Shown here: one piece after another, positions 1 through 64,000 of the stretch
How positions within the stretch are numbered: the stretch's first letter is position 1
How the letters are laid out: every line of letters starts with the position of its first letter
Origin: Trypanosoma brucei
Taxonomy: Eukaryota
Assembly: GCA_000002445.1 (NCBI GenBank)
Contig: CP000067.1
Location: forward strand, 960,001 to 1,024,000
Length of the DNA: 64,000 nt
Reading direction: 5' to 3'
Notes under the pieces: model-generated
Databases searched by the model: none
Seen by the model: the letters and a program-made list of their open reading frames with translations, nothing else
What the model was told of the DNA's origin: nothing
Position numbers and translations under genes: made by a program

Positions 1-432
1 CACAGTGCGCTCTGATGCAGTTGCTTTATGCCTCTTGCAAGCGTCCGGCTGTTTAACAGTGTTTTGCCAACTTTTGTTCCTTTCATTCTGCTGTAAAATA
101 AAACCATCAGCCGCTTTCCGTGTGACATCCAAGGCATTCGCGTAAACTATGAATGCCGCTCCCATGTGCGACGGCGACGGGTGACCAAGGGCCATCTGGA
201 AGCGCTGAAGCAGCCTTAGCGTGGGGCGACCCGGCCGAAATCCCGGTTCTAGTGTGGGCCCCTCCCTCATAAAGTCCCCAATTCCATTACCAACGATGTT
301 CTCGATGGCTTTGCGCGCGCAACTCATCGCTTTCACCGCCTCGTGGACATCCAAACGCTCCACCTTCTTAGGGTGTTTCTGTATGGAAATTATTGATAAC
401 TCTCCCGTGCAGCAGGTACGATTCCATTCCAT
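1..432 (-). CDS. Possible 5' part of a gene running off the left edge of the window (hypothetical protein, N-terminal about 144 aa visible)
   Basis: Translating the minus strand by hand from the ATG at 430-432 down to position 1 gives an open frame with no stop (about 144 codons; MEWNRTCCTGELSIISIQKHPKKVERLDVHEAVKAMSCARKAIENIVGNGIGDFMREGPTLEPGF...). An in-frame stop lies just upstream at 451-453. The supplied ORF track omits it, probably because it is truncated by the window edge. No recognisable domain. Confidence 0.25.
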   Translation of the reverse strand, partial: MEWNRTCCTGELSIISIQKHPKKVERLDVHEAVKAMSCARKAIENIVGNGIGDFMREGPTLEPGFRPGRPTLRLLQRFQMALGHPSPSHMGAAFIVYANALDVTRKAADGFILQQNERNKSWQNTVKQPDACKRHKATASERTV

Positions 433-3400
433 AAACTCACGTCGAATGCCTTAAGGGCGAGGATAAGTAATCTGTTGCCCGGGGCGCGTAGGGATCAACG
501 AAATGTTTCTCCTGCCGGTAGTCGGTTTTGGAGCACCGTCTCATATAGCCGCCAGGAGGTTGAATGGCCCCGACGCGTACACTTTCTTGACGCACCAGTT
601 GCAACGGACCGGAGCCTTGTGCTTTCAGAACGGCACGAAGCACCCTTCATTTGTCATGCGGCCTGGAAGCTACCTCTGCATGTCGACCAGTTCCCCCATT
701 CAATGAGCGATGACACCTCGCAATCCCCTTATCGAGTTTAGTAAGTTGAGGTGTTGAGTGTTGTGGTGTGGCTGTGATTCAAGGAACAACCCCTGCGGTT
801 GCAACACGGATGCCGCACCTCAGACATTTCTCCAATTCGTGCGCGTTCCACCAGTTCCAATTCTTCCGTCAGAGTTCGTCGGCTGTCCTGAGAAAATTTC
901 TCCGTGTGGATTTGGTCTATGAATGCAGAGAAGCTGTTGGTGAATGGGCTCACCCCGTACGTTCCACACACTCATATCGAGGAGATGTTGACCATCACTG
1001 CTCGGTGAAGTTCTATGACATCCATTGGTGCGCCCCGCACTTCCCTTGAGGGGTGACGCATCAGGTGTGAGCTCCCGATGTTGGCACGCACACTTGGTGC
1101 TATCGCCAGTTTTTTGTTGGCCCGAAGCTACTTACCGACATGGCGCCGCAGTAAAGTTATTCCCCTAGTATCTGATCGAATCGTGCGGTTCCACACCGCC
1201 GCGTGACTGTCACCTTTTGCACCAATGAGTTGTGTGCCCTCGGCCGCAAGCAGCACTCACACGCCGGGTTCTTCAAAGTATGGCGTGGCGGAATGTAGGC
1301 GGGGGCGATGATTTGCAGCATGTCGTGTAGTAGGCGGATGGTGCCCTGAGGATGTTCGGCGTGCCCATTCACCTTGCTCACGGTTCTACTGGCAAGTTTT
1401 CTATGACGAACACGTGAATACGCCGCTACCTTTTTACAACGGTAAACTGTGCTGTGAGATGTTGGTGGTCGGCAACACCAAAACGATCGATCCCCGCAGC
1501 TTCTGTTCTCGTTTTAGTAAAAAGACAGAACATTGCCGAAACAACCATGGGTGTTTTGTAGAGTATCTACCTCTTTACTTGAAGGAGCCCGGCGCAGTTC
1601 CATCGCATCCGACGCAACGATGGACCGGGATTCTTCACATCACCAAATCTGAGTGTCCTCATGCGATTGATACTGATAATAATGCCGTGCCGCCAGCTCG
1701 GGGGGTTGAGGGGGCTAACGTGTCCCAGCGCGACACTACTGCTTCGTGTGCCATCCGATACTCTGGTTAGGGTGGTAAAGACAGAAGGGGCTTGCCCTTG
1801 GTGAGAAATCCAACTCAGTCAGGCCATGTGCCGACACATGCTTCCCCTTTTTTGAACTTATCCGGCAGTTGCAATGTGTCAGAGTATTTTCGTCCATTTT
1901 GTACATTCGCCTTCAAGCCTCATGGGGGTGATGCAACTCCGTAGGGTGGGACCCATGTCCAGGGTACTTGATTTATGAGGTGCTCCTCAACCACCGATTT
2001 TGGAACACCATCCCTCCACAGGACCCAGTTATTCTTGCGTTGGATGGTTGTGCGGGTACAGTTGCTCTTCTATGGCCGCGGGCCGCCCTGCTCCTGTTTG
2101 GAGCGCGGCGGTAGCATACAATTGCCCTCTCACTTGCCACTTTCTTAACAGATTTCAGCTACCCTCCTTTGACTGCGTTTCGTGTGCTTGCCATACAGTG
2201 AAACTCCAGTAATCCGATTCTCCGCCCGAAGTTGCATGTTCTATATATTTTTTTTTGAAATTTTCTTCGTGCCTTCGTGAGAGTTTCCCCACACTGGCGC
2301 GGCCATCAGCCATCACCGTAGAGCCCTGAGATGCTATCGGTCTGGCGACTGTGGCAGATTCTCCCTTTTTTTATTCATCCTAACACACTCTCTATAATTT
2401 TTGCTGTATTTCCGCAGTTGAACGGAATACAGCAGATGGGGCGACAAGCCTCCCACCCTGGACTCTCCCAAAGATGTCAATTAGCAATCCTTTTTTGGAG
2501 TTCCACATCACCGGACAGCAGCATCTTAGTGCGGATGATACTGCTGATGGCACGCTGGCACGTGCCCAGGGACCGACAAATGAAGAACGGTGTCCCAGCA
2601 AGACGCTGCTGATCCCTGTGCTGTATGATGCCGTAGCCGGAGCAAAGCAGTGTTCCCCATGAAAGGAACGCTGTTGGCTCTTGGCTTCCCCCGATGATAC
2701 GAGGTACTGGACTCTGACACCACGTTGAGGTGGCCGGCATCGCCAGGGTGTTCTATATATTCTCCCCAGCGGGAGGCGAGGCTGATAAGCACTACGCGGC
2801 GATACCAAGGTGCGTCTCTACTCGGATAAATCCTGTGTGAAAGCCTCTCAGCGCTTCCTAGTGACTCCACTTGGGTGATGCCACTTACCCTATGTGCGGT
2901 AATATCGTTCTTGCCAACTTTGCTCCTTGTCCAACGTGATTCGACCCTCTTCTCAGTGGCCGCAAATCGAGGCTTGAGGGATTTTTTTTTTTCGCATCGC
3001 TCACCCCGACCCCGCCACGTGAAAGGCACATGGATCCCAAGTGCGGACCCCGAATGGCGGACGCCCCGTTCTTTTTCCTCTTCGGAATCTCCATAAGTTG
3101 CTTCTTTCACCACTCGACCACGCCCTCCAGCCCTTGGTGTGGCGTCTCCATCGGTTTCGCCATGTCCAAGATCGTTGCGGTGATGTTCAGATCACAAGCG
3201 AATAAACTATCCCCGAGTCACGGGGTTTCATTTACCTCCACACTCTGCCTTCCCACCGTCACGTTTAAAAGAATGAGACTTGGACAATGATACCGGGGGA
3301 AAAAGCGCATCCCGGCATTGCATTATTGGACAAGGCGCTGTTTGTTCTAACCGTTTCAGTTTATTTTATAAACAGCAAAATATTTGTCTGCCGTGTCAGG

Positions 3401-6400
3401 CATGAGTTTACTTTGAACCGCCGCAGCACGCGGGGGAAGCGTCGCAGTCCAAAAAATCGCTAACACATTACTCATAAATAAGCACTACAGCGCCGCGCTT
3501 CTCCTTCCCCAGGACCAATCATATTCATTGCCTATCTAGTGGAGCTGATGCCGAATACTCGTGGTCGGAAGCCGAGCTGCTGCTCCATAGAGCCTTTAAA
3601 AATCCTTATTGCGGGTTCTTCAACGAGTTCGTACACAGTGCTAGTTAATATCGCCGACTGAGGCGAAACAATGCCCTCAGCCGATTCGTTTTATCCAATG
3701 GATGGTACGATGATCATCTCCCCCGCTACTCAGGAGGCTTGTTTAATCTCCGGAAACGATCGTAGAGGTAAAGGAATATGCCCTGCTAATTCCACCCATC
3801 TTCCCTGCCTTCTCAGAATAAATCTCGCCTTTCCCAATCGCAGTTCGTCCTGACGATTCCTGTCGCTTTTATCAACTTAGTGTGTTCAAACAATTCAAAC
3901 ACGCCGCCCTTGGTCATGGAAATACTCACTGGAGGGACTTCCAGATCCCCCCTGGCACGCTTCGCATACATATCAGCTTGCGTCTCCTGTTACCTCTTCG
4001 TCAATGGATGTCCGCATACTGTTGGCACCGGGGGCGGGGTGACGGACGCGACGAAATCCCTAACTTAACCAGTCTCCAGTCTTCGTTTTCGGTAGATGAT
4101 GGTTTTGAGGCACTTTGTTGCCGTGCTGGTGCGGTAGTGTCGGTCACCGTCACCTTTCTTGGGTCAACGCGGGGCAGCCCTTTCGCCAAAAGTGTGCGTG
4201 AGTGTGGGTTGTTTGTGGTGCCATGTGGTAGATTACGTATGCGATAACTCCCTTGATCTAGCTGGCTCCTGCGATCACTTTTACCCCCTTTATCCTCTTA
4301 GAGGGTATCAACTGCGCACCGCTTTCGGGAGATTAGCCATATACCCCCTTCCCTCAAGTGCAAGAGCGAATGTGGCCTTCAGCACACAATTCCTTCTGCA
4401 TCACTCCCTGCCTCTGCATCGAAGGTGACCCAACGCTGATTACCATCAAGGGCCATCACCTCTTTCCGGGATGCGACCTCATATTTTTTAAATCAGGCAA
4501 CTTCTGTGGGGGACGGCCGAACCATAAACTAAGCTTCGTCAGATTGGGGACACGTTACCGGCAACAGTAAAACCTCGGTCCACGGACCAACCAACTGTAA
4601 ATTCCCCATCCTTGGCATCTGGAACGCAGGACCCCTGTTCAGAGTGGTGGGAATTTGCATCCGCTCAAATCGCTAACGTTTTTTAGATTCTAGCTCGGTT
4701 GGTCAAACATTCCATGCTTACATGGGGGCTTCTGGGGAAATGTACCGAGTTCGCAGCAAGGCACTCGCCATTTCCAAGCTGCATCATAGCAGACACCACT
4801 TGCCAGGTTCCATTTTTTTTTTTGACCCTCAACCACGTCTGACCCGCTCTGAACGGGTATAGAGACGACGCCGTCCTTTACTTTAGAGCTGGACCACACT
4901 GCGTGTTTGTAGCGGTAGAAAGTACGTACCACATTTACTCCAGCCTTCGTGTATACCCTTGAGGGAAGCAAAAGACCACCGGAAGCAGGTGAATAATATG
5001 GAAGAGACAATCTCTCTCCGGCTTAGGCACTTCCTGCACCCCTTCGAGCTTTGCAGAGAATGAGAACTTGGTTATGCTTAACCTTCCTATTAAGGGGTCG
5101 CTACGATCCCACCGATGCAGAGCGTAACAGTATGCTTGCGCCAGAAGCGACATGCGCTCAGAGGTTATACTTCACCAGTAGTTCTCTGTTAGTTCTGCAC
5201 ACGGCTTCTGGTCGCTGTGCTCTAATCGCCAACACCACTTCGACGACACAAAGACACTAACTTTTGGTGGGTTCCTTTTGCACGGGAGGTAGGACCCTAG
5301 TACTACGATGAAGTACCCAGCATGACGAGGGGTACATGCCGTAAGGTACGCAAGCTTTTCGTCTTGGATGACAATGTTCCCACCATAATGAGGAATAGAG
5401 AAAAATAGCGGTCGATTTTCCTAACACATCCAATTCGCCGCACATCAGCCCGTATCGGCACTCCCAGAGTAATATAAGACCACTAAGAATACCGAGATAA
5501 TCGCACAACCCCATGGTACTGACGTTCCTTCGGCTTAGAGACATCAGAACATTCGCAAACAATTTACTCACAAACATTGGTGATGCACTATTCAGACTGA
5601 CGTTGAGTAACAACGGTATGTCTATACCGGTGCTTATGAAATCAAAGCTGATATGCCGTTCCCGTAACAAAATCTGTAGCATGATCTATATTTCCCTTAA
5701 AAATCCTTCTCCCCGTCGTCTTAACCACTCGCTCAACTGTGCAATGATGTGGAAAAGATAATAGGATCAGCTTTCATTACTTTATTCACTCTTCGCAGTT
5801 TCCGTCTGGTATGGCCTCCACATTGAAGACAGAACACTGCCTTCGTCAACAATAGTCAGGAGCGATTTTTTACTCAGTAACAGCGAGGATGCGAGTACAC
5901 AAGACAATGCAGCCTTAATGTTAGGCCGCATACGGCTTTCATTACTTCAAACAAGTTAAGCACCTTTGAACCAACTGCACGGTCCTTGTTGCGGCTTAAA
6001 ACATTCTAACACCGCAGATGTCTAGGTTACCCGAAGGAACCACTTGTGTACCTCACCTCCATAACATATTATCACATGAAAGAGCTACCTTATTTCACCG
6101 GAAAAAAGACAACGAAGAGTGGTAGACTGGCTGACGTACCTACGCTAACAACATTTCCCCCCTCGTGACTAGACTGAAAGAAGCTCAGCAACACCGAGGC
6201 AGTGCGTATTCGATACCAGTGTAGCACCTACTGAACAAATGGTTCATTGTACGCAGTTTATTTTGCATACCAACAGCATTGAGGCCACGCAAGTGTCTAC
6301 ACTAAATTGGCCAAAAGAAGAGTTATGGAGAACATGTATTTCTGTCCCTCACAATTGTGCAGAGAAAGGGACGTGATGAGAAGAAAAAAAAAACGAATGC

Positions 6401-8721
6401 TATTATGACAAGGATGCATCTCCACCACATGCCGTGTGCTTTGTGGGATTCAATGACATCGGCTGTTTATACCGAATAAAACACAGAAAAAATTTTGCGT
6501 CACCCACCCGCTCTGACGCGCTACACAGAACACGATTTGGCGTGGTGACAAGTAATCATACCCTGCCTTCGAGTTTTCGCAGTGACTTTAAAAGGGTATT
6601 TTAAACACCCGAATCAGAGCGAAACAACCACGATGAACGTACCCTACAGTCGGAACATTTTTCTGTTATTGTTTTCTCAAAATAAAACGAAACAACAAAA
6701 CAACACACACACACGAGTGTCCGAAAAATACAACGGATGACGGTTCCATGCTTGATCTTACGCGTTTTCGTACGGATTGCTTGCAGGCTCAAGTGCCTCC
6801 CTTTTTTACTAATTCATCCATGTGGCTCTGTTGCCTAAATACCGGCGTTGTAACTCATAAACGCGGTGTTTTAACTACAAATGACGGTGCGCAAGAGCAC
6901 GACAAAAAGCTAGTGACATATTTCCCATATCCCTGACAGCGGTACTGAAGCCACGGAGTTATCACCAAATAGTTAACTTCACAATCCCTTTGTTCCTTCG
7001 TAACATCCTCGCTTCGTGTTGCAAGAAGGGAGTGTAATTGCTTGCCCGTTTTCAATGCCCAGTGCAGTTGGTGGCACCAAAAAGGCCATCCTTAGGTAAA
7101 CGTCCAGGTCTCCAGATATTAATCGGCAAGGAACTCTCCCGAAACTGGGTGATAGCAAACGTAAGTGTTTTCGTCTGAAAATTACTCTCCTGTTTGTGAG
7201 GTTGGATAGCCACGCAAAGTTCATGTGGTAAAAATGCTTATTTCCAGTGCAGATGATTGTGCACATTCTGTCTTCTATCACGGCAAAAACTTGTCCTCTG
7301 AAGTATCAGAAAAAATTAACCGAGCACGAGTTGGTTAAAACGAGCATGCACATGGTCATTACTTACAGCAATCGTACTTGGGTTGAGGAAAAAAAAATAA
7401 AAAGAATAGCGGCACCTTGGAACGCAAGGCGCCTCGAAGCGATCATTGTGTTAGAGTGCTGACGGCGACCTCAACCACCACAGTATGTTATCAGGCGATG
7501 GTGCTTTGCTTAGGTAGGGATGTCAAATCTCTACCACGCACTACACCAGCTTTTCGGCACGGTAGAAAGTTGGCGAGCGCCAACTAACAGTCAAATACAC
7601 GACAAGCCGGTTATCAGATGGGACATTCTCTTCGGAGTCGTCTAGGAGCATGTGCATTTCTCTGCACCGGCAGCTGTACACAAATGTTAAAGCCGAAAAG
7701 TTAGCATTGAACAACTGGATATATCTAGGAGCTTGGGCGAAATATGGAGATCATGTCATCAGAACAACACTTCTGCGCTGGCTGCAATCCTGTCACGCAA
7801 AGCAATGTAAGCCTTACTTCCTTTTGACAGATCACATAACTTCAATGATGACGCAGACTCCTCTGCTGCTGCATGTTCCAACAATATGCTACAGACTATA
7901 ATTTCTGCATGAACTGCAGTGACGCCGCAATGATATACCATGGCATATTCTAACACTCATTCTTGCATGATCTCTCGTACTTCCGACAACATCAGGCAAG
8001 TTTTGAGCATTCGTCGTCAACAAAAATTCGTGTTTGTTTCTACTAGCACTACCGCCGACGTTCGTGGAGGTGTTATTCATCCGCTTCACACCAGCACAAG
8101 TGCTTCGTACTGTCGCGGACACGGCAATACCTAAAACAGGTTCGCTCGCGGTCTCCCCACCTCCACTTCCTCGCGGATTATTCTTTCTGCCTGCCCACTG
8201 GGGCGCAGTCGAACTAAGGAGACGGGCATATCCATTTGCACTTCGACTGCCCCGCGATACAACTGCCCCAACAGCCAAGGGACCACACAACACGGGACAC
8301 AGTGCTCGGCATCACTTTCCCAGTTCCCCTTTCCTTTTTCAATTCCGCCGCTGCGGTCAACCGACTAAACTTCCGTGGGGGATCGTCGGCATGTTGAGTG
8401 CCTACGGGCGCGCACGACTGCCCCGCGTGTCTACATCTGCGCAAGCTAACCCCGAGGCAAGAGGCGTGACCCCACAACACCCGGGGGCGTGCAACTGCTT
8501 CCCGCCCCACTTCGGACCCGATTGACAAGGCGTCACCGCAGTTGAAGAACATCAGGCCTCCACCGGGGCCGATCGAAACCTTTCAGCGTCCCTTAAGTCC
8601 GTAACGTCCTACCGTGCGGACGGGTGGCCCCTACCCAGTAGCTGATCCGCAGGCGCAAACCAGCGCAGAGGGAAGGGGGTTTGACACTCCTGTGATACCT
8701 CATGCGGTCGAGGGCCAACGC

Positions 8722-8926
8722 AAGCATGATGGTAGCGGCGGGGTGGAGCTCCGCGAACGTATTTTCTTCATAACTCATCCTCAGCCGATGAGAAGCAGCA
8801 TTTGTACTGTGGCACGCGATCTTCCAGAGCCACTTATCAATATAACAGATGAGAAAGTGACCCTCGGTTTCTCATCCATATTACCGGGGAGCTGGTCCTT
8901 AATACCGCAGCGAAATGCCCAGAGCG
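8722..8926 (+). repeat. Left arm of a ~205-bp inverted repeat pair (partner at 12828..13029)
   Basis: The DNA at 8722-8926 is almost the exact reverse complement of 12828-13029 (2-3 mismatches seen). This also shows as an identical 67-aa stretch (KHDGSGGVELRERIFFITHPQPMRSSICTVARDLPEP.INITDE.VTLGFSSILPGSWSLIPQRN) in ORFs 8614..8943(+) and 12718..13077(-). Confidence 0.85.
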
Positions 8927-9472
8927 AGGGGAAAAGGAGGTGAGCGTTGCGAGCCGGCCTGTCCTTGCGGGTGCCAGCGGGCTTTGGGTTTTCAGGGTGG
9001 AACGATCAAAGGGGCGGTGGGAGAGTGGAAGCGGATGGGAATACGCTGAAGTACTGTGGCAGCGCCGCGTGCGACCGGTTGCTATGCGGGAACCTCCGTG
9101 GGTGGTGGTGGCTTCTGACTGTAAGTCGCGTGCCCGTGGTTGGGGTGCGAGCGTTTTCAAAGAGGCTCTTTATGACGAAAAATGAGTGGCCATTCGGTGT
9201 CGTCTCCTCCGTCGACCGCCGCGAAGGTATTTACTTTGTTCCATTTCATTTGCGCGATGCTTTGTGCTACAACCAGATTGAAAATATAACACCTCCTTGA
9301 AAACCCAAAGGAAAATTTCTATTTTCATTTAGAGATAAAGTTCAGGAGACAGGAATATTTTGTGATGCTCCGCGGTGTGGGCAGACATATTGCTACAGAA
9401 CGCGCGATACCATTGGTTGGGAGGTGAGCGTTGGAAAAGGACATGAAGCGAAGTGGGAGATAGGAGGTATAT

Positions 9473-9487
9473 GTGTGTGTGTGTGTT
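9473..9487. repeat. (GT)n microsatellite
   Basis: Reads gtgtgtgtgtgtgtg. Confidence 0.8.
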
Positions 9488-12400
9488 GGGCGGTGGATCG
9501 GGGCGCGGTCCGATACAAGCGGTGGGCCGCCGGAGGCAGCGACGAGACATGTGCAAGTAAGTGGCACAACCCGAAAAAAATAAAAAATAAATTGGAGTTT
9601 GGTCAGGAGCTGACCCGCCTATGTGGCGAATCTGGACTTATATTTGCTTCTGTAGACTGTATGTTTCTGAATTTTGGTGATGCTGGATACCCACCCACCC
9701 ACTCACTCCCCCAAACACACGTACGTGTACATTCGTACGTGCATGTGCTGCTGTTTCTGGCTATCAGTTGTCCTACTGTGCGATGGCAGCGGATGACAGA
9801 TGTGAGTGGCTTGGGGGGGGGGGCGATATATTGCACATGAGTACATGGTATAATGTGTATGTGCGCGGCAGCGACGGAGATGGGTTTACCTATTGGTGGA
9901 TGGAGAAGGGCCGCTACTAGTGAGACCAACCAAACTATGCACACTTTTGGCAACGCTTTCCCCACCACGCCCCCCGGCGAGAAGGCTTTGTGAACATAAT
10001 ACAATGTCGTTACGCGTTTGATAAAGCGCTTAACGCTAAACGTCCCGTGCATGTGTTTGTGGCTGTGCTTTCCTTCAGATTGCTGTAAGTAAAGCGCATA
10101 TGTGAAAACTCATCTTTAGAGTTTCATTGGGAGTGTTATGCAGTTTCGTACTGGTGTCCAGGGGTGTCCACTGCAACGGTAGTTTGTGACTTCAGTTTCA
10201 TTCGTTGAATTTGCATTTCTAATTAATTGGCCCCCTTCGTGTTGGGGGACGCATTGTTGTGGGGTTGAAGAGTGTTTCTCATGGTGTTGTCGCAAAGCGG
10301 TCGACACCATGCTCTGTCACACGTGTAGGGCGGTTGTATGCGCGGGGACGTTGAGTCTTTTTTTTTTCGGAAGAAACATAGAGGGTGGGCGGAGGTGCCA
10401 ACGGGCGTCTTCCGACTTCACACAAACATGTTATTCATGCCTACCATAAGGCTGATAGGTGGTTCAACGTGGAAGAGTTTTGTGAGACATTTATGTTTTT
10501 ACAGTGGCTGCACGATGCTCTCATGGATTCGTGGACGTACAGGAAGTGTGGTACAAGTCACATTGATACTGGAAGCTGTTGTAAGGTCAACATGTACGCT
10601 TTCAGTAAGCGTCTAACCGGCGGTGGGACAACTGATTTGTGGATGGCCACTAGCGGAGGCAGCAGATGAAATTGTATGACACATTATTTTCAGAGACTAT
10701 GGGTTTCTTCACTTCATGTTTGTCAATGTCCATTATATTTGTGAAGGTGGTGTCTTGAGCCGCGCGTCGGCGCATTCCTCATCCGGCGTACTTGTTTGGC
10801 AAATGTTCGCGGTAAAGGACTCGAAATCATATGGCAAGATGGTCATCATGAATGCTCTTGAGAGCACTGGGTCCGTAGCCAGTTTGTGGTTGACCAGGCT
10901 TAGGCCACGTGCGAATATCAATGCGCGATTCAAAGAACAAAACAGGAATGTGAGCTTCAGCTCAACCGCCCTGTGCTTACACGAAAAGATTACTAACGTT
11001 AATTATTTATTAGACTAACCGCGATAGCGGTGCCGCTTACGTCCGGAAGGATATGGGACAAACTATGAAAACTGCTCTGCACAAGTCAGCTGAATTGTGC
11101 AAATTGTAACAGAATTAAACCAAGCTAAATTGCGGACAAAGCTTCCTCGCTGTAACGATGACCGTGGAGATACTTTCCCTTTTTCCTTTCCGCTAGTCAC
11201 ACAATTGTCCAACTTCCGTGCAATATCGCCGCGACAGGCGCGGCGTAGACACTCTACGGGCTAAGTTACTAATTCAATAGATATCAGAGATTTCCTGAAA
11301 CGCGTGAGCAAGGCATTCCGTAGTGGTTGTATAAGTGTAAAGCAAGGTGGAGGAGGAGAATAATTGTGTACAGTTGGGAGGAGCTGTGTCAGGAAATTAG
11401 ATCACGGCACAAAGGGCGGAGGTGACCTGATGGAGGCGGTGTTTTTTTCTTCTTTTTAACTGTGTTGAACTCGCCGAACCCATTTCTACATACATCAGGG
11501 GCAGTTACCATGATGCTCCTTACCCTTTCTCATTTTCAGGTTGAAATGTTGACCAGTATAGGCACTGTGTCTTAATGTGGCGGCAGCTATCGGTATGCAT
11601 AATGCGGCAGTTCAAGTCGAACCCCTAAGTTGGTCAGGTGAGAGGAAGAGAGCATGCCATACGTCGGGGGAGTGTTCGGTGGAGACCCACCGATATATGA
11701 AAATGTTCGTTGTGCTTAATGCTGGCACTGCCGGTGTACGCTCTAGTTCCGCGAAGGTAAGTCTACATGTCCCTATTCGATGAACCGAGGTGGCCCACAT
11801 CTTTTGCGGTCCACAACCACTCCTTCTGACACATTTTTGCATCCACTGCACATTGCATGGTCGCGGTTTTATTATTGCCCTAAGGACTTTGTGGCTGCTG
11901 GCGACGTTTGAGGCGAATATGGGGTGTTATTGCCCTATGCGGCGTGTTCATTTTGACTTATACCCACAACGACATTGATGTGGTGGCTACAAGCTCACAT
12001 GTCTCTTCGTGCCTAGAGTTTCAAAAAAGAAAAAAAAAGGAAACATGGCTATACTGTTGTTAGTATCATTTGTTAGTAGAAATATCTCTTATGTTTTTTT
12101 GTGACCAGAAAAAGCTTCGCAATAATGTCTAATATAGTATTCCTTGTACCGCTGTTTTGCATAGGGGTTGTTTTCATCAACTTTCTCCCTTTGTAGAGGT
12201 CTTAAAAGATTGTGAGGCAACGTGTAAGCGCACACAGACAACCAGCCAGCCGTGAGGGGGATTCAAAGGGAGGTGGTCTTGTATTTTTGTCTATAGGATG
12301 CGGAGGAGTGCACTTACCAGAGCGAGATGCCACTGAATGGTACAAAGTTTCTGGTGATTCTTGTTTCAACGCTACCAAAAGCAACACTGTATATTCCCTA

Positions 12401-12827
12401 GCGTTCAAACTCTACACGCTAGCGGTGGAGGCGTTCCGTGTTGAATGCCTTGAAGAATCACCTGGTAGAGGTGTGAATTACACCAATGCGGCGAGGCACT
12501 CGACGAAAAGGACAATATATGGCGGTACCGAATACATGTATTTCGATGAACATGGGTGTGCACACAAAGTTTAATCGCGCCGTTGCGCGGGGAGCATCGA
12601 GATTCCGTCATTGCCTATCGTTCACTTTCTTTTTTTAAATGAGGATATACACTGTAGAATATACGAATGCTCTGTCAGCACGGGGTGACCGCTAGAGGGA
12701 CTACGCATTAAAGGTCATCACATAACTCTACAAAAAGCCGCTTCACTGACTGAGTTATCGCTAACAAAGCTTTGCATGTCCTGTGTGTGTGAGTCGCTAA
12801 TGCAAAACTGCAGAGGTCGCTTGGTTT

Positions 12828-13029
12828 CATGACAATTTCGCTGCGGTATTAAGGACCAGCTCCCCGGTAATATGGATGAGAAACCGAGGGTCACTCTCTC
12901 ATCCGTTATATTGATAAATGGCTCTGGAAGATCGCGTGCCACAGTACAAATGCTGCTTCTCATCGGCTGAGGATGAGTTATGAAGAAAATACGTTCGCGG
13001 AGCTCCACCCCGCCGCTACCATCATGCTT
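12828..13029 (-). repeat. Right arm of the ~205-bp inverted repeat pair
   Basis: Reverse-complement match to 8722-8926. It ends about 240 bp upstream of the adenylate cyclase ORF at 13266. Confidence 0.85.
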
Positions 13030-13265
13030 GCGTTTATGTTTGGATGCTTTGGAGGGTGACAGTAAGGTACTGCGCATGTACGCTAGGGGAAGACCTGTTT
13101 GCGATTGAAGGGTGTGTGTGTCTTGGCGCAGTTGCGTCTCGAATCCTTTGACAATTTTCCCAGCGCATAAACATTTTATTAGGGTCTCTGGATCTGGGAT
13201 GTCTCTGAGGTGCCACCGTACCTGTCGATGTCACGAGGTAGACGTTTCAAACTTAGGTTGCTCCA

Positions 13266-16200
13266 ATGTGCAACATCAGATCTAGTTTCTTATGCGCACT
13301 TTCCCCATTTCTTCTCAGCACAACTATTCTTCCTGCTATTTCTGTAGGCAACAAACTTGAGCAGCTGGGGGGCCCTATCATGTTTTCTTTCACGCCTCGG
13401 GTTGGGCTTAGCTTTGACATTTCTGGCAGACGGGGAGCAGATAACTCTGGTTTGTGCCGCCCTCACCGTCTACGCTTAGCCACCGTAGTGATGTTACTAC
13501 TCTTCATGGCTCCCCCAGCTTTATCAGAAGATGTCATGACGGTTAGGGTCTACTCTTTGCTATATAATCCTCTTATACCGGACAACCTATGCGATGCAAT
13601 CAATGCAGGACTCAACGCTTCTCTGGCATCCCGCAAATGGACTGTTGCACCCGATGTCAAGGTAGAGCTCATTTCACCTACGTCTTACAAGATCAAGCCT
13701 GTTGAGGTCCTTCAAGTCGCCTTAGAGCGACACAAAGGCGAGTTCTTTGTCGTCATTGGGCCAGTTGGCGACGGTCAGGCGCTTGCCTCCCTTCCATTGC
13801 TGGAGCGAGAGAATTTGGTCGGTTTTGCTCCGTCCACCGGGTCCAACGCTATGCGTGGATGGAATCCCCACGTATATTTTCTCAGTGCTTCGCCCAATGC
13901 GGAATTGCTCACCCTCGTTCGCTATGCTGTCAGCCAACTGCGCCTGCTTCGGATTGGATTTATGTATCTTCGGGGCATTTCCTTTGGTGATACTGAGTAT
14001 AAGATGACCACGTCACTAATGTCCAGCGTGGGCCGTGAGCTATGTGGTGTGTTTACTGTGGACGGCTTAATGAGAGGACGGGTCAACGATGATGACTTTA
14101 ATACCGCCTGGGAGCAGTTTGCGGAGACGAGACCGCAAGGCGTCATCGCGTTTGCCCCTCCGGCAAAAGACCTCATCAAGTTTGTGAAGAGGTTGTTGTC
14201 TGACAGCCGCACGCACGATGCTTACTTGCTGTCTTCTTCATCGCTTGAGTTCGCACTAGACACGTGGCGCGAGGCATTGGAAGCAGATGGTGCTGAATTT
14301 TTTCTTGGCCAACTCATGCTAACACGAACAGGTCCACTGGCGAGGGACACACACTACCAAGCAATCAGGCGCTTTCAGGATCACATGAGGTCGTACCTGA
14401 GCGCTAATCCTGGAGTGACTGTTTTCAATGGCACGGATAACTTCGACCACGACGACGTGGATGGGGAGCTTATGGTGTATGGGTGGATTGCGGGAGAAGT
14501 GCTGTCCCAGGCGCTAAGTAGTCGGGAGTGGCTAACAAGCAGGAAGGCATTCATGGAGTCACTGTATAACCAGCGCCGTTATGTTATTGACGACCTTGTG
14601 ATTGGTGATTTTGGTGGAGACTGCAAAGGTGGGGCCGGTGAGCGAGGAGCAGCATGCAACTGTAATCAGGGAGGGAATGTGCTGTACATCAATGTCGTCG
14701 GAAACGACGAGCGATTCCACACGGTGCAGGGAGGAACAACAGTCTTTGAACCGTCCAGGTGCCTTGCTGAAAGCGTAAGACTGTACTCTCCACTGAACAC
14801 TTTGATGTTTTTAATGCTGGATCGCGAGTTGGCGCAGGTCTCCAGCGAGGCACTGTACTACGGAGCTAATGTTCTAACTGGTAACGGGAGATTTGGTCAA
14901 TCTGATCGGCTATTTATAAGCATGATACCTTCGCCGTCAAATGCCACCTATTTGGCACTACAGAGCGAGCTTGACACAAGGAGTGTGACGGCTGTGTTTG
15001 GTGTCGTTGATGATGCGATGCTGTCCATTGCCGAAGTTGCCTTCGTTGACCCTGTAATGCTTACACCACGCCTGCATCATCGTGGCAGAAACGTGATTCA
15101 ACTTTCACCCACACTCGAGCAGCAGTTGTTTGTTGTTGTGGGTTACGTGACAAACACAAGTGCCAGCGCCCCTATGTCTGCCATCGTACGTGGAGCTGAT
15201 GCCACCATCATTGAGGTCGCACTGCGGAAGATTGTTTGGATGCACGGCGGAACACTGCAAACGGTAGCTGTGCTGGATGACAATGCCACCCTTGTTGGGC
15301 GCCTGCCAAACCGTGGGAATGCGTTTGTTATTGGTCTTGCCCCCGGTGACCCTTCCTTGCTCGCAGCGCACCTGGATCGCAACCCAGATGTGCGTGTGCT
15401 CATCCCATTCTTCGACGTTGCCCTGATGTATGATGAGCTGGTCAGCGCATTCAATGGTAACCCGAACGCTGAGCGTGTGCAGTTCGCGACAAGTTTACCT
15501 CACTGGGCAGACGCCAATACGTCATCAGAGATCGTAAGAGAATTTCATACCGCATTGCCAGACTCATCAGCATGGAAGCCGCTGCCGTTGCTGGGGTACG
15601 CTGCTGCACGGTTTGCTCAAGCCGTCCTCCCACGCATGGAGTATGTGACACCCAAAACGCTGCTTGACACCATCTACATGCAATCTATCATTACCGCGGA
15701 TGAAATGCGGTACGGTCCTTTTGAAGAGGAAGAGGAGAAGGAGTGCTTCACAGCCAATGACCCAGTCCCTGAACAAGGAGAGGTGTGTGTTGTGAACTAT
15801 GGCGCAACGCGTATTTCCATGTGGTCACTGGCACGTGCATTAAATGCCTCCGTACCGCCATTAACCTCGCCCGTCACGCCATTGATACGCTACGCTGATC
15901 CTAACGCCATTAAGTTGTCGTCCGCACAACTTGCCGGAGTTATTGTTGGTTCCCTCGTCGCCTTGGCTTTGTTTGCTGCGCCTCTGGTGGTGGTGCTCTA
16001 TGTTCTGCGCCGTGGTGCGCGTGACAATGACAGTGCTCCCAAGGAGCCAATGGAGCCCGTAACGCTAATCTTTACTGACATAGAGAGCAGCACAGCGCAA
16101 TGGGCAGCACACCCTGAGCTGATGCCTGATGCCGTGTCAACACACCACCGTCTTATCCGCTCACTCATCGTACAGTACGGATGCTATGAGGTAAAGACTG

Positions 16201-17090
16201 TTGGGGACTCGTTTATGATTGCTTGTAAAAAACCTTTTGCTGCTGCACAGCTTGCGTCCGACTTACAGCGGTGCTTCCTGCGCCATGAGTGGGGCACCAC
16301 AGCATTCGACGATTCGTATCGTGAGTTTGAGAGGCAGCGTGCAGATGACGATAACGAATACAAGGCACCGTCCGCACGGTTGGATCCTGAGGTTTATCGC
16401 CAACTGTGGAATGGGTTGCGCGTGCGTGTCGGGGTCCACACTGGTATTTGCGATATCCGCCGAGATGAGGTGACAAAAGGCTACGATTACTACGGGCGAA
16501 CATCAAACATGGCAGCGCGAACAGAAAGTGTGGCTAATGGTGGTCAGGTGCTGCTGTCGCGCGCGGCATATCTTTCGCTAAGCAATTCAGAGCGTGGGCA
16601 ACTTGACGTGACAGCTCTTGGATCCATGTCGTTGCGTGGCGTCCCTAAGCCTGTTGAAATGTACCAACTAAACGCTGTAGTCGGACGGTCCTTCGCAGCA
16701 CTGAGGTTGGACCGCGAGGTTGTCGAGGACGGGGATCTGTCAAGCACTTCCTTCAGCGATACGGGATCCTTACGTGGCGTATTAAGTGGAACTTCGCAGA
16801 TGATTGACAGCTGTTTGCATGCCGTGCTTGGAACGCTAGGTCCATCCCAAAGACAGAAACTATTGATGCCTTTATGCGAGCGCTGGCAGGTGAGCCTCCC
16901 GCCGTCATCGAAAGCCACGTGGAATGAGGAATATTGCGAAGGAGTTATACGGCGTATTGCAGTGAAAGTGGGTCGAGTGGTCGATCACTGTGCAGCAAGT
17001 GGCAGTGAGCGGTCCGCGAGTACACTTAGGAGTGCGTCACTCATTATAATTTCTAATCATGGATTGGATGGGGAGGCGCGTACCACATAG
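13266..17090 (+). CDS. GRESAG4: Receptor-type adenylate cyclase (GRESAG4-like): extracellular periplasmic-binding-protein-like domain, one TM, class III cyclase catalytic domain. Solitary inverted paralogue of the downstream array
   Basis: 1274-aa ORF. TM segment LAGVIVGSLVALALFAAPLVVVLYVL is followed by cyclase catalytic motifs (VTLIFTDIESSTAQWAAHPELM, YEVKTVGDSFMIACK, RVGVHTGICD, GRTSNMAARTES). About 700 C-terminal aa are near-identical to the three array copies. The real start is probably ATG 13380 or 13491 (see regulatory feature). Confidence 0.9.
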   Translation: MCNIRSSFLCALSPFLLSTTILPAISVGNKLEQLGGPIMFSFTPRVGLSFDISGRRGADNSGLCRPHRLRLATVVMLLLFMAPPALSEDVMTVRVYSLLYNPLIPDNLCDAINAGLNASLASRKWTVAPDVKVELISPTSYKIKPVEVLQVALERHKGEFFVVIGPVGDGQALASLPLLERENLVGFAPSTGSNAMRGWNPHVYFLSASPNAELLTLVRYAVSQLRLLRIGFMYLRGISFGDTEYKMTTSLMSSVGRELCGVFTVDGLMRGRVNDDDFNTAWEQFAETRPQGVIAFAPPAKDLIKFVKRLLSDSRTHDAYLLSSSSLEFALDTWREALEADGAEFFLGQLMLTRTGPLARDTHYQAIRRFQDHMRSYLSANPGVTVFNGTDNFDHDDVDGELMVYGWIAGEVLSQALSSREWLTSRKAFMESLYNQRRYVIDDLVIGDFGGDCKGGAGERGAACNCNQGGNVLYINVVGNDERFHTVQGGTTVFEPSRCLAESVRLYSPLNTLMFLMLDRELAQVSSEALYYGANVLTGNGRFGQSDRLFISMIPSPSNATYLALQSELDTRSVTAVFGVVDDAMLSIAEVAFVDPVMLTPRLHHRGRNVIQLSPTLEQQLFVVVGYVTNTSASAPMSAIVRGADATIIEVALRKIVWMHGGTLQTVAVLDDNATLVGRLPNRGNAFVIGLAPGDPSLLAAHLDRNPDVRVLIPFFDVALMYDELVSAFNGNPNAERVQFATSLPHWADANTSSEIVREFHTALPDSSAWKPLPLLGYAAARFAQAVLPRMEYVTPKTLLDTIYMQSIITADEMRYGPFEEEEEKECFTANDPVPEQGEVCVVNYGATRISMWSLARALNASVPPLTSPVTPLIRYADPNAIKLSSAQLAGVIVGSLVALALFAAPLVVVLYVLRRGARDNDSAPKEPMEPVTLIFTDIESSTAQWAAHPELMPDAVSTHHRLIRSLIVQYGCYEVKTVGDSFMIACKKPFAAAQLASDLQRCFLRHEWGTTAFDDSYREFERQRADDDNEYKAPSARLDPEVYRQLWNGLRVRVGVHTGICDIRRDEVTKGYDYYGRTSNMAARTESVANGGQVLLSRAAYLSLSNSERGQLDVTALGSMSLRGVPKPVEMYQLNAVVGRSFAALRLDREVVEDGDLSSTSFSDTGSLRGVLSGTSQMIDSCLHAVLGTLGPSQRQKLLMPLCERWQVSLPPSSKATWNEEYCEGVIRRIAVKVGRVVDHCAASGSERSASTLRSASLIIISNHGLDGEARTT
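13285..13347 (+). promoter_or_regulatory. Polypyrimidine tract plus AG dinucleotide, a candidate SL trans-splice acceptor for the plus-strand adenylate cyclase
   Basis: The sequence tctagtttcttatgcgcactttccccatttcttctcagcacaactattcttcctgctatttctgtAG (AG at 13346-13347) lies inside the 5' extension of the long ORF. The first ATG after it is 13380 and the next is 13491 (MLLLFMAPPALSED, signal-peptide-like). Trypanosomatid trans-splicing uses a polyY tract followed by AG. Confidence 0.45.
14970..17065 (+). repeat. About 2.1-kb block of the plus-strand cyclase gene that is near-identical, in inverted orientation, to each tandem array copy (e.g. 47290..49390)
   Basis: From codon LDTRSVTAVFGVVDDAML onward the translations of all four copies agree residue for residue, with rare substitutions. 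The same antisense small ORFs recur (15143..15454 matches 48903..49214; 16544..16918 matches 47439..47813). Confidence 0.85.
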
Positions 17091-17879
17091 ATATTTATCC
17101 CTGGCTCGGGAGCCTGCACAATTAAGCTTTTCCCTTTTCAGTTTGGCGTGGAGTGTCCGCGGCGACGCATGCGCATACGTGGCACGTGCTTTTATAGAAC
17201 CCGACAGTTTACTCTGTGTCTTCCCTTCCTTTCACAACGCATTGCGTTATCATTTCTGATTTGAAAATACCATGCAATACCCCTGGCCGGGGGGGGGGGG
17301 GTTAATTCCTCTTTTGCATTCCGTGTATTCGAGAGGAGAGCAATTATTACCACCCAAATTGTTCCATTCGTAAATTTTGTTCGCAAATTATTGAAACTGA
17401 AAATAACTTCCTTAAAGTGTTCAGTGGCTCATAATCCCGCCCCACCATCGTTTTGCCAATTTTTTTCTTCTTTTCCGTTTTCTCCGCAGCAGGAGGGGAT
17501 AAGTAATCCCGGTCTTAAGCTAATTTCAGTACGGCCACATTTTGCATTTTTTTTTCCCCCTTCCCTCTTTTTTATTATGCGCCAGCGCTGCCAGTGGCAT
17601 GCTTGCTGGTGTGCATTGTTTCTTATTTCTACTTTACTACGGCGATGCGATTTTCCTTTTCCAGGAGGGGACCTTGGTGCACCCATGTGCGCAATGGCAT
17701 TGAATGTGGTATGCGTGCCAGTGAGTTTTCATGGGCTTGTTGTGTGTTGGAACGTGTGGCTTCCACCCACTGTGGATGTTTTACCGATTGATGAATCTCC
17801 TTAAAGCTCCCTCCTTTGGAACGTCTGCGTTTTTTTTTCTCTTGTCTTTCATCACCTAGTGATTTGCTTTTCTCTGTAA

Positions 17880-19100
17880 GGAAGATTAGCTGCTTCCATG
17901 CGTCGGCCCCCTCTTCCGCGTAGATACGGTTTGGCACGCCGGCTTGTCTGAGGAACCGGCGGGACCGGGCGGTTGCGGTTGCAGGGTGAGAGTTGTAACC
18001 GCAGCGCGCACCTTTTGGCAGCGAGAACCATCAGGCATTCGGGGTGCCGTTGGGCGACGGAACAGGTGACGTCGAAAGGGAAATAGAGGGAGGGGGTGGG
18101 TTGGCTGCTGTGCAAGCGGCGGGTGCATTGCCAGGTCCCTTTTTAAATGGGTATGTTAATAGCGTCGGCTTCCAGTCCATCCAACAGTGGGGCGGGCGCG
18201 GGAGTCGTGCGTGTTCGGGTGGAGCGGCTTGGGGAGAGGGGGGGGGGGGGAGGGACTGTGGACTGAATTACGTGGCTGAGGCGGCGGGCGTCGCGGAAAC
18301 AAGAGATCCATTAAGTTTGTATGGTGGGGGGGCAGGGCTCCCGGGAACTCCGACCATCCTCATGTGGGGTTGACTGGGCGGTGAAGTGTGAGGGGCTTTG
18401 GGCCTTAAACGGCAATTCCCGCGGAAGCCGGGCGATGAAATTGCCTTATGGAGAACTGGGTCGTTCAAAGGTGTCCGGTCCGAGGGATTGGGTTCTCACT
18501 TTTTTGTCGGACGCGTTCGAGCAAAGCTATCGCGAGAAAATTTTTGGGGCCATCGCCCCACATGGCGGCAAGCCACTTCCCCTCCCCCCAGATTCGCGTC
18601 AGTGCTGACGATGTCGCGCTTGAGAGTTCCTGACGTAACCGTGGTGCAAGGAGGTCAAAAAGCGTAGGAAAAGGAAGGACCGGGCTAGTGGATCACAAGG
18701 ACTTTTTTCTCCCCCCCACCCACCGGGATGCGGCCACCGAGCGAAATAATAATGTGTATTTTTTAAAAGTTGGGAACCATAAGCAAACACAGTGACCGGT
18801 AGGTTGGGGAGCGGACCTGGGCAGGCGAGTGTCGCTGGAGACCACAGCCCCGAGACTTGAGAGATGCAGGTTTCGCTTCTCGAATGCGACCCTCTTCGTG
18901 AAAAGTGCGCCTTTCGGTTATGGTCAAAACCGGCTTTGGCGAACCGAAAGGGGGGACGGGGGAGGGGGCCCAACTGTTTTAAAATTTGGAGCGGAAGTCC
19001 AAGGGCCGGAAGCTCTTCAGCGGGGTCCGATACATACAAAACTGTTATGGAACGCCCTTCTTTTCACGCACAGATATGTAGCGGATTTTCCTAAAATTTT
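17880..19100. other. GC-rich, G-run-containing island inside the AT-rich convergent strand-switch region
   Basis: This stretch has much higher GC than its flanks and contains G13 at 18238-18250 and several GGGG runs. Only glycine-rich artefactual ORFs are present, and no RNA gene could be recognised. Confidence 0.5.
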
Positions 19101-21585
19101 CTCGACACTGAAACGGACTAAATGCCTTGCCGTCGCTTACTCCTGTTCCTATCCGTTGCGTGCAGGCCAGATTATGCTACAAGTTCTTATTATGAAGCAC
19201 GACGTCTAGGGGATAAATGACTGTCGCCGTATGTTTCATTTCGTTAGGTTTAGAGAAGTAGGAATCACGTGGTTCCTTACCACGCTTCTTTCGTGTCGTT
19301 CCCCCCTTTCCATTTTTCTTTTCCTTTTACTGGATTTGGGGTCCGGCCGTCCTTTCATTTGTCCATAATGATAACTTGAGGTGCATTACGAAAATAAGTT
19401 AATTCCACTTGACTGGCAGCCCACATAAAATAAGACCAAGCCATCTCACACGCCACACGGTATCTCAATTAACCTTATTTATTTTTATTATATTTTTAGA
19501 CCCGCTTCCCGCTCATTCGGTGCGTTACATATATTCTGGGAAGTGGGGGGAAGGGGTGCCCCTCCGTCGCTTTTCCCCTTTTTCCGTGTCCTTAGTTATT
19601 ACACTTTATCTTGTTTTGACGGGATGGCCTAAAACTTTTTTGGCGCCTTTCCCTTCCTTTTTTCCGTGAAGCAAACGGTATTACATTTTTTTTTTTTAAA
19701 TAGAAGCCTGCATTATGAATGGTTTTGGGCTTAGGAATGCGGAGTATTATTGTGCAAGGTTATCATTGTATAAATACGCTGGCCCTTTCAACACATTACA
19801 CAGCTGTTTTGCAAGAGGGTGAAAATTTTAGAAAGCCCACACAACCCAACCTTCTCCGCCCCGCCAGGGAGGCGGGTTAAAAACGCTTTCAGCACTTCCA
19901 TATCGTTAAACTATCGTTATAATTCATATTTTGTGTAGGATGATGAGGAAACCTTACTGTTTCTTCGGCATGATAATTATTTTTTATATCTTTCTTTTCA
20001 CCTCGTTTCATGACTTCCCCTTATCGTAGTCTCCACGTTTCCAGTTAATGTGAGTGAGCCGACGGAGGCATCGCTTTTTCGTGCCGTTTCGACTCCCGAG
20101 ATTTCGCCGTTGATGTTGGCAGCGAATAGGAATTTCCCCCGTGGATATTTTTGTGGCGGCACACGGAAATGTGTTCCCTCCACCTTTTCTTTTCTTTTTA
20201 TTGTTTTTTATTTTTATTCATTCCTCTCCCTTCTCTTCTTTACCTTCCCTTAATCGCCACACTCGGGGGTTCCACCGGCGATTTAAATCAAAGTTTTACT
20301 GCCGGCACGTTTGTGTTGAAAGCTCCGGGACCGTTTGGCAACTAAACATCCACGCCAGAATAAATATGCAACTTTGCCGCCCACTGGGGGTTAAAACATC
20401 TCTTTGTCTTAAAAAAAAAATAATGTGGGAACCCAATACACTCGTGGCTGCATTTGTTTGTTGTAATAAATGATAGCGGCACGAGATGTAAGGGATGAGT
20501 AGGGAAAGCAAAAAAAAAAAAAAAAGAAACAATCAAAAACAACAACAGCAGAATTTATGTAACGAAACATGATATGGTGAAGTCAAATGCTACGCAACAG
20601 CGCTCACATGTATGTATGCATATGTATGTGTGAGTTGTTTTCCCACTCTCCCTCATCTTCACTTTCTCTCCTAAGTGTACAAATATATATATATATATAT
20701 ATATTATATTATTTTTTGAGTACCAACTATGGCGGCCAAGTGCCAACAAAACAACAATAATAATAAAAAATAAAAATAAAAGAAAGTGTTTTTGGGAAAT
20801 TACTTTTTTTGTTTGTTTTTTCTTCACCTCCTCTGGTTGGGTTTGTGTCCAATAATTTCTGTTAAGAACGTGCTGCTTTTCCTCCCCATTGCCGCGTGAA
20901 GAGGATTCCGCATTCTTTTGTTTTTGTTTATCTGTTGGACTTCAATATTTCCCTCCTTTTTTCTTTTTTAAAGATTTTTTTTCTTCTTTAAAATCTCCTC
21001 CTTCTCCTCCTCAGTTTTTGTCCCCCCCCTTCCTTCGAGTGAGTTTTTGTCTGTCTTTTAATATAAATAAATAAACGAAAAAAAAAAGGTCTGATAATTA
21101 AATTGAAAATAAAACAAACAACCAAACAAACACACTTAAAAACATCAAAAAACAAAGGAAGGAAATAAGGACATCTTAACTGTTTGAGAGGCCCGAAGCA
21201 CCAAGTTGTAAGGGACACACACGCACACTCATATAATGTGAATAAATAAATAAATATATGTATATACATACATGTGCATATGCGCATGAAATTGTACATA
21301 TGACAGTACTTTCCCGTACCATTCCTCCGTTTCCTTGTTTCGGCAACTGCGCCCACCCAAACACCCAACGCCCACACGCACGCAAAATTATAATATTAAA
21401 AATAAAATACAAAAACAAAAACAAAAAAACAACATTGCATTTGACTTTCCAAAGTCCACGACATCTTTCACAACCACTTTTATTTTGGATCATAGGATGA
21501 GTTGTTGCACAGTGAAGAATTTGTATGTTGGAAAAATAACTTTCATATGTAGTAGTGCATTTCGGCATCAATAAATTCAGTCGTC

Positions 21586-22791
21586 TCATCCTTCACTTTG
21601 AATTTCGTTTCTTTTCTCTCCTGCCGCTTCCATTCCATACGGAGGCGCCACCTCCACGGCAACATTATCGCTTATTTCATATCCGAGCGTATGGGCACGT
21701 TTTCTGAACATATCCCTAAAATGCATTCCATCTTTTACGGGAGAATCACTAATCGAATTTGATGTTGACGATGATGATGTTGATGAAATGGAAGAAGTTT
21801 CTTCCCCATCCATTTGTTCTCGACTTTGTGCGTTGAGGTGTTCGCTGTGCATTTCCTCATCCTGGACTTCATCATTGTTATCTGCTGATTCGGACCGGCT
21901 CGATGTGTCGGGCTGCTGCTCTCGATATGGTTCGTTTATTGCGTTTGGAATTTCACAACGCAAGCGGTCCGCTATTCGTACGGCCTCCGCGAGTTCAAGT
22001 AAATATGATTTGCGGCACCTGAACTTTTGCACTTGGCCGAGTTCGTTAATTCCGTGAAGGAGCAGGAGGGGATCATCATCACTGTTGTTGCTGTTATTAT
22101 TATTATTATTAATAATATTAATATTATTGTTATTATTATCACTATTACCGTTGCTGCCCTCTCCTCGCTCCCGCTCGCTCCATTCGTCATATTTGTACTG
22201 TGGTGGGTAATTTTTTTGTGGTTCCGATGCGCCATCAGCTCTCATGCGTTTCTGTGGGCACATTCCCATAACTGTTGTGGAGTTGAATGTTTGAGGGAAG
22301 TTTCTTTTAACATATGATTGGTGAAAATGCGCTGACGGGTAATTTGCAGGGGATTCCCCCATGACGGGAGTTCCTGCCACCCACTTCACCATACCTTGTG
22401 ATGGATGTTGGGTGTGGAGGTTTTTTTTTGCAACACGAGGCGCAAAATTTAACTTTGTCCCATATGACCTTTTGCATTTATCCCAATATTTCTCATTTAT
22501 TCCTTCCATTCGTGTGACGGGTGCGTGTGGTGGCGCTGTTGTCGTTCGGAATTGAAGAGTTCCACCACCGTAATCGTTTCTTGAAACAAATCCCGTCACC
22601 GGTGCCGGAACATGTGGTGAAGTAATTCCTCTCCTTTGCGTCATGATGTCATGTAATTTTGGATGCATTGGACGTAATGGTTCAAATGAAGGTATATTTT
22701 GTGTTGGGTATCGAAATACGACATATTGAGGGACTGCTGGTGTCGGTTTACGCGCGGCGTTTGGTGCATTTCCACCCATGTTTCTTACCAT
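21586..22791 (-). CDS. Hypothetical protein, 401 aa, low-complexity, with an Asn-rich tract and a Ser/Thr-rich C-terminus
   Basis: Long ORF at the end of the minus-strand gene run. NNNNNINIINNNNNNSNNSDDD is encoded by the imperfect (AAT)n at 22094-22140. No recognisable domain. Confidence 0.55.
   Translation of the reverse strand: MVRNMGGNAPNAARKPTPAVPQYVVFRYPTQNIPSFEPLRPMHPKLHDIMTQRRGITSPHVPAPVTGFVSRNDYGGGTLQFRTTTAPPHAPVTRMEGINEKYWDKCKRSYGTKLNFAPRVAKKNLHTQHPSQGMVKWVAGTPVMGESPANYPSAHFHQSYVKRNFPQTFNSTTVMGMCPQKRMRADGASEPQKNYPPQYKYDEWSERERGEGSNGNSDNNNNNINIINNNNNNSNNSDDDPLLLLHGINELGQVQKFRCRKSYLLELAEAVRIADRLRCEIPNAINEPYREQQPDTSSRSESADNNDEVQDEEMHSEHLNAQSREQMDGEETSSISSTSSSSTSNSISDSPVKDGMHFRDMFRKRAHTLGYEISDNVAVEVAPPYGMEAAGEKRNEIQSEG
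22094..22140. repeat. (ATT/AAT)n microsatellite inside the coding sequence
   Basis: Reads ttattattattattattaataatattaatattattgttattatt. Confidence 0.8.
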
Positions 22792-25700
22792 TGTCTATGT
22801 TTATGTCTTTCTTTTTTTTTTTTCTATTATTTTCTGCTCCTTTCTTTTATTTTCTTCTTTTTCAAAATTCTGCTGCTCAATCCTTTGCCGCGCTCCAGTC
22901 CCTTCTTTTGTGTGGGGATTCAGTTCGGTAAAGTTCAGTTCAGTTCAGTTCAGTAAAGTTCAGCGTTGATCTAAATTAGTTGATTTCTTTTCTTCTTTGC
23001 CAAATATATATATATATATATTTTCAGCTTTTCAACAGATCCCAGAGTTGAAATTCACTTTCCTCGAGCAACGTGAATGACGATGAGGGGTCCCTTCAAA
23101 AAATTTTTTCCTTTAGAAAAACCGCGTAATGTTAAACAACAACAATAATAATAATAATAGCTAACTAACTAACTGAAACTAAAAGTAAAATAAATATAAA
23201 AATATATTACTTGATTATGAGAGTGGGATGAAAAATGCCTACCTTTGTTTTTTTTTCCCTTTGATAAATAAATAAATATATATAATTATCTTTCTTTCTT
23301 GGTGTGTATATCTGCCTGCGGTATCACTGCTAAGCATTTTTTTTTGTGCCAAAAAAAAAAACAAAAAACAAAAAGGAAAGAGATCAAAAAGTAGAAACGA
23401 CAATAAATAAAGCAAATGAAAAGAAGAAAGGAGACATGCGCAACTATAATGAAGGAAAAAGGAATTAAAGAATTTTTTCTTTTGTTTGTTCATTCATGTC
23501 CAAAAGAAGGAAAGTAAAGAAAGAAAGTAAAGAAAGTAAAGAAGGAAAAAAAAAAAAGGGGCATCTCACGTCACTTTAAATATATTCATATTCATATATA
23601 AATATAAATATTAAACAAAAACAAAACGACAACACCAGCACGGCAATACAAATTTCCTCTTCCCATTGGAATAAACCGCACTCAATTGATCACCGATTTC
23701 AGCAACATCATATAACTTTTTTTTTTTGTTCCTTTTCGTTAATTTATTTACAAAATGCGGCCATTGCTTGAAATCGTATTGAGGGCAGTGACATTAAGAA
23801 GCGAAACGAAGGCAAATTTTGTTTCTTTTTTTTTTCTCGTTTTCTTTTTCTCCTAAAAGTGATAAAAAGAAAAAGAAAAAGAAAAATAAAAATAAAAAGG
23901 GCAAACACACTTTATAAGTTGTTTCACCCGCTAAATCAGAAACGTGCTTTACCGAATGTTTGGAAATATAAATATATGAAAACGCATATGTTTATGTGCT
24001 TGGGTGTTTGAGTGAGTTAACACCTACATATAAAAACGATACACAAAATAACCATCATAAATTTCTTTTTCTTTCTTTCTTCATTTTTCTTTCTTTCTTT
24101 TTAATATTTTCATTGACACTGTGGTGCTATTCCTATAAAAATAATACATAATAAATAATACATAATAAATAGACAAATATATTAACTTGAAAGTTAATTA
24201 TACCTAAAATGCAATACTCGCTTTGATGTGTTGGGAGGGATCACTTTCGTTTTGTTGATTAAATTAAATTGAATTAAATTAAATTAGATATTGTTTCGAG
24301 CGCGGAAGCGATACAAAAATACAAGGAAACCATCCGGATATGAAACGTAACAAAAATATAAATATCATTTTGAACTTGCGCGCATATTTGAAAGAAGAAG
24401 AAGAAGAAAAAAAAAAAAGAAAACTTCCCCCGCTTTCCTTTTCCCATCAACACAAAATATAAGAAGCAGTTGACGTTTATAAAATATCATTTATTTATTT
24501 ATTCATGCATGCATGCATGAGTTTATTTAATTTTTTTAAATTTTCAACACTAAAGTCGAGAAACCCAAAAAAAAAAAAACAACAACGACAACAACAAAAC
24601 AAAACAAAACAAAAAAAAAACAATTGAGTGAAGCAACTCGATTTCAGATGGGAAGGTGGAAGGGCAGGTGAGATTAAAAGGTTCCGAGAACCAAAAAAAA
24701 ACAACAACAAAAACAAACAAACAAAATGAACAGCAACAAAAATGAACAGACGAATACAAGAGAGAGAGAGAGAAAGAAAAAAAAATTGATGTTACAACAA
24801 TATTATTATTATTATTATTATCATTATTATTAATTGTGCGTATACGTACGGCTATCTACCGACTAAAATAATATATATATATAGATAGATAGATATTGAT
24901 TCATATTTATATATTTCCCCCCTTTCCCTTTTCTTCCACAAATCAAATACACACCAAATGCATTGTTGCGCTTTCAGTTTACAAATAAATAAATAAATAA
25001 ATTTTATTTACGTGCGAATTCACGCATTTATATTTATATTTGGATTTGCATTTGTGTGTGGAGCAAAAACCAAAACAATGTTCCTTTTTTTTCTTATTAT
25101 TCTTATTATCATTATGCCTCGCTCTTTCTCTTCGGACGCACATGTACTCACTCACTCACTCAGTTACTTACTTTTTATTTCTTTCTCTCTTTACAAAAAT
25201 ATAAATATATAAATAAATATAAATTAAAATATCTATTTTTTTCTTTCTTAATTTATTTTGATTTAAGAATTTATTTTCACCGAATGGCACTCAGCCGAGG
25301 ACAAACAAGACAATTAAAAGCAACACAAACAAACAAACAAAAAAAAACAAAAAAGAAACAAAGTGACTTGCGGGTATGGGCGGGTGGAGGGAAAAATAAA
25401 AGAGGAGGGGAATTATTTCGCTAAAACTTCTCCTGACGTTTAAAAAAAAAAAAAAGAAAACAACAACAAAAAAAAAACAACACCAAAGTGACGATTTCTG
25501 GCACCCGTATGAGTTGTGCGTTGCAAATGTCGATGGAATTTTTACAAGAGCAAAGAAAAAAAACAATGATATGTTCATATCCTTTATTGTTATCAATAAT
25601 ATCGAATAATATTAATAAATATTACTAAATATTATGAAAAAAAAAAGGATTTAAACTAAAACTAAAACAAAGGGAAAACAAACAAAAAGAAGTTAAAATA

Positions 25701-26611
25701 ATAAAATACTTTGAAATATAACCTTCGCAGCGGCGCATGGCAGCGAATTGCAAATGAAAGAAAGAGAAAGAAAGAGTGTGTGTGTATGGGAGACAGGGCC
25801 GCTCACTTCTATCTGCAGTTTGAATATAAATAAATAAATAAATATATATATATATATTTTCCCCTTTTTAATTTATTTTGAATTCTGTTATTTTAGTTAG
25901 TTTTTCTTTTTTTTTTTCGTTATTCTGATGGGTCGTCACCTGAAGCGATGACGATTACTCCCACACGCATACGTGACGAAAATATAAAAAAAATTGAATA
26001 TATATATATATATATTTTCTTTTTCCCTCTTTCTCAAATACGTGTATTTAATTGATTGATTAATTAATTAATTAAACGAGCGAGCGAGCGAATGAGCCAG
26101 TGTACTCATAGAGGGATGCCTGCACGGAACCCGTCTTTCCTCCCCTAATGTTATTATTTTTATTGTTATTATTATTTTTTTTTAAATAAAAAACAGAGGC
26201 AAAACAAAACCCGAAAAAAAAAAAGAAGAAAAGATTAAATAAATAGTAAAAATAAAAATAACACCCGTGCGCGCCCTCCCAAGTTTGCTACTTGAAATAT
26301 GTATCTACATTTGTTTTCAGTACTTTTGTTTTTGATTTTTTAAATAAAAATAACAAGTGATCCGTTGCCACTATTGAACCGTGCGCTGAGATAATATTTC
26401 GCGTGGGAACCACCTGTACACGCACACAAATACATGCATTAAGTATATAAAAGTATATAAAAATATGAATTTGTGTCTGTTTGTGTGTGCTTTTCGTTCC
26501 TTTCTTTTATTTTCTTTTGTTTTGTTTTGCTTCGTTTTTTTTCTTTGTTTTTTCCCTTTTCCTCTTTTTCACTCTCTCATACTTGAGTGATAGAGAGAAT
26601 ATTCCATCACA
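22792..26611. repeat. 3.8-kb AT-rich low-complexity intergenic spacer: poly(A)/poly(T), (TAAA)n, (TA)n, (GAAA)n, (CAGTT)n at 22934-22955, (ATGC)n at 24507-24520
   Basis: Seen directly. No ORF above 125 aa. Composed of homopolymers and short-period repeats without a long-period tandem unit. Confidence 0.7.
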
Positions 26612-28069
26612 CTATTTACAGCCGGAAACCAAAGCTTTTGTACGTTCACTCACTTGCCTCCATTCACAGTCAATTGGCACATTACCTTTCAACCGCTCCT
26701 GTGGAACAGCCTCCAATGCGGTGGAAAAGGCAAATGCCGCTTCGATAATTTTCTCCACCGCGCTCAAAACTTTTCCCGCGCGGTCATCTTTCCCAAGGGA
26801 AAGTTTTACATCAAGTTCCGCATTAGATTGCATTGCCCTCAAACTATAGAGAAAAGGATAAACCTTCCGTCTGCGATTACCTACAAATAAATATTCGTGA
26901 ACATTTTGAATGTGCCGACAGACCGTTTGTGAGCTACACGAGCAGCAATCCTGCAGTTTGTGTCCACCCCTCGATGCAAGAACCTTTCCAAAGTCAACCA
27001 AATGGACAACCGTTGGATCGGTTTGAGATACGACTTCAATAATGGTGGAGAGCTTGTCCTTATGCCGAAGATGTTTCGTGAAGGAAGCACAACTGTCAAT
27101 ACCTCCCAGCATTTCATGTGATGTGCGTATCACAGCCGTCGCTCCACGAAGTTTTGTTATTGCAGTGAGGCTCCGTATTTCTTCTATGCTTTCACCCAAA
27201 TGTTTATCTGGTTGATCATCTGTTATCCATGGGTGATTAAGCAGCTCGCGGGCTGAGGGCCTCTTTGCGGGGTCTCGTGTCAAGCAGCTGCGAATAAACG
27301 ATTTCCCCATGAGGGAAATGGTGTTCCATATGGGCCCACCAAAGCTCCATTTTCCATCAACGATGCGACGGAATATTTCGCGATGTGTGGCACCATAAAA
27401 CGGCATCTTTCCAGAAAGGAGAACAAATGTAATAACCCCTAACGACCATACATCGCATTTGTTGTCATACGTCCCCTTCACTGTGCCATAATAACCCACC
27501 TTAACAACCTCCGGTGCGATATATTTAGCGGTGCCGCAGCAGGCCTTACCGGGCCCGGTGCTCGCCAATCCAAAATCTGAAATGCACACGTCAGACAACC
27601 ACGAGGTGTCGTCACTATCGCGTTGGGGTCGAAGAAGAAGATTTTCCGGTTTCAGATCACGATGTATAATCCCTCGGGAATGGATATGAACTAAACCAGA
27701 AAGTACATTACGCACCAGATCAGCAGCGATCTTCTCATCGTAATGGCTAAGCTCTGCAATCCGGTCAAATACCATACCGCCACTAAGGAGATCCATAACA
27801 ATGTAAATGCTCTCTCTGGTCTCGAAGTAATCCACAAGCCGAGCAACATGCGGGTGGTTGCCGATTTGTTTCATAATGTGCACCTCCAAACTCACGCTCT
27901 GAATATCATTCGGAAGTGTCATGTTCTTGTCAACAATCTTCACAGCATACGACTCCTTAGTTATACGGTTCACACATTTGTACACCAGCGCAAACGTTCC
28001 TTTACCGATCGGAGTCCTGTCAGTCAAGTGGTACTTCCGGTAGAAGGCACTTTCTGTTGTGTATGACAT
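26612..28069 (-). CDS. Serine/threonine protein kinase, CAMK-like
   Basis: Kinase subdomains are visible: GKGTFALV...AVKIV (ATP-binding lysine), HRDLKPENLLL, DFGLA, GTAKYIAPEV, DVWSLGVI. The start was moved from the ORF start 28165 to ATG 28069 (MSYTTESAFYRKYHL...), because the 5' extension MFVWSLTCLSICLL is encoded by intergenic-looking sequence. Confidence 0.88.
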   Translation of the reverse strand: MSYTTESAFYRKYHLTDRTPIGKGTFALVYKCVNRITKESYAVKIVDKNMTLPNDIQSVSLEVHIMKQIGNHPHVARLVDYFETRESIYIVMDLLSGGMVFDRIAELSHYDEKIAADLVRNVLSGLVHIHSRGIIHRDLKPENLLLRPQRDSDDTSWLSDVCISDFGLASTGPGKACCGTAKYIAPEVVKVGYYGTVKGTYDNKCDVWSLGVITFVLLSGKMPFYGATHREIFRRIVDGKWSFGGPIWNTISLMGKSFIRSCLTRDPAKRPSARELLNHPWITDDQPDKHLGESIEEIRSLTAITKLRGATAVIRTSHEMLGGIDSCASFTKHLRHKDKLSTIIEVVSQTDPTVVHLVDFGKVLASRGGHKLQDCCSCSSQTVCRHIQNVHEYLFVGNRRRKVYPFLYSLRAMQSNAELDVKLSLGKDDRAGKVLSAVEKIIEAAFAFSTALEAVPQERLKGNVPIDCEWRQVSERTKALVSGCK

Positions 28070-28269
28070 TTCTGCGTTTCTCCTTCTTTTGTTTGTTGTG
28101 AGAGTGATATATGAATATGTAAGTAACAGACAAATAGACAAGCAAGTAAGCGACCAAACAAACAAACAAATATATATATATATATATTATGGTCTCCCTT
28201 TACGGTAAAAGTGTCACGTTTCTGTCACCGCCTTACGCGTGTCTATATGACTTAAGCCCAAGTGCCCCT

Positions 28270-28345
28270 TTTAAATAAAATGAATGAAGCGGAAGAAGGA
28301 AGGAGGGAAAAAAGATAATAATAATAATAATAGAAATAAGGTGCT
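28270..28345 (-). promoter_or_regulatory. Polypyrimidine tract on the minus strand upstream of the kinase gene, a candidate trans-splice signal
   Basis: Purine-rich on the plus strand (gaagcggaagaaggaaggagggaaaaaagataataataataataatagaaataagg), which is pyrimidine-rich on the coding minus strand. It lies about 200-280 nt upstream of ATG 28069. Confidence 0.35.
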
Positions 28346-29011
28346 TGAGTAAAGGGAGAACAGCAGCACCGCCAACGAAGTACATGCCAAACTCCCTCCC
28401 TCTAAATACGCATATTTTAAAGAATCGAAGGAGAAAAAAAAACAAACACAACAACTCCTTCTCTTGTCTCCGTTATTTTTGTTACTATCGCCGTTATATC
28501 TTGCCACTGCCTCCGTTCGGTGTGTCGTTCTTGGAGACAATACGCATGTGTAAAGACATCAATCACACACACTTTGCATTCTTTAGAACTCTTCCTCTTC
28601 CTCCTTTTTTTTTTCTTCTTCACTACTCAGTGGGCACAATAAGTGATTTTACATTCCAATCGCAGAGTCAGATACTGCAGAACCCTCCGATATTTCTTCA
28701 ATAGTGAGTCAGATCCAACAATACCACCATAATTCAAACAAAAAAAAAGAAGAAATGGAAGCAAATGTAGCATTTAATATATATATACACTTCAAATGAC
28801 CCGGAATAAATCTCATGCAAGCATTGAAGCAACAATAAAGTTATTATGAAAAGCGCAGAGAAGGAAACGCACTGCAAGCACATTTGCTTAACCCTTCTCC
28901 TTCCCGCACTGCTACGATAATCACTACACTTAAATGTGCATGCAAATAAACTACAATACGATTGAATATGCGTGTGACATATGCTGATTCATGCCGAAGC
29001 GAATTGGTTCA

Positions 29012-29419
29012 TCAACTTTCATCGATACCTTTTGAAAGGCGACGGAAGTGCGGCATTGGCGTTGCTCTTTCTTTCAATTCTTTAGGAATGGGACGTCCCT
29101 CCCACACCGTTGGTAATTCACCCGGACGCATGTTTTTAAGATAAGGCACCGCATAAGTCCCCAACCATGACCAAAACACCATAAATGCTATAAAGAATTT
29201 CCACGGGTATTCCTGCAGTTTCTTTAGACGACTACGCCACGGGAGCATTCGGTTGCGCTCCGCTTCTTCTCTATCACGGCGAAGGGATTCCATAAGATCA
29301 AACCGCTCTTTTCCAAGCTTTGCACTACTGACGGCATGATGCGTCGCGCGGCGGGGAAATTTGTGATGCCCCACACCTTTATTGCTTTGAAGCCTAATGA
29401 AAAAACGGTTTCTAAACAT
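29012..29419 (-). CDS. Small hypothetical protein with one predicted TM helix (WKFFIAFMVFWSWLGTYAVPYL), possibly a mitochondrial membrane subunit
   Basis: ORF 29012..29593. Internal ATG 29419 (MFRNRFFIRLQSNKG...) is the more plausible start. Basic N-terminus and a single hydrophobic segment; no motif recognised. Confidence 0.4.
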   Translation of the reverse strand: MFRNRFFIRLQSNKGVGHHKFPRRATHHAVSSAKLGKERFDLMESLRRDREEAERNRMLPWRSRLKKLQEYPWKFFIAFMVFWSWLGTYAVPYLKNMRPGELPTVWEGRPIPKELKERATPMPHFRRLSKGIDES

Positions 29420-29638
29420 AATAACAAAACGGGGCTCTTTGGATTCGGAAATAATCACGTGGGGAGGAGGTGCGGTTACATATATCGGTGCGTGAAGTTG
29501 TCCATGTAACACAACGCGCAAGTACAAAGCGGTCACCCGCGACGCATGAAATACGCCTCTGCAGCATACGCACCGTACCCGCGTATATGTCAATGATTAT
29601 ATTATATAGACTTCATGCTTACTATATACATATATATA

Positions 29639-29671
<33 letters not shown>

Positions 29672-30551
29672 TGTTAGCACTACAAATAAATATGCCTCAT
29701 ATTATGCACTCGTATGTACAGTCGCAGTGTGCTTTAGTCCCCGCGTCTCGGTGTGGGAGCATCTTTTTGTCTCCTTTTTCTTTCCTCTTCCTTCTACATT
29801 AAAGCCGCCACCGACTGCCGGTCATGTCACGCACACAAATTCGCGGCGAACTGATGTTAAGTAATGTGTGAGCCCCTCCTCATCTCCAAAAGTCAAAAAC
29901 AAAAGACTAAAAAACTAAACTACAAGAGAGAACCACCACCCACAAATCTTTTCAGCAATGTTCCGTTATCGTTTTATGTAAGCTCCCTTCTTCTCTTCAC
30001 TTTTATCCGTAAGTGCACGTCCCGGTTCCCTTTCGCTTTCCCGGTAAACTTCATGTCCCAAAGGGAAATATTTTGGCAGCACTCCACGTGAATAATACAT
30101 GTAATTACGCATCATAACAACGACATGATAATGATAACAATATCAACTACGACATGAACTGCGGGGATGTGAATACATTGAGGTCTTAAGGGTACTTTTC
30201 TTGAACACTTAACCCTACAAACAGAGGCCAAGTAAATATGTTAACACCAGAACAACTTCAAGGAGCCCCCCCCCAAAAAAAAATAAGAAAAAATAGAGAA
30301 AGAGAAGAGAAAAAAAAAGATATATATATGCGAGGTAGCACCCAAATCGAACGAGACCAAACAAAAAAAAATTACCTTTGTGCGGGTATGTAACAAAAAC
30401 ATTAATAGTTGTTTGCGCGCTAACAGTTTTACGTTATCCCCCGTGTTTACCCTGTAGCGACATCACGGCTCTCGTGTTTCTTTGTTTCCTTTCTTCTTTC
30501 CTTACTTCTGCTTTCTTTCTTTTTTTTTCCTTCCTCTTCTTCTTCCCTTCT

Positions 30552-31949
30552 CTACAGCGGAATGACCGACTGCTTCGTGCGAGGGTCTCTTGAGCGGTAC
30601 ATGAGGACATACGCAATGTGGGCTTCACCTGAACCCCGAAGTCGCTTCACATCCTCCTCCGAAACCGCTGCCGTGTTACTGTCATCCAACACCATCCATT
30701 GATCCGCGTATTTTCCCCAAAACACGTAATGCCCGCTGTCCGCGCTACGCCCCTTGTGAGATATAACACCACATAATTCATAATAACCGCTGTGATTCCC
30801 TACGGTAGTGTTGATTGGTTCCGCAGTGTTGGAGGCATCTTCCGCAGGTGCCGCTTCGTCATCATCCAACTTTGTTTTATTCTTTGCGGCTCGGCGACGC
30901 TCCATTTCAATATCCCGCCGCTTTAACACTCGCTTTCGCTCCACCTCCAGTTCAGGTTTGTACTCCTCCGCGCATAGCGCATGAAGGTCAAGCGTCATTG
31001 GGAAGGTAACGGGCTTCAAAATCTTTGCCTTGCTTTGAATGTCTGACCTCCAAGAGAAGCGAACCATGTGTATGAAAAGATACTCGGGCATTGCAGCGAT
31101 ACGACTGGTCCGAGTGTGAAGGGCCTCGCGCGCAAGTTTCTCCGAGTGGAGTTTAACCGTTTCATTGAAGGCCGCTTCAAGACCAGCCTCTAAAGTTTCA
31201 ATTTCTGCGTCAATATTGCACGAAAGCATGAGAAATGGGACATCATGCAATACGGGTTGGTCATCAGGATCATCCTTGCAGACCATTTTTTGCGATAGAT
31301 TTCCGGTGAAGAGTCGCTTATGTGACTCTGGTAGGCAACTGTTAATACGTTGGAGTAAGGCGTTAAGGGCCTCTTGCGAATCATGTTGCATTGGGTGACC
31401 CTTTTCATTAACTTCAGCAAATGTGGGGAAATGGGCCAACAAAATGGACCAAAGAGATGCCGGTACAACTGGATCACGTTTAGTGTCCATCGTGTTGTAG
31501 AGCTTCAGAAGTTCGCTCACTATTGGGTCATTCGCATTGAAGTTAAGTACGTCGCGCACTTCAGGAACTAATCGCAGCATTTGCACGGCTGCATTCATGT
31601 AACATGTATTCGCAATGTTTTGCAGACCGACCGCCTGTTTTTCTGCAGGATGGGAAGCAGGTGCTTGCACTGCCGAATCCTTGTTCCCAGTAGCCACAAT
31701 CGGCGTTGCTCTTACAACCTCAGCAGCGGTGCCGATGAGCATTAGCGTTTTTCCGGCCGCTACGCCAGCCGCTTCTAACGTTACCTCGTTATCATTGCAC
31801 TGAGAGGCTTTTACTCCCATAATCTTTTGACGCTCCACTGGTACCGATGTGAGTTGCTGCAACTGCTCCTTGAAACACTTAACGGTGCTTCTGAGGTCCA
31901 CCGTAAGTTCAAATGTTTCTCTACCCCATTTCACTTTAACAGGAACCAT
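30552..31949 (-). CDS. Ubiquitin carboxyl-terminal hydrolase with N-terminal ubiquitin-like domain (USP14/Ubp6-like)
   Basis: N-terminal UBL-like segment (MVPVKVKWGRETFELTVDLRSTVKCFKEQLQQLTSVPVERQKIMGV) followed by the USP Cys box (GLQNIANTCYMNAAVQ) and a His box region (GHYVFWGK...VLMY). Confidence 0.82.
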   Translation of the reverse strand: MVPVKVKWGRETFELTVDLRSTVKCFKEQLQQLTSVPVERQKIMGVKASQCNDNEVTLEAAGVAAGKTLMLIGTAAEVVRATPIVATGNKDSAVQAPASHPAEKQAVGLQNIANTCYMNAAVQMLRLVPEVRDVLNFNANDPIVSELLKLYNTMDTKRDPVVPASLWSILLAHFPTFAEVNEKGHPMQHDSQEALNALLQRINSCLPESHKRLFTGNLSQKMVCKDDPDDQPVLHDVPFLMLSCNIDAEIETLEAGLEAAFNETVKLHSEKLAREALHTRTSRIAAMPEYLFIHMVRFSWRSDIQSKAKILKPVTFPMTLDLHALCAEEYKPELEVERKRVLKRRDIEMERRRAAKNKTKLDDDEAAPAEDASNTAEPINTTVGNHSGYYELCGVISHKGRSADSGHYVFWGKYADQWMVLDDSNTAAVSEEDVKRLRGSGEAHIAYVLMYRSRDPRTKQSVIPL

Positions 31950-33045
31950 TCTGCAACTTATTTTATTTTGTTTACTTGCACTTGTTTTTCTTTTTCTTTT
32001 TCTTTTTTTTGTAAATTCTCTTTTTATTGTTTCTTTTCCCCTCTTCTTGTTGTTCGTCTTGTTCTTTTACGGGTATATCTGCTTCTCCACACCTTCTCTA
32101 TCCTCCCTTTATTTTCAGTACTAGTCGGCGTTTGCTACTTGGAGAATACGAAAATGTCTAAATGAATTTGAAGGATCCACTCACAAGAAGGAAACATGAA
32201 AGGGTAAAATAACAATAACGATGCACGTAAAGAAAGATATAAATTAAAAGTAAATAAGCTACGTCACATTGCAAAAAAAAAAACTCCACGAGGGTGCCTT
32301 TTTTTTTTTTAATTTTCCCCCTTTCCTTCTGCCTCGTCATCACTATTAACTGTCGTTGAAGGATCCGGCCTCTTTTACCTTATCTTGTTACTTTTATCTT
32401 ACCAACGCCTTTTCACACACCACCATCACAACATCGAAGTAAAACCCTCCCCCTTCAAATAGAAAAAAAAGGAAAGAACATGCTTTCATCCATTCTATGA
32501 AAATACTAAGCTGCAAAAAAAAAAATGTGTGTGCAACACGATAAAGTAGTGATAAATTCAGTTTTCACCCACTTTGTAAATGGACACAGCCAATCATGCA
32601 CAGTGTTGCAAAAGCTGTTGCGAAATCAAAGGGCCCTTCTTGGGTTCCCAAAAAGTAAAACCAACTCAGGCGCTTATTTGCGTTCACCAGTAATTGAAAA
32701 GTCAAATAAACCCCAGTACCTTCATTGATGTGCGCTATATAAAAATGTTGCATTTTATAATCCCCCCCCGATGCAACGCACGCCAGAAATACCCCCCCTT
32801 TTCCCTCCACCGAAGCGGCGAATGGTTGCACACTTCTTAATGCACACAATAAGTGATCTTCTTTACATGCATTGCAAATGGAAACTTCAGGTTGAAAATT
32901 TGAAGAAAACATCAACTGTTGTCCAAAAGTTTATTATGGCACACAGAACGAGACGTGAGCCTGCTCACTTTCTTCAAACCCTAGGTTTCCTCACACTTGC
33001 GGTATTTTCGATTCTGCGGGCAAGCGAACGGTTTTCAAACATTGA

Positions 33046-33090
33046 CACGCACACCCACACCCACACCCACACACACACACGTGCGCGCGA
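33046..33090. repeat. (CA)n/(CCCACA)n microsatellite
   Basis: Reads acacgcacacccacacccacacccacacacacacacgtgcgcgcg. Confidence 0.85.
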
Positions 33091-33460
33091 ATATAGAGGG
33101 AGAGAAGGAAAGCAGAAACGGGAAGTGTTGCATTTCCATATCGTTAGATGACGAATAATGGCCAGTATGAAAAGGATGTGAAACATCGTTTGTAACATCT
33201 GTGTAAGCTGCCCTCGATATCACCTCAACGCGTTCAAAAATGACAAAGCGTTTCATGCATGTGCCACCCGGTCGTAAGCACCACGGAATCGGATTACAAT
33301 TGTACAGTTAAGTGCATTGGAGCACCGACAACACAAGCGGTGAAAAGTTTGTCTATGCATTCATTCAGTAATTATAGGCAAAGTTGTTGAGGGATACACA
33401 TTTGAAGTCTACAGCTACGGCACAAGTCAATAAATGAAGACATTACTAGTTGCATGGGCG

Positions 33461-34429
33461 TCATGACAGAAGAAATAGTATTTGCGTCTGACACATGTGC
33501 TGTTGTTTTTCCCGCACCACTGAAACCTTCGGATCGGACGATAACATCATAAGTTGTCTCTTGAGCATAGCCAAAAGGATTTGCCGTCGACAATGCATGC
33601 CCCATGGTGTGAAGTGGAGGGACCTGTGGGTGCGCTGTGATTCATGCGCAAATCCAATAACCTCCTCTGCGGTATACGCCCCAGCGCGTGCAAACGATAA
33701 AAAGATTGGGGCCCTGTTGCTTTTTTCAACACGTATCCATGGTTGTTGCAGCTCCACACCGGCCAATGTGCACTGAAGCCCCAACTCACGAAGAACAACC
33801 ACAAGAACTGCATTCATCACTATGGCTGAGGCTTTCTTGCTGCAAACTAATGACTCGGCTGAGCACTCTTCAACAACCAACTCGCTGACTGAATACCCTC
33901 GCTCCTGTAAAACGCTGACGGCAGAACGGAGGAAAGACATGTATGATCTCCTTCGATGCACCTTAGAGACAAAGTCACTGCTTTCAAGAATCCCCCTGAT
34001 GTCCGACACGATACTTTGCAAACCACATAACGTGTTATTTACTAAAGTTGTCATATCACCATCACCTTTCGCTTCTGGGACTCCTGCGAGCCGCAGGGCC
34101 GCGCTCACTATGGCGATTCCTTCAAGTAGCTCACATTCGCCCTTTCGTGTGTACGCATCCCATAGGGCAAGCACCTCTAAATCAAGAACAGAATCAGTGA
34201 CGTCCTTGACAAAGTGAAAGCCATTCGTTACATTGCATGCCTTTAACGGTGTTTCCTCAAATACTTTACGTGCAATGGAACTGAGCCCGTCACCTTCTCC
34301 AACAACGTAGGCTGTAGGAAGGTACTCAGCATAGCGGTCCAAGGCTATGCGACCTGCACCCATCCGCGTAATCATCACAACTTTCTTGAGGACATGTCTA
34401 TACAGTGTTGGTATCACCCGTTTCTCCAT
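33461..34429 (-). CDS. Conserved-looking hypothetical protein, 322 aa
   Basis: Long ORF in the gene run with non-repetitive, globular-like composition. No family recognised by eye. Confidence 0.55.
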   Translation of the reverse strand: MEKRVIPTLYRHVLKKVVMITRMGAGRIALDRYAEYLPTAYVVGEGDGLSSIARKVFEETPLKACNVTNGFHFVKDVTDSVLDLEVLALWDAYTRKGECELLEGIAIVSAALRLAGVPEAKGDGDMTTLVNNTLCGLQSIVSDIRGILESSDFVSKVHRRRSYMSFLRSAVSVLQERGYSVSELVVEECSAESLVCSKKASAIVMNAVLVVVLRELGLQCTLAGVELQQPWIRVEKSNRAPIFLSFARAGAYTAEEVIGFAHESQRTHRSLHFTPWGMHCRRQILLAMLKRQLMMLSSDPKVSVVREKQQHMCQTQILFLLS

Positions 34430-34755
34430 CGGGCTTCATTCTTTTTTTTTTTGATGTTGATTTTGTTTGATATACAAGAAATCATCGAGGCCCCCACAAA
34501 GCGTGAAGGAGGTGAGAACCAACCGATGAAGAGAGAGAGAGGGGGGGGGGGGGAAATCAACAAAGAAAGAAGAAAAAAAAAATGCTAACATCCAATCGGA
34601 AACATTGAACAATGTCATTTTGTCCTTTAACACAGAAATCAGTAAAATAGCATGTATATTTCTAACACTTACGGCAAGTAAATGGGAAAGATTTTATCAA
34701 ATCCGTAACGACAACTTACAGAATCCTTACAATCACTTAATTATCCATAACATGG

Positions 34756-37700
34756 TTACAACGGCCCTGTGCCAAGACGGGGGAGAATCGCCATCGACAT
34801 CAGCTCTTGAAAGAGCAACTTGCAAGCATATGGCATAAGAACCTGGGAAATATGTGAGTCGTTGTCACAACCTTGACACTTGTACAGATTCTGGTCCGTG
34901 TCCGCTGCGCAAATAGTCCCACACATATTGCATACGTGCACGGAGTAATAATCACTTACGCGGAACAACCGCTCTCGAAGCCACTGCGAAGCGCCGTACG
35001 AAAGCATGCAATCACGTTCCATCTCACCGAATCGAAGCCCGCCCTCGTGTGCTCGTCCTTCGGTCGGCTGCCGCACCAGCGGCTGAAGAGGTCCACGGGG
35101 CCGTGCGTGAATTTTGTCGCTCGATAAGTGCTTCAACCGCTGGTAATATGTGGGACCGAAGAAGATGAGATGATCAAGTGGTAAGCCGGTATGGCCATTG
35201 TATAAACGCTCATTGCCGTATCGGTTGAGTTTAAGCTGCGTCAGCGCCTTTCCGAAATCTTCAACGACAACGGAACAAAAAGGCGTGGCGTACACTTCAC
35301 CGCCTTTATAGCAAGCCACTTTTCCAGCCAGTGTCTCGATCAAGTGCGCTACTGTCATACGAGAAGGGATAGCGTGTGGGTTAATGATCAAGTCCGGTGA
35401 TATACCATCGTGGTTGAAGGGCATATCTTCTTGGCGGAACTGGATACCGTTAGTTCCTTTTTGTCCGTGGCGGCTACAGAATTTGTCTCCAATGTTTGGT
35501 ATTTTGATGGTACGGATCCTCACTTTAGTAAAACGATTCCCCTTGTTTTCCGTTAACATCACTCTATCGACAACACCCTTTTCGGCTGCTCTCGAACTAA
35601 TGCTGCAATCGCGCTTGAGAATTCGAGTGTCGCTTACAGGAGATTCTTCGGACAGGGTTTTGGGCACAGGAATCGTTTTACCCACGATGATATCTCCACC
35701 AATAACGGGCATGCCAGGTTTAATGAGGCCATCAGTGTCGAGTTTAGTGTAATCCGCACGCTTTACATGGCACACCTTTCTGTCTGGGATCTCAAACATC
35801 TCCCGACCCTCCCGTTTCTTCTCCTCTGAAGCCTTGTATGACCGCCAAAATACGCTCCGGAAAAAACCACGTTCCACAGCGGAGCGACTCATAATGATGG
35901 AGTCCTCCTGGTTATAACCTGAGTAACACGCGATAGCGACTATTGCGTTGTGTCCTGCTGGAAGATCGTTGCTTCGCATGTATGACATTGCTTTTGTGCG
36001 CACAAGCGGCTTCTGTGGGTAGAAGAGAACGTGGGCCGTTGTATCCATGCGCATGTTAAAGTTGGATGCATATATTCCCATAGCCTGTTTACCCATAGCA
36101 GACTGGTACGTGTTTCGTGGAGACTGGTTGTGGTTCGGGTAAGGAATAATGGAGGCACAGATACCGAGGATCATTGACGGGTCCATTTCACAGTGCGAGT
36201 AGAAATAGTTCTTTCCCACCTCGCTCGGGACCATGGCGATGAGGAGGGAGTCCTCCTCTTCACAGTCAATGAGCTCGACGTAACCTTTCTTCATTACCTT
36301 ATTCCACGAAATTTCGCGCCTACCACCCAATGTTGTGGAGGGCTCAAGAAGCTCGCCAATTCCCGCCTTCTGTAACTTGATCCGTGATTTCTCAACCACG
36401 AACAATGGCCGCAAACACCTTCCACCATCTGAGAAGACGCGGATCTCGCGGTCCCGAATATCACGTACAATACTTACTTCATTACTAAGCTCCCCGCCGC
36501 GGCGCCGTGCACGCAAGTCTCGGAGCAGGCGCTCGGGATCCCCGTGCACGCCGATGAGTGTCCCATTCACAAACACGCGCGCCACACGGACGTCTGCCAG
36601 GTCCGAGAGGGCGATCGAATGGAACCCTGTGATGCGCGACTGGACGGCCTGAACTACACCGGTGTGATCACTTCCCCGAGACACGAGGCACATGAGCGCC
36701 AGGTTTTTCAGCAGACCAATGGAACCACCCTCCGGTGTTTCCACCGGGCATATGTAGCCCCACTGTGTGCAGTGAAGATTTCGGGGCCGTGTGGCTTTAC
36801 TGGACGCAGAGATGGGATTTTGAATACGACGGAGGTTACTAAGAGATGACGAGTAAGTCAATCGGTTAAGCGTCTGCGACACACCAGTTTTAATGTTACC
36901 GGACTTCAAGTCACCGAAGTTACCGGTAGCCAAGCAGCGCCTCATACCGTCTGTGATGAGTCGATTATGCAAAATACGGCCGAAGCTCACAACACCACCG
37001 CGGTTGGTGGAGTAGTCATGCACCGTTTGTGCCATCTCCCTCCTCACCTGAACGAGGAATTGATTTAGCTGAAAGGTTAGAAGAGACCCCGCAACATCGA
37101 TACGCTTGTGACCCAAAAAGTCACGGTCGGTATCCTCACGACGACCGAGCGCCAACAGCAGCAGCCGGTGCACCATGTAGCCGATGAAGAGGCACTTGCC
37201 TCTATCAGCAGCGCAGTCCACCCCCATATGGGGAAGTAAATCCCGCATGAGAAGGTCCTGGGCTTCACGTTGCAGGTTTTCACGGCTGTCCTGCTTCCCG
37301 AGGCGCTTGCCAATGAACCACAAGGCCTCATCACGTGTAAATATTTCCAACGTACTTGCATCTTCCATGGAGCCGCGAAGCATTTCGAGCATGGCGACAT
37401 CTTTTAAATCCGGGACAACTGTCTGCAGGATCTCCTTATCAGATCCCATGTCTAGCGCTCGGAACAAAACAAAAAGCGGAATCAGTTCATCCATTTGTGC
37501 TACGCGACATAATAGATTCTCGTACCCATGACCGGGACCACTCTTTTTGTACGGCATTAATATTTGAAGGGTTCTTGGCTTGTTAAGAGAACCTTCAACA
37601 ATGGATTTGATTTCACATAATAGACCCTTGGGGCGCGTAAACGCGTACACATGGTTGGCTGCTTGACGTTCCTGCGCGATGAGCACCTTTTCCGTTCCAT

Positions 37701-38328
37701 TAACAATAAAGTAACCACCCTGGTCATGTGGACACTCGTTGAGCCTTGGTAATTCTTCCTCATCCTTGTTCAGAAGATTGCACCGCATGGACTTCAGCAT
37801 AATCGGAATGCGACCGAGTTCCATATTCTGAAGAAATGTGCGATACGGCTGCTCCTCACGCGATCGGTACACGCGAATGGCGAGTGTTACTTGCGCAACA
37901 GCGTCATACGTCAAGTCCCGCAGTCGACACTCATTAGGGAAAAGGGGATGCATTTCCGTGCGGCTGAAGCCCGACATTTCGTGGGAGGGGTTTCCCACTA
38001 CGACGTCCTCCAGGCTCAGGCGGTATTGATCTGGCTCACTCTCCACGTGAACGCCCGGGTCGAACTGATCATCCTGCCTGGGTACAATTTCAAGAAGGCT
38101 CCGCGCCATGCGGGGAATACGAAGAAGGAAGTCATTATATGAATCTACCTGCTGGTGCACGAGACCCTTCTCCCTGAAAAACGATGAGATAATCTCCCAT
38201 ATGTCTTCACTGTCAATATCGGCTGTGTTCACGTTCTCCATGCCCGCCACACGATGTATGTCATCAACATCATCATCTGTGATTTCCTCCACCTCGTTGA
38301 GCTGTAGAAGTAGTTCGTCGTCCATCAT
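34756..38328 (-). CDS. RPB2: DNA-directed RNA polymerase II second-largest subunit
   Basis: The N-terminus ([29 protein letters not shown]) matches the Rpb2-specific start (yeast ...[26 protein letters not shown]). Conserved [13 protein letters not shown] and [10 protein letters not shown] motifs and a C-terminal Zn-ribbon (CNMCG...CQGCDN) are present. 1190 aa. Confidence 0.92.
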   Translation of the reverse strand: [1190 protein letters not shown]

Positions 38329-39702
38329 GTACCCCTTTATTTTCCTATTTCTCTGTTCCCTTCCTTTACAGTCCTGTGCTTAAGGCTTTGGAAGATCTAT
38401 TTCCTTCACTTTTTTTTTTGGTTCTTCAACCACCCTACACCCTCAAGGAACGTACAGAAGTCGCAAACGTGCAAAAGATCAAGGGGCATCTTCAATTAAA
38501 AGCAACCTCCAGTTGACATGCGCACTGGTAGGGAATCGTTTGCGCATTTTCACAGCAGGTGGCAAACAACAACCACCAAATGGACTCCAAGAATAGAGAA
38601 TGATGCAAAACATGGTGGATACAGATAATGAAGAGATGCTGAATCCACCACCCGAACACGCGACACCGCACGTCACACTTAAGCAGAGTTTCAGGTATGT
38701 TGCAGGAGACACTTTTCCCCCTCTCAACATCATCGACAAAAGGCATTCATCATTCCTTTCATCCCGGCCTCTTCCACAACACCCTTCATGGGCCTCTCAT
38801 CTTTTTTCCCATTTATTCCTACCAACTCACCCTCAAGCGACTTGGTGTTCTGCGTTTCCCCCCCCCCCCACCGTAAGATAATGTGTGAATCCCAAGTGGT
38901 GGTATTACCTCTTTCATAACCTTGCCAGTGTTGCGCATCCACTGCTGGGAAAGAACGAAGAAAGAACACTGTGGGTTGCATCGCTATTCCCCCATATGTA
39001 CTTCGCGGGAGTGACGCCATCGAGTAGAGGTTTCAAGAAAGAAAAGATAAATTGTTCGAGCCACATCCGCGTCAAAAGCGTGACAGAAGGCTCCTTGACA
39101 CGGAACAGAAAAGTTTCCCTCTCTTTCTCTCTCTCTCTCTCTTCACCTCCCTTTCCTGTTCTCACCTCCGCAGCCCGTTCCCGCAATGTGAGTCGAAACA
39201 TGGCCCGCAGGAAAATGGGCTGAGGTCCATTTTGGCAACCATCTGTGGTCAGTAACAACAACAATAACGAAAAAGAAAAAAAAAAGCAGATCAGAGTACA
39301 CAATGCCCTACAGTCGTCTCATGAGGACGGCATACCCTGTTCAGGATGAGTGCCACGCCAGCGGCTGTTGAAGTACTCAAATAACAAACATCACATAACT
39401 TCCATCTCCCCCAAAGGTAACAACCCACAACCTACAACTGTCGCTCATATAACACACCGTTTCGTCAAGAAACTTTTGGTTTTTTTTCCGCTTTGTTGAC
39501 TTAGCAGAAGTCCCTTGACACCGACTCAGGGAGCTGATAAATGCGTTTGCATGTAGGCATGCGCCCACGTTCAGAATATACAAGGACCGATTTTACTCCC
39601 TTATGTTAACGCCATCAGGAAGTATTCAGAAAGAAACAACCCATCAGGGGTCTGTCTTTCTTCATCCTTTTTTTTATTATTTTACACTCCACGCCACACC
39701 AC

Positions 39703-40983
39703 TCAATACCCTTCATCATCGGGCGCATCTCCATTTAGTTGCATTAGCTCCGCTCCCCAACTTCTCCCCACGATAAAAACGAACACCAGGGCAACCAGCG
39801 CGGCGCCCCCAAGCAATACTTGCAGTAAGACGGCGGCGCCCACAAAGGAGCTGACGGCGTAGTTGGAGAAGTAATAAGCCAGTCCAGACAGCTCCACACT
39901 CGTATGGAGGTGCAAGCGCCTCAGACGCACTTTGGGTTGAAGGCCCTCTTCACTTTGGTATAAAGTAAAATTTATTGCGCGAAGGTGTGGCTGCAGGTAC
40001 AACGGTGGTTCAAAATCACTGTATACCGGGGTCACAACGGCAACTTCAGTCTCCGGATCAAACATAGGAAAGACATCAGGATTCAGCAGAGGTGCTAACT
40101 TTTGGTAACACCAGATAGGAACACAAAGAAACTTAGAAACTGACCACATGAATAGCTCCACTGGCCAACTGCGGGGCTTTTCACCTGTTATCAACGTGAA
40201 TGACGAGTCCATCTTGAAGAGAACATCCAAAGCGCCAAGGGACTGTGATATATAAGGGTCCTTTGCCATCAGCATTGATGATTCAAGAAACATAGACACC
40301 TCCCGTCCAATATCCTCCTTTGCGAATACCAGCTGCATTTTTGCCGCGTACACGCCACGGGCATTAAACATGGGTTTGCGCTGTTTAAAGAGCCCCTCTA
40401 CAGAAACACCACCATGTGGAAGGAACACTTGCCTATATACACGGGACGGAATAACTAGCGTACTGGTTGCGACTGTATTACGAACTAGTTTTGTTATCAA
40501 TGACATTTTCAACCCAGCGGCTTCGTTTTGAAGCACCGACACGAGATTTGCATTTACCCCTCCACCCAAACCGACCAATGACGCGGTGCTATTTTCGTCA
40601 CCTCTATGTAGCAAAGGCGATTCCCTTGTGGGCTCGAGCTGGGAAACCATATTGTTGAGTTTGTGGAGTCTCCATTGCTCCGTTTCAAGGGGCATTGTGT
40701 TGAAGCTCAGTGTAAAGAGCTCAGTGCCAGGTGCTAGCAACAGAACATACCACCGGATGAACAGCGAGCCGAGAACTGACGCCACCAGGCACACTAACAA
40801 TACAATGAGCAGAATGAGGAGCGCAGCTCCCACCGCTGTTAGTATCATAAAGGCTCTCTTAAGTGTGCGAAGCGAAATATCAAAACCTGTCTGAAGTGCA
40901 CCATCCAACTTTTCCGTATACGGCTGTAGTCGCTCTGTAAGTTGTGCTCTGCATCTTAAGGCCCGTTGACGTAAATCATTCAT
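39703..40983 (-). CDS. Membrane protein with two predicted TM segments flanking a ~290-aa domain (seipin-like topology; identity uncertain)
   Basis: ORF 39703..41100. The start is more plausibly ATG 40983 (MNDLRQRALRC...), because the upstream extension is encoded by a (TA)n-containing stretch. TM1 is around FMILTAVGAALLILLIVLLVCLVASVLGSLF and TM2 around AVSSFVGAAVLLQVLLGGAALVALVFVFIVG. Confidence 0.55.
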   Translation of the reverse strand: MNDLRQRALRCRAQLTERLQPYTEKLDGALQTGFDISLRTLKRAFMILTAVGAALLILLIVLLVCLVASVLGSLFIRWYVLLLAPGTELFTLSFNTMPLETEQWRLHKLNNMVSQLEPTRESPLLHRGDENSTASLVGLGGGVNANLVSVLQNEAAGLKMSLITKLVRNTVATSTLVIPSRVYRQVFLPHGGVSVEGLFKQRKPMFNARGVYAAKMQLVFAKEDIGREVSMFLESSMLMAKDPYISQSLGALDVLFKMDSSFTLITGEKPRSWPVELFMWSVSKFLCVPIWCYQKLAPLLNPDVFPMFDPETEVAVVTPVYSDFEPPLYLQPHLRAINFTLYQSEEGLQPKVRLRRLHLHTSVELSGLAYYFSNYAVSSFVGAAVLLQVLLGGAALVALVFVFIVGRSWGAELMQLNGDAPDDEGY

Positions 40984-41141
40984 TAGAGGGGAGGGGGGTC
41001 CTTGGCTCACCAAAAGATAAGGTGAAAAAGTGAGAACGGGGCATTTGATCATATATATATATATGTATATATGCACGCACGCTGCAATTGTGCGAAGCAC
41101 GCATGACAGCTAAAGCATTTAAATGGGTGACACGGATGATT

Positions 41142-41618
41142 TTACGCCGGTTGCGAATAGAGCAGACATATCCTTGCCGTGTCATCCTTCTGCACATGCG
41201 GGTGCGCCACGCACATATGACAATAAACCCGTAGCGTGTCTGGAGAGACACTCGTGAGGCAGTTCTTCCAGTGGGTGATGGAAATCTCTTTGGCGGCAAT
41301 ACACGAGAGCATCCCATGAAGGAAACGCCTGAGCGCAGCGGTGTTTGCACATTCCTCCCCGTTATTTCTTCCGCGAAGATATGTCAGGCCCTCCCGGTAA
41401 ATTTCGTGCTCCTCCTCCAGAAGGGCATTTGCAAGGTCGAAGTCGCTGCGTATGGCTGCTGCTTTGTTATTACCTACTGCTAATGCCCCGTCGCGCTGCA
41501 GGGTTTGAGTGAGTTTCGCTAGTCTGGTCAGAAGTGGACGCCAACGTGAAGGAATTACATCGAAATACTGATGTTGGACGCGTTGTTCTAAATAAGCGCG
41601 GACTGTACGCGGTTCCAT
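41142..41618 (-). CDS. Hypothetical protein, 158 aa
   Basis: Same-strand ORF with non-repetitive composition, lying 159 bp upstream of the previous gene. No motif recognised. Confidence 0.4.
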   Translation of the reverse strand: MEPRTVRAYLEQRVQHQYFDVIPSRWRPLLTRLAKLTQTLQRDGALAVGNNKAAAIRSDFDLANALLEEEHEIYREGLTYLRGRNNGEECANTAALRRFLHGMLSCIAAKEISITHWKNCLTSVSPDTLRVYCHMCVAHPHVQKDDTARICLLYSQPA

Positions 41619-42059
41619 GAAGAGCTTGGCATCTTATCGATGCAAATAGTTGCAACAGAAGGTTGTTACAGGTAGGTATTGCAAAAAGTAGAAAAAACCC
41701 CGAAGTAAAAACAAGAAAAAATTGGGGGACCAATTGCAAGGCAGGAACATGTGAAAGGAGTGAAGCAGCGATAATGTTAAATCAAGAAAGCGAATGGGAT
41801 GTTGTAAGTGCCAACGCTGGTTTATGTTACTTCGCTTCGTCCTTGCGCGGTACAATTAACAGGTTGATTATTCTTAAATATTTTATAAGTGACCACGACG
41901 CGTGTGTTTGTGTTTGCAATGCGTGACAGAGTGGGTTATCACGAAGTCGTTCAAATACCAGGCAACGCACACTATGCCCCCTGACTCAAGACATATCGCT
42001 GGGCTTCCACGAACAGGCAAGTAAAAAAGGTTGTATGTGTCCGCATCTCCGTGTTGCGT

Positions 42060-43799
42060 TCATCCACTTTTCCCTTTACTCTTTGGAGACTTCTTCGTGG
42101 CCGGCGGGACACTGATACGATTGTTCTTGGTCTTTAGTTCCCCCTTTGCCTTGCTGTCATCCTCTCTTTGCCGTTTGTTAGTTCCCTTCATTGTTTTCAC
42201 ATTCTCACTTTTCGCGACGTTAGATTCCTCCTTCTTCAGCCCATTCGTGCTCGGACCGCCTGCGTTATTTGAAAGTTTCTTCAACTTGCACACAAAGAAA
42301 CCGTCCATATTGTGCACGTGAGGGAAGAGCCGCCGGGCGTTTTGCAGCTTGTCATGGAACCTGTGGTGGCGGTACTTCGTCAATCCCGGCCTTCCAAATG
42401 GCAGCCCCGTCTCCACAATGGCCACGTCACGCCGGTGGAGCACGAAGTCCACAACCGCTTCATTTTCCTCGACAAGGAAGGAGCAAGTCGAATACACAAT
42501 GTACCCACCAACCCGCACCGCGTCTATCGCTGAGAGGAGAAGTGACCGCTGCAACTGAGAGGCTCTCTGCACATCTTCGTATTGCTTGCTTGTTTTGATG
42601 CTTTTGTCCCGGGAAATAATTCCACTGCCTGTACACGGGGCATCCAATAAAATACGATCGAAGTTTTTCATGACCTTCTCAAACCCAACTCCGTCGTAGT
42701 TAGTCACCACGGTGTTTGTTACACCGAGCCGCTGAAGGTTTGCATTCAAGGATTTTGTACGGGGCTCACTGACATCGTTGGCAAAAATGACGCCGGTATT
42801 TTTCATCAACTGCGCAATATACGTCGTTTTTCCGCCAGGAGCCGCGGCCATATCAAGTACGCGCTCGTTAATTTGCGGTGCCAGCGCCATTACAGGTAGG
42901 AACGATACTGCAGACTGAAGCATGTAATGCCCGGCAAGGTATTCGACTGTGCCGGAGATGGGAACATTAGACTCAAACACCTGGAGCCCTACTTTGGACC
43001 ACTTTTCCAATGGCTCTACGTTCATTCCACGCTTCACAAGGGCCTGCACCAAGTCACGACGTTTGGCCTTGATTGTGTTGACCCGAATAGTTGTTGGTCG
43101 CGGCTTTTCCATTGCTTCAAAGAACTCAACAGCCTCTGTGGGCGAAAACAGGAGAAGAATTGAATCTGTAAGAAACTCATTATACCCGTAGAGTTCCATG
43201 ATGTCTGCACGAAGCAGCTGCATATAATCTTCCCGCGTTCGCCCCTCTTCTCGCTCTTCCTTAAAATGGGAAAGGACATGGACAGTTTCACCGATGCGAT
43301 CTCTTAGCTCCTCTACAGTGTGCTGCTGTCCCAGCAGTTGCACCTGCTCTCCATCCTCTTCTTGCTCCTCTGCATCACCGAAGAGTGTTGGTTTGGCTGT
43401 TCGGGACCTGATGTCTCCCTCCTGTTCCGCTGCAGCCTCTGAATGTAACTTGTCCATCTGCTGGCGGAATTTTATAGCTTTCGCCTCAAAGTCATCATCA
43501 TCTTCCACTTCTTCACCATCGGAAAAGTAATCACTTTCTTCTTCCTCGTAGGATCCGAATTCTTCATCGTTGTATTCGACTTCTTCATTTTCCTCGTATG
43601 GCGCATAGTTGCCACTGATACCGCCATTTCCAGACATCACGTCGGAGTTATCAGAGCCTAACTCTTCTAAGTGGTGTTGTTTCCGCTGTGCTTGTGACTT
43701 TTTCGGGCGGTTTTGGGTCGCGTTTCCGCTCCCTCGCTTTATTTTTGCCACAGGTACCTCCTTTTTGGAGTTCTTCACCTTTCGATCCGGCTTGGACAT
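42060..43799 (-). CDS. NOP2: Nucleolar NOL1/NOP2/Sun-family rRNA (cytosine-C5) methyltransferase
   Basis: SAM-binding motif DMAAAPGGKTTYIAQLM, catalytic motifs LLDAPCTGSG and TCS..VEENE, a lysine-rich N-terminus and an acidic stretch. 579 aa. Confidence 0.88.
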   Translation of the reverse strand: MSKPDRKVKNSKKEVPVAKIKRGSGNATQNRPKKSQAQRKQHHLEELGSDNSDVMSGNGGISGNYAPYEENEEVEYNDEEFGSYEEEESDYFSDGEEVEDDDDFEAKAIKFRQQMDKLHSEAAAEQEGDIRSRTAKPTLFGDAEEQEEDGEQVQLLGQQHTVEELRDRIGETVHVLSHFKEEREEGRTREDYMQLLRADIMELYGYNEFLTDSILLLFSPTEAVEFFEAMEKPRPTTIRVNTIKAKRRDLVQALVKRGMNVEPLEKWSKVGLQVFESNVPISGTVEYLAGHYMLQSAVSFLPVMALAPQINERVLDMAAAPGGKTTYIAQLMKNTGVIFANDVSEPRTKSLNANLQRLGVTNTVVTNYDGVGFEKVMKNFDRILLDAPCTGSGIISRDKSIKTSKQYEDVQRASQLQRSLLLSAIDAVRVGGYIVYSTCSFLVEENEAVVDFVLHRRDVAIVETGLPFGRPGLTKYRHHRFHDKLQNARRLFPHVHNMDGFFVCKLKKLSNNAGGPSTNGLKKEESNVAKSENVKTMKGTNKRQREDDSKAKGELKTKNNRISVPPATKKSPKSKGKSG

Positions 43800-44732
43800 A
43801 ACAGCTTACTTCGCTTGTAAATACGGAGAGTAAGAGCGCATTACGGGGAAAGGAATCAAAGAAGGAGAATGTAAAGTGGGGAAACTCGTGGAGAGTGGGG
43901 ATTGGGGGAAGTGTTTCCACACGGGAAAGATTTGTGGGAACCTGAAGAGCAGCCTGCATTCTTTCCCATTTTCATCTAACCCATTCTACATGCCTCCCGA
44001 AATCGCAACAGGTGGTAAAGGTTTCTTCCACTCCTGTAAGTACAAGAGAGCCACCTGTCACCTCTTTTCTCTTTACTGATCGTTCCCACAACATATGACG
44101 CCCGCTGCAAAGGTTTAATGTATTATACGGCACCCACAGGACATTTTTACCCCATAAGCGTACCGGCCTTTCACCGCCGCAACAAACATTTATGAAGATC
44201 GTGCGGCCTGCACGCGGTGGACCATGAGAAATATCGTACACTCGTAAGCTCGATAGACTAACAGCGCACGACATCAGCCAAATCGATAGCAAGAAAAGTT
44301 GTGTGCGAGGCCCGGACATTTCCCACCAGTAACCAATCAAATGTGTCCGACTCACTAAGCACCACCACTTCGTTCTCCTATTGCACTGTGGAAAGAGTGA
44401 AGCCAGCCATTTTTGTCCGTTACTCGCTCTCCAGCGCGTTGTCTGCTTCCGGTACTGCACGGTAGTTCTAAACTACCTTAACGGTTTCGCAGTGAGCGAG
44501 GAAACACAAAGGAGAAGGTAGAAAAACTTCCATTGAGGGTATGTGAACCATCGAACGGAGAAGCCTTAACAGCAAAGCTTTACGGAATCACTATGTACCC
44601 TCTTCACGTTAAAGGTGTTTAATGTGCGCGAATCCCTAATCGATTAGCAACTCGAAGGAAATGCAAACTCTTTATTGATTAAATGGGATATCATGGAAAT
44701 AAAAAAAACATTTACTTTCTCATACGCTGCGA

Positions 44733-46112
44733 TTAATTAAGAAGAGAGTCCCCTTTGAAACACTGAAATGATTTTGTGCTGTTATCTTTACCGCATGACA
44801 CAATCTCCCCATTACCTGAGTAGGTCACATCGAGTACGCCATCCGTATGTGACGTATCAAGAGTCAACAATGCGTTCGTGCCACAGCGGAGGTCCCACAG
44901 TCGGACAGTGCTGTCTTCGCTGGCGGTGGCGAAAAAATTCCCTCCGTTAACTTCGCCTTCGTCAGGGCGCCACAGCCACGAGGCCGCGTATAACCACTGC
45001 TTGTGCCCGCTAAACACTTTCACGCTGCCCGTGCTTTCACCAACGCGGGTGTCGTACAATCGCGCTCGGTTGTCTGTACATGCAGCGATGATCAAATCAC
45101 CACCACCACCACCTCCTACAGTCCTTACGGCGAGCCCCTGCACCGGGTGGTCCCCTATGTACTGTTTCTGAAGCACCGCAGTCTCCACGTCCATGCACTT
45201 AAGTGTACCGTCAAGACCGGAGGAGTACAGGAGGGCAGCACCCTTAGCCGCAGAGAAGCGGCACGAAAGGGCCGGCCGCGTGTGATCTGTGAATGAGACA
45301 AGTGGCTCCTTCGCCGAGGGTTCTGTGGCTCCGTCCACCACTTGTGACCATTCGAACACCTTTACCGTACAATCCCATGAGGCGGTAGCCACATACTTTC
45401 CCGCCCCCGGGGAAATGTCAATGGACTCTATTGCATCCGTGTGGGCCTTCACAGAGCTGAGAAGTTGAAATTTCGATGCTGTAGCGTTGAACACCCACGC
45501 CGCCGCTCGTCCATCTTTGCTGCAACTCACGCAATAGAAGTCTTCTAAAAGACTGGAGCGTGCTCGTTTCTTCACCGAATCACGAGTTGTGTTTGTTGCT
45601 GTACTCCTTGGTTTCATTGGGTGGACAACGACCTCTTTCACGCACTCGTCATGATGCGCTCCAATCGCCACACAGTCGTCGGCATCCCAAAGCCGGATGC
45701 ACCGATCATACGACCCAGTTAACAATAGTTCGGAATGCCCCACGAATGGCACACGTACGCTGCTAACCCAGTCATCGTGTGGCAGATGCGAGCTTTCCTT
45801 TGCCTGCAACGCGGGCGTGTATTCGACGTTAACGAGTTCCTCCGTACTGACACCTCGCCGGCTCAGAAACTTCTGCAGCGTAGTTGTGATATATTCACCA
45901 TTATACAAGAAGTCAAACACTTGATCATTAACCGAAAGAACGCTCTGAACAAGCACGTTCAGCCCTTCTGGAAGCACATTCAATGGCACAGCATAGGACT
46001 CTTCCGGCATTGCTTTCGCATAGCTGTCAGTAAAAAAAGTTACCATCACATGGCCAACACCCGTCGCCGCGGAGGAAATAGCTTCTTCTTGCATCAGAAC
46101 AAGCAAATTCAC
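44733..46112 (-). CDS. WDR12: WD40-repeat ribosome-biogenesis protein (WDR12/Ytm1-like, with N-terminal Nle-type ubiquitin-like domain)
   Basis: The N-terminus (VTFFTD...VPLNVLPEGLNVLVQSVL...VFDFLYNGEYITTTLQKFLSRRGVSTEELVNVEYTPA) matches the Ytm1/WDR12 NLE domain pattern. It is followed by several WD repeats (GHSELLLTGSYDRCIRLWD, ASWDCTVKVF, ASEDSTVRLWDLR). Confidence 0.75.
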   Translation of the reverse strand: MNLLVLMQEEAISSAATGVGHVMVTFFTDSYAKAMPEESYAVPLNVLPEGLNVLVQSVLSVNDQVFDFLYNGEYITTTLQKFLSRRGVSTEELVNVEYTPALQAKESSHLPHDDWVSSVRVPFVGHSELLLTGSYDRCIRLWDADDCVAIGAHHDECVKEVVVHPMKPRSTATNTTRDSVKKRARSSLLEDFYCVSCSKDGRAAAWVFNATASKFQLLSSVKAHTDAIESIDISPGAGKYVATASWDCTVKVFEWSQVVDGATEPSAKEPLVSFTDHTRPALSCRFSAAKGAALLYSSGLDGTLKCMDVETAVLQKQYIGDHPVQGLAVRTVGGGGGGDLIIAACTDNRARLYDTRVGESTGSVKVFSGHKQWLYAASWLWRPDEGEVNGGNFFATASEDSTVRLWDLRCGTNALLTLDTSHTDGVLDVTYSGNGEIVSCGKDNSTKSFQCFKGDSLLN

Positions 46113-47266
46113 GATTACTAAGCTGAAGTAACCTCAGGTGGTGAAGATATTTCCTATTAAGGACAGATAAGAGAAGAAAAGTAAAGCAAAAATAAGAGAT
46201 AATAATAAAGAAAAAGAAAAATAATAATCAGAAAAATAAGATAAATCACTCAAAAGCACACTGAACAAGCAAAAACAATTATAAAGCAATATATCACTAA
46301 AAACAAAAAAAATGAAAGATAAATTAAAAAAAAATTAACCTGCAAAAATAAACCATTCCTCCAAAGCTTTAACATCACCCACAAACATAACGACAAAGTT
46401 AAAAATCACATAGACATAAATAGTTCTTATGTAACAATTAACAGAGCAAAACATGATAAATTTCACACCCTCTCCAAAAAAGGAAAAAAAATTCGACAGA
46501 GCTCCACAAATTAGGTTGGAGGCCAACCTTACCATTTTCGTACCTGGCATACTGAAGGCAAATGGAAGAAAAGTATGAGGTGTTGACATATGCGGGATCG
46601 TAGTAAGCAACATCACACATAGGGGGAGGGAATGACTGAAAACGCAAACAAATACAAATGATGAAATACGAAGATACAAACCAAGCGGTGCTATTGCGCA
46701 CACGTGAGGGGCGTACAAGGATTTTCCTCATATTGGTTGCGTTGCTTCAGAATAATGGTATGGATGCAACAGTTAGCCACGGAAAAGGCACAATAGCATT
46801 TGCATTCGACACAGTAGAGAAAGGGGAGAGATGTGTACACATAAACCAATATAACAATAAGGGGAGAAAACATCGAACCGAGCAGTTGGTAAAAATGGTG
46901 ATAGGGTAGCGGTTGTAATATTGACATAATAAAACAGGCACTGCCACATTAAAAGATGTTTTTGAACAGAGTTGTGAGTCGGCAGGAGGTGCGTGCACAG
47001 TAATTAAATGCCGGGACCACAACATCCACACTACAGACAGTTATGAAGAGTAGACCATAACATGTGTTTAGTGAGGCAGGGGATAAACCAAAAAAGGATC
47101 TACAAGACATGATTAACATATTTGCAAGGGGGCCGAAACAAAAACATATAACAACGTTAACATGTGTGGTAAACGTAAATGGGAAAAGGAAAAATTACGA
47201 ACCTTTGCAACATACACCACCAACACATAGGGTAACACAAGCTTTCCACAGTTAAAGCGAAAACAA

Positions 47267-50200
47267 TTAATTCCCGTGAAGCTCACGCTCCAATCCATGA
47301 TTGGAAATTATAATGAGTGACGCACTCCTAAGTGTACTGACAGAGTGCTCACTGCCAACTGCTGCACAGTGATCGACCACTCGACCCACTTTCACTGCAA
47401 TACGCCGTATAACTCCTTCGCAATATTCCTCATTCCACGTGGCTTTCGATGACGGCGGGAGGCTCACCTGCCAGCGCTCGCATAAAGGCATCAATAGTTT
47501 CTGTCTTTGGGATAGAGGGACTGTACCGAAAACAGCGTGCAAACAGCTATCAATCATCTGCGAAGTTCCACTTAATACGCCACGTAAGGATCCCGTATCG
47601 CTGAAGGAAGTGCTTGACAGATCCCCGTCCTCGACAACCTCGTGGTCCAACCTCAGTGCTGCGAAGGACCGTCCGACTACAGCGTTTAGTTGGTACATTT
47701 CAACAGGCTCAGGGACGCCACGCAACGACATGGATCCAAGAGCTGTCACGTCAAGTTGCCCACGCTCTGAATTGCTTAGCGAAAGATATGCCGCGCGCGT
47801 CAGCAGCACCTGACCACCATTAGCCACACTTTCTGTTCGCGCTGCCATGTTTGATGTTCGCCCGTAGTAATCGTAGCCTTTTGTCACTTCGTCATGACGG
47901 ATATCGCAAAGACCAGTGTGGACCCCGACACGCACGCGCAACCCATTCCACAGTTGGCGATAAACCTCAGGATCCAACCGTGCGGACGGTGCCTTGTATT
48001 CGTTATCGTCATCTGCACGCTGCCTCTCAAACTCACGATACGAATCGTCGAATGCTGTGGTGCCCCACTCATGGCACAGGAAGCACCGCTGTAAGTCGGA
48101 CGCAAGCTGTGCAGCAGCAAAAGGTTTTTTACAAGCAATCATAAACGAGTCCCCAACAGTCTTTACCTCATAGCATCCGTACTGTACGATGAGTGAGCGG
48201 ATAAGACGGTGGTGTGTTGACACGGCATCAGGCATCAGCTCAGGGTGTGCTGCCCACTGCGCTGTGCTGCTCTCTATGTCAGTAAAGATTAGCGTTACGG
48301 GCTCCACCGGCTCCTTGGGAGCACTGTCATTGTCACGCGCACCACGGCGCAGAACATAGAGCACCACCACCAGAGGCGCAGCAAACAAAGCCAAGGCGAC
48401 GAGGGAACCAACAATAACTCCGGCAAGTTGTGCGGACGACAACTTAATGGCGTTAGGATCAGCGTAGCGTATCAATGGCGTGACGGGCGAGGTTAATGGC
48501 GGTACGGAGGCATTTAATGCACGTGCCAGTGACCACATGGAAATACGCGTTGCGCCATAGTTCACGACACACACCTCTCCTTGTTCAGGGACTGGGTCAT
48601 TGGCTGTGAAGCACTCCTTCTCCTCTTCCTCTTCAAAAGGACCGTACCGCATTTCATCCGCGGTAATGATAGATTGCATGTAGATGGTGTCAAGCAGCGT
48701 TTTGGGTGTCACATACTCCATGCGTGGGAGGACGGCTTGAGCAAACCGTGCAGCAGCGTACCCCAGCAACGGCAGCGGCTTCCATGCTGATGAGTCTGGC
48801 AATGCGGTATGAAATTCTCTTACGATCTCTGATGACGTATTGGCGTCTGCCCAGTGAGGTAAACTTGTCGCGAACTGCACACGCTCAGCGTTCGGGTTAC
48901 CATTGAATGCGCTGACCAGCTCATCATACATCAGGGCAACGTCGAAGAATGGGATGAGCACACGCACATCTGGGTTGCGATCCAGGTGCGCTGCGAGCAA
49001 GGAAGGGTCACCGGGGGCAAGACCAATAACAAACGCATTCCCACGGTTTGGCAGGCGCCCAACAAGGGTGGCATTGTCATCCAGCACAGCTACCGTTTGC
49101 AGTGTTCCGCCGTGCATCCAAACAATCTTCCGCAGTGCGACCTCAATGATGGTGGCATCAGCTCCACGTACGATGGCAGACATAGGGGCGCTGGCACTTG
49201 TGTTTGTCACGTAACCCACAACAACAAACAACTGCTGCTCGAGTGTGGGTGAAAGTTGAATCACGTTTTTGCCACGATGATGCAGGCGTGGTGTAAGCAT
49301 TACGGGGTCAACGAAGGCAACTTCGGCAATGGACAGCATCGCATCGTCAACGACACCAAACACAGCCGTCACACTCCTTGTGTCAAGCTGATGCTGCAAT
49401 GTTCTGGCACTTTCCGCTGAGGATGATGCCATTGAATGAAAGAACAGTTGTCGTGAAAGAACTGAATCCTTTTCGCTGATCGGTGAGTGCAGTGCCGCTG
49501 ACATCGACGCATATGTATCCACAGGTAGCGCCGTATCAAACAAAGTTAAGGACAGGATACTCATCGGTGATGGGATTCTCGGTTTGTTTATGTAACACTT
49601 TTTGGAATCAAAAATTGTTACTCCGCCGTTGACTGGAAATAATCTATAGCTACTACCAATAACGTTTATGTATACCACACTTCCTCCCTGATTACAGTTG
49701 CATGCTGCTCCTCGCTCACCGGCCCCACCTTTGCAGTCTCCACCAAAATCACCAATCACAAGGTCGTCAATAACATAACGGCGCTGGTTATACAGTGACT
49801 CCATGAATGCCTTCCTGCTTGTTAGCCACTCCCGACTACTTAGCGCCTGGGACAGCACTTCTCCCGCAATCCACCCATACACCATAAGCCTCCCATCCAC
49901 GTCGTCGTGGTCGAAGTTATCCGTGCCATTGAAAACAGTCACTCCAGGATTAGCGCTCAGGTACGACCTCATGTGATCCTGAAAGCGCCTGATTGCTTGG
50001 TATCGTATGTCTGCTGCTAGTGGATTTGTTCCAGTCAATATTACCTGTCCAAATTTCAAAGGCGCCCCTGCAGCTTCCAATGCCTCGCGCCACGCTCCTA
50101 CGATAGAAAACTCGAGTGCCGAAGGAGCCAGTACATAAGCGTCGCGTGTACGTTTGTCAGCTACCATCTTTTTCATAAACTGTATTGAATCTTTTCCAGG

Positions 50201-50965
50201 TGGTGCAAATAAAATTACGCCCTGAGGTTCTGTTAGAGCGAAATCGTTCCATAAGAAATCGAAATTGTGACTGCCATACAAACCTTCGTCGTCGATATTC
50301 TTTGTGAACACACCGCACAGCTCACGACCCATATGAGAGAACAGCTCTACTGCATGCTTATACTCACTATCACCAAAGGACGCGTTCTGAAGATACATAA
50401 ATCCAATCCGAAGCAGGCGCAGTTGGCTGACGGCGTGCCGCACCAATGCAATAAGCTCGGCAGTGGGTGACACGCGGATAAAATATATGTTGGGATTCCA
50501 TCCACGCACAATACTCGACCCTGTAGATGGAGCGAAGGCAACCAGATCTTCCCGCTTCAGCAATGGAAGTAATAACACCGTACGGCGGTCACTTAATGGT
50601 CCAAACACAACAAATAAACCCTTTTCTGTAGTAGCAACACGTTGTAAGGCATCAACTACTTCAACGTTGTTAGGGGGAGGCGGCACAACCTGCACCGTTA
50701 CATTGGGTGCCACAGTCCACTGGCGAGCGGCAAATGACGCATTGAGGCCGGCATTTATTGCTTCGACTAGTCTGTACTCAACGTAGGGACTATAAATGAA
50801 AGAGTAAACCTTCACCTTTATGTTTCCCTCTGAGTGCGCTGGAAGAACATTTGAGAACAGTAACAGTGCCATAACGGTGGAAAGGCGACAGTGCCACACA
50901 GCGTAGCCCGCGGATTTGCTCGCAGCAGGCGTGTGAGGACCATCAGTTTCACTGTGGTAAATCAT
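47267..50965 (-). CDS. GRESAG4: Receptor-type adenylate cyclase (GRESAG4-like), array copy 1
   Basis: 1232-aa ORF with the same architecture and catalytic motifs as the 13266..17090 gene. The probable start is the internal ATG at 50872 (MALLLFSNVLPAHSEG, signal-peptide-like). Confidence 0.9.
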   Translation of the reverse strand: MIYHSETDGPHTPAASKSAGYAVWHCRLSTVMALLLFSNVLPAHSEGNIKVKVYSFIYSPYVEYRLVEAINAGLNASFAARQWTVAPNVTVQVVPPPPNNVEVVDALQRVATTEKGLFVVFGPLSDRRTVLLLPLLKREDLVAFAPSTGSSIVRGWNPNIYFIRVSPTAELIALVRHAVSQLRLLRIGFMYLQNASFGDSEYKHAVELFSHMGRELCGVFTKNIDDEGLYGSHNFDFLWNDFALTEPQGVILFAPPGKDSIQFMKKMVADKRTRDAYVLAPSALEFSIVGAWREALEAAGAPLKFGQVILTGTNPLAADIRYQAIRRFQDHMRSYLSANPGVTVFNGTDNFDHDDVDGRLMVYGWIAGEVLSQALSSREWLTSRKAFMESLYNQRRYVIDDLVIGDFGGDCKGGAGERGAACNCNQGGSVVYINVIGSSYRLFPVNGGVTIFDSKKCYINKPRIPSPMSILSLTLFDTALPVDTYASMSAALHSPISEKDSVLSRQLFFHSMASSSAESARTLQHQLDTRSVTAVFGVVDDAMLSIAEVAFVDPVMLTPRLHHRGKNVIQLSPTLEQQLFVVVGYVTNTSASAPMSAIVRGADATIIEVALRKIVWMHGGTLQTVAVLDDNATLVGRLPNRGNAFVIGLAPGDPSLLAAHLDRNPDVRVLIPFFDVALMYDELVSAFNGNPNAERVQFATSLPHWADANTSSEIVREFHTALPDSSAWKPLPLLGYAAARFAQAVLPRMEYVTPKTLLDTIYMQSIITADEMRYGPFEEEEEKECFTANDPVPEQGEVCVVNYGATRISMWSLARALNASVPPLTSPVTPLIRYADPNAIKLSSAQLAGVIVGSLVALALFAAPLVVVLYVLRRGARDNDSAPKEPVEPVTLIFTDIESSTAQWAAHPELMPDAVSTHHRLIRSLIVQYGCYEVKTVGDSFMIACKKPFAAAQLASDLQRCFLCHEWGTTAFDDSYREFERQRADDDNEYKAPSARLDPEVYRQLWNGLRVRVGVHTGLCDIRHDEVTKGYDYYGRTSNMAARTESVANGGQVLLTRAAYLSLSNSERGQLDVTALGSMSLRGVPEPVEMYQLNAVVGRSFAALRLDHEVVEDGDLSSTSFSDTGSLRGVLSGTSQMIDSCLHAVFGTVPLSQRQKLLMPLCERWQVSLPPSSKATWNEEYCEGVIRRIAVKVGRVVDHCAAVGSEHSVSTLRSASLIIISNHGLERELHGN

Positions 50966-52427
50966 TGAATACGTGAAGGAAGCAATGAATGGCTTGCTTT
51001 AGGTGAGTGGCCGTATGTGTACGCGTGCTTGTTGTCTACAAAAGTTGTGTGGGAGGTGGGTGCAGTGCAAAGAAATTTGGTGGGATTATAAATGGCGGAC
51101 ACAACCTTCCACAACAGCATCAAAGAGAAGATTTGCGATTCACACTGTTATAGGTAGCAGCGTGACGAAAAACAGTAACAGCTGCAACAGATTGTGGTGT
51201 TAGGCCAGCACAGACTGCTACAGCACGACACAAGTGGGTGTAAAGCTGGCTTTCATTACATTGGCGCAACTCGAATAAACTCGACAGGGCAGCAACGAAT
51301 TCGGAACAGCTCCCTCGGAAATCACTAAAGGCAGTCACGTGATCAAGATCTGTCACGAAAAATGGCACGCCGCTGCCAGCCGGGGGATTATATACTTGGG
51401 TGCTGCCGATACACGCGTAATTCCTTCCACGCAGTAAATGATAAGATGGAGCAACGGCGACACCCGAATCGGAAGCCACACGCGGCGAAATAGGACAGAA
51501 TCGCATTCAGTCATAGGTCACAAGTATTGCGTTGTTCAGCCATGCGATTGCAAAAACGGTAGTATCCAAATTACATCGCATACAACATTCACTCAATCCA
51601 TATCGTGCACGAAGAACACAAAATGTGGGTACGAGCCATTACCACACGGCATCGACACGCAGGACTGGGTCATCGTTTGGAGGCCAACCTTACCATTTTC
51701 GTACCTGGCATACTGAAGGCAAATGGAAGAAAAGTATGAGGTGTTGACATATGCGGGATCGTAGTAAGCAACATCACACATAGGGGGAGGGAATGACTGA
51801 AAACGCAAACAAATACAAATGATGAAATACGAAGATACAAACCAAGCGGTGCTGTTGCGCACACGTGAGGGGCGTACAAGGATTTTCCTCATATTGGTTG
51901 CGTTGCTTCAGAATAATGGTATGGATGCAACAGTTAGCCACGGAAAAGGCACAATAGCATTTGCATTCGACACAGTAGAGAAAGGGGAGAGATGTGTACA
52001 CATAAACCAATATAACAATAAGGGGAGAAAACATCGAACCGAGCAGTTGGTAAAAATGGTGATAGGGTAGCGGTTGTAATATTGACATAATAAAACAGGC
52101 ACTGCCACATTAAAAGATGTTTTTGAACAGAGTTGTGAGTCGGCAGGAGGTGCGTGCACAGTAATTAAATGCCGGGACCACAACATCCACACTACAGACA
52201 GTTATGAAGAGTAGACCATAACATGTGTTTAGTGAGGCAGGGGATAAACCAAAAAAGGATCTACAAGACATGATTAACATATTTGCAAGGGGGCCGAAAC
52301 AAAAACATATAACAACGTTAACATGTGTGGTAAACGTAAATGGGAAAAGGAAAAATTACGAACCTTTGCAACATACACCACCAACACATAGGGTAACACA
52401 AGCTTTCCACAGTTAAAGCGAAAACAA

Positions 52428-55400
52428 TTAATTCCCGTGAAGCTCACGCTCCAATCCATGATTGGAAATTATAATGAGTGACGCACTCCCGAGTGTGCTG
52501 ACAGAGTGCTCACTGCCACTTGCTGCACAGTGATCCGCAACTCGACCCACTTTCACTGCAATACGCCGTATAACTCCTTCGCAATATTCCTCATTCCACG
52601 TGGCTTTCGATGACGGCGGGAGGCTCACCTGCCAGCGCTCGCATAAAGGCATCAATAGTTTCTGTCTTTGGGATAGAGGGACTGTACCGAAAACAGCGTG
52701 CAAACAGCTATCAATCATCTGCGAAGTTCCACTTAATACGCCGCGTAAGGATCCCGTATCGCTGAAGGAAGTGCTTGACAGATCCCCGTCCTCGCCAGAT
52801 TCGTGGTCCAACCTCAGTGCTGCGAAGGACCGTCCGACTACAGCGTTTAGTTGGTACATTTCAACAGGCTCAGGGACGCCACGCAACGACATGGATCCAA
52901 GAGCTGTCACGTCAAGTTGCCCACGCTCTGAATTGCTTAGCGAAAGATATGCCGCGCGCGTCAGCAGCACCTGACCACCATTAGCCACACTTTCTGTTCG
53001 CGCTGCCATGTTTGATGTTCGCCCGTAGTAATCGTAGCCTTTTGTCACTTCGTCATGACGGATATCGCAAAGACCAGTGTGGACCCCGACACGCACGCGC
53101 AACCCATTCCACAGTTGGCGATAAACCTCAGGATCCAACCGTGCGGACGGTGCCTTGTATTCGTTATCGTCATCTGCACGCTGCCTCTCAAACTCACGAT
53201 ACGAATCGTCGAATGCTGTGGTGCCCCACTCATGGCGCAGGAAGCACCGCTGTAAGTCGGACGCAAGCTGTGCAGCAGCAAAAGGTTTTTTACAAGCAAT
53301 CATAAACGAGTCCCCAACAGTCTTTACCTCATAGCATCCGTACTGTACGATGAGTGAGCGGATAAGACGGTGGTGTGTTGACACGGCATCAGGCATCAGC
53401 TCAGGGTGTGCTGCCCACTGCGCTGTGCTGCTCTCTATGTCAGTAAAGATTAGCGTTACGGGCTCCACCGGCTCCTTGGGAGCACTGTCATTGTCACGCG
53501 CACCACGGCGCAGAACATAGAGCACCACCACCAGAGGCGCAGCAAACAAAGCCAAGGCGACGAGGGAACCAACAATAACTCCGGCAAGTTGTGCGGACGA
53601 CAACTTAATGGCGTTAGGATCAGCGTAGCGTATCAATGGCGTGACGGGCGAGGTTAATGGCGGTACGGAGGCATTTAATGCACGTGCCAGTGACCACATG
53701 GAAATACGCGTTGCGCCATAGTTCACGACACACACCTCTCCTTGTTCAGGGACTGGGTCATTGGCTGTGAAGCACTCCTTCTCCTCTTCCTCTTCAAAAG
53801 GACCGTACCGCATTTCATCCGCGGTAATGATAGATTGCATGTAGATGGTGTCAAGCAGCGTTTTGGGTGTCACATACTCCATGCGTGGGAGGACGGCTTG
53901 AGCAAACCGTGCAGCAGCGTACCCCAGCAACGGCAGCGGCTTCCATGCTGATGAGTCTGGCAATGCGGTATGAAATTCTCTTACGATCTCTGATGACGTA
54001 TTGGCGTCTGCCCAGTGAGGTAAACTTGTCGCGAACTGCACACGCTCAGCGTTCGGGTTACCATTGAATGCGCTGACCAGCTCATCATACATCAGGGCAA
54101 CGTCGAGGAATGGGATGAGCACACGCACATCTGGGTTGCGATCCAGGTGCGCTGCGAGCAAGGAAGGATCACCGGGGGCAAGACCAATAACAAACGCATT
54201 CCCACGGTTTGGCAGGCGCCCAACAAGGGTGGCATTGTCATCCAGCACAGCTACCGTTTGCAGTGTTCCGCCGTGCATCCAAACAATCTTCCGCAGTGCG
54301 ACCTCAATGATGGTGGCATCAGCTCCACGTACGATGGCAGACATAGGGGCGCTGGCACTTGTGTTTGTCACGTAACCCACAACAACAAACAACTGCTGCT
54401 CGAGTGTGGGTGAAAGTTGAATCACGTTTTTGCCATGATGATGCAGGCGTGGTGTAAGCATTACGGGGTCAACGAAGGCAACTTCGGCAATGGACAGCAT
54501 CGCATCGTCAACGACACCAAACACAGCCGTCACACTCCTTGTGTCAAGCTGATGCTGCAATGTTCTGGCACTTTCCGCTGAGGATGATGCCATTGAATGA
54601 AAGAACAGTCGCCGTGAAAGGGCTGATTCTCTTCCCCTGGTGGAAGCGTACAGCGCCTCGGACATCGACGCATATGTATCCACAGGTAGCGCCGTATCAA
54701 ACAAAGTTAAGGACAGGATACTCATCGGTGATGGGATTCTCGGTTTGTTTATGTAACACTTTTTGGAATCAAAAATTGTTACTCCGCCGTTGACTGGAAA
54801 TAATCTATAGCCACTACCAATAACATTCATTAGTACCAGACTTCCTCCCTGATTACAGTTGCATGCTGCTCCCTGTTTAGCCGCCCCACCTTTGCAGTCT
54901 CCACCAAAATCACCAATCACAAGGTCGTCAATAACATAACGGCGCTGGTTATACAGTGACTCCATGAATGCCTTCCTGCTTGTTAGCCACTCCCGACTAC
55001 TTAGCGCCTGGGACAGCACTTCTCCCGCAATCCACCCATACACCATAAGCCTCCCATCCACGTCGTCGTGGTCGAAGTTATCCGTGCCATTGAAAACAGT
55101 CACTCCAGGATTAGCGCTCAGGTACGACCTCATGTGATCCTGAAAGCGCCTGATTGCTCGGTAGAGTGTGTTTTTTGCTAGTGGATTTGTTCCAGTCAAT
55201 ATTACCTGTCCAAACTTCAAAGGCGCCCCTGCAGCTTCCAATGCCTCGCGCCACGCTCCTACGATAGAAAACTCGAGTGTTGAATGAGCCAGTACGTAAG
55301 CGTCGCGTGTACGTTTGTCAGCCACTATTTTATTCAGAAACCTCATTGTGTCGTTGATTGGTGGTGCAACAGCGATTACGCCCTGAGGCCGCGTCTTCGC

Positions 55401-56126
55401 AAACGCTTCCCACGCCGCTTCGAAGGCTCTGTCGTCAGCAAAAGCTTCCATTGAGCTTTTTACAGTAAACACGCCGCACAGCTCACGACCCATATGAGAG
55501 AACAGCTCTACTGCATGCTTATACTCACTATCACCAAACGAAATGTCCCGAAGATACATAAATCCAATCCGAAGCAGGCGCAGTTGGCTGACAGCATACC
55601 GGACCAATGCAATAAGCTCGGCAGTGGGTGAAGCGCGGATAAAATATATGTTGGGATTCCATCCACGCACAATACTCGACCCTGTAGATGGAGCGAAGGC
55701 AACCAGATCTTCCCGCTTCAGCAATGGAAGTGCGTGTAATGTTTCAATATCGGTCAGTGGTCCAAACACAACAAATAAACCCTTTTCTGTAGTAGCAACA
55801 CGTTGTAAGGCATCAACTACTTCAACGTTGTTAGGGGGAGGCGGCACAACCTGCACCGTTACATTGGGTGCCACAGTCCACTGGCGAGCGGCAAATGACG
55901 CATTGAGGCCGGCATTTATTGCTTCAACTTGTCTGTACTCGAAGTAGGGACTATAAATGAAAGAGTAAACCTTCACCTTTATGTTTCCCTCTGAGTGCGC
56001 TGGAAGAACATTTGAGAACAGTAACAGTGCCATAACGGTGGAAAGGCGACAGTGCCACACAGCGGAGCCCGCGGATTTGCTCGCAGCAGGCGTGTGAGGA
56101 CCATCAGTTTCACTGTGGTAAATCAT
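52428..56126 (-). CDS. GRESAG4: Receptor-type adenylate cyclase (GRESAG4-like), array copy 2
   Basis: 1232 aa. The C-terminal 700 aa are near-identical to copy 1. The N-terminal domain differs in discrete patches. Confidence 0.9.
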   Translation of the reverse strand: MIYHSETDGPHTPAASKSAGSAVWHCRLSTVMALLLFSNVLPAHSEGNIKVKVYSFIYSPYFEYRQVEAINAGLNASFAARQWTVAPNVTVQVVPPPPNNVEVVDALQRVATTEKGLFVVFGPLTDIETLHALPLLKREDLVAFAPSTGSSIVRGWNPNIYFIRASPTAELIALVRYAVSQLRLLRIGFMYLRDISFGDSEYKHAVELFSHMGRELCGVFTVKSSMEAFADDRAFEAAWEAFAKTRPQGVIAVAPPINDTMRFLNKIVADKRTRDAYVLAHSTLEFSIVGAWREALEAAGAPLKFGQVILTGTNPLAKNTLYRAIRRFQDHMRSYLSANPGVTVFNGTDNFDHDDVDGRLMVYGWIAGEVLSQALSSREWLTSRKAFMESLYNQRRYVIDDLVIGDFGGDCKGGAAKQGAACNCNQGGSLVLMNVIGSGYRLFPVNGGVTIFDSKKCYINKPRIPSPMSILSLTLFDTALPVDTYASMSEALYASTRGRESALSRRLFFHSMASSSAESARTLQHQLDTRSVTAVFGVVDDAMLSIAEVAFVDPVMLTPRLHHHGKNVIQLSPTLEQQLFVVVGYVTNTSASAPMSAIVRGADATIIEVALRKIVWMHGGTLQTVAVLDDNATLVGRLPNRGNAFVIGLAPGDPSLLAAHLDRNPDVRVLIPFLDVALMYDELVSAFNGNPNAERVQFATSLPHWADANTSSEIVREFHTALPDSSAWKPLPLLGYAAARFAQAVLPRMEYVTPKTLLDTIYMQSIITADEMRYGPFEEEEEKECFTANDPVPEQGEVCVVNYGATRISMWSLARALNASVPPLTSPVTPLIRYADPNAIKLSSAQLAGVIVGSLVALALFAAPLVVVLYVLRRGARDNDSAPKEPVEPVTLIFTDIESSTAQWAAHPELMPDAVSTHHRLIRSLIVQYGCYEVKTVGDSFMIACKKPFAAAQLASDLQRCFLRHEWGTTAFDDSYREFERQRADDDNEYKAPSARLDPEVYRQLWNGLRVRVGVHTGLCDIRHDEVTKGYDYYGRTSNMAARTESVANGGQVLLTRAAYLSLSNSERGQLDVTALGSMSLRGVPEPVEMYQLNAVVGRSFAALRLDHESGEDGDLSSTSFSDTGSLRGVLSGTSQMIDSCLHAVFGTVPLSQRQKLLMPLCERWQVSLPPSSKATWNEEYCEGVIRRIAVKVGRVADHCAASGSEHSVSTLGSASLIIISNHGLERELHGN

Positions 56127-57588
56127 TGAATACGTGAAGGAAGCAATGAATGGCTTGCTTTAGGTGAGTGGCCGTATGTGTACGCGTGCTTGTTGTCTAC
56201 AAAAGTTGTGTGGGAGGTGGGTGCAGTGCAAAGAAATTTGGTGGGATTATAAATGGCGGACACAACCTTCCACAACAGCATCAAAGAGAAGATTTGCGAT
56301 TCACACTGTTATAGGTAGCAGCGTGACGAAAAACAGTAACAGCTGCAACAGATTGTGGTGTTAGGCCAGCACAGACTGCTACGGCACGACACAAGTGGGT
56401 GTAAAGCTGGCTTTCATTACATTGGCGCAACTCGAATAAACTCGACAGGGCAGCAACGAATTCGGAACAGCTCCCTCGGAAATCACTAAAGGCAGTCACG
56501 TGATCAAGATCTGTCACGAAAAATGGCACGCCGCTGCCAGCCGGGGGATTATATACTTGGGTGCTGCCGATACACGCGTAATTCCTTCCACGCAGTAAAT
56601 GATAAGATGGAGCAACGGCGACACCCGAATCGGAAGCCACACGCGGCGAAATAGGACAGAATCGCATTCAGTCATAGGTCACAAGTATTGCGTTGTTCAG
56701 CCATGCGATTGCAAAAACGGTAGTATCCAAATTACATCGCATACAACATTCACTCAATCCATATCGTGCACGAAGAACACAAAATGTGGGTACGAGCCAT
56801 TACCACACGGCATCGACACGCAGGACTGGGTCATCGTTTGGAGGCCAACCTTACCATTTTCGTACCTGGCATACTGAAGGCAAATGGAAGAAAAGTATGA
56901 GGTGTTGACATATGCGGGATCGTAGTAAGCAACATCACACATAGGGGGAGGGAATGACTGAAAACGCAAACAAATACAAATGATGAAATACGAAGATACA
57001 AACCAAGCGGTGCTGTTGCGCACACGTGAGGGGCGTACAAGGATTTTCCTCATATTGGTTGCGTTGCTTCAGAATAATGGTATGGATGCAACAGTTAGCC
57101 ACGGAAAAGGCACAATAGCATTTGCATTCGACACAGTAGAGAAAGGGGAGAGATGTGTACACATAAACCAATATAACAATAAGGGGAGAAAACATCGAAC
57201 CGAGCAGTTGGTAAAAATGGTGATAGGGTAGCGGTTGTAATATTGACATAATAAAACAGGCACTGCCACATTAAAAGATGTTTTTGAACAGAGTTGTGAG
57301 TCGGCAGGAGGTGCGTGCACAGTAATTAAATGCCGGGACCACAACATCCACACTACAGACAGTTATGAAGAGTAGACCATAACATGTGTTTAGTGAGGCA
57401 GGGGATAAACCAAAAAAGGATCTACAAGACATGATTAACATATTTGCAAGGGGGCCGAAACAAAAACATATAACAACGTTAACATGTGCGGTAAACGTAA
57501 ATGGGAAAAGGAAAAATTACGAACCTTTGCAACATACACCACCAACACATAGGGTAACACAAGCTTTCCACAGTTAAAGCGAAAACAA

Positions 57589-60500
57589 TTAATTCCCGTG
57601 AAGTTCACGCTCCAATCCATGATTAGAAATTATAATGAGTGACGCACTCCCGAGTGTGCTGACAGAGTGCTCACTGCCACTTGCTGCACAGTGATCCGCA
57701 ACTCGACCCACTTTCACTGCAATACGCCGTATAACTCCTTCGCAATATTCCTCATTCCACGTGGCTTTCGATGACGGCGGGAGGCTCACCTGCCAGCGCT
57801 CGCATAAAGGCATCAATAGCTGCTGTTGGTGTGCAGGAGCGAACGCACCAAAAACTGCTTTAATCGATATCGAGAATTTCTGTGCCGACGCGTTGATTGA
57901 TCCACGTAAGGATCCCGTATCGCTGAAGGAAGTGCTTGACAGATCCCCGTCCTCGCCAGCTTCGTGGTCCAACCTCAGTGCTGCGAAGGACCGTCCGACT
58001 ACAGCGTTTAGTTGGTACATTTCAACAGGCTCAGGGACGCCACGCAACGACATGGATCCAAGAGCTGTCACGTCAAGTTGCCCACGCTCTGAATTGCTTA
58101 GCGAAAGATATGCCGCGCGCGTCAGCAGCACCTGACCACCATTAGCCACACTTTCTGTTCGCGCTGCCATGTTTGATGTTCGCCCGTAGTAATCGTAGCC
58201 TTTTGTCACTTCGTCATGACGGATATCGCAAAGACCAGTGTGGACCCCGACACGCACGCGCAACCCATTCCACAGTTGGCGATAAACCTCAGGATCCAAC
58301 CGTGCGGACGGTGCCTTGTATTCGTTATCGTCATCTGCACGCTGCCTCTCAAACTCACGATACGAATCGTCGAATGCTGTGGTGCCCCACTCATGGCGCA
58401 GGAAGCACCGCTGTAAGTCGGACGCAAGCTGTGCAGCAGCAAAAGGTTTTTTACAAGCAATCATAAACGAGTCCCCGACAGTCTTTACCTCATAGCATCC
58501 GTACTGTACGATGAGTGAGCGGATAAGACGGTGGTGTGTTGACACGGCATCAGGCATCAGCTCAGGGTGTGCTGCCCACTGCGCTGTGCTGCTCTCTATG
58601 TCAGTAAAGATTAGCGTTACGGGCTCCACCGGCTCCTTGGGAGCACTGTCATTGTCACGCGCACCACGGCGCAGAACATAGAGCACCACCACCAGAGGCG
58701 CAGCAAACAAAGCCAAGGCGACGAGGGAACCAACAATAACTCCGGCAAGTTGTGCGGACGACAACTTAATGGCGTTAGGATCAGCGTAGCGTATCAATGG
58801 CGTGACGGGCGAGGTTAATGGCGGTACGGAGGCATTTAATGCACGTGCCAGTGACCACATGGAAATACGCGTTGCGCCATAGTTCACGACACACACCTCT
58901 CCTTGTTCAGGGACTGGGTCATTGGCTGTGAAGCACTCCTTCTCCTCTTCCTCTTCAAAAGGACCGTACCGCATTTCATCCGCGGTAATGATAGATTGCA
59001 TGTAGATGGTGTCAAGCAGCGTTTTGGGTGTCACATACTCCATGCGTGGGAGGACGGCTTGAGCAAACCGTGCAGCAGCGTACCCCAGCAACGGCAGCGG
59101 CTTCCATGCTGATGAGTCTGGCAATGCGGTATGAAATTCTCTTACGATCTCTGATGACGTATTGGCGTCTGCCCAGTGAGGTAAACTTGTCGCGAACTGC
59201 ACACGCTCAGCGTTCGGGTTACCATTGAATGCGCTGACCAGCTCATCATACATCAGGGCAACGTCGAAGAATGGGATGAGCACACGCACATCTGGGTTGC
59301 GATCCAGGTGCGCTGCGAGCAAGGAAGGGTCACCGGGGGCAAGACCAATAACAAACGCATTCCCACGGTTTGGCAGGCGCCCAACAAGGGTGGCATTGTC
59401 ATCCAGCACAGCTACCGTTTGCAGTGTTCCGCCGTGCATCCAAACAATCTTCCGCAGTGCGACCTCAATGATGGTGGCATCAGCTCCACGTACGATGGCA
59501 GACATAGGGGCGCTGGCACTTGTGTTTGTCACGTAACCCACAACAACAAACAACTGCTGCTCGAGTGTGGGTGAAAGTTGAATCACGTTTTTGCCACGAT
59601 GATGCAGGCGTGGTGTAAGCATTACGGGGTCAACGAAGGCAACTTCGGCAATGGACAGCATCGCATCATCAACGACACCAAACACAGCCGTCACACTCCT
59701 TGTGTCAAGCTGATGCTGCAATGTTCTGGCACTTTCCGCTGAGGATGATGCCATTGAATGAAAGAAAAGTCGGTGAAATTGTGTCATATCGGCGTTGCGA
59801 TTGGTAGCTGATGCTGATTTATGAATTTCGCGATTGATTTTTTTTTTTCGATGAGATTCATTGCTGAGGATAAATAATCCGTTAAGTGGTGCATAAAGGA
59901 TGATGCCATCGGCATCGCACATTCCATGTTGTATTACTTTCACCGGGTTCTTTGCTGGTAGAAGTTTGTAATTTTCTGCAAACTGCTTTACGTATACCAC
60001 ACTTCCTCCCTGATTACAGTTGCATGCTGCTCCTCGCTCACCGGCCCCACCTTTGCAGTCTCCACCAAAATCACCAATCACAAGGTCGTCAATAACATAA
60101 CGGCGCTGGTTATACAGTGACTCCATGAATGCCTTCCTGCTTGTTAGCCACTCCCGACTACTTAGCGCCTGGGACAGCACTTCTCCCGCAATCCACCCAT
60201 ACACCATAAGCTCCCCATCCACGTCGTCGTGGTGGAAGTTATCCGTGCCATTGAAAACAGTCACTCCAGGATTAGCGCTCAGGTACGACCTCATGTGATC
60301 CTGAAAGCGCCTGATTGCTTGGTATCGTATGTCTGCTGCTAGTGGATTTGTTCCAGTCAATATTACCTGTCCCGGCTTCAATTGTTTACCAGCCGCCGCT
60401 AGTGCAAAGCGCCACGTCACTTCAACTACGAACTCTAGTGCCGAGGGAGCCAGTACGTAAGCGTCGCGTGTACGTTTGTCAGCTACCATCTTGGTAATAA

Positions 60501-61293
60501 ATTTAACAGTGTCTCTTGCTGCTGGTGGTGCAAATAAAATTACGCCCTGAGGCCGCGTCTTCGCAAACGCTTCCCACGCCGCTTCGAAGGCTCTGTCGTC
60601 AGCAAAAGCTTCCATTGAGCTTTTTACAGTAAACACACCGCACAGCTCACGACCCATATGAGAGAACAGCTCTACTGCATGTTCATGCTCTCTGTCACCA
60701 AACGAAATGTCCTGAAGATACATAAATCCAATCCGAAGCAGGCGCAGTTGGCTGACAGCATACCGGACCAATGCAATAAGCTCGGCAGTGGGTGAAGCGC
60801 GGATAAAATATATGTTGGGATTCCATCCACGTACAGAGTCGGAACCGGTTATAGGAGCGAAGGCAACCAGATCTTCCCGCTCCAGCAATGGAAGTGCGTG
60901 TAATGTTTCAACATCGCCCATTGGCCCGATAATTATAATAAACTTACCTTTATTTTGGTTTATGGTATCATGCAGTGTTTCCATAAATGAAACGTTGTTA
61001 GGGGGAGGCGGCACAACCTGCACCGTTACATTGGGTGCCACAGTCCACTGGCGAGCGGCAAATGACGCATTGAGGCCGGCATTTATTGCTTCAGTTAGCC
61101 TCAGAGGCAACCTTTGTAGGGAGAGAAAAGAGTAAACCTTCACCTTTATGTTTCCCTCTGAGTGCGCTGGAAGAACATTTGAGAACAGTAACAGTGCCAT
61201 AACGGTGGAAAGGCGACAGTGCCACACAGCGGAGCCCGCGGATTTGCTCGCAGCAGGCGTGTGAGGACCATCAGTTTCACTGTGGTAAATCAT
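57589..61293 (-). CDS. GRESAG4: Receptor-type adenylate cyclase (GRESAG4-like), array copy 3 (most divergent extracellular domain and C-terminal tail)
   Basis: 1234 aa. The catalytic region is identical. Copy-specific segments encode VKQFAENYKLLPAKNPVKVIQHGMCDADGIILYAPLNG... and a C-tail patch GSINASAQKFSISIKAVFGAFAPAHQQQ. Confidence 0.88.
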   Translation of the reverse strand: MIYHSETDGPHTPAASKSAGSAVWHCRLSTVMALLLFSNVLPAHSEGNIKVKVYSFLSLQRLPLRLTEAINAGLNASFAARQWTVAPNVTVQVVPPPPNNVSFMETLHDTINQNKGKFIIIIGPMGDVETLHALPLLEREDLVAFAPITGSDSVRGWNPNIYFIRASPTAELIALVRYAVSQLRLLRIGFMYLQDISFGDREHEHAVELFSHMGRELCGVFTVKSSMEAFADDRAFEAAWEAFAKTRPQGVILFAPPAARDTVKFITKMVADKRTRDAYVLAPSALEFVVEVTWRFALAAAGKQLKPGQVILTGTNPLAADIRYQAIRRFQDHMRSYLSANPGVTVFNGTDNFHHDDVDGELMVYGWIAGEVLSQALSSREWLTSRKAFMESLYNQRRYVIDDLVIGDFGGDCKGGAGERGAACNCNQGGSVVYVKQFAENYKLLPAKNPVKVIQHGMCDADGIILYAPLNGLFILSNESHRKKKINREIHKSASATNRNADMTQFHRLFFHSMASSSAESARTLQHQLDTRSVTAVFGVVDDAMLSIAEVAFVDPVMLTPRLHHRGKNVIQLSPTLEQQLFVVVGYVTNTSASAPMSAIVRGADATIIEVALRKIVWMHGGTLQTVAVLDDNATLVGRLPNRGNAFVIGLAPGDPSLLAAHLDRNPDVRVLIPFFDVALMYDELVSAFNGNPNAERVQFATSLPHWADANTSSEIVREFHTALPDSSAWKPLPLLGYAAARFAQAVLPRMEYVTPKTLLDTIYMQSIITADEMRYGPFEEEEEKECFTANDPVPEQGEVCVVNYGATRISMWSLARALNASVPPLTSPVTPLIRYADPNAIKLSSAQLAGVIVGSLVALALFAAPLVVVLYVLRRGARDNDSAPKEPVEPVTLIFTDIESSTAQWAAHPELMPDAVSTHHRLIRSLIVQYGCYEVKTVGDSFMIACKKPFAAAQLASDLQRCFLRHEWGTTAFDDSYREFERQRADDDNEYKAPSARLDPEVYRQLWNGLRVRVGVHTGLCDIRHDEVTKGYDYYGRTSNMAARTESVANGGQVLLTRAAYLSLSNSERGQLDVTALGSMSLRGVPEPVEMYQLNAVVGRSFAALRLDHEAGEDGDLSSTSFSDTGSLRGSINASAQKFSISIKAVFGAFAPAHQQQLLMPLCERWQVSLPPSSKATWNEEYCEGVIRRIAVKVGRVADHCAASGSEHSVSTLGSASLIIISNHGLERELHGN

Positions 61294-63045
61294 TGAATAC
61301 GTGAAGGAAGCAATGAATGGCTTGCTTTAGGTGAGTGGCCGTATGTGTACGCGTGCTTGTTGTCTACAAAAGTTGTGTGGGAGGTGGGTGCAGTGCAAAG
61401 AAATTTGGTGGGATAAAATAAGTGTTAATGTTAGATATGATAGTGCTGCACCGGTATTAAGTCACATAGTTGTATCTTTTTTCTGTTTTCATCTGGATGA
61501 CGTTTCCTTCACCGAGCCGCTGCATGTCATTACTTCCATTGGTATTCGCATTTTTTATATTTGAGAACGATTCAAATCTTATTTATGTTTTCTTTTGTGA
61601 ATTTTAGTTGCAATCTTACTTTTCACCTCGTTTTGTTGCCGTTGTTTTCGTGCTTTTCTACATTCTTTTGCCCATGTGAAAGGGAACATGGGCGTCCGTG
61701 TGCGTGAAAAGCTGCGGATCCCGCTGCTCTTAGCGAATAACGTCAGCGTTGAATTCCACCTGATACAGATAATTTATAAACGGGTACTCGAAATGTCAAC
61801 ATGCTGCTGAGCAGAGCCCAATGCTCTGAAGGGCGAGAGGGGAAATAAGGAGTTGCTGATGGTATCTTTGTTCGACTGCTGCCTTTTGGTGGCGGCGCAT
61901 GGAAGACGACACATATATTTGCCCGTTCATGCACGTAAGGTCGTAGCCCGTGTCGTGTGGCGGGGGACTCTTACTCCCATTTGCCCTGCTGCACTTGTCT
62001 TAACTCCGCTCCATGTTTCTCACCATTCCTTTTTCCGGTGTATCAGAAGTATGAACCATCTTCACGTGAAAAAAAAATAATCAGGGACACCGTTTATGAT
62101 GCTGCGCTGTTAGTCACGTGAGTTTTCGTACGCAGCTCGCCTGCGAACCGTTTGGGGAAAAGGAAGTCACTTGCAGAAGCATGACCTGGTCTCAAAATAG
62201 TGTGTATCGCTCTGTATGGCGGCGTGGAAACACAGATATCGGTTCTGATTGACATATTTTGTACCTTTCCTGCGGCTAGCCTACCTACTACACGGGTTCC
62301 CCGCTTTCTTTTTCTCTAACTCCTCGTACCGTTGCTGCTAGAGGCGTCTAAAAATACAGAGGGAAACAATTTCCCTTTATACTTTCCTTTTCCTTCTTTG
62401 CCAGTGTATCACTACTGCACCGTATCAGCAGTAAGATTCCTTCCTTACCTAGAACCAACCCGGGAAACTGCGGCGGCAGGTGCTCCACCTTCGAACTGAG
62501 TTGGTCTTCGGACTGATGCTACTGGGCCATTTCTCCTCTTTCTTTCGTTAAAGCCCTAACTAAAAAGTGTAGGAGTGGAGGGGGTTTGAAATTTTGTGTA
62601 GGGTTAACAGAGGGCCTCAGTTAAACTCTCAACGACTTATCATCGTCCTCCGTTCTCAGCATCACACTTCCTGCACGATGGGGTGAATTTTCTTTTTTTT
62701 TGACTCACCCCTCGCCTCAGCTTCCCTTTTCCCATGAGTCTGTGACTTTAAAGAGCATATGTGTGGTCGAGAGCTCACCAATTTGTGCCGCTGCAACTAC
62801 GGGGAAAAAGGCCAAATTTCCGAAGCAACCTCCTCCCATGAAACAAAAAGAAAATTAAGGTGCGTACGCACAATGAAGGACAGCGCACACACGCGTGCCC
62901 ACCACGCTCTCTTTCCCTCACTAGCCTTCGTACCGACCAGCATCAAGCATCATTTTTCGCTGGATGTTAGTGAAACTCACAGCGCCAGTTTGCAGCCGTA
63001 CAGCTCTCCCTCCCACCGCTGCGTACGCTTCAGTGCTAATTTGCC

Positions 63046-63999
63046 TCAGCCACGCTTTGGTAGGGCTAGACTAATCATTGAAACCTCGTCGAGATCATCT
63101 TCTTCATGTTCCACTTCGTCCACTGTTATGTTTTCTGTGTTATTGAAGAATGCCGCCATTGCGGTAACGACTTCGCACTGCATGTCACGAAGGGGTTTAA
63201 GCCCATGGTCGTTAAGTACATCCGCAAACTCATCATCATACAAATGTTGGTAGTCCCGTAGGAGCCTCAGCGCCTGACCAACGCTGCTCAGCATCTGACG
63301 GAACTGAAGAATGGCGCTCCCCGTGGCTGCATCTGTCTCCAAGTACCGCTCCGTACTGTAGTATTTGACGGAAAAGACATAAAATTCTCCCTCATCATCG
63401 GCGAAAACAGCATACATGACTTTATGTGTTAGGAGGAGAAGCGAGAGCCAGAACTGCTTATGCGAAGAAATTGCGGTGGAGAAGCTGGCCAGCATCTTGT
63501 TACCCATCAAAGAGAGTTGCACAGGTACAATAATTTCACCCTCCTGCCAGCGGAGACAACTCGGTGAGTGAATATCTGGGACGGCAACAACATCCATGAA
63601 GATTCCCACCGCTGTTTCCTTGGTCTTTTGGTAGGTGTTGCCTTCCGAAACAACCTCCAGTGCTTGAGAAACGAACGCAACATTTGTCATAACGAGCATA
63701 ACAGCGGCCGCTTTCTCCAATTGATTGAGGAGTACGGTTGCATCAGGGACGTCGCGGACAGGAATGAAATTGGCCAATTCGTACTTGATGTGTTGTTCAA
63801 GATCCAAGATGCTCCTCAGCTTGTCGTAGCTTAGATGATGTTGTGCGCACCACATCTTCGCTGCGGTGACATCTTCTCCACTTTTGGCAAACTGTACACG
63901 AAACAATAGAACGGCCTTCATCACAGCCAAAATATCGCTTCGCATACCGCAGCACATTTCGCGCATAGAGTTCTCCGTTTCTTCCATTGCTCCAGCCAC
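63046..63999 (-). CDS. Hypothetical protein (at least 317 aa), possibly continuing beyond the right window edge
   Basis: Long minus-strand ORF whose first Met codon lies at 63997-63999, one base from the window end. Upstream extension cannot be excluded. No motif recognised. Confidence 0.45.
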   Translation of the reverse strand: MAGAMEETENSMREMCCGMRSDILAVMKAVLLFRVQFAKSGEDVTAAKMWCAQHHLSYDKLRSILDLEQHIKYELANFIPVRDVPDATVLLNQLEKAAAVMLVMTNVAFVSQALEVVSEGNTYQKTKETAVGIFMDVVAVPDIHSPSCLRWQEGEIIVPVQLSLMGNKMLASFSTAISSHKQFWLSLLLLTHKVMYAVFADDEGEFYVFSVKYYSTERYLETDAATGSAILQFRQMLSSVGQALRLLRDYQHLYDDEFADVLNDHGLKPLRDMQCEVVTAMAAFFNNTENITVDEVEHEEDDLDEVSMISLALPKRG

Positions 64000-64000
64000 G

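What the first reader, a model, noticed from the sequence alone, without database searches (positions are those of the whole stretch)
8722..13029. Near-perfect 205-bp inverted repeats bracketing a 3.9-kb non-coding segment immediately upstream of the solitary cyclase gene
Two copies with about 99% identity in opposite orientation (8722-8926 and 12828-13029) enclose 3.9 kb that contains only short ORFs, a (GT)n and a G11 run. Possible explanations are terminal inverted repeats of a decayed mobile element, the footprint of an inversion or duplication event, or paired fragments of a dispersed repeat family. The near-identity implies a recent origin or conversion. The right arm lies only about 240 bp from the cyclase ORF and about 260 bp from its putative splice-acceptor tract.
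Basis: seen in the sequence. Interest (0 to 1): 0.5.

Follow-up and report, generated by a model that had tools for sequence, protein, structure and literature searches.

The report
Gene-converted inverted repeat beside a trypanosome centromere
A real pair of 200-base inverted repeats brackets the non-coding, probably promoter-bearing stretch upstream of a one-gene adenylate cyclase transcription unit next to the Trypanosoma brucei chromosome 4 centromere; it shows no sign of being a transposon, it is old, and copying between its two arms keeps them alike, so it is a modest addition to a known class of repeats.

Summary
The inverted repeat is real. The arms are 8717-8916 and 12835-13034, 200 nt each, and 197 of 200 bases are complementary.

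The window is T. brucei TREU927 chromosome 4, 960,001-1,024,000. The cyclase is Tb927.4.3750. The published transcriptome lists it as a one-ORF Pol II unit in the divergent strand-switch region that also holds the centromeric 147-bp array.

The same repeat, with the same edges and the same spacer orientation, is present in T. b. gambiense DAL972. At four sites both arms of one genome agree while the two genomes differ. No site groups the arms by position. The arms therefore evolve in concert by gene conversion, so their near-identity does not mean a recent origin.

I found no target-site duplication, no homology beyond the arm edges, no protein domain in any frame and no further copy in the DNA I could reach. 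A polymorphic RIME 6 kb away shows what a real insertion looks like here.

The spacer is GT-rich on the cyclase strand. It produces two published spliced non-coding RNAs, and one of them contains the right arm.

Best reading: a local inverted duplication homogenised by conversion, with no proven function. Genome-wide copy number, small RNAs and spacer inversion could not be tested.

The parts
8717..8916 (.). Left arm of the inverted repeat (Tb927_04_v4 968,717-968,916)
   Evidence: It starts 56 bp to the right of the cumulative GC-skew minimum at 8661. It folds no better than shuffled sequence on its own (z = -0.49 and +0.70).
12835..13034 (.). Right arm of the inverted repeat (Tb927_04_v4 972,835-973,034). 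It lies inside the published transcript Tb4.NT.30.
   Evidence: Kolev 2010 Table S7 places Tb4.NT.30 at 972,165-973,248.
8917..12834 (+). 3,918-bp non-coding spacer, GT-rich on the + strand. It is the probable transcription-start region of the Tb927.4.3750 unit.
   Evidence: GC skew is +0.145 and G+T is 0.55, against a skew of -0.078 for positions 1-8716. No Pfam domain in six frames. The ORFs are not conserved as coding sequence. It is 97.85% identical to DAL972, the same as the flanks.
9473..9486 (+). (GT)7 run
   Evidence: It varies in length between 927 and DAL972 (8-bp indel at 9469).
9813..9823 (+). G11 run on the cyclase-sense strand
   Evidence: Long G and T stretches on the coding strand are the published hallmark of T. 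brucei transcription-start regions (PMC5579346).
11505..12108 (+). Published novel transcript Tb4.NT.29 (splice acceptor at 11540, poly(A) sites at about 12022-12045)
   Evidence: Kolev 2010 Tables S7, S12 and S13. A polypyrimidine tract and AG lie directly before 11540.
12165..13248 (+). Published novel transcript Tb4.NT.30 (splice acceptor at 12197). It carries the whole right arm.
   Evidence: Kolev 2010 Tables S7 and S12. A polypyrimidine tract and AG lie directly before 12197. Its longest ORF (12212-12574) starts with GTG and shows 1 synonymous against 6 non-synonymous codon changes versus DAL972.
13266..17090 (+). Receptor-type adenylate cyclase GRESAG4, Tb927.4.3750, the only annotated ORF of its Pol II unit. 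The major splice acceptor is at 13319, so the first usable ATG is 13380.
   Evidence: 100% identical to XP_844525.1. Pfam domains. Kolev 2010 Tables S1 and S14.

Best explanation
This is a two-copy, local inverted duplication of a 200-bp non-coding segment, not a mobile element. It lies in the divergent strand-switch region of T. brucei chromosome 4 that also contains the centromeric 147-bp array. Its arms bracket the GT-rich stretch from which the one-gene unit Tb927.4.3750 is most probably transcribed.

Shown:
- The repeat predates the split of T. b. brucei and T. b. gambiense.
- The arms exchange sequence with each other (intrachromosomal gene conversion), which keeps them 98.5% alike while they drift from their orthologues at about the neutral rate of the surrounding DNA.
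- The right arm is transcribed as part of a spliced non-coding RNA.

Inferred:
- It arose in one step, as a templated or ectopic inverted copy made during DNA repair or replication. This follows from the sharp edges and the absence of flanking homology.
- The arm sequence itself has no function that depends on its sequence.
- If Pol II starts at or to the left of the left arm, the primary transcript can fold into a 197-bp double-stranded stem with a 3.9-kb loop. That would make the locus a small relative of the known T. brucei inverted-repeat siRNA loci.
- The same recombination that homogenises the arms could occasionally invert the spacer.
For: - Identity and context. The cyclase is 100% identical to XP_844525.1 and its neighbour is Tb927.4.3760. 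Kolev 2010 Table S1 gives the CDS as 973,266-977,090, so the window is chromosome 4 coordinate minus 960,000. Three published splice sites fall exactly after a polypyrimidine tract plus AG in the window, which confirms this mapping.
- Transcription unit. Table S14 lists Tb927.4.3750 as a one-ORF unit of 'Divergent' type, paired with Tb927.4.3740->3300 on the other strand.
- Centromere. Obado 2007 Table 1 places the 147-bp array between Tb927.4.3740 and .3750. In DAL972 the array starts about 11 kb to the left of the left arm.
- Age. The orthologous DAL972 locus is collinear at 97.5% identity and has the same repeat with the same edges.
- Concerted evolution. The arms are 98.5% identical within a genome and 96.0-97.0% between genomes. 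Four sites group the arms by genome, none by position, and six are singletons.
- No extra constraint. The arms are 96-97% identical to their orthologues, against 97.9% for the spacer and the left flank.
- Not mobile. No target-site duplication and no flanking homology, no protein domains, and no further copies in the window or in protein space.
- In-window control. A RIME at 2249-2748 has the retroposon 5' signature, a poly(A) tail, a 12-bp target-site duplication and an empty site in DAL972.
- Promoter-like spacer. The GC-skew minimum is at 8661, and the spacer is G- and T-rich with G11 and (GT)7 runs. This matches the orientation-dependent GT-rich promoters of PMC5579346.
- Double-stranded RNA potential. 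The arm-to-arm duplex has 197 base pairs at -404.8 kcal/mol.
Against: - Genome-wide copy number was not measured. No tool here holds the T. brucei genome as searchable DNA, so a dispersed family cannot be excluded.
- Only two genomes could be compared, so the four concerted sites could stem from as few as one conversion event in one lineage.
- The exact transcription start sites are not known to me. If all initiation is inside the spacer, the two arms are never on one RNA.
- Tschudi 2012 list no chromosome 4 small-RNA locus apart from the two convergent units and the CIR147 repeats. This argues against abundant siRNAs from this repeat in procyclic cells.
- The left arm's position 56 bp from the skew switch, and the way the arms frame the whole GT-rich tract, may mean more than a neutral accident.
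Confidence: 0.72

Rival explanations
1. The arms are the terminal inverted repeats of a decayed DNA transposon, or of a MITE-like element, 4.3 kb long.
For: The geometry fits: two inverted arms enclose a few kb with no intact gene.
Against: There is no direct duplication of 2-12 bp outside the arms. No transposase, integrase or reverse-transcriptase domain appears in any frame of the spacer or the left flank. No further copy is present in the window. The element is fixed at the same site in two subspecies, while a genuine mobile element 6 kb away is polymorphic between them. From general knowledge (not tested here), no DNA transposons have been described in T. brucei.
Confidence: 0.03
2. The two arms are members of a dispersed low-copy repeat family, for example a fragment of a retroposon or of a gene-family flank, that happen to lie in opposite orientation here.
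For: Copy number outside this locus could not be measured. The region is pericentromeric, and retroelements accumulate in such regions (PMC1868937).
Against: A profile search finds no similarity to the RIME in the window or to anything else in 64 kb. The upstream regions of the three paralogous cyclases carry no copy. The arm ORF matches only its gene-for-gene orthologue among 5.8 billion protein clusters, although such 'unlikely' ORFs are annotated in DAL972. The retroposon 5' signature occurs once in the window and not in the arms.
Confidence: 0.1
3. The repeat is functional as an RNA hairpin. Read-through transcription from the strand-switch point yields a 197-bp dsRNA stem, which the nuclear Dicer DCL2 turns into siRNAs, or which marks or limits transcription next to the centromere. 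This would be the same mechanism as at the seven long inverted repeats of T. brucei.
For: All seven catalogued inverted repeats (422-10,011 bp, 99-100% identical) yield AGO1-bound small RNAs (PMC3447711). The arm duplex is near-perfect at -404.8 kcal/mol. The right arm is transcribed. The skew switch lies just to the left of the left arm.
Against: No chromosome 4 locus of this kind appears in the published small-RNA tables, which list loci with as few as 84 reads. The arm sequence is no more conserved between subspecies than neutral flanks. No stable transcript covers the left arm. siRNAs against the arm would target only non-coding RNA.
Confidence: 0.15
4. It is an assembly artefact, a mis-join or a duplicated read in the TREU927 reference.
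For: The region is pericentromeric, and Obado 2007 note that the centromeric domain of chromosome 4 is larger than the assembly predicts.
Against: The same structure is present in the separate DAL972 assembly, with lineage-specific substitutions in both arms and arm-specific singletons. Published splice sites map cleanly through the region.
Confidence: 0.02

Closest known systems
Long inverted repeats IR1-IR7 of T. brucei (Tschudi et al. 2012, PMC3447711)
   Same: They are chromosome-internal pairs of near-identical inverted arms (99-100%) separated by a few kb of unique DNA in the same genome. IR1 has 422-bp arms within a 3.6-kb interval. The authors were puzzled by the very high arm identity.
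   Different: This pair is half the size of the smallest catalogued one, lies on a chromosome where none was reported, and is absent from their small-RNA tables. Here the high identity can be attributed to gene conversion rather than selection, because an orthologous pair was available for comparison.
Arm-to-arm gene conversion in large palindromes and inverted repeats, such as those of the human X and Y chromosomes (general knowledge; Warburton 2004 is cited in PMC3447711)
   Same: Paralogous arms within a genome are more alike than orthologous arms between lineages, which is the signature of concerted evolution.
   Different: The scale differs (200 bp against tens of kb to Mb). The arms here carry no genes, so preservation of gene function cannot be the benefit.
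ingi/RIME non-LTR retroposons of T. brucei
   Same: They are the only abundant mobile elements of this genome, and one sits 6 kb away in the same non-coding tract.
   Different: The RIME at 2249-2748 has the conserved 5' signature, a poly(A) tail, a 12-bp target-site duplication (ATATATAGAACA) and an empty site in DAL972. The inverted repeat has none of these and shares no sequence with it.
GT-rich dispersed Pol II promoters and transcription-start regions of T. brucei (Wedel et al. 2017, PMC5579346; Kolev et al. 2010, PMC2936537)
   Same: The spacer lies at the head of a 'Divergent' Pol II unit and is G- and T-rich on the sense strand, with long G and GT runs concentrated towards its 5' side.
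   Different: Flanking inverted repeats are not a described feature of such regions. Chromatin marks and start sites at this particular locus were not available to me.
Inverted repeats flanking centromere cores (the imr repeats of S. pombe, mentioned in PMC1868937)
   Same: Both are inverted repeats in a centromeric neighbourhood.
   Different: Both arms here lie on the same side of the 147-bp array, about 11 and 15 kb from it, so they do not flank the centromere core.

Membership tests
DNA transposon or MITE with terminal inverted repeats | Target-site duplication directly outside the two termini | tested here: not met
   The left flank ends ...GGTCGAGGGCC and the right flank begins TATGTTTGGATG.... 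No match for any length from 2 to 12 bp.
DNA transposon or MITE with terminal inverted repeats | A transposase remnant inside, or for non-autonomous elements multiple dispersed copies | tested here: not met
   Six-frame Pfam scan of the spacer gave 0 families at E<=0.1. No third copy in the window. Genome-wide copy number was not testable.
ingi/RIME/DIRE retroposons | Conserved 5' signature (CCCTGGC...GTATCATCGGGGGAAGCCAAGAGCC), a 3' poly(A) tail and a 12-bp target-site duplication | tested here: not met
   The signature occurs once in the window, at 2676-2700 on the minus strand inside the RIME, allowing up to 3 mismatches. The arms have no poly(A) tail or target-site duplication and no profile similarity to the RIME.
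T. brucei long inverted-repeat siRNA loci (Tschudi 2012) | Two near-identical inverted arms separated by unique DNA on a megabase chromosome | tested here: met
   200-nt arms, 98.5% identical, 3,918-nt spacer. The arms are shorter than the smallest catalogued pair of 422 bp.
T. brucei long inverted-repeat siRNA loci (Tschudi 2012) | Production of AGO1-bound 22-25 nt small RNAs | not testable with these tools
   No read data are available here. The published tables list no such chromosome 4 locus, which suggests low or no production in procyclic cells.
Repeats under concerted evolution (arm-to-arm gene conversion) | Paralogous copies within a genome are more similar than orthologous copies between lineages, with shared lineage-specific substitutions | tested here: met
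   98.5% identity within a genome against 96.0-97.0% between genomes. Four sites group the arms by genome and none by position.
Pol II transcription-start region at a divergent strand switch | Lies between two divergently transcribed units | tested here: met
   Kolev 2010 Table S14 lists Tb927.4.3740->3300 on the minus strand and Tb927.4.3750 on the plus strand, both 'Divergent'. The cumulative GC-skew minimum is at 8661.
Pol II transcription-start region at a divergent strand switch | GT-rich sense strand with G and T runs | tested here: met
   The spacer has GC skew +0.145 and G+T 0.55, with G11 and (GT)7 runs. The strongest skew is at 9001-9600. The criterion comes from PMC5579346.
Pol II transcription-start region at a divergent strand switch | H2A.Z and H4K10ac enrichment, and 5'-triphosphate RNA ends | not testable with these tools
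   Kolev 2010 state that such enrichment was seen at every divergent unit in Table S14. No coordinates for this locus were available.
Centromere-flanking inverted repeats | The arms lie on opposite sides of the centromere core | tested here: not met
   In DAL972 the 147-bp array starts about 11 kb beyond the left arm, so both arms are on the cyclase side.

The most novel reading that the evidence does not exclude
The repeat could be the recombination substrate of an invertible promoter. The 3.9-kb spacer carries an orientation-dependent GT-rich Pol II promoter. Crossing-over between the arms, which demonstrably exchange sequence, would flip the spacer. Transcription would then be redirected from the cyclase gene towards the centromere, or the reverse. 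That would be a DNA-inversion switch for a one-gene unit in an organism thought to lack transcriptional control of Pol II genes. The evidence does not exclude this. Two reference assemblies share one orientation, but minority orientations within populations, or in other strains or life stages, were not examined.
Probability: 0.04. Interest if true: 0.75.

Novelty: new member of a known kind. Interest (0 to 1): 0.27.

Why it matters
Taken alone, this is a small structural feature. It has three uses.

1. It extends the known set of T. brucei inverted repeats to a shorter size class and to chromosome 4.
2. Because an orthologous pair exists in T. b. gambiense, it gives direct evidence that gene conversion between arms, not selection on the sequence, keeps such repeats near-identical. 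Tschudi et al. left that question open for the larger repeats.
3. It frames the probable promoter of one of the few one-gene Pol II units, directly beside a centromere. This offers a compact natural test of whether an inverted repeat influences directional initiation, hairpin dsRNA formation or local rearrangement in trypanosomes.

For annotation, the finding also shows what should not be called a transposon here. The RIME 6 kb away serves as a ready-made positive control.

Tried and rejected
- Exact-product look-ups for window proteins failed. TREU927 gene positions are not indexed, so I reached the orthologous DNA through cluster members from DAL972.
- Logan contigs L003 and L004 carry the neighbouring 141-aa ORF but stop short of the repeat, so no third genome was obtained.
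- Six-frame Pfam scans of positions 1-8720 and of the spacer found nothing. The DIRE that Obado 2007 describe beside the array was therefore not detected in the window.
- I first read the retroposon 5' signature at 2749 as a DIRE 5' end. The comparison with DAL972 showed it is a 500-bp RIME insertion.
- Rfam at gathering and at permissive thresholds, and tRNA scans, were negative. The arm has no fold better than shuffled sequence, so I rejected a structured RNA gene.
- I looked for a decayed larger palindrome. The flanks outside and inside the arms, and the two spacer halves, align no better than shuffles, so I rejected that idea.
- Siegel 2009 (histone-variant maps) is not held in the paper library, so I could not check chromatin marks at the locus.
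- I did not scan the metagenome, prokaryote or viral DNA collections. They do not hold trypanosome genomes, and a null result would say nothing.
Full report
**Observation.** The inverted repeat is real. The repeat finder places the arms at 8717-8916 and 12835-13034, 200 nt each, with 3,918 nt between them. A direct count gives three mismatches, at arm positions 117, 131 and 139, which is 98.5% identity. The rest of the description holds:
- (GT)7 lies at 9473-9486 and G11 at 9813-9823.
- The spacer contains only short ORFs.
- The right arm ends 231 bp before the annotated cyclase ATG.
- It is the only inverted repeat of at least 60 nt in the window that is not explained by the cyclase paralogues.

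**Where this is.** The cyclase ORF (13266-17090) is 100% identical to XP_844525.1 of T. brucei brucei TREU927, on a contig of 1,590,432 bp. The next gene (21586-22791, minus strand) is Tb927.4.3760. Kolev et al. 2010 (PMC2936537, Table S1) give Tb927.4.3750 as Tb927_04_v4 973,266-977,090. The window is therefore chromosome 4, 960,001-1,024,000, and the arms are at 968,717-968,916 and 972,835-973,034. I checked this mapping. The published splice-acceptor sites 971,540, 972,197 and 973,319 each fall directly after a polypyrimidine tract plus AG at window positions 11540, 12197 and 13319.

**Genomic context.**
- Kolev Table S14 lists Tb927.4.3750 as a Pol II unit with a single annotated ORF, of type 'Divergent'. 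Its partner is the minus-strand unit Tb927.4.3740->3300.
- Obado et al. 2007 (PMC1868937, Table 1) place the centromere-associated 147-bp AT-rich array of chromosome 4 between Tb927.4.3740 and Tb927.4.3750.
- In T. b. gambiense DAL972 I could read further to the left. The 147-bp array starts about 2.8 kb beyond window position 1, roughly 11 kb from the left arm.
- The repeat therefore sits in the pericentromeric divergent strand-switch region, on the cyclase side of the array.
- The cumulative GC skew has its minimum at 8661, 56 bp to the left of the left arm. Positions 1-8716 have skew -0.078. The spacer has skew +0.145 and G+T 0.55, with the strongest values at 9001-9600. The 231 bp after the right arm continue at +0.20.
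- G- and T-rich sense strands with long G and T runs are the published, orientation-dependent promoter feature of T. brucei transcription-start regions (Wedel et al. 2017, PMC5579346). Kolev et al. report 5'-triphosphate RNA ends at every divergent unit of Table S14.
- The arms thus frame the probable start region of this one-gene unit. This is an inference from composition and published unit maps. I had no start-site coordinates for this locus.

**Transcripts.** Kolev Table S7 lists two novel plus-strand transcripts in procyclic cells: Tb4.NT.29 (window 11505-12108) and Tb4.NT.30 (window 12165-13248). Both have mapped splice-acceptor sites. Tb4.NT.30 contains the whole right arm. Its longest ORF (12212-12574) starts with GTG and shows one synonymous against six non-synonymous codon changes versus DAL972, so I read it as non-coding. 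No novel transcript is listed between 947,860 and 971,505, so the left arm is not part of a stable processed RNA. One caveat applies: short reads cannot tell a plus-strand RNA of the right arm from a minus-strand RNA of the left arm.

**Comparative evidence.** The DAL972 orthologue of the cyclase (P0082) gave locus L001 (FN554967.1:919,525-943,349). L001 is collinear with window 3287-22000 at 97.5% identity in a single alignment. It carries the same inverted repeat with the same edges and the same spacer orientation. The four arms give these results:
- Identity is 98.5% within each genome and 96.0-97.0% between genomes.
- Of ten variable sites, four (arm positions 53, 75, 146 and 191) have one base in both TREU927 arms and another in both DAL972 arms.
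- Six sites are singletons.
- No site groups left with left and right with right.

If the arms had evolved independently since the split, shared changes in both arms of one genome would not be expected. The arms therefore exchange sequence, and the repeat predates the split. Between the subspecies the arms are no better conserved (96-97%) than the spacer (97.85%) or the left flank (97.9%), whereas the cyclase CDS is 98.6% identical. There is thus no sign of purifying selection on the arm sequence.

**Not a mobile element.**
- No direct duplication of 2-12 bp lies outside the arms, and the flanks on either side of each arm align no better than shuffles.
- Six-frame Pfam scans of the spacer and of positions 1-8720 returned nothing.
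- A profile built from the four arms finds only the two arms in 64 kb.
- The ORF that runs through the arm matches a single protein among 5.8 billion clusters, its DAL972 orthologue annotated 'hypothetical protein, unlikely'.
- The window contains a convenient positive control, a 500-bp RIME on the minus strand at 2249-2748. It has the retroposon 5' signature (CCCTGGCG...GTATCATCGGGGGAAGCCAAGAGCC), an A-run at its 3' end and a 12-bp target-site duplication, ATATATAGAACA. The orthologous DAL972 site is empty and holds one copy of that 12-mer.
- The inverted repeat has none of these marks and is fixed in both subspecies.

**Not an RNA gene.** There are no Rfam matches, even at E<=1, and no tRNAs. 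A single arm folds no better than shuffled sequence (z = -0.49 and +0.70).

**Relation to known repeats.** Tschudi et al. 2012 (PMC3447711) surveyed TREU927 for inverted repeats and found seven, 422-10,011 bp long and 99-100% identical. None is on chromosome 4, and all yield AGO1-bound small RNAs. The authors remarked that the high identity suggested selection. The present pair is the same kind of object below their size range. If both arms were on one transcript they would form a 197-bp duplex (-404.8 kcal/mol). However, their supplementary tables list no chromosome 4 small-RNA locus other than two convergent units, one of which (978,400-981,200) is window 18,400-21,200. A role in siRNA production therefore remains unproven and is, if anything, disfavoured for procyclic cells. 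I found no paper that describes this repeat.

**Conclusion.**
- Shown: the repeat is a real, old, two-copy local inverted repeat with sharp edges, homogenised by gene conversion. It lies in non-coding pericentromeric DNA that heads a one-gene transcription unit, and its right arm is transcribed.
- Inferred: it originated in a single step as an inverted templated copy, it has no sequence-specific function, it could form hairpin dsRNA, and recombination between the arms could invert the spacer.
- Not testable here: genome-wide copy number, small RNAs, start sites and orientation polymorphism.
- It is a new, small member of a known class, of modest interest.

Noticed in passing
window 2237-2760 (RIME at 2249-2748, minus strand; target-site duplications at 2237-2248 and 2749-2760); empty site at L002 12921-12932: A 500-bp RIME retroposon is present in TREU927 and absent from the orthologous site in T. 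b. gambiense DAL972. It has the conserved 5' signature, a 3' A-run and a 12-bp target-site duplication, ATATATAGAACA. This is an insertion polymorphism between the subspecies in the pericentromeric tract. A related copy (95% identical) lies in inverted orientation at L002 16944-17443, about 500 bp from the 147-bp array.
   Followed up: yes
window 13266-13380: The annotated start codon of Tb927.4.3750 (13266) lies upstream of the experimentally mapped major splice-acceptor site at 13319 (Kolev 2010 Table S1). The mature mRNA cannot contain it, so the first usable ATG is 13380 (MFSFTPR...). The real protein is probably 38 residues shorter than the 1,274-aa model.
   Followed up: partly
window 14968-17075 versus 47282-49389, 52443-54550 and 57902-59711: The 3' 2.1 kb of the plus-strand cyclase is 98-99% identical, in inverted orientation, to the three tandem minus-strand cyclases 30-41 kb away. 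The 5' parts are only 73-90% alike. This much larger inverted homology across the convergent region suggests gene conversion among GRESAG4 paralogues.
   Followed up: no
window 46516-61414: Three GRESAG4 cyclase genes (Tb927.4.3860-3880 by position) form a head-to-tail array with a 5,161-bp period. Long stretches of the units are 96-100% identical.
   Followed up: no
L002 17929-20426 (DAL972 FN554967.1, about 911.5-914.0 kb): The centromeric 147-bp (CIR147) array begins about 2.8 kb beyond the left end of the window in DAL972. The database's gene caller has called long artefactual ORFs of 568 and 466 aa through it.
   Followed up: partly
window 17289-17301, 18238-18250 and 17787-18786: Two G13 runs lie in the convergent strand-switch region downstream of the cyclase, together with a 1-kb patch of raised divergence from DAL972 (95.8-96.4% identity against 98-100% around it). 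The published siRNA-producing convergent unit CTU9 (978,400-981,200) maps to window 18,400-21,200.
   Followed up: no
window 2750-8716: About 6 kb of C-rich (plus strand) DNA lies between the RIME and the left arm. It has no Pfam-detectable coding remnant in any frame and no listed transcript. The DIRE that Obado 2007 describe beside the array was not recognisable here.
   Followed up: partly

What the first reader, a model, noticed from the sequence alone, without database searches (positions are those of the whole stretch)
14970..17065. About 2.1-kb inverted near-identical repeat between the solitary cyclase gene and the array 30 kb away
The plus-strand gene shares a near-identical 3' two-thirds with every minus-strand array copy, although its 5' third is far more diverged. 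That requires ongoing gene conversion across 30 kb between opposite orientations. Large inverted identical blocks are substrates for inversion of the intervening segment. Here that segment holds the whole housekeeping gene run with RPB2 and NOP2, and inversion would flip the convergent strand-switch region.
Basis: partly seen in the sequence, partly recalled or inferred. Interest (0 to 1): 0.5.

Follow-up and report, generated by a model that had tools for sequence, protein, structure and literature searches.

The report
Inverted cyclase-gene repeat kept alike by conversion
A lone trypanosome adenylate-cyclase gene and a three-copy array 30 kb away, facing the opposite way, share about 2.1 kb of near-identical coding sequence because they keep copying sequence into each other; this process is already known in this gene family, and no flip of the genes lying between them was found.

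Summary
The window is Trypanosoma brucei TREU927 chromosome 4. The solitary gene is Tb927.4.3750 and the array is Tb927.4.3860-3880, all receptor-type adenylate cyclases (GRESAG4).

The repeat is real. Positions 14968-17068 match all three array copies ungapped at 96.5-98.2%, and at 98.7-99.0% over 14968-16742. The edges are razor-sharp. It also missed that the array copies differ from each other in the same variable cassettes.

Recurrent gene conversion is well supported:
- Synonymous divergence is 1.3-1.6 or saturated in the variable parts, but 0.02 in the core.
- Five of the nine fixed 927-versus-gambiense array differences also occur in the solitary gene (P about 5e-9).
- A third strain's solitary gene carries a private array-type patch.

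Inversion is not supported. TREU927, DAL972 and a PacBio T. b. equiperdum assembly all have the same arrangement. One DAL972 contig joins a solitary-type 5' part to an array-type 3' end and flank. It is gap-bounded, so it could be a misassembly or a crossover product.

Mosaic, concerted evolution of this array was published in 2010. The new detail is that an inverted copy across a strand-switch region takes part. Modest interest.

The parts
13266..17090 (+). Solitary receptor-type adenylate cyclase gene (GRESAG4; Tb927.4.3750, 1274 aa). It is the only long ORF on the + strand between the pericentromeric ORF-poor DNA and the convergent strand-switch region.
   Evidence: ORF. Pfam PF25495, PF25493 and PF00211. 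100% identical to XP_844525/AAZ10966. The neighbouring gene is named Tb927.4.3760 by its source. Obado 2007 names Tb927.4.3750 as the centromere-flanking ORF.
13266..14354 (+). 5' variable part (aa 1-363): signal and N-terminal region plus the first periplasmic-binding-protein-like lobe. It is an old paralogue of the array sequence.
   Evidence: 62-65% nt identity with many gaps. dS 1.3-1.6. 55-56% aa identity to the array, the same as to the chromosome-5 genes.
14355..14675 (+). Conserved 'island': a second, 321-nt inverted near-identical block. Array counterparts are 49682-50002, 54843-55163 and 60004-60324 (-).
   Evidence: 96.9-99.4% identity, ungapped. dS 0.007-0.045. Sharp edges. Array coordinates.
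14676..14967 (+). Variable cassette 'var2' (aa 464-567). It is 292 nt in every copy but unalignable. At least three types exist: the solitary gene, A1/A2 and A3.
   Evidence: 39-45% nt identity. Synonymous sites saturated. A1 versus A3 36-57%. Equal length shown.
14968..17068 (+). It contains the core 14968-16742, which covers the membrane-proximal extracellular part, the transmembrane helix (aa about 892-912) and the cyclase catalytic domain (aa 920-1150). It also contains the less uniform tail 16743-17068.
   Evidence: BLASTN 96.6-98.2% over about 2,101 nt. Core 98.7-99.0%. Pfam. PDB 1fx2/1fx4 match aa 920-1152. Hydropathy peak.
16778..16860 (+). C-terminal tail cassette. A3 (and the A3-type copies of DAL972 and T. 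equiperdum OVI) carry a different sequence from the solitary gene, A1 and A2.
   Evidence: Site tables. 64-69% identity in 100-nt windows.
47289..49389 (-). Repeat arm in array copy A1 (gene 47267-50965, Tb927.4.3860 by gene order). This is the copy nearest the intervening housekeeping genes.
52450..54550 (-). Repeat arm in array copy A2 (gene 52428-56126).
57611..59711 (-). Repeat arm in array copy A3 (gene 57589-61293), the copy next to the helicase gene.
46516..61414 (-). Tandem array of three 5,161-nt units (cyclase gene plus intergenic spacer).
   Evidence: Self-BLASTN: 46516-54619 versus 51677-59778 at 97.4% over 8.1 kb.
17069..47288 (.). 30.2-kb spacer between the arms. It holds the convergent strand-switch region (about 17091-21585) and ten minus-strand genes. 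These include Tb927.4.3760, a protein kinase, a ubiquitin hydrolase, RPB2, NOP2 and a Notchless-like WD40 protein. This segment would flip if a crossover occurred.
   Evidence: ORFs and Pfam. No homology between the solitary-gene and array flanks beyond 17068. No tRNA or Rfam hits.

Best explanation
The repeat is the homogenised part of two old paralogous loci of the GRESAG4 receptor adenylate-cyclase family in Trypanosoma brucei: the solitary Tb927.4.3750 and the three-copy array Tb927.4.3860-3880.

Shown here:
- The two loci diverged long ago. Their 5' parts and the var2 cassette are saturated at synonymous sites.
- Two blocks are kept at 97-99% identity: 321 nt, and about 2.1 kb covering the membrane-proximal ectodomain, the transmembrane helix and the catalytic domain.
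- Sequence has moved between the loci since TREU927, DAL972 and IVM-t1 diverged.

Inferred mechanism:
- A break in one copy is repaired by homologous recombination using the other locus as template, mostly without crossover (synthesis-dependent strand annealing). The template may lie on the same chromatid, the sister or the homologue.
- Orientation does not matter for non-crossover repair, so the 30 kb and the opposite orientation are no obstacle.
- Tracts stop where homology stops. This keeps the edges sharp and leaves the diverged cassettes and the flanks untouched. Mismatch-repair rejection of diverged heteroduplex, selection for different ligand-binding surfaces, or both probably reinforce this.
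- The conserved island and core flank the var2 cassette, so that cassette could in principle be swapped as a unit.

Crossover resolution would invert the 30-kb spacer. No such product is established.
For: 1. Identity profile with abrupt edges at 14355, about 14675, 14968 and 17068.

2. dS between the solitary gene and the array is 1.34-1.61 in 13266-14345 and saturated in var2. It is 0.020-0.024 in 591 core codons and 0.007-0.045 in the island. Selection on the protein cannot remove synonymous differences.

3. Baseline without conversion: the chromosome-5 GRESAG4 gene P0094 is as close to the solitary gene as the array is in the N-terminal part (55% aa), but only 60% identical in the core, against 98% for the array.

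4. Concerted pattern between genomes. In the core, solitary-to-array distances within a genome are 17-23 differences. Across genomes they are 22-32.

5. Of 9 fixed differences between the TREU927 and DAL972 arrays, 5 (15041, 15104, 15107, 15587, 16091) are also differences between the two solitary genes, in the same direction. All five are third codon positions. The expected overlap is 0.09, hypergeometric P = 5e-9.

6. Homogenisation is incomplete. Nine solitary-specific sites, including the cluster 16460-16469, are shared by the TREU927 and DAL972 solitary genes. The solitary core is therefore a separate physical copy in independent read sets.

7. In the PacBio assembly of T. b. equiperdum IVM-t1, the solitary gene's tail has array-type bases at 16827, 16832, 16835, 16843 and 16866. 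It keeps solitary-type bases at 16820-16826 and from 17069 on. This is a short strain-specific tract.

8. Gene conversion and mosaics in T. brucei arrays, including this one ('array 25, Tb927.4.3880', PHI p<0.001, at least 9 GARD breakpoints), are published (PMC2854126; PMC1855330).
Against: - The difference between paralogue dS (0.020-0.024) and orthologue dS (0.032) in the core rests on about 8-13 synonymous differences and is not significant on its own. The case rests on the site patterns.
- The concerted sites 15041, 15104 and 15107 flank a retained solitary-specific site (15088, a second codon position). Simple single-tract conversion does not explain this without patchy heteroduplex repair, several short tracts, or selection at 15088.
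- No GC3 excess in the converted blocks of the solitary gene (0.54-0.56 against 0.52-0.54), so there is no sign of GC-biased conversion.
- All sequences are assembly consensus sequences of a repeated region. TREU927 and DAL972 are Sanger assemblies of diploid, heterozygous genomes, and IVM-t1 carries many indels (82 gap openings in 21 kb).
- The mechanism (RAD51-type repair, mismatch-repair barrier) is inferred from general knowledge and not tested here.
Confidence: 0.85

Rival explanations
1. There was one replacement event and no ongoing exchange. The 3' two-thirds of the solitary gene (or of the array founder) was overwritten once, shortly before T. brucei diversified, and the copies have simply not had time to diverge.
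For: Core divergence between paralogues (about 1%) is of the same order as the divergence between subspecies (17 differences in 1,775 nt). The mosaic boundaries are identical in TREU927 and DAL972, so the basic architecture pre-dates their split.
Against: A single event before the split cannot produce 5 sites where all TREU927 copies differ from all DAL972 copies at both loci (P = 5e-9). It also cannot produce the private array-type patch in the IVM-t1 solitary gene. Retained solitary-specific sites interleaved with shared ones indicate several tracts.
Confidence: 0.07
2. Purifying selection alone explains the pattern. The catalytic and membrane-proximal regions are so constrained that they stay identical, while the ligand-binding part evolves freely.
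For: The conserved block contains the catalytic domain. dN/dS in the core is below 1 (0.33-0.39).
Against: Synonymous sites are as conserved as replacement sites are elsewhere (dS 0.02 against more than 1.3). Other functional GRESAG4 genes are only 53-65% identical in the same region. Identity also ends abruptly 22 nt before the stop codon and at var2, not at domain borders.
Confidence: 0.02
3. The repeat is an assembly artefact. Reads from the array were used to build the solitary core, or the reverse, so the near-identity and the 'concerted' sites are products of consensus building.
For: The core (about 1.8 kb at 99%) is longer than a Sanger read. The DAL972 array is broken by 100-N gaps exactly in this region. 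The gambiense paper says assembled copy numbers can be arbitrary and that contigs were ordered against TREU927.
Against: The same solitary-specific signature (15088, 16460-16469, 16557, 16714, and the tail with its 3' flank) is recovered in TREU927 and DAL972. For the part that could be read, it is also recovered in PacBio IVM-t1. Solitary-specific and shared sites alternate within less than 70 nt (15041/15088/15104), shorter than one read. L001 is gap-free from upstream of the solitary gene to the kinase.
Confidence: 0.03
4. The repeat is an active inversion switch. Crossovers between the arms flip the 30-kb (or larger) pericentromeric segment, and both orientations coexist in T. brucei populations.
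For: The arms are inverted, over 2 kb long and about 99% identical in the core, and they demonstrably recombine. DAL972 holds a 6.9-kb gap-bounded contig that is solitary-type from 13512 to about 16556, with 1 mismatch in 3,045 nt to the DAL972 solitary gene. It then continues with an A3-type tail, array spacer and an array-type 5' part. That is the structure of one inversion junction. A simple conversion tract is unlikely to make it, because there is no good homology 5' of 14355 in which to end the tract. Inversions of 55 and 110 kb between the subspecies exist on chromosome 10.
Against: All three readable assemblies have the reference arrangement. In PacBio IVM-t1 the copy next to the Notchless-like gene has an array-type 5' part and is preceded by a second array copy and the helicase. 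RPB2 through to the solitary gene's tail is colinear with the window. No reciprocal chimera (array-type 5' part with solitary-type end ...DGEARTT) exists among the database proteins. The DAL972 contig is bounded by gaps, was placed by reference to TREU927, and its switch point lies in perfectly identical sequence, as expected for a Phrap mis-join.
Confidence: 0.1

Closest known systems
Concerted evolution and sequence mosaics in T. brucei tandem gene arrays (Jackson 2007, PMC1855330; Jackson et al. 2010, PMC2854126, Table 2, array 25 = Tb927.4.3880)
   Same: It involves the same gene family and the same array. Published tests already show recombination among the array copies (PHI p<0.001, at least 9 GARD breakpoints), isoforms shared between subspecies, and one gambiense-'unique' isoform. 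The process is the same: gene conversion producing homogenised blocks and mosaics.
   Different: Those analyses treated tandem, co-oriented copies. In the text I read, the solitary Tb927.4.3750 is not listed as a participant. It lies 30 kb away, on the other strand and across a convergent strand-switch region. Jackson's chromosome 4/8 duplication paper states that no evidence was seen for conversion 'in trans' between the duplicated blocks. The gambiense 'unique isoform' turns out to be a chimera of solitary and A3 types.
Long inverted repeats of the T. brucei genome (IR1-IR7; Tschudi et al. 2012, PMC3447711)
   Same: They are kilobase-scale inverted repeats (0.4-10 kb) of very high identity in the same genome. 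The authors note that the high identity needs explaining.
   Different: The seven listed repeats are on chromosomes 2, 7, 8, 10 and 11, are 99-100% identical, lie within regions of 3.6-11 kb, and yield siRNAs. The chromosome-4 pair is not on the list. It is 96.5-98.2% identical, its arms are 30 kb apart, and both arms are sense-strand coding sequence of separately transcribed genes. A fold-back RNA is therefore not expected, and siRNA production was not testable here.
Arm-to-arm gene conversion and inversion polymorphism at large inverted repeats in other eukaryotes, such as human Y-chromosome palindromes and the FLNA-EMD inverted repeats (from my own knowledge, not checked here)
   Same: Inverted paralogous blocks are kept near-identical by non-crossover conversion, and the same substrate allows spacer inversion by crossover.
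   Different: In those cases the whole arm including non-coding DNA is homogenised, and for FLNA-EMD both orientations are common. Here homology is confined to part of a coding sequence, is interrupted by diverged cassettes, and only one orientation has been seen.
Segmental inversions between T. b. brucei and T. b. gambiense on chromosome 10 (Jackson et al. 2010)
   Same: They show that inversions of tens of kb in core chromosome regions occur and are tolerated in T. brucei.
   Different: They are at a different locus. No inversion was reported for chromosome 4, and I did not examine whether those inversions are flanked by inverted repeats.

Membership tests
Trypanosomatid receptor-type adenylate cyclase (GRESAG4/ESAG4 family) | Large N-terminal extracellular region with periplasmic-binding-protein-like domains | tested here: met
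   PF25495 (E 1.7e-52), PF25493 (E 1.4e-131) and PF13458 in the solitary gene, and the same in A1.
Trypanosomatid receptor-type adenylate cyclase (GRESAG4/ESAG4 family) | Single transmembrane helix followed by a class III cyclase catalytic domain | tested here: met
   Hydropathy peak at aa 892-912. PF00211 at aa 926-1136. aa 920-1152 match the solved GRESAG4.1 and GRESAG4.3 catalytic domains 1fx2 and 1fx4, E about 1e-117 to 1e-119. The protein is identical to the TREU927 entry named GRESAG 4.
Interlocus gene conversion (concerted evolution of paralogues) | Synonymous divergence in the shared block far below that of adjacent parts of the same genes | tested here: met
   dS 0.020-0.024 (core) against 1.3-1.6 or saturated (5' part, var2).
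Interlocus gene conversion (concerted evolution of paralogues) | Paralogues within a genome share variants that distinguish them from their orthologues in another genome | tested here: met
   5 strict sites, all synonymous positions. Overlap test P = 5e-9. Within-genome distances are smaller than cross-genome distances.
Interlocus gene conversion (concerted evolution of paralogues) | Discrete tracts with sharp boundaries, and lineage-specific tracts | tested here: met
   Abrupt edges. An array-type patch at about 16827-16866 only in the IVM-t1 solitary gene.
Interlocus gene conversion (concerted evolution of paralogues) | GC-biased signature in converted sequence | tested here: inconclusive
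   GC3 is 0.54-0.56 in converted blocks against 0.52-0.54 in variable blocks of the solitary gene. A1 shows 0.53 against 0.46. This is not a necessary feature.
Inversion-mediating inverted repeats (spacer found in both orientations) | Inverted, long, highly identical arms | tested here: met
   2,101 nt at 96.5-98.2%, core about 99%, arms 30.2 kb apart.
Inversion-mediating inverted repeats (spacer found in both orientations) | Spacer observed in both orientations among genomes or molecules | tested here: not met
   Only the reference orientation is seen in TREU927, DAL972 and IVM-t1. DAL972 contig order is reference-guided. Only three genomes were read and no read-level data were available.
Inversion-mediating inverted repeats (spacer found in both orientations) | Reciprocal chimeric junction copies | tested here: inconclusive
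   One chimera (solitary 5' part with A3 tail and array flank) sits in a gap-bounded DAL972 contig. No reciprocal chimera was found among database proteins.
siRNA-producing long inverted repeats of T. brucei (Tschudi 2012) | Essentially identical arms (99-100%) close together, listed as IR1-IR7 | tested here: not met
   It is not among the seven listed loci, none of which is on chromosome 4. Identity is 96.5-98.2% and the spacing is 30 kb.
siRNA-producing long inverted repeats of T. brucei (Tschudi 2012) | Source of Argonaute-bound small RNAs | not testable with these tools
   No small-RNA data were available.

The most novel reading that the evidence does not exclude
The repeat does undergo crossovers. 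Under this reading, the gap-bounded DAL972 contig (solitary-type 5' part joined, within the identical core, to an A3-type tail and array spacer) is a real recombinant junction and not a mis-join. A 30-45 kb pericentromeric segment carrying RPB2, NOP2 and eight other housekeeping genes would then exist in two orientations in T. brucei. That would move those genes between polycistronic transcription units and relocate a transcription-termination (convergent strand-switch) region.
Probability: 0.1. Interest if true: 0.55.

Novelty: new member of a known kind. Interest (0 to 1): 0.3.

Why it matters
- It shows that conversion in T. brucei surface-receptor gene families is not limited to tandem, co-oriented copies. 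A copy on the other strand, in a different transcription unit, next to the chromosome-4 centromere and across a termination region, is kept in step with an array 30 kb away.
- There is a practical consequence. Short reads, RNAi fragments, probes or CRISPR guides placed in 14355-14675 or 14968-17068 cannot tell Tb927.4.3750 from Tb927.4.3860-3880. Only the 5' part, var2, the tail cassette and the UTRs are gene-specific.
- The layout (conserved blocks flanking equal-length diverged cassettes) suggests how ectodomain variants could be shuffled while the signalling module stays uniform.
- The pair is a defined natural substrate for asking how trypanosomes avoid, or tolerate, crossover between inverted repeats.

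Tried and rejected
- Exact-sequence look-ups of the Tb927.4.3760 ORF and the GTG-started Notchless-like ORF found nothing. I reached other assemblies through cluster members and through the kinase instead.
- Tandem Repeats Finder found no array in the window at score 80 or above, so the centromeric 147-bp repeats are not inside it. At score 30 only low-complexity AT-rich runs appear.
- No tRNA genes and no Rfam families were found, so no RNA gene explains the conserved block or marks the strand-switch region.
- A sensitive BLASTN of the solitary gene's flanks against an array unit gave nothing beyond the last 69 nt of the repeat. The homology is confined to coding sequence.
- Pfam on nine small ORFs upstream of the solitary gene and on 63046-63999 gave nothing. 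The retroelement (DIRE) nature of 1-13 kb therefore rests on Obado 2007 and not on my test.
- GC3 gave no clear biased-conversion signal.
- The closest T. congolense relative sits on an 8.7-kb contig with an uninformative neighbour, so the age of the arrangement was not established.
- I first took 63046-63999 for a fourth cyclase copy. BLASTN against L003 shows it is the helicase 3' end.
- I could not retrieve the full solitary gene of IVM-t1. No gene was called there, and 10-kb flanks from the kinase reach only window position 16643.

Full report
[quoted passage not shown] It lies on a 1,590,432-bp record, chromosome 4. The next gene (21586-22791, -) is named Tb927.4.3760 by its source. By gene order the solitary cyclase is therefore Tb927.4.3750, and the three minus-strand cyclases (AAZ10977-79) are Tb927.4.3860.3870 and .3880. 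These tags appear in the literature for this array.

Pfam finds two periplasmic-binding-protein-like domains and a class III cyclase domain in both gene types. Residues 920-1152 match the solved GRESAG4.1 and GRESAG4.3 catalytic domains. A single hydrophobic helix lies at about aa 892-912.

Between the two loci lie ten minus-strand genes, including a protein kinase, a ubiquitin hydrolase, RPB2, NOP2 and a Notchless-like WD40 protein. The ORF at 63046-63999 is the end of a helicase gene and not a fourth cyclase.

**The observation.** Self-BLASTN aligns 14968-17068 to the reverse complement of 47289-49389, 52450-54550 and 57611-59711. Identity is 98.2, 97.7 and 96.6% over about 2,101 nt. The first-stage coordinates are right to within 3 nt.

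A 100-nt profile and segment counts refine the picture:

| Segment | Coordinates | Identity to array copies |
|---|---|---|
| 5' variable part | 13266-14354 | 62-65% |
| Island | 14355-14675 | 96.9-99.4% |
| var2 cassette | 14676-14967 | 39-45% |
| Core | 14968-16742 | 98.7-99.0% |
| Tail | 16743-17068 | 83-94% |
| Last 22 nt and 3' flank | 17069 onward | unrelated |

- The var2 cassette is 292 nt in every copy but is unalignable.
- The tail includes a cassette at about 16778-16860 in which A3 differs from all the others.
- The edges are abrupt at nucleotide resolution.
- The array copies differ from one another in the same variable segments. The real pattern is conserved blocks interrupted by isoform-specific cassettes across all four genes, and not simply 'solitary gene diverged, array uniform'.

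**Is it conversion?** Four independent lines say yes.

1. *Synonymous sites.* Nei-Gojobori dS between the solitary gene and the array copies is 1.3-1.6 in the 5' part and saturated in var2. It is 0.020-0.024 in 591 core codons and 0.007-0.045 in the island. Purifying selection on the protein cannot produce this.
2. *A baseline from another paralogue.* The chromosome-5 genes (P0094) are as similar to the solitary gene as the array is in the N-terminal part (55% aa). They are only 60% identical in the core, where the solitary gene and the array are 98% identical.
3. *Comparison with T. b. gambiense DAL972* (L001 solitary locus, L002 array).
   - In the core, solitary-to-array distances within a genome are 17-23 differences. 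Across genomes they are 22-32.
   - Of the 9 fixed differences between the TREU927 and DAL972 arrays, 5 (15041, 15104, 15107, 15587, 16091) are also differences between the two solitary genes, in the same direction. All five are third codon positions.
   - The expected overlap is 0.09 sites. Hypergeometric P = 5e-9.
   - Nine solitary-specific sites, including the cluster 16460-16469, are shared by both solitary genes. Homogenisation is therefore incomplete, and the solitary core is a separate physical copy in two independent read sets.
4. *A third strain.* In the PacBio assembly of T. b. equiperdum IVM-t1 (L011), the solitary gene's tail carries array-type bases at 16827, 16832, 16835, 16843 and 16866. 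It keeps solitary-type bases on both sides. This short tract is private to that lineage.

The paralogue-versus-orthologue dS comparison (0.02 against 0.032) is not significant by itself. The site patterns carry the argument.

One detail is not explained by a single simple tract. Concerted sites at 15041, 15104 and 15107 flank a retained solitary-specific, amino-acid-changing site at 15088.

**Mechanism.** Sequence exchange between the loci after strain divergence is shown. The rest is inferred from general knowledge of homologous recombination in T. brucei.

- A break in one copy is probably repaired from the other locus without crossover, for which orientation and a 30-kb distance are irrelevant.
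- Tracts end where homology ends. This keeps the edges sharp and leaves the cassettes and flanks untouched.
- Mismatch-repair rejection of diverged heteroduplex, and selection on the ligand-binding surface, may reinforce the borders.
- The island and core bracket var2, so that cassette could be exchanged as a unit.
- GC3 gives no clear sign of biased conversion.

**Inversion.** A crossover inside the arms would flip 17069-47288. It would put the ten housekeeping genes downstream of the solitary gene and move the convergent strand-switch region next to the array.

A crossover leaves each tail attached to its own flank. The informative link is therefore between a 5' variable part and the flank beyond the repeat.

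- In TREU927 and in DAL972 (L001, gap-free from upstream of the solitary gene to the kinase), the solitary 5' part is linked to the 3760 side.
- In PacBio IVM-t1 the copy next to the Notchless-like gene has an array-type 5' part and is preceded by a second array copy and the helicase.
- In the same assembly, RPB2 through to the solitary gene's tail is colinear with the window.

No inversion is seen in any of the three. The gambiense genome paper reports inversions only on chromosome 10. It also states that DAL972 contigs were ordered against TREU927, so that assembly is weak evidence for order.

**An open point in DAL972.** The 'array' gene CBH10697 clusters with the solitary gene.

- It lies on a 6.9-kb contig bounded by two 100-N gaps.
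- The contig is solitary-type from window-equivalent 13512 to about 16556, with 1 mismatch in 3,045 nt to the DAL972 solitary gene.
- It then switches, inside identical sequence, to an A3-type tail, array spacer and the start of an array-type copy.
- This is probably the single gambiense-'unique isoform' listed for this array in 2010.
- A simple conversion tract is unlikely to make it, because there is no good homology 5' of 14355 in which to end the tract.
- It is therefore either a mis-join across 1.8 kb of near-identical sequence or a crossover-type product.
- No reciprocal chimera exists among database proteins.

I consider misassembly more likely.

**Comparison with what is known.** Conversion and mosaics in T. 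brucei tandem arrays are established (PMC1855330). For this very array the published figures are PHI p<0.001 and at least 9 GARD breakpoints (PMC2854126).

I did not find any statement in the searchable literature that Tb927.4.3750 takes part. It is an inverted copy across a strand-switch region. It appears only as the ORF flanking the chromosome-4 centromeric 147-bp repeat domain (PMC1868937).

A genome-wide survey of long inverted repeats lists seven, none on chromosome 4 (PMC3447711). Those have 99-100% identical arms lying close together and yield siRNAs, so this pair does not meet those criteria.

I therefore file the finding as a new member of a known kind.

**Verdict.** The conversion reading is supported and strengthened. 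The inversion reading is unsupported but not excluded. Interest is modest (0.3).

Noticed in passing
window 8717-8916 and 12835-13034: A 200-nt inverted repeat (98.5% identical, arms 3.9 kb apart) lies just upstream of the solitary cyclase gene. Both arms are also present in DAL972 at about 96.5%. One arm overlaps a small ORF (12718-13077) that DAL972 annotates as a gene.
   Followed up: partly
window 1-13265: These 13 kb have no ORF of 250 aa or more, no Pfam hit in the small ORFs and no tandem array. Obado et al. 2007 place the chromosome-4 centromeric 147-bp repeat array and head-to-head degenerate retroelements between Tb927.4.3740 and Tb927.4.3750. This stretch is therefore pericentromeric, and the solitary cyclase appears to be the only gene of its transcription unit.
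   Followed up: partly
window 22800-26600: About 3.8 kb of AT-rich, low-complexity intergenic DNA (GC 28-35%) lies between Tb927.4.3760 and the kinase gene. It is full of short A/T-rich microsatellites.
   Followed up: no
L002 10137-17029 (T. b. gambiense DAL972 chromosome 4): A gap-bounded 6.9-kb contig carries a chimeric cyclase (CBH10697): a solitary-type 5' part and core joined to an A3-type tail and array spacer. It is either a mis-join or a real recombinant.
   Followed up: partly
L002, L003, L009 compared with window 46516-61414: Array copy number and order differ between strains. TREU927 has three copies and PacBio T. b. equiperdum IVM-t1 has two. DAL972 has at least five assembled pieces. 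In T. equiperdum OVI an A3-type copy, not an A1-type copy, lies next to the Notchless-like gene.
   Followed up: partly
L011 (T. b. equiperdum IVM-t1): The region is colinear with the window but has 82 gap openings in 21 kb. No gene was called for Tb927.4.3760 or the solitary cyclase, probably because of uncorrected long-read indels and not because the genes are lost.
   Followed up: no
proteins P0006 and P0032: Two full-length trypanosome-type receptor adenylate cyclases (56% and 47% identical to the solitary gene) are deposited as Schistosoma mansoni proteins on 17-20 kb contigs. This looks like trypanosomatid contamination of that assembly.
   Followed up: no
window 16544-16918 (-): A 124-aa antisense ORF lies inside the conserved core and tail of the solitary gene. 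There is no evidence that it is anything but chance.
   Followed up: no

What the first reader, a model, noticed from the sequence alone, without database searches (positions are those of the whole stretch)
46516..61418. Three-copy head-to-tail array of receptor adenylate cyclase genes with a 5161-bp period
Exact periodicity, with identical spacers down to the antisense ORFs, indicates very recent unequal-crossover or gene-conversion homogenisation. Arrays like this are copy-number unstable and are often collapsed or mis-assembled. Both array ends (about 46516 and about 61418) fall in intergenic sequence, so the amplified unit is gene plus spacer.
Basis: seen in the sequence. Interest (0 to 1): 0.5.

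Follow-up and report, generated by a model that had tools for sequence, protein, structure and literature searches.

The report
Known trypanosome adenylate cyclase gene array
The three-gene repeat is real, but it is the already catalogued tandem array of receptor adenylate cyclase (GRESAG4) genes on chromosome 4 of the sleeping-sickness parasite Trypanosoma brucei, a textbook example of gene copies that keep exchanging sequence with one another.

Summary
Observation confirmed. Three head-to-tail copies lie on the minus strand, and three-copy homology runs from 46516 to 61414. The period is exactly 5161 bp from copy 1 to copy 2. It grows to 5167 bp from copy 2 to copy 3 through two 3-nt insertions.

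The window is T. brucei brucei TREU927 chromosome 4. The genes are XP_844536, XP_844537 and XP_844538, which I infer to be Tb927.4.3860, .3870 and .3880. [quoted passage not shown] Jackson et al. 2010 list this array as tandem array 25: 3 copies in brucei, 4 in gambiense, recombination test p<0.001.

The copies are not identical. They are a mosaic:
- Spacers, UTRs and the transmembrane plus cyclase half are nearly identical.
- Patches of the extracellular sensor domain differ strongly. Proteins are 94% and 86% identical.

These isoforms recur in the same order in T. b. gambiense. Even so, spacers and catalytic regions are more alike within a genome than between genomes. So the array is old and evolves in concert by gene conversion and unequal crossing-over. 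It is not a very recent triplication.

A fourth, inverted paralogue 30 kb away shares a 2.1-kb homogenised block. Copy number differs among assemblies (2, 3, 6 gene models).

Verdict: correct observation, ordinary for this genome, already known.

The parts
47267..50965 (-). Copy 1 coding sequence, 1232 aa, receptor-type adenylate cyclase GRESAG4 (XP_844536 / AAZ10977; inferred Tb927.4.3860)
   Evidence: ORF. Pfam PF25495, PF25493, PF00211 and PF13458. Exact sequence match to the TREU927 protein. Residues 878-1107 match PDB 1FX4 at E 1.7e-119.
52428..56126 (-). Copy 2 coding sequence, 1232 aa (XP_844537 / AAZ10978; inferred Tb927.4.3870)
   Evidence: ORF. Exact match. 93.8% protein identity to copy 1.
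57589..61293 (-). Copy 3 coding sequence, 1234 aa (XP_844538 / AAZ10979; inferred Tb927.4.3880), the most divergent isoform
   Evidence: ORF. Pfam. Exact match. 85.7% protein identity to copy 1. Unique patches at residues 38-156, 276-315, 436-515 and 1116-1155.
46516..47266 (-). Segment A: 751 nt directly 3' of the stop codon, present after all three genes (also at 51677-52427 and 56838-57588). Presumed 3' UTR.
   Evidence: 99-100% identical in all three copies, with a sharp left edge at 46516. The UTR assignment is an inference that follows Jackson 2007.
51087..51676 (-). Segment S: 590-nt spacer core, present only between genes (second copy at 56248-56837) and absent from both outer flanks
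   Evidence: BLAST of S against the window finds only these two copies. Its 128-aa sense ORF evolves neutrally, with 7 nonsynonymous and 2 synonymous differences among strains.
56248..56837 (-). Second copy of segment S
   Evidence: 99.8% identical to 51087-51676.
61294..61414 (-). Segment B: 121 nt directly 5' of the ATG, present before all three genes (also at 50966-51086 and 56127-56247). It holds a pyrimidine-rich tract and the first AG, and is the presumed trans-splice acceptor plus 5' UTR.
   Evidence: Identity ends at 61414. Sequence read. The splice-site role is an inference and was not tested.
13266..17090 (+). Fourth GRESAG4 gene, 1274 aa (XP_844525), inverted relative to the array and about 30 kb away. 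Its block 14968-17068 is 96.6-98.2% identical to the array copies.
   Evidence: ORF and Pfam. Exact match. BLAST. It shares strain-specific substitutions with the array copies.

Best explanation
This is the annotated three-gene tandem array of receptor-type adenylate cyclase (GRESAG4) genes on chromosome 4 of Trypanosoma brucei brucei TREU927. It sits inside a minus-strand polycistronic unit, between a DEAD-box helicase gene and an NLE/WD40 gene.

Each gene encodes a signal peptide, an extracellular sensor made of two periplasmic-binding-protein-like domains, one transmembrane helix, a class III cyclase domain and a C-terminal tail.

The array arose by tandem duplication before the T. brucei subspecies diverged. 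Since then it has evolved in concert. Unequal crossing-over changes copy number. Short-tract gene conversion keeps the UTRs, the spacer and the transmembrane plus catalytic half nearly identical. Patches of the ectodomain and one patch of the C-terminal tail stay isoform-specific. The conversion network also includes a fourth, inverted paralogue 30 kb away.

Shown here: the identity of the locus, the anatomy, the mosaic, the concerted-evolution signature, and the differences in copy number among assemblies.

Inferred: that the retained ectodomain differences give sensors with different ligand specificities; that the shared UTRs give common post-transcriptional control; and that segments B and A correspond to the mature mRNA ends.
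For: [quoted passage not shown]
- Domains: Pfam domains and the crystal-structure match to GRESAG4.3 and GRESAG4.1.
- Published record: array 25 'Adenylate cyclase, GRESAG4, Tb927.4.3880, chr 4, 3 copies Tbb, 4 Tbg, PHI p<0.001' in PMC2854126.
- Mosaic: the three incompatible site patterns number 264, 49 and 99. They fall in 88 runs against 234 +/- 8 expected, p<1e-4.
- Concerted evolution, spacers: the two spacers differ at 2/1462 positions within TREU927 and 6/1459 within DAL972. Between genomes they differ at 14-18 positions plus a 3-nt indel, with at least 12 differences fixed in both spacers of a genome.
- Concerted evolution, coding: dS in the transmembrane plus cyclase region is 0-0.005 among paralogues and 0.026 between orthologues.
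- Age: ectodomain dS is 0.16-0.36. The isoform order is conserved in DAL972. Isoform-specific patches are 95-100% conserved in the orthologues.
- Fourth gene: a 2101-nt block at 96.6-98.2% identity. At six sites (copy-1 nt 1650, 1713, 1716, 2142, 2196, 2700) all four TREU927 genes carry one base, and all five DAL972 genes and both equiperdum genes carry the other.
- Copy number: 2 genes in GCA_003543875.1, whose first gene is a copy3/copy2 hybrid. 3 genes here. 6 gene models in DAL972.
- Terminal curtailing of the spacer matches the general rule for T. brucei arrays given in PMC1855330.
Against: - The gene numbers Tb927.4.3860, .3870 and .3880 are inferred from accession order and from the papers. 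They were not read from an annotated record.
- The extra DAL972 units lie behind two 100-N gaps. The two-copy equiperdum array could be an assembly collapse. The copy-number differences are therefore assembly-level evidence only.
- No outgroup was used, so the direction of the conversion events is unknown.
- The origin of the 590-bp spacer core is unexplained. It matches neither outer flank, which a simple one-step duplication model would predict.
- Overall dN/dS of about 0.5 in the ectodomain does not demonstrate positive selection.
Confidence: 0.94

Rival explanations
1. A very young triplication: three copies made by recent unequal crossing-over that have had no time to diverge.
For: The spacers differ at only 2/1462 positions. 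About 1.7 kb of coding sequence is identical in all copies. Copies 1 and 2 have no indels over 5161 nt.
Against: Ectodomain dS is 0.16-0.36, and protein identity is only 86-94%. The same three isoforms lie in the same order in DAL972. Substitutions fixed between strains are shared by all paralogues of a genome, which requires homogenisation after divergence. Runs of incompatible site patterns show a recombinant mosaic.
Confidence: 0.04
2. An assembly artefact: one or two real genes were duplicated by mis-assembly of a repetitive region.
For: Arrays of this kind are prone to mis-assembly. The DAL972 version has two sequence gaps. Jackson 2007 raises the same caveat.
Against: The three units differ at 166 to about 400 positions, so they are separate sequences. 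An independent assembly (DAL972) reproduces all three isoforms collinearly at 98.5% over 14.4 kb. There are no Ns in the window.
Confidence: 0.01
3. A pure gene-dosage array: the copies exist only to raise the output of one product in a genome that lacks gene-specific promoters, and the differences between copies are neutral noise.
For: Polycistronic context, identical UTRs and identical catalytic halves. Jackson 2007 proposes dosage as the primary purpose of long arrays (abstract shown).
Against: The differences are concentrated in the sensor ectodomain. Each isoform-specific patch is conserved between subspecies, with orthologue dN/dS of 0.11-0.25, so each isoform is under purifying selection. 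Published RNA data single out Tb927.4.3870 and .3880 for 7-fold up-regulation in proventricular forms.
Confidence: 0.1

Closest known systems
T. brucei tandem gene array 25 (GRESAG4, Tb927.4.3880) of Jackson et al. 2010, PLoS Negl Trop Dis 4:e658 (PMC2854126), and the array survey of Jackson 2007, BMC Evol Biol 7:54 (PMC1855330)
   Same: It is the same locus: chromosome 4, three copies in T. b. brucei, an aligned unit of about 5.17 kb, and significant recombination tests. The general properties described there are all seen here: mosaics, concerted evolution, and terminal UTRs identical to the internal spacers but curtailed.
   Different: There is no difference in kind. The published main texts do not mention exchange between this array and the inverted paralogue 30 kb away. 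Jackson 2007 states that ectopic conversion was substantiated for only two other arrays.
ESAG4, the adenylate cyclase gene of telomeric bloodstream VSG expression sites
   Same: Same protein family and domain architecture. ESAG4 entries are 46-52% identical to copy 3.
   Different: This locus lies in the chromosome core among housekeeping genes (RPB2, RsmB-type methyltransferase, NLE/WD40, protein kinase, UCH). It is not in a telomeric expression site. These are therefore 'genes related to ESAG4' (GRESAG4).
GRESAG4.1 and GRESAG4.3 catalytic domains (PDB 1FX2, 1FX4)
   Same: Residues 878-1107 align end to end with both structures at E about 1e-119. The motifs FTDIESST, KTVGDSF and GRTSNMAARTES are conserved.
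   Different: These are different family members. The ectodomains here have no solved structure in the sequence search.
Other concerted-evolution arrays, such as primate alpha-globin and rDNA, cited as models in Jackson 2007
   Same: Homogenisation of tandem paralogues by unequal crossing-over and gene conversion. Paralogues within a genome are more alike than orthologues for part of the unit.
   Different: Here homogenisation is regional. UTRs and the catalytic half are homogenised, while sensor-domain patches escape it.

Membership tests
Trypanosomatid receptor-type adenylate cyclase (ESAG4/GRESAG4 family) | Large extracellular region with periplasmic-binding-protein-like (Venus-flytrap) domains | tested here: met
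   For copy 1, PF25495 at E 2e-54, PF25493 at E 8e-131 and PF13458 at E 1e-8. Results for copy 3 and the fourth gene are similar.
Trypanosomatid receptor-type adenylate cyclase (ESAG4/GRESAG4 family) | Single transmembrane helix between the ectodomain and the catalytic domain | tested here: met
   A hydrophobic stretch, LAGVIVGSLVALALFAAPLVVVLYVL, lies between PF25493 (ends at 835) and PF00211 (starts at 884). It was read directly from the translation. No topology predictor was run.
Trypanosomatid receptor-type adenylate cyclase (ESAG4/GRESAG4 family) | Class III cyclase catalytic domain homologous to the crystallised GRESAG4 domains | tested here: met
   PF00211 at E 2.8e-37. 1FX4 at E 1.7e-119 and 1FX2 at E 2.1e-118 over residues 878-1110.
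Trypanosomatid receptor-type adenylate cyclase (ESAG4/GRESAG4 family) | Adenylate cyclase activity and flagellar surface location | not testable with these tools
   Needs biochemistry and localisation experiments.
ESAG4 proper (expression-site gene) | Location in a telomeric bloodstream expression site alongside other ESAGs and a VSG | tested here: not met
   The neighbours are core housekeeping genes. No ESAG or VSG domains were found in the ORFs scanned.
T. brucei tandem gene array under concerted evolution (Jackson 2007/2010) | Head-to-tail, same-strand copies of gene plus intergenic sequence | tested here: met
T. brucei tandem gene array under concerted evolution (Jackson 2007/2010) | Terminal non-coding regions identical to the internal spacer but curtailed | tested here: met
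   751 nt on the 3' side and 121 nt on the 5' side are shared by the outer copies. 590 nt is internal only. The rule is stated.
T. brucei tandem gene array under concerted evolution (Jackson 2007/2010) | Paralogues within a genome more alike than orthologues between genomes, for at least part of the unit | tested here: met
   Spacers. Synonymous divergence in the transmembrane plus cyclase region. Fixed strain-specific sites.
T. brucei tandem gene array under concerted evolution (Jackson 2007/2010) | Recombinant mosaic structure among the copies | tested here: met
   Runs test, p<1e-4. Window table. Published PHI test, p<0.001.
T. brucei tandem gene array under concerted evolution (Jackson 2007/2010) | Copy number varies among strains | tested here: inconclusive
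   2, 3 and 6 gene models in three assemblies. DAL972 has gaps and the equiperdum assembly may be collapsed. No read-level data were available.

The most novel reading that the evidence does not exclude
The array is not a closed system. It exchanges sequence with a dispersed, inverted paralogue (13266-17090, + strand) that lies 30 kb away, across a convergent strand-switch region and a block of essential genes.

Strain-specific substitutions have spread to all four TREU927 genes. In DAL972, copy 3 carries a tract like the fourth gene at copy-1 nt 2658-3078, and this tract is absent from TREU927 copy 3. DAL972 also has an isoform like the fourth gene inside its array.

This would be a further, apparently unreported case of 'ectopic' gene conversion. 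The published survey substantiated such conversion for only two T. brucei arrays.
Probability: 0.6. Interest if true: 0.25.

Novelty: already known. Interest (0 to 1): 0.15.

Why it matters
T. brucei has a greatly expanded family of receptor adenylate cyclases, which are thought to act as environmental sensors and modulators of host immunity. Arrays like this one show how the family diversifies. The signalling half is kept uniform by recombination, while the sensor half is allowed to differ. That principle, and this specific locus, are already published. The finding therefore adds no new biology. Its practical value is as a caution: read mapping, expression quantification and copy-number calls across this 15-kb region, and across the 2.1-kb block shared with the fourth gene, will be ambiguous.

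Tried and rejected
- Origin of the 590-bp spacer core. BLAST with word size 7 against the whole window found only its two copies. It matched neither outer flank nor the region around the fourth gene. A one-step duplication whose junction is built from the flanks is therefore not supported. Its origin stays open: junction filler, or an excerpt from a longer ancestral array.\n- The 128-aa sense ORF inside the spacer core as a hidden gene. Rejected, because differences among strains are 7 nonsynonymous to 2 synonymous.\n- Outside donors for the divergent ectodomain patches. None was found among 75 family representatives. The best hits are always the orthologues. The database holds only 90% cluster representatives, so this is a weak negative.\n- tRNA, Rfam and tandem-repeat scans of the window found nothing.\n- Exact look-ups of the TREU927 proteins in the gene-position index failed. 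Ectodomain dN/dS is about 0.5 among paralogues, so it is not demonstrated.\n- Sequencing technology of the two-copy equiperdum assembly. I could not tie GCA_003543875.1 to the IVM-t1 paper with the tools. That paper reports only about 7,500 PacBio reads, so the two-copy count is not firm.
Full report
**Observation**

The repeat finder returns three direct copies. Start-to-start spacing is 5161 and 5161 in the 3' part of the unit, and 5161 then 5164 and 5167 towards the 5' part. Three minus-strand ORFs of 1232, 1232 and 1234 aa lie at 47267-50965, 52428-56126 and 57589-61293.

Base-by-base comparison puts the left edge of three-copy identity exactly at 46516 and the right edge at 61414. Identity drops to random at both edges. 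Copies 1 and 2 align without any indel over 5161 nt but differ at 166 positions, which cluster in about ten patches. Copy 3 is 6 nt longer. The two internal spacers are each 1462 bp and differ at 2 positions. Their small ORFs recur at an exact 5161 offset. 'Exact' and 'identical' are overstatements.

**Identity**

Each protein carries two trypanosome adenylate-cyclase periplasmic-binding-protein-like domains (PF25495, PF25493) and a class III cyclase domain (PF00211). Residues 878-1107 match the crystallised GRESAG4.3 and GRESAG4.1 catalytic domains at E about 1e-119.

Exact-sequence look-up places all three proteins on the 1,590,432-bp chromosome 4 record of T. brucei brucei TREU927. The RPB2 gene at 34756-38328 and a fourth cyclase at 13266-17090 are on the same record. 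[quoted passage not shown]

Papers that use the systematic names describe Tb927.4.3860-3880 as the cyclase genes at the inner end of the chromosome 4/8 duplicon (PMC2212663). They also list 'array 25, Adenylate cyclase GRESAG4, Tb927.4.3880, chromosome 4' with these values (PMC2854126):
- 3 annotated copies in T. b. brucei and 4 in T. b. gambiense.
- 3 shared isoforms and 1 gambiense-specific isoform.
- A 5171-site alignment.
- PHI test p<0.001 and at least 9 GARD breakpoints.

The mapping of accessions to the Tb927 numbers is my inference from gene order. The locus is therefore already annotated and already analysed as a recombining tandem array.

**Anatomy**

Read in the sense direction (minus strand), the structure is:

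upstream flank | B - copy 3 - A - S - B - copy 2 - A - S - B - copy 1 - A | downstream flank

- B is the 121 nt before each ATG.
- A is the 751 nt after each stop codon.
- S is a 590-nt core found only between genes (51087-51676 and 56248-56837).

B begins with a pyrimidine-rich tract followed by the first AG, 70 nt before the ATG. That arrangement is what a trans-splice acceptor would look like, but this is inference only. Jackson 2007 states the same rule for T. brucei arrays in general: terminal UTRs are identical to the internal intergenic sequence but curtailed, and the shared length was taken to be the UTR.

S matches nothing else in the window, not even the outer flanks, so its origin is unexplained. 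Its 128-aa sense ORF is intact in three strains, but the differences are 7 nonsynonymous to 2 synonymous. It therefore evolves neutrally and is not a gene.

**Mosaic**

I tabulated mismatches in 40-codon windows. Residues of about 520-1110 cover the end of the second binding-protein domain, the transmembrane helix and the cyclase domain. This stretch is virtually identical in all copies.

The first 515 residues alternate between three kinds of block:
- copy 1 = copy 2, differing from copy 3;
- copy 2 = copy 3, differing from copy 1;
- copy 1 = copy 3, differing from copy 2.

Copy 3 also has two nearly unrelated patches, at residues 436-515 and 1116-1155.

Among 426 variable sites, the three incompatible patterns number 264, 49 and 99. 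They fall into 88 runs against 234 +/- 8 in 10,000 permutations. Protein identities to copy 1 are 93.8% for copy 2 and 85.7% for copy 3.

**Age and concerted evolution**

I fetched the syntenic loci from two other assemblies: T. b. gambiense DAL972 (L001, L004, L005) and a T. b. equiperdum assembly (L002).

DAL972 carries the same three isoforms in the same order, collinear at 98.5% over 14.4 kb. Each isoform-specific patch is 95-100% conserved in its orthologue. The array and its isoforms therefore predate the subspecies split.

Even so, the parts that are alike are more alike within a genome than between genomes:
- Spacers differ at 2/1462 positions within TREU927 and 6/1459 within DAL972. 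Between genomes they differ at 14-18 positions plus a 3-nt indel, with at least 12 differences fixed in both spacers of a genome.
- Synonymous divergence in the transmembrane plus cyclase region is 0-0.005 among paralogues and 0.026 between orthologues.
- In the ectodomain, dS is 0.16-0.36 among paralogues and 0.015-0.08 between orthologues.

This is the classical signature of regional concerted evolution. dN/dS is about 0.5 among paralogues and 0.11-0.25 between orthologues in the ectodomain. Positive selection is not demonstrated, but each isoform is under constraint.

**A fourth participant**

The cyclase gene at 13266-17090 is on the plus strand and so inverted relative to the array. It is 81% identical in protein sequence. 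It is separated from the array by a convergent strand switch and by genes for a protein kinase, a ubiquitin hydrolase, RPB2, an RsmB-type methyltransferase and an NLE/WD40 protein. It shares a 2101-nt block (14968-17068) at 96.6-98.2% identity with the three copies.

At six sites within this block (copy-1 nt 1650, 1713, 1716, 2142, 2196, 2700), all four TREU927 genes carry one base. All five DAL972 genes and both equiperdum genes carry the other. These sites are interleaved with sites where the DAL972 fourth gene differs from the DAL972 array copies (nt 1665, 1776, 1804). A consensus-collapse artefact is therefore unlikely.

In DAL972, copy 3 carries a tract like the fourth gene (nt 2658-3078) that TREU927 copy 3 lacks. 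One extra DAL972 array member is like the fourth gene at its 5' end.

Jackson 2007 reports that ectopic conversion was substantiated for only two other arrays and does not mention this array in the main text. This detail may be unreported, but it is an increment and not a new principle.

**Copy number**

Between the same flanking genes:
- TREU927 has 3 genes.
- DAL972 has 6 gene models: 1234, 1232 and 1232 aa, then a gap, 1204 aa, a 600-aa fragment, another gap, and a frameshifted 1233-aa model.
- GCA_003543875.1 has 2 genes and no Ns. Its upstream gene is copy-3-like for residues 38-77 and mostly copy-2-like afterwards, as expected from an unequal crossover between copies 3 and 2.

These are assembly-level observations. 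Gaps and collapse cannot be excluded.

**Function**

Published long-read transcriptomics reports Tb927.4.3870 and Tb927.4.3880 as the adenylate cyclases most strongly up-regulated in tsetse proventricular forms, 7-fold against midgut forms. One pull-down table lists Tb927.4.3880 among TbZFP3-associated transcripts at very low counts.

The likely working picture is three co-transcribed sensors with a common signalling module, common UTR-based regulation and different ligand-binding surfaces. This is inference.

**Verdict**

'Very recent' and 'exact' are wrong, and an assembly artefact is excluded as far as sequence comparison allows. The locus and its behaviour are already in the literature. 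Interest is low and novelty is 'already known'.

Noticed in passing
window 13266-17090 (+), block 14968-17068: A fourth GRESAG4 gene lies inverted relative to the array. Its 2.1-kb block is 96.6-98.2% identical to the array copies. It shares strain-specific substitutions with them, which implies gene conversion across 30 kb and a convergent strand switch.
   Followed up: yes
window 8717-8916 and 12835-13034: A 200-bp inverted repeat at 98.5% identity brackets about 3.9 kb just upstream of the fourth cyclase gene. No long ORF lies between the arms.
   Followed up: no
window 1-13200: About 13 kb has no ORF longer than 195 aa, which is unusual for a gene-dense trypanosome chromosome core. The two longest ORFs have no Pfam hit.
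   Followed up: partly
window 23000-26500: A 3.5-kb AT-rich tract (27-31% GC) lies between a 401-aa ORF and a protein kinase gene. It has no ORFs of note, no tandem repeats, and no tRNA or Rfam hit.
   Followed up: partly
window 18000-18500: A GC spike (61% GC, GC skew +0.34) sits in the convergent region between the fourth cyclase gene and the minus-strand gene cluster.
   Followed up: no
window 51120-51506 and 56281-56667 (-): A 128-aa ATG ORF lies on the sense strand inside the spacer core. It is intact in three strains, but the differences are 7 nonsynonymous to 2 synonymous, so it is probably not a gene.
   Followed up: yes
L001 14344-23699 and L005 1-11698 (T. b. gambiense DAL972): The gambiense array has three extra gene models beyond the three orthologues. 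They lie behind two 100-N gaps. One resembles the fourth TREU927 gene at its 5' end, one is a 600-aa fragment and one is frameshifted.
   Followed up: partly
L002 10001-13699 (T. b. equiperdum assembly GCA_003543875.1): This assembly has only two array genes. The upstream one is a copy-3/copy-2 hybrid with some copy-1-like patches. This is consistent with loss of a unit by unequal crossover, or with assembly collapse.
   Followed up: partly
protein hits P0033 and P0017: A 'Schistosoma mansoni' entry is 55% identical to these trypanosome cyclases. A 57-aa 'Streptococcus agalactiae' entry clusters with trypanosome RPB2. Both look like contamination or mislabelling in public databases.
   Followed up: no

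What the first reader, a model, noticed from the sequence alone, without database searches (positions are those of the whole stretch)
57589..61293. Mosaic cyclase paralogues: invariant catalytic half, patchwork extracellular half
From LDTRSVTAVFGVV through the TM helix and the whole cyclase domain the four proteins are essentially identical. Differences are confined to the extracellular ligand-binding-type domain and occur as discrete blocks, not scattered substitutions. Copy 1 is unique around 50180-50340 (KNIDDEGLYGSHNFDFLWNDFALTEP versus VKSSMEAFADDRAFEAAWEAFAKTRP in copies 2 and 3). Copy 3 is unique around 59750-60000, 60370-60550, 60830-61000, and in a C-terminal tail patch at 57815-57905. 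Copies 2 and 3 share blocks that copy 1 lacks. This is the signature of segmental gene conversion between paralogues combined with diversification of the sensor domain, a receptor family being diversified on a conserved signalling chassis.
Basis: partly seen in the sequence, partly recalled or inferred. Interest (0 to 1): 0.6.

Follow-up and report, generated by a model that had tools for sequence, protein, structure and literature searches.

The report
Mosaic trypanosome adenylate cyclase gene array
Four receptor adenylate cyclase genes of Trypanosoma brucei chromosome 4 keep a nearly identical rear two-thirds through ongoing gene conversion while retaining old, very different cassettes in the outermost sensor domain; the pattern is real, but it has already been published for this gene array.

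Summary
The window is T. brucei brucei TREU927 chromosome 4. It holds a tandem array of three GRESAG4 receptor adenylate cyclase genes (c1, c2, c3; Tb927.4.3860-3880) and a fourth, inverted copy (P) about 30 kb away.

The block pattern is real. Against c2, c3 differs at 40% of positions in six patches and at 0.4% elsewhere. Synonymous divergence is 0.004-0.04 in shared blocks and 0.3 to saturated in patches. This rules out purifying selection as the cause. Permutation and PHI tests reject a uniform spread.

All large c3 patches are 99-100% conserved in the T. b. gambiense orthologue, so they are not sequencing errors. Other strains carry different combinations of the same block types. Six sites are fixed in all four TREU927 copies, P included, against all gambiense and equiperdum copies, which indicates concerted evolution.

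Two corrections:
- The invariant part starts inside the ectodomain, so the whole second binding-protein-like domain is homogenised.
- The patches look like old relics rather than fresh imports. No donor was found, dN/dS is below 1, and orthologue rates are not raised.

Jackson et al. 2010 already list this array as recombinant, so it counts as already known.

The parts
57589..61293 (-). c3: GRESAG4 receptor adenylate cyclase, 1234 aa (XP_844538; Tb927.4.3880). First gene of the tandem array in the direction of transcription.
   Evidence: ORF. Exact match to the annotated TREU927 protein. Pfam PF25495, PF13458, PF25493 and PF00211.
52428..56126 (-). c2: GRESAG4 copy, 1232 aa (XP_844537).
47267..50965 (-). 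c1: GRESAG4 copy, 1232 aa (XP_844536; Tb927.4.3860). Last gene of the array.
13266..17090 (+). P: dispersed, inverted GRESAG4 copy, 1274 aa (XP_844525; Tb927.4.3750 inferred from accession order). Its own sensor lineage is joined to the array-type chassis.
   Evidence: N-terminal blocks cluster with P0075/P0077/P0086, while the homogenised region clusters with the array at 100% bootstrap.
46516..61421 (-). Extent of the tandem repeat: 5161-bp units, each a CDS plus a 1462-nt spacer. It includes 751 nt shared downstream of c1 and 128 nt shared upstream of c3.
   Evidence: Self-BLAST and spacer comparison.
57905..59766 (-). Homogenised chassis of c3 (nt 1528-3389): rest of VFT2, TM helix (58672-58749) and cyclase domain (58006-58638). 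Six differences from c2 in 1862 nt. Also shared with P from 59711 downwards.
14968..17068 (+). Tract of P that is 96.6-98.2% identical to the array copies. It ends 22 nt before P's stop codon, and P's flanks are unrelated to the array's.
60044..60319 (-). Invariant island inside the variable half (c3 nt 975-1250, aa 326-416): C-terminal helices of VFT1 up to the Cys-rich linker. dS is 0-0.06 among all four copies.
59767..60043 (-). c3 patch F (aa 417-509): linker and first beta-alpha unit of VFT2. 44% nucleotide identity to c2 and 99% to the gambiense orthologue.
60320..60538 (-). c3 patch E (aa 252-325): 70% identity to c2 and 100% to the gambiense orthologue.
60832..60990 (-). c3 patch B (aa 102-154): 65% identity to c2 and 100% to the gambiense orthologue.
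61094..61126 (-). c3 patch A (aa 56-67): 39% identity to c2. 100% identity to gambiense g700 and to equiperdum e1.
57820..57904 (-). c3 C-terminal tail patch (aa 1130-1158): 48% identity to c2, with flanks identical to c2. 99% identity to the gambiense orthologue.
50119..50312 (-). c1-unique patch D (aa 218-283, KNIDDEGLYGSHNF...): 63% identity to c2. 96% identity to gambiense g698 and to equiperdum e2.
60682..60713 (-). Small cluster of substitutions in c3 (five within 13 nt) that is specific to TREU927 and absent from the gambiense orthologue.

Best explanation
These are members of the T. brucei GRESAG4 family of receptor-type adenylate cyclases. The domain order is signal peptide, membrane-distal VFT1, Cys-rich linker, membrane-proximal VFT2, one TM helix, a class III cyclase domain and a C-terminal tail.

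The three tandem copies and the inverted copy P are old paralogues. Their outer sensor cassettes diverged long ago, and synonymous sites in those cassettes are saturated.

Homologous recombination keeps overwriting the rest of the gene. Within the 5161-bp tandem units this means non-reciprocal gene conversion and unequal crossing-over. With P it means ectopic conversion confined to the coding sequence. As a result, VFT2, the TM helix, the cyclase domain, an island in VFT1 and the spacers evolve in concert.

The exchanged tracts begin and end in stretches of near identity, so the divergent segments behave as cassettes. They are either kept or swapped whole, which produces different mosaics in different strains.

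**Shown here:** the block structure, the jump in dS, phylogenetic incongruence, strain-specific mosaics, and genome-specific substitutions shared by all copies.

**Inferred:**
- Divergence itself blocks conversion inside the cassettes. Recombination in T. brucei is known to depend on homology and mismatch repair (from my own knowledge, not tested here).
- Selection for distinct VFT1 sensors and a distinct c3 tail may also block it.
- The proteins sense different ligands through VFT1.
For: **Identity**
- The four proteins match annotated TREU927 GRESAG4 proteins exactly.
- Domains were found by Pfam. The catalytic domain matches PDB 1FX2 and 1FX4 at E about 1e-120.
- The ectodomain model (pLDDT 85.7) matches LIVBP-type binding proteins.

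**Homogenisation rather than constraint**
- dS is 0.004-0.04 in shared blocks and 0.3 to above 1.3 in patches.
- VFT2 is 99-100% identical within the group but only 50-54% identical to the nearest outside family members. That is no better than the variable VFT1 blocks score against outsiders.
- The spacers are 99.86% identical.

**Recombination**
- All three 2|2 site patterns occur, and they are clustered.
- PHI and run tests give p <= 0.001.
- Copies g698, g695, e1 and e2 reassort the c1, c2 and c3 block types. T. equiperdum has only two copies, and e1 looks like a c3/c2 crossover product.

**Concerted evolution that includes P**
- Six sites (c3 nt 1656, 1719, 1722, 2202, 2706, 3492) are fixed in all TREU927 copies against all gambiense and equiperdum copies.
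- c3 and c2 differ by 0.41% outside the patches, less than the 0.97% between c3 and its orthologue.
- P plus the array is monophyletic at 100% bootstrap in the chassis but at 2% in the sensor blocks.
- P shares no flanking sequence with the array.

**Patches are old and stable**
- They are 99-100% identical to the gambiense orthologue.
- Orthologue divergence is equal inside and outside the patches.

**Literature**
- Jackson et al. 2010, Table 2, array 25: PHI p < 0.001 and at least 9 GARD breakpoints.
- Jackson 2007: gene conversion in adenylate cyclase arrays.
Against: - dS in the patches is saturated, so their age and their dN/dS values are only rough.
- All cross-strain evidence comes from assemblies of near-identical 5-kb repeats. 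Some apparent exchanges could be assembly chimeras. These include the P-type tract at nt 2664-3084 in gambiense g700, the P-type copy g697 that abuts a 100-N gap, and the two-copy equiperdum array.
- Homogeneity could be slightly inflated by consensus building across repeats.
- Only cluster representatives at 90% identity from public assemblies were compared, so a donor in unassembled subtelomeres cannot be excluded.
- Nothing here measures ligand binding, expression or activity.
Confidence: 0.85

Rival explanations
1. The array arose by recent tandem duplication, and short patches were then imported by conversion from other GRESAG4 or ESAG4 family members elsewhere in the genome.
For: - Patches have sharp edges with identical flanks. 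The clearest case is the 85-nt tail patch.
- In c3 patches many sites agree with P against c1 and c2, e.g. 19 sites in alignment aa 501-520.
- In NJ trees the c3 tail and block B do not group with c1 and c2.
- A TREU927-specific five-substitution cluster looks like a micro-conversion.
Against: - No donor was found. The best outside identity for any c3 patch is 33-58% at protein level, no better than to the sister copies.
- There are no adenylate cyclase fragments elsewhere in the window.
- Over all variable N-terminal blocks the array copies are still monophyletic at 100% bootstrap.
- The large patches predate the brucei/gambiense split.
Confidence: 0.1
2. The array arose by recent duplication, followed by fast local divergence of the sensor patches through positive selection or local hypermutation.
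For: The differences fall in a putative ligand-binding ectodomain of a host-parasite interface family. Population scans have flagged adenylate cyclase genes, though the paper's table and text disagree on the direction of selection.
Against: - Synonymous sites in the patches are saturated, and dN/dS is 0.2-0.8.
- Between subspecies, the patches change no faster than the rest of the gene: 1.24% against 0.97% for c3, and 0.88% against 0.86% for c2.
Confidence: 0.03
3. The pattern is an artefact. Identical stretches come from collapsing or consensus-merging of repeats during assembly, or the patches are sequencing errors.
For: - The units are near-identical 5-kb repeats, which are hard to assemble.
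- The gambiense array contains two 100-N gaps and low-quality copies.
Against: - The same patches, in frame and 99-100% identical, appear in an independent gambiense assembly, and in part in an equiperdum assembly.
- Copy-specific single differences survive inside the homogenised part.
- P lies in unique flanking sequence yet carries the same chassis.
Confidence: 0.02

Closest known systems
Tandem array 25, 'Adenylate cyclase, GRESAG4, Tb927.4.3880', in Jackson et al. 2010 (PLoS Negl Trop Dis 4:e658; PMC2854126, Table 2)
   Same: It is the same locus. The paper reports 3 copies in T. b. brucei and 4 annotated in T. b. gambiense, 3 shared isoforms and 1 gambiense-specific isoform. PHI is p < 0.001, with 2 LRT breakpoints and at least 9 GARD breakpoints. 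The authors interpret this as sequence mosaics made by recombination among tandem duplicates.
   Different: The paper gives only a table row. It does not map the blocks onto domains, report dS per block, or describe the c3 tail patch. From what I read, it is also unclear whether the inverted copy P was included.
Gene conversion and concerted evolution in T. brucei tandem arrays (Jackson 2007, BMC Evol Biol 7:54; PMC1855330), e.g. adenylate cyclase array Tb62 (Tb927.7.6080)
   Same: Same family and same mechanism. Gene conversion tracts among tandem GRESAG4 copies were detected by SISCAN, GENECONV and RETICULATE.
   Different: It concerns a different array on chromosome 7. The analysis used a single genome and tandem copies only.
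General architecture of trypanosomatid receptor adenylate cyclases: variable ectodomain with two VFT domains, conserved catalytic domain, variable C-terminal tail of about 110 aa (Salmon 2018 review, PMC6027212; Bieger and Essen 2001, PDB 1FX2/1FX4)
   Same: The domain order is the same, and so is the family-wide contrast between a variable N-terminus and a conserved cyclase domain.
   Different: Family-wide, VFT2 is as variable as VFT1: 50-54% identity to the nearest outsiders. In this group VFT2 is 99-100% identical, which reflects recombination rather than constraint.
Segmental gene conversion that builds mosaic VSG genes in T. brucei (my own knowledge, not tested here)
   Same: The organism is the same, and homology-dependent copying of segments between paralogues yields mosaics.
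   Different: VSG mosaics are assembled during infection from a large silent archive into an expression site, under immune selection. Here there is no archive and no expression site, and the block types have been stable since before the subspecies split.
Gene conversion shaping receptor adenylate cyclases in Leishmania donovani (Rogozin et al. 2020, as cited in PMC7719234)
   Same: Conversion among receptor adenylate cyclase paralogues in another trypanosomatid.
   Different: I did not read the paper itself. The species is different and the family is much smaller.

Membership tests
Trypanosomatid receptor-type adenylate cyclase (GRESAG4/ESAG4, Fam51) | Class III cyclase homology domain | tested here: met
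   PF00211 at E = 1e-37, aa 886-1096. PDB 1FX4 and 1FX2 (GRESAG4.3 and 4.1 catalytic domains) at E = 1e-120 and 1e-118.
Trypanosomatid receptor-type adenylate cyclase (GRESAG4/ESAG4, Fam51) | Large ectodomain with two VFT / periplasmic-binding-protein-like domains | tested here: met
   PF13458 and PF25495 (aa 117-395) and PF25493 (aa 466-837). The AF2 model has pLDDT 85.7. Top Foldseek hits are Leu/Ile/Val-binding proteins, probability 1.0.
Trypanosomatid receptor-type adenylate cyclase (GRESAG4/ESAG4, Fam51) | Single transmembrane helix between the ectodomain and the cyclase domain | tested here: met
   The hydrophobic segment at aa 849-874 has the highest Kyte-Doolittle score in the protein. 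The model predicts a helix over residues 817-847, which is aa 846-876.
Trypanosomatid receptor-type adenylate cyclase (GRESAG4/ESAG4, Fam51) | Adenylate cyclase activity and activation by dimerisation | not testable with these tools
   Needs an enzyme assay. Known for other family members.
Concerted evolution / gene-conversion mosaic among paralogues | Large differences in synonymous divergence between adjacent segments of the same gene pair | tested here: met
   For c2 against c3, dS is 0.005-0.008 in the chassis, 1.5 in block F and 1.3 in the tail patch.
Concerted evolution / gene-conversion mosaic among paralogues | Phylogenetically incompatible sites clustered along the alignment | tested here: met
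   PHI is 0.376 against a permuted 0.463 +/- 0.009, p <= 0.001. 46% of informative site pairs are incompatible.
Concerted evolution / gene-conversion mosaic among paralogues | In the homogenised part, paralogues within a genome are more alike than orthologues between genomes, with genome-specific substitutions shared by all copies | tested here: met
   Six sites are fixed by genome across P and the array. c3 and c2 differ by 0.41%, against 0.97% for c3 and g700. Caveat: this rests on the accuracy of assembled repeats.
Concerted evolution / gene-conversion mosaic among paralogues | Different mosaics of the same segment types in different strains | tested here: met
   g698, g695, e1 and e2 compared with c1, c2 and c3. 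Published for this array.
Sensor domain under diversifying (positive) selection | dN/dS above 1, or a raised substitution rate in the variable blocks | tested here: not met
   Block dN/dS is 0.2-0.8, with dS saturated. Orthologue divergence in the patches equals that elsewhere. Site-wise tests on population data were not possible.
Cassette import from a silent donor archive (VSG-like mosaic formation) | Identifiable donor sequences for the patches | tested here: not met
   No donor among 64 full-length family members or partial hits. None in the window. Unassembled subtelomeres were not searched.

The most novel reading that the evidence does not exclude
The identical VFT2-TM-cyclase chassis may not be just a by-product of recombination. 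Selection may keep it identical so that paralogues with different VFT1 sensors, and a different c3 tail, can pair with each other. These cyclases are active only as dimers. Heterodimers would give combinatorial receptors, as in class C GPCR heterodimers. The centromere-proximal, inverted copy P comes from another sensor lineage and would have been recruited onto the same chassis by ectopic conversion. Nothing here tests dimerisation. The evidence shows only that the homogenised tract covers exactly the parts expected to make dimer contacts, and that it crosses lineage boundaries.
Probability: 0.1. Interest if true: 0.6.

Novelty: already known. Interest (0 to 1): 0.2.

Why it matters
Receptor adenylate cyclases are the largest family of putative environmental sensors in African trypanosomes. 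They are linked to suppression of host innate immunity and to parasite migration in the tsetse fly, yet their ligands are unknown.

Knowing which segments are old, stable cassettes and which are merely homogenised helps in three practical ways:
- It points to where ligand specificity is likely to reside: VFT1 and the first unit of VFT2.
- It warns that whole-gene trees of this family mix two histories.
- It warns that short-read mapping, RNA-seq, RNAi and tagging cannot tell these copies apart over two-thirds of their length.

As a discovery it adds little. Mosaic evolution of this array by recombination is already in the literature.

Tried and rejected
- **N-terminal-only protein search.** A search with only the N-terminal 576 aa of c3 returned partial proteins and missed the full-length T. 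brucei paralogues. It was repeated with the full protein.
- **Donor search.** Block-wise BLASTP and alignment identity were run against every retrieved family member, and tblastn against the rest of the window. No donor was found.
- **gambiense copy CBH10697 (g697).** It joins a P-type sensor to a c3-type tail and would be striking evidence for exchange between P and the array. I set it aside because the P-type part starts at a 100-N assembly gap.
- **Centromeric repeat.** I looked for the published chromosome-4 centromeric 147-bp array next to P. No such array is in the window. The AT-rich stretch at 23-26.5 kb is low-complexity spacer, not satellite.
- **Other scans of the window.** No tRNA or Rfam hits were found. 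Short ORFs in the ORF-poor left 13 kb have no Pfam hits.
- **Failed script.** A Biopython bootstrap run timed out and was replaced by a numpy neighbour-joining script.
- **Structure mapping.** The tools do not expose model coordinates, so patches could be mapped only onto predicted secondary structure, not onto the binding cleft.
- **GARD and RDP** were not available. My own PHI, run and window tests were used instead.


Full report
**Identity of the locus**

The four long ORFs translate to proteins that match annotated proteins of Trypanosoma brucei brucei TREU927 chromosome 4 exactly. [quoted passage not shown]

| Copy | Window coordinates | Accession |
|---|---|---|
| P | 13266-17090 (+) | XP_844525 |
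| c1 | 47267-50965 (-) | XP_844536 |
| c2 | 52428-56126 (-) | XP_844537 |
| c3 | 57589-61293 (-) | XP_844538 |

RNA polymerase II subunit 2 lies between P and the array. Published work names the array genes Tb927.4.3860-3880. From the order of accessions, P should be Tb927.4.3750; this is an inference.

Each protein has two periplasmic-binding-protein (VFT) type regions: PF13458/PF25495 at aa 117-395 and PF25493 at aa 466-837. A hydrophobic helix follows at aa 849-874, then a class III cyclase domain at aa 886-1096. The catalytic domain matches the solved GRESAG4.1 and 4.3 structures at E about 1e-120. An AlphaFold model of the c3 ectodomain (pLDDT 85.7, pTM 0.84) matches Leu/Ile/Val-binding proteins and class C GPCR flytrap domains.

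Protein and codon alignments show blocks with no differences next to blocks where 50-65 of 90 nucleotides differ.

Patches of c3 against c2, in window coordinates:
- 61094-61126
- 60832-60990
- 60682-60713
- 60320-60538
- 59767-60043
- 57820-57904

Inside these patches 40.5% of positions differ. Outside them 0.41% differ. The main patch unique to c1 is 50119-50312.

All three ways of pairing the copies occur, and they occur in clusters. Third-codon-position differences are far more clustered than in any of 2000 permutations. A PHI test on 123 informative sites gives p <= 0.001.

**The invariant part is not explained by constraint**

Synonymous divergence is 0.004-0.04 in the shared blocks. In the patches it ranges from 0.3 to saturation.

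The shared part also begins inside the ectodomain, at LDTRSVTAVFGVV (aa 529). It covers nearly all of VFT2. VFT2 is 99-100% identical among the four copies but only 50-54% identical to the nearest family members outside the group. That is no more conserved family-wide than the variable VFT1 blocks.

A second island that is invariant in all four copies lies in VFT1 (window 60044-60319).

The two 1462-nt spacers between array genes differ at 2 sites. The repeat unit is 5161 bp.

P shares no flanking sequence with the array. Its similarity starts inside the coding sequence and stops 22 nt before its stop codon.

**Comparison with other genomes**

I fetched the orthologous loci from T. b. gambiense DAL972 and T. 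equiperdum IVM-t1.

- The gambiense orthologue of c3 (g700) carries every large c3 patch at 99-100% nucleotide identity. The patches are therefore neither sequencing errors nor recent.
- Between subspecies the patches change no faster than the rest of the gene: 1.24% against 0.97% for c3, and 0.88% against 0.86% for c2.
- Other copies are different mosaics of the same block types.
  - g698 mixes c1-type and c2-type blocks.
  - g695 is c2-type with a c1-type 3' end.
  - The equiperdum array has two copies. Its first copy, e1, is c3-type only in patch A and then c2-type or c1-type, as an unequal crossover would produce.
- In the homogenised part, six sites separate all four TREU927 copies, P included, from all gambiense and equiperdum copies.
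- Paralogues within TREU927 are closer to each other there than c3 is to its own orthologue. This is concerted evolution, and it continued after these lineages split.
- g700 also carries a tract (nt 2664-3084) with alleles specific to gambiense P. That suggests ectopic conversion, but misassembly in a near-identical region cannot be excluded.
- The gambiense copy with a P-type sensor inside the array (g697) abuts a 100-N gap, so I did not use it.

**Origin of the patches**

No other family member resembles any patch closely. The best outside identities are 33-66% at protein level, about the same as between the sister copies. No cyclase fragments lie elsewhere in the window.

In neighbour-joining trees, P plus the array is one clade in the chassis at 100% bootstrap. 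In the variable blocks that clade has 2% support, and P instead groups with other GRESAG4 lineages (P0075, P0077, P0086). The three array copies stay together at 100%.

The simplest reading has two parts. First, the sensor cassettes are old. Second, the chassis has been spread across copies, even across lineages, by conversion. dN/dS in the patches is 0.2-0.8, so there is no sign of positive selection. This estimate is rough because dS is saturated.

**Mechanism**

Shown here:
- Recombination among the copies homogenises the spacers, the 5' end, the VFT1 island, VFT2, the TM helix, the cyclase domain and most of the tail.
- The divergent cassettes are kept or swapped whole.

Inferred:
- Tract ends fall in near-identical stretches because recombination needs homology.
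- Selection may also protect distinct VFT1 sensors and the c3-specific tail segment.
- VFT1 and the first unit of VFT2 are therefore the likely seat of any ligand specificity.

**What is already known**

The family-wide contrast between a variable ectodomain and a conserved cyclase domain is standard knowledge. Gene conversion in T. brucei adenylate cyclase arrays was described by Jackson in 2007. This exact array appears in Table 2 of the T. b. gambiense genome paper. [quoted passage not shown]

This analysis adds detail:
- the domain map of the blocks
- dS per block
- the boundary inside the ectodomain
- the conserved c3 tail patch
- the participation of the inverted copy P

**Verdict**

The gene-conversion interpretation is supported. 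The claim of active sensor diversification by imported patches is not supported. The phenomenon is already known, so interest is low.

Noticed in passing
window 60682-60713 (c3 nt 581-612): Five substitutions within 13 nt (GATAGTGAGTATAAG to GACAGAGAGCATGAA; SEYK to REHE) occur only in TREU927 c3. They are absent from the gambiense orthologue and from every other copy. No T. brucei family member retrieved carries the motif. The cause could be a micro-conversion from an unsampled donor, a multinucleotide mutation or a sequence error.
   Followed up: partly
window 8717-8916 and 12835-13034: A 200-bp inverted repeat (98.5% identical) brackets about 3.9 kb just upstream of P, inside a 13-kb stretch with no long ORFs and no Pfam hits. 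Obado et al. 2007 place the chromosome-4 centromeric 147-bp array and flanking degenerate retroelements between Tb927.4.3740 and Tb927.4.3750. The latter is P by inference. The satellite itself is not in the window.
   Followed up: partly
window 23000-26500: A 3.5-kb stretch with 28-29% G+C lies between a 401-aa ORF and a protein kinase gene. It consists of low-complexity A/T-rich runs and microsatellites, not a satellite array.
   Followed up: partly
L001 10037-10136 and 17030-17129 (T. b. gambiense DAL972 array): Two 100-N gaps sit inside the gambiense array. One lies directly before a copy (CBH10697) that joins a P-type sensor to a c3-type tail. This may be a real recombinant or a scaffold chimera.
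   Followed up: partly
L003/L004 (T. equiperdum IVM-t1): The orthologous array has only two copies, against three in TREU927 and six gene models in DAL972. This is either copy-number variation or collapse during assembly.
   Followed up: partly
protein P0077: A full-length receptor-type adenylate cyclase, 55% identical to c3, is deposited under Schistosoma mansoni. It is probably trypanosome contamination in that record.
   Followed up: no
L002 10001-13705, c3-equivalent nt 2664-3084 (gambiense g700): The gambiense orthologue of c3 carries P-type alleles in the cyclase domain, including two found only in gambiense P. This is either a tract of at least 420 nt converted from the inverted copy, or reads misplaced during assembly.
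   Followed up: partly
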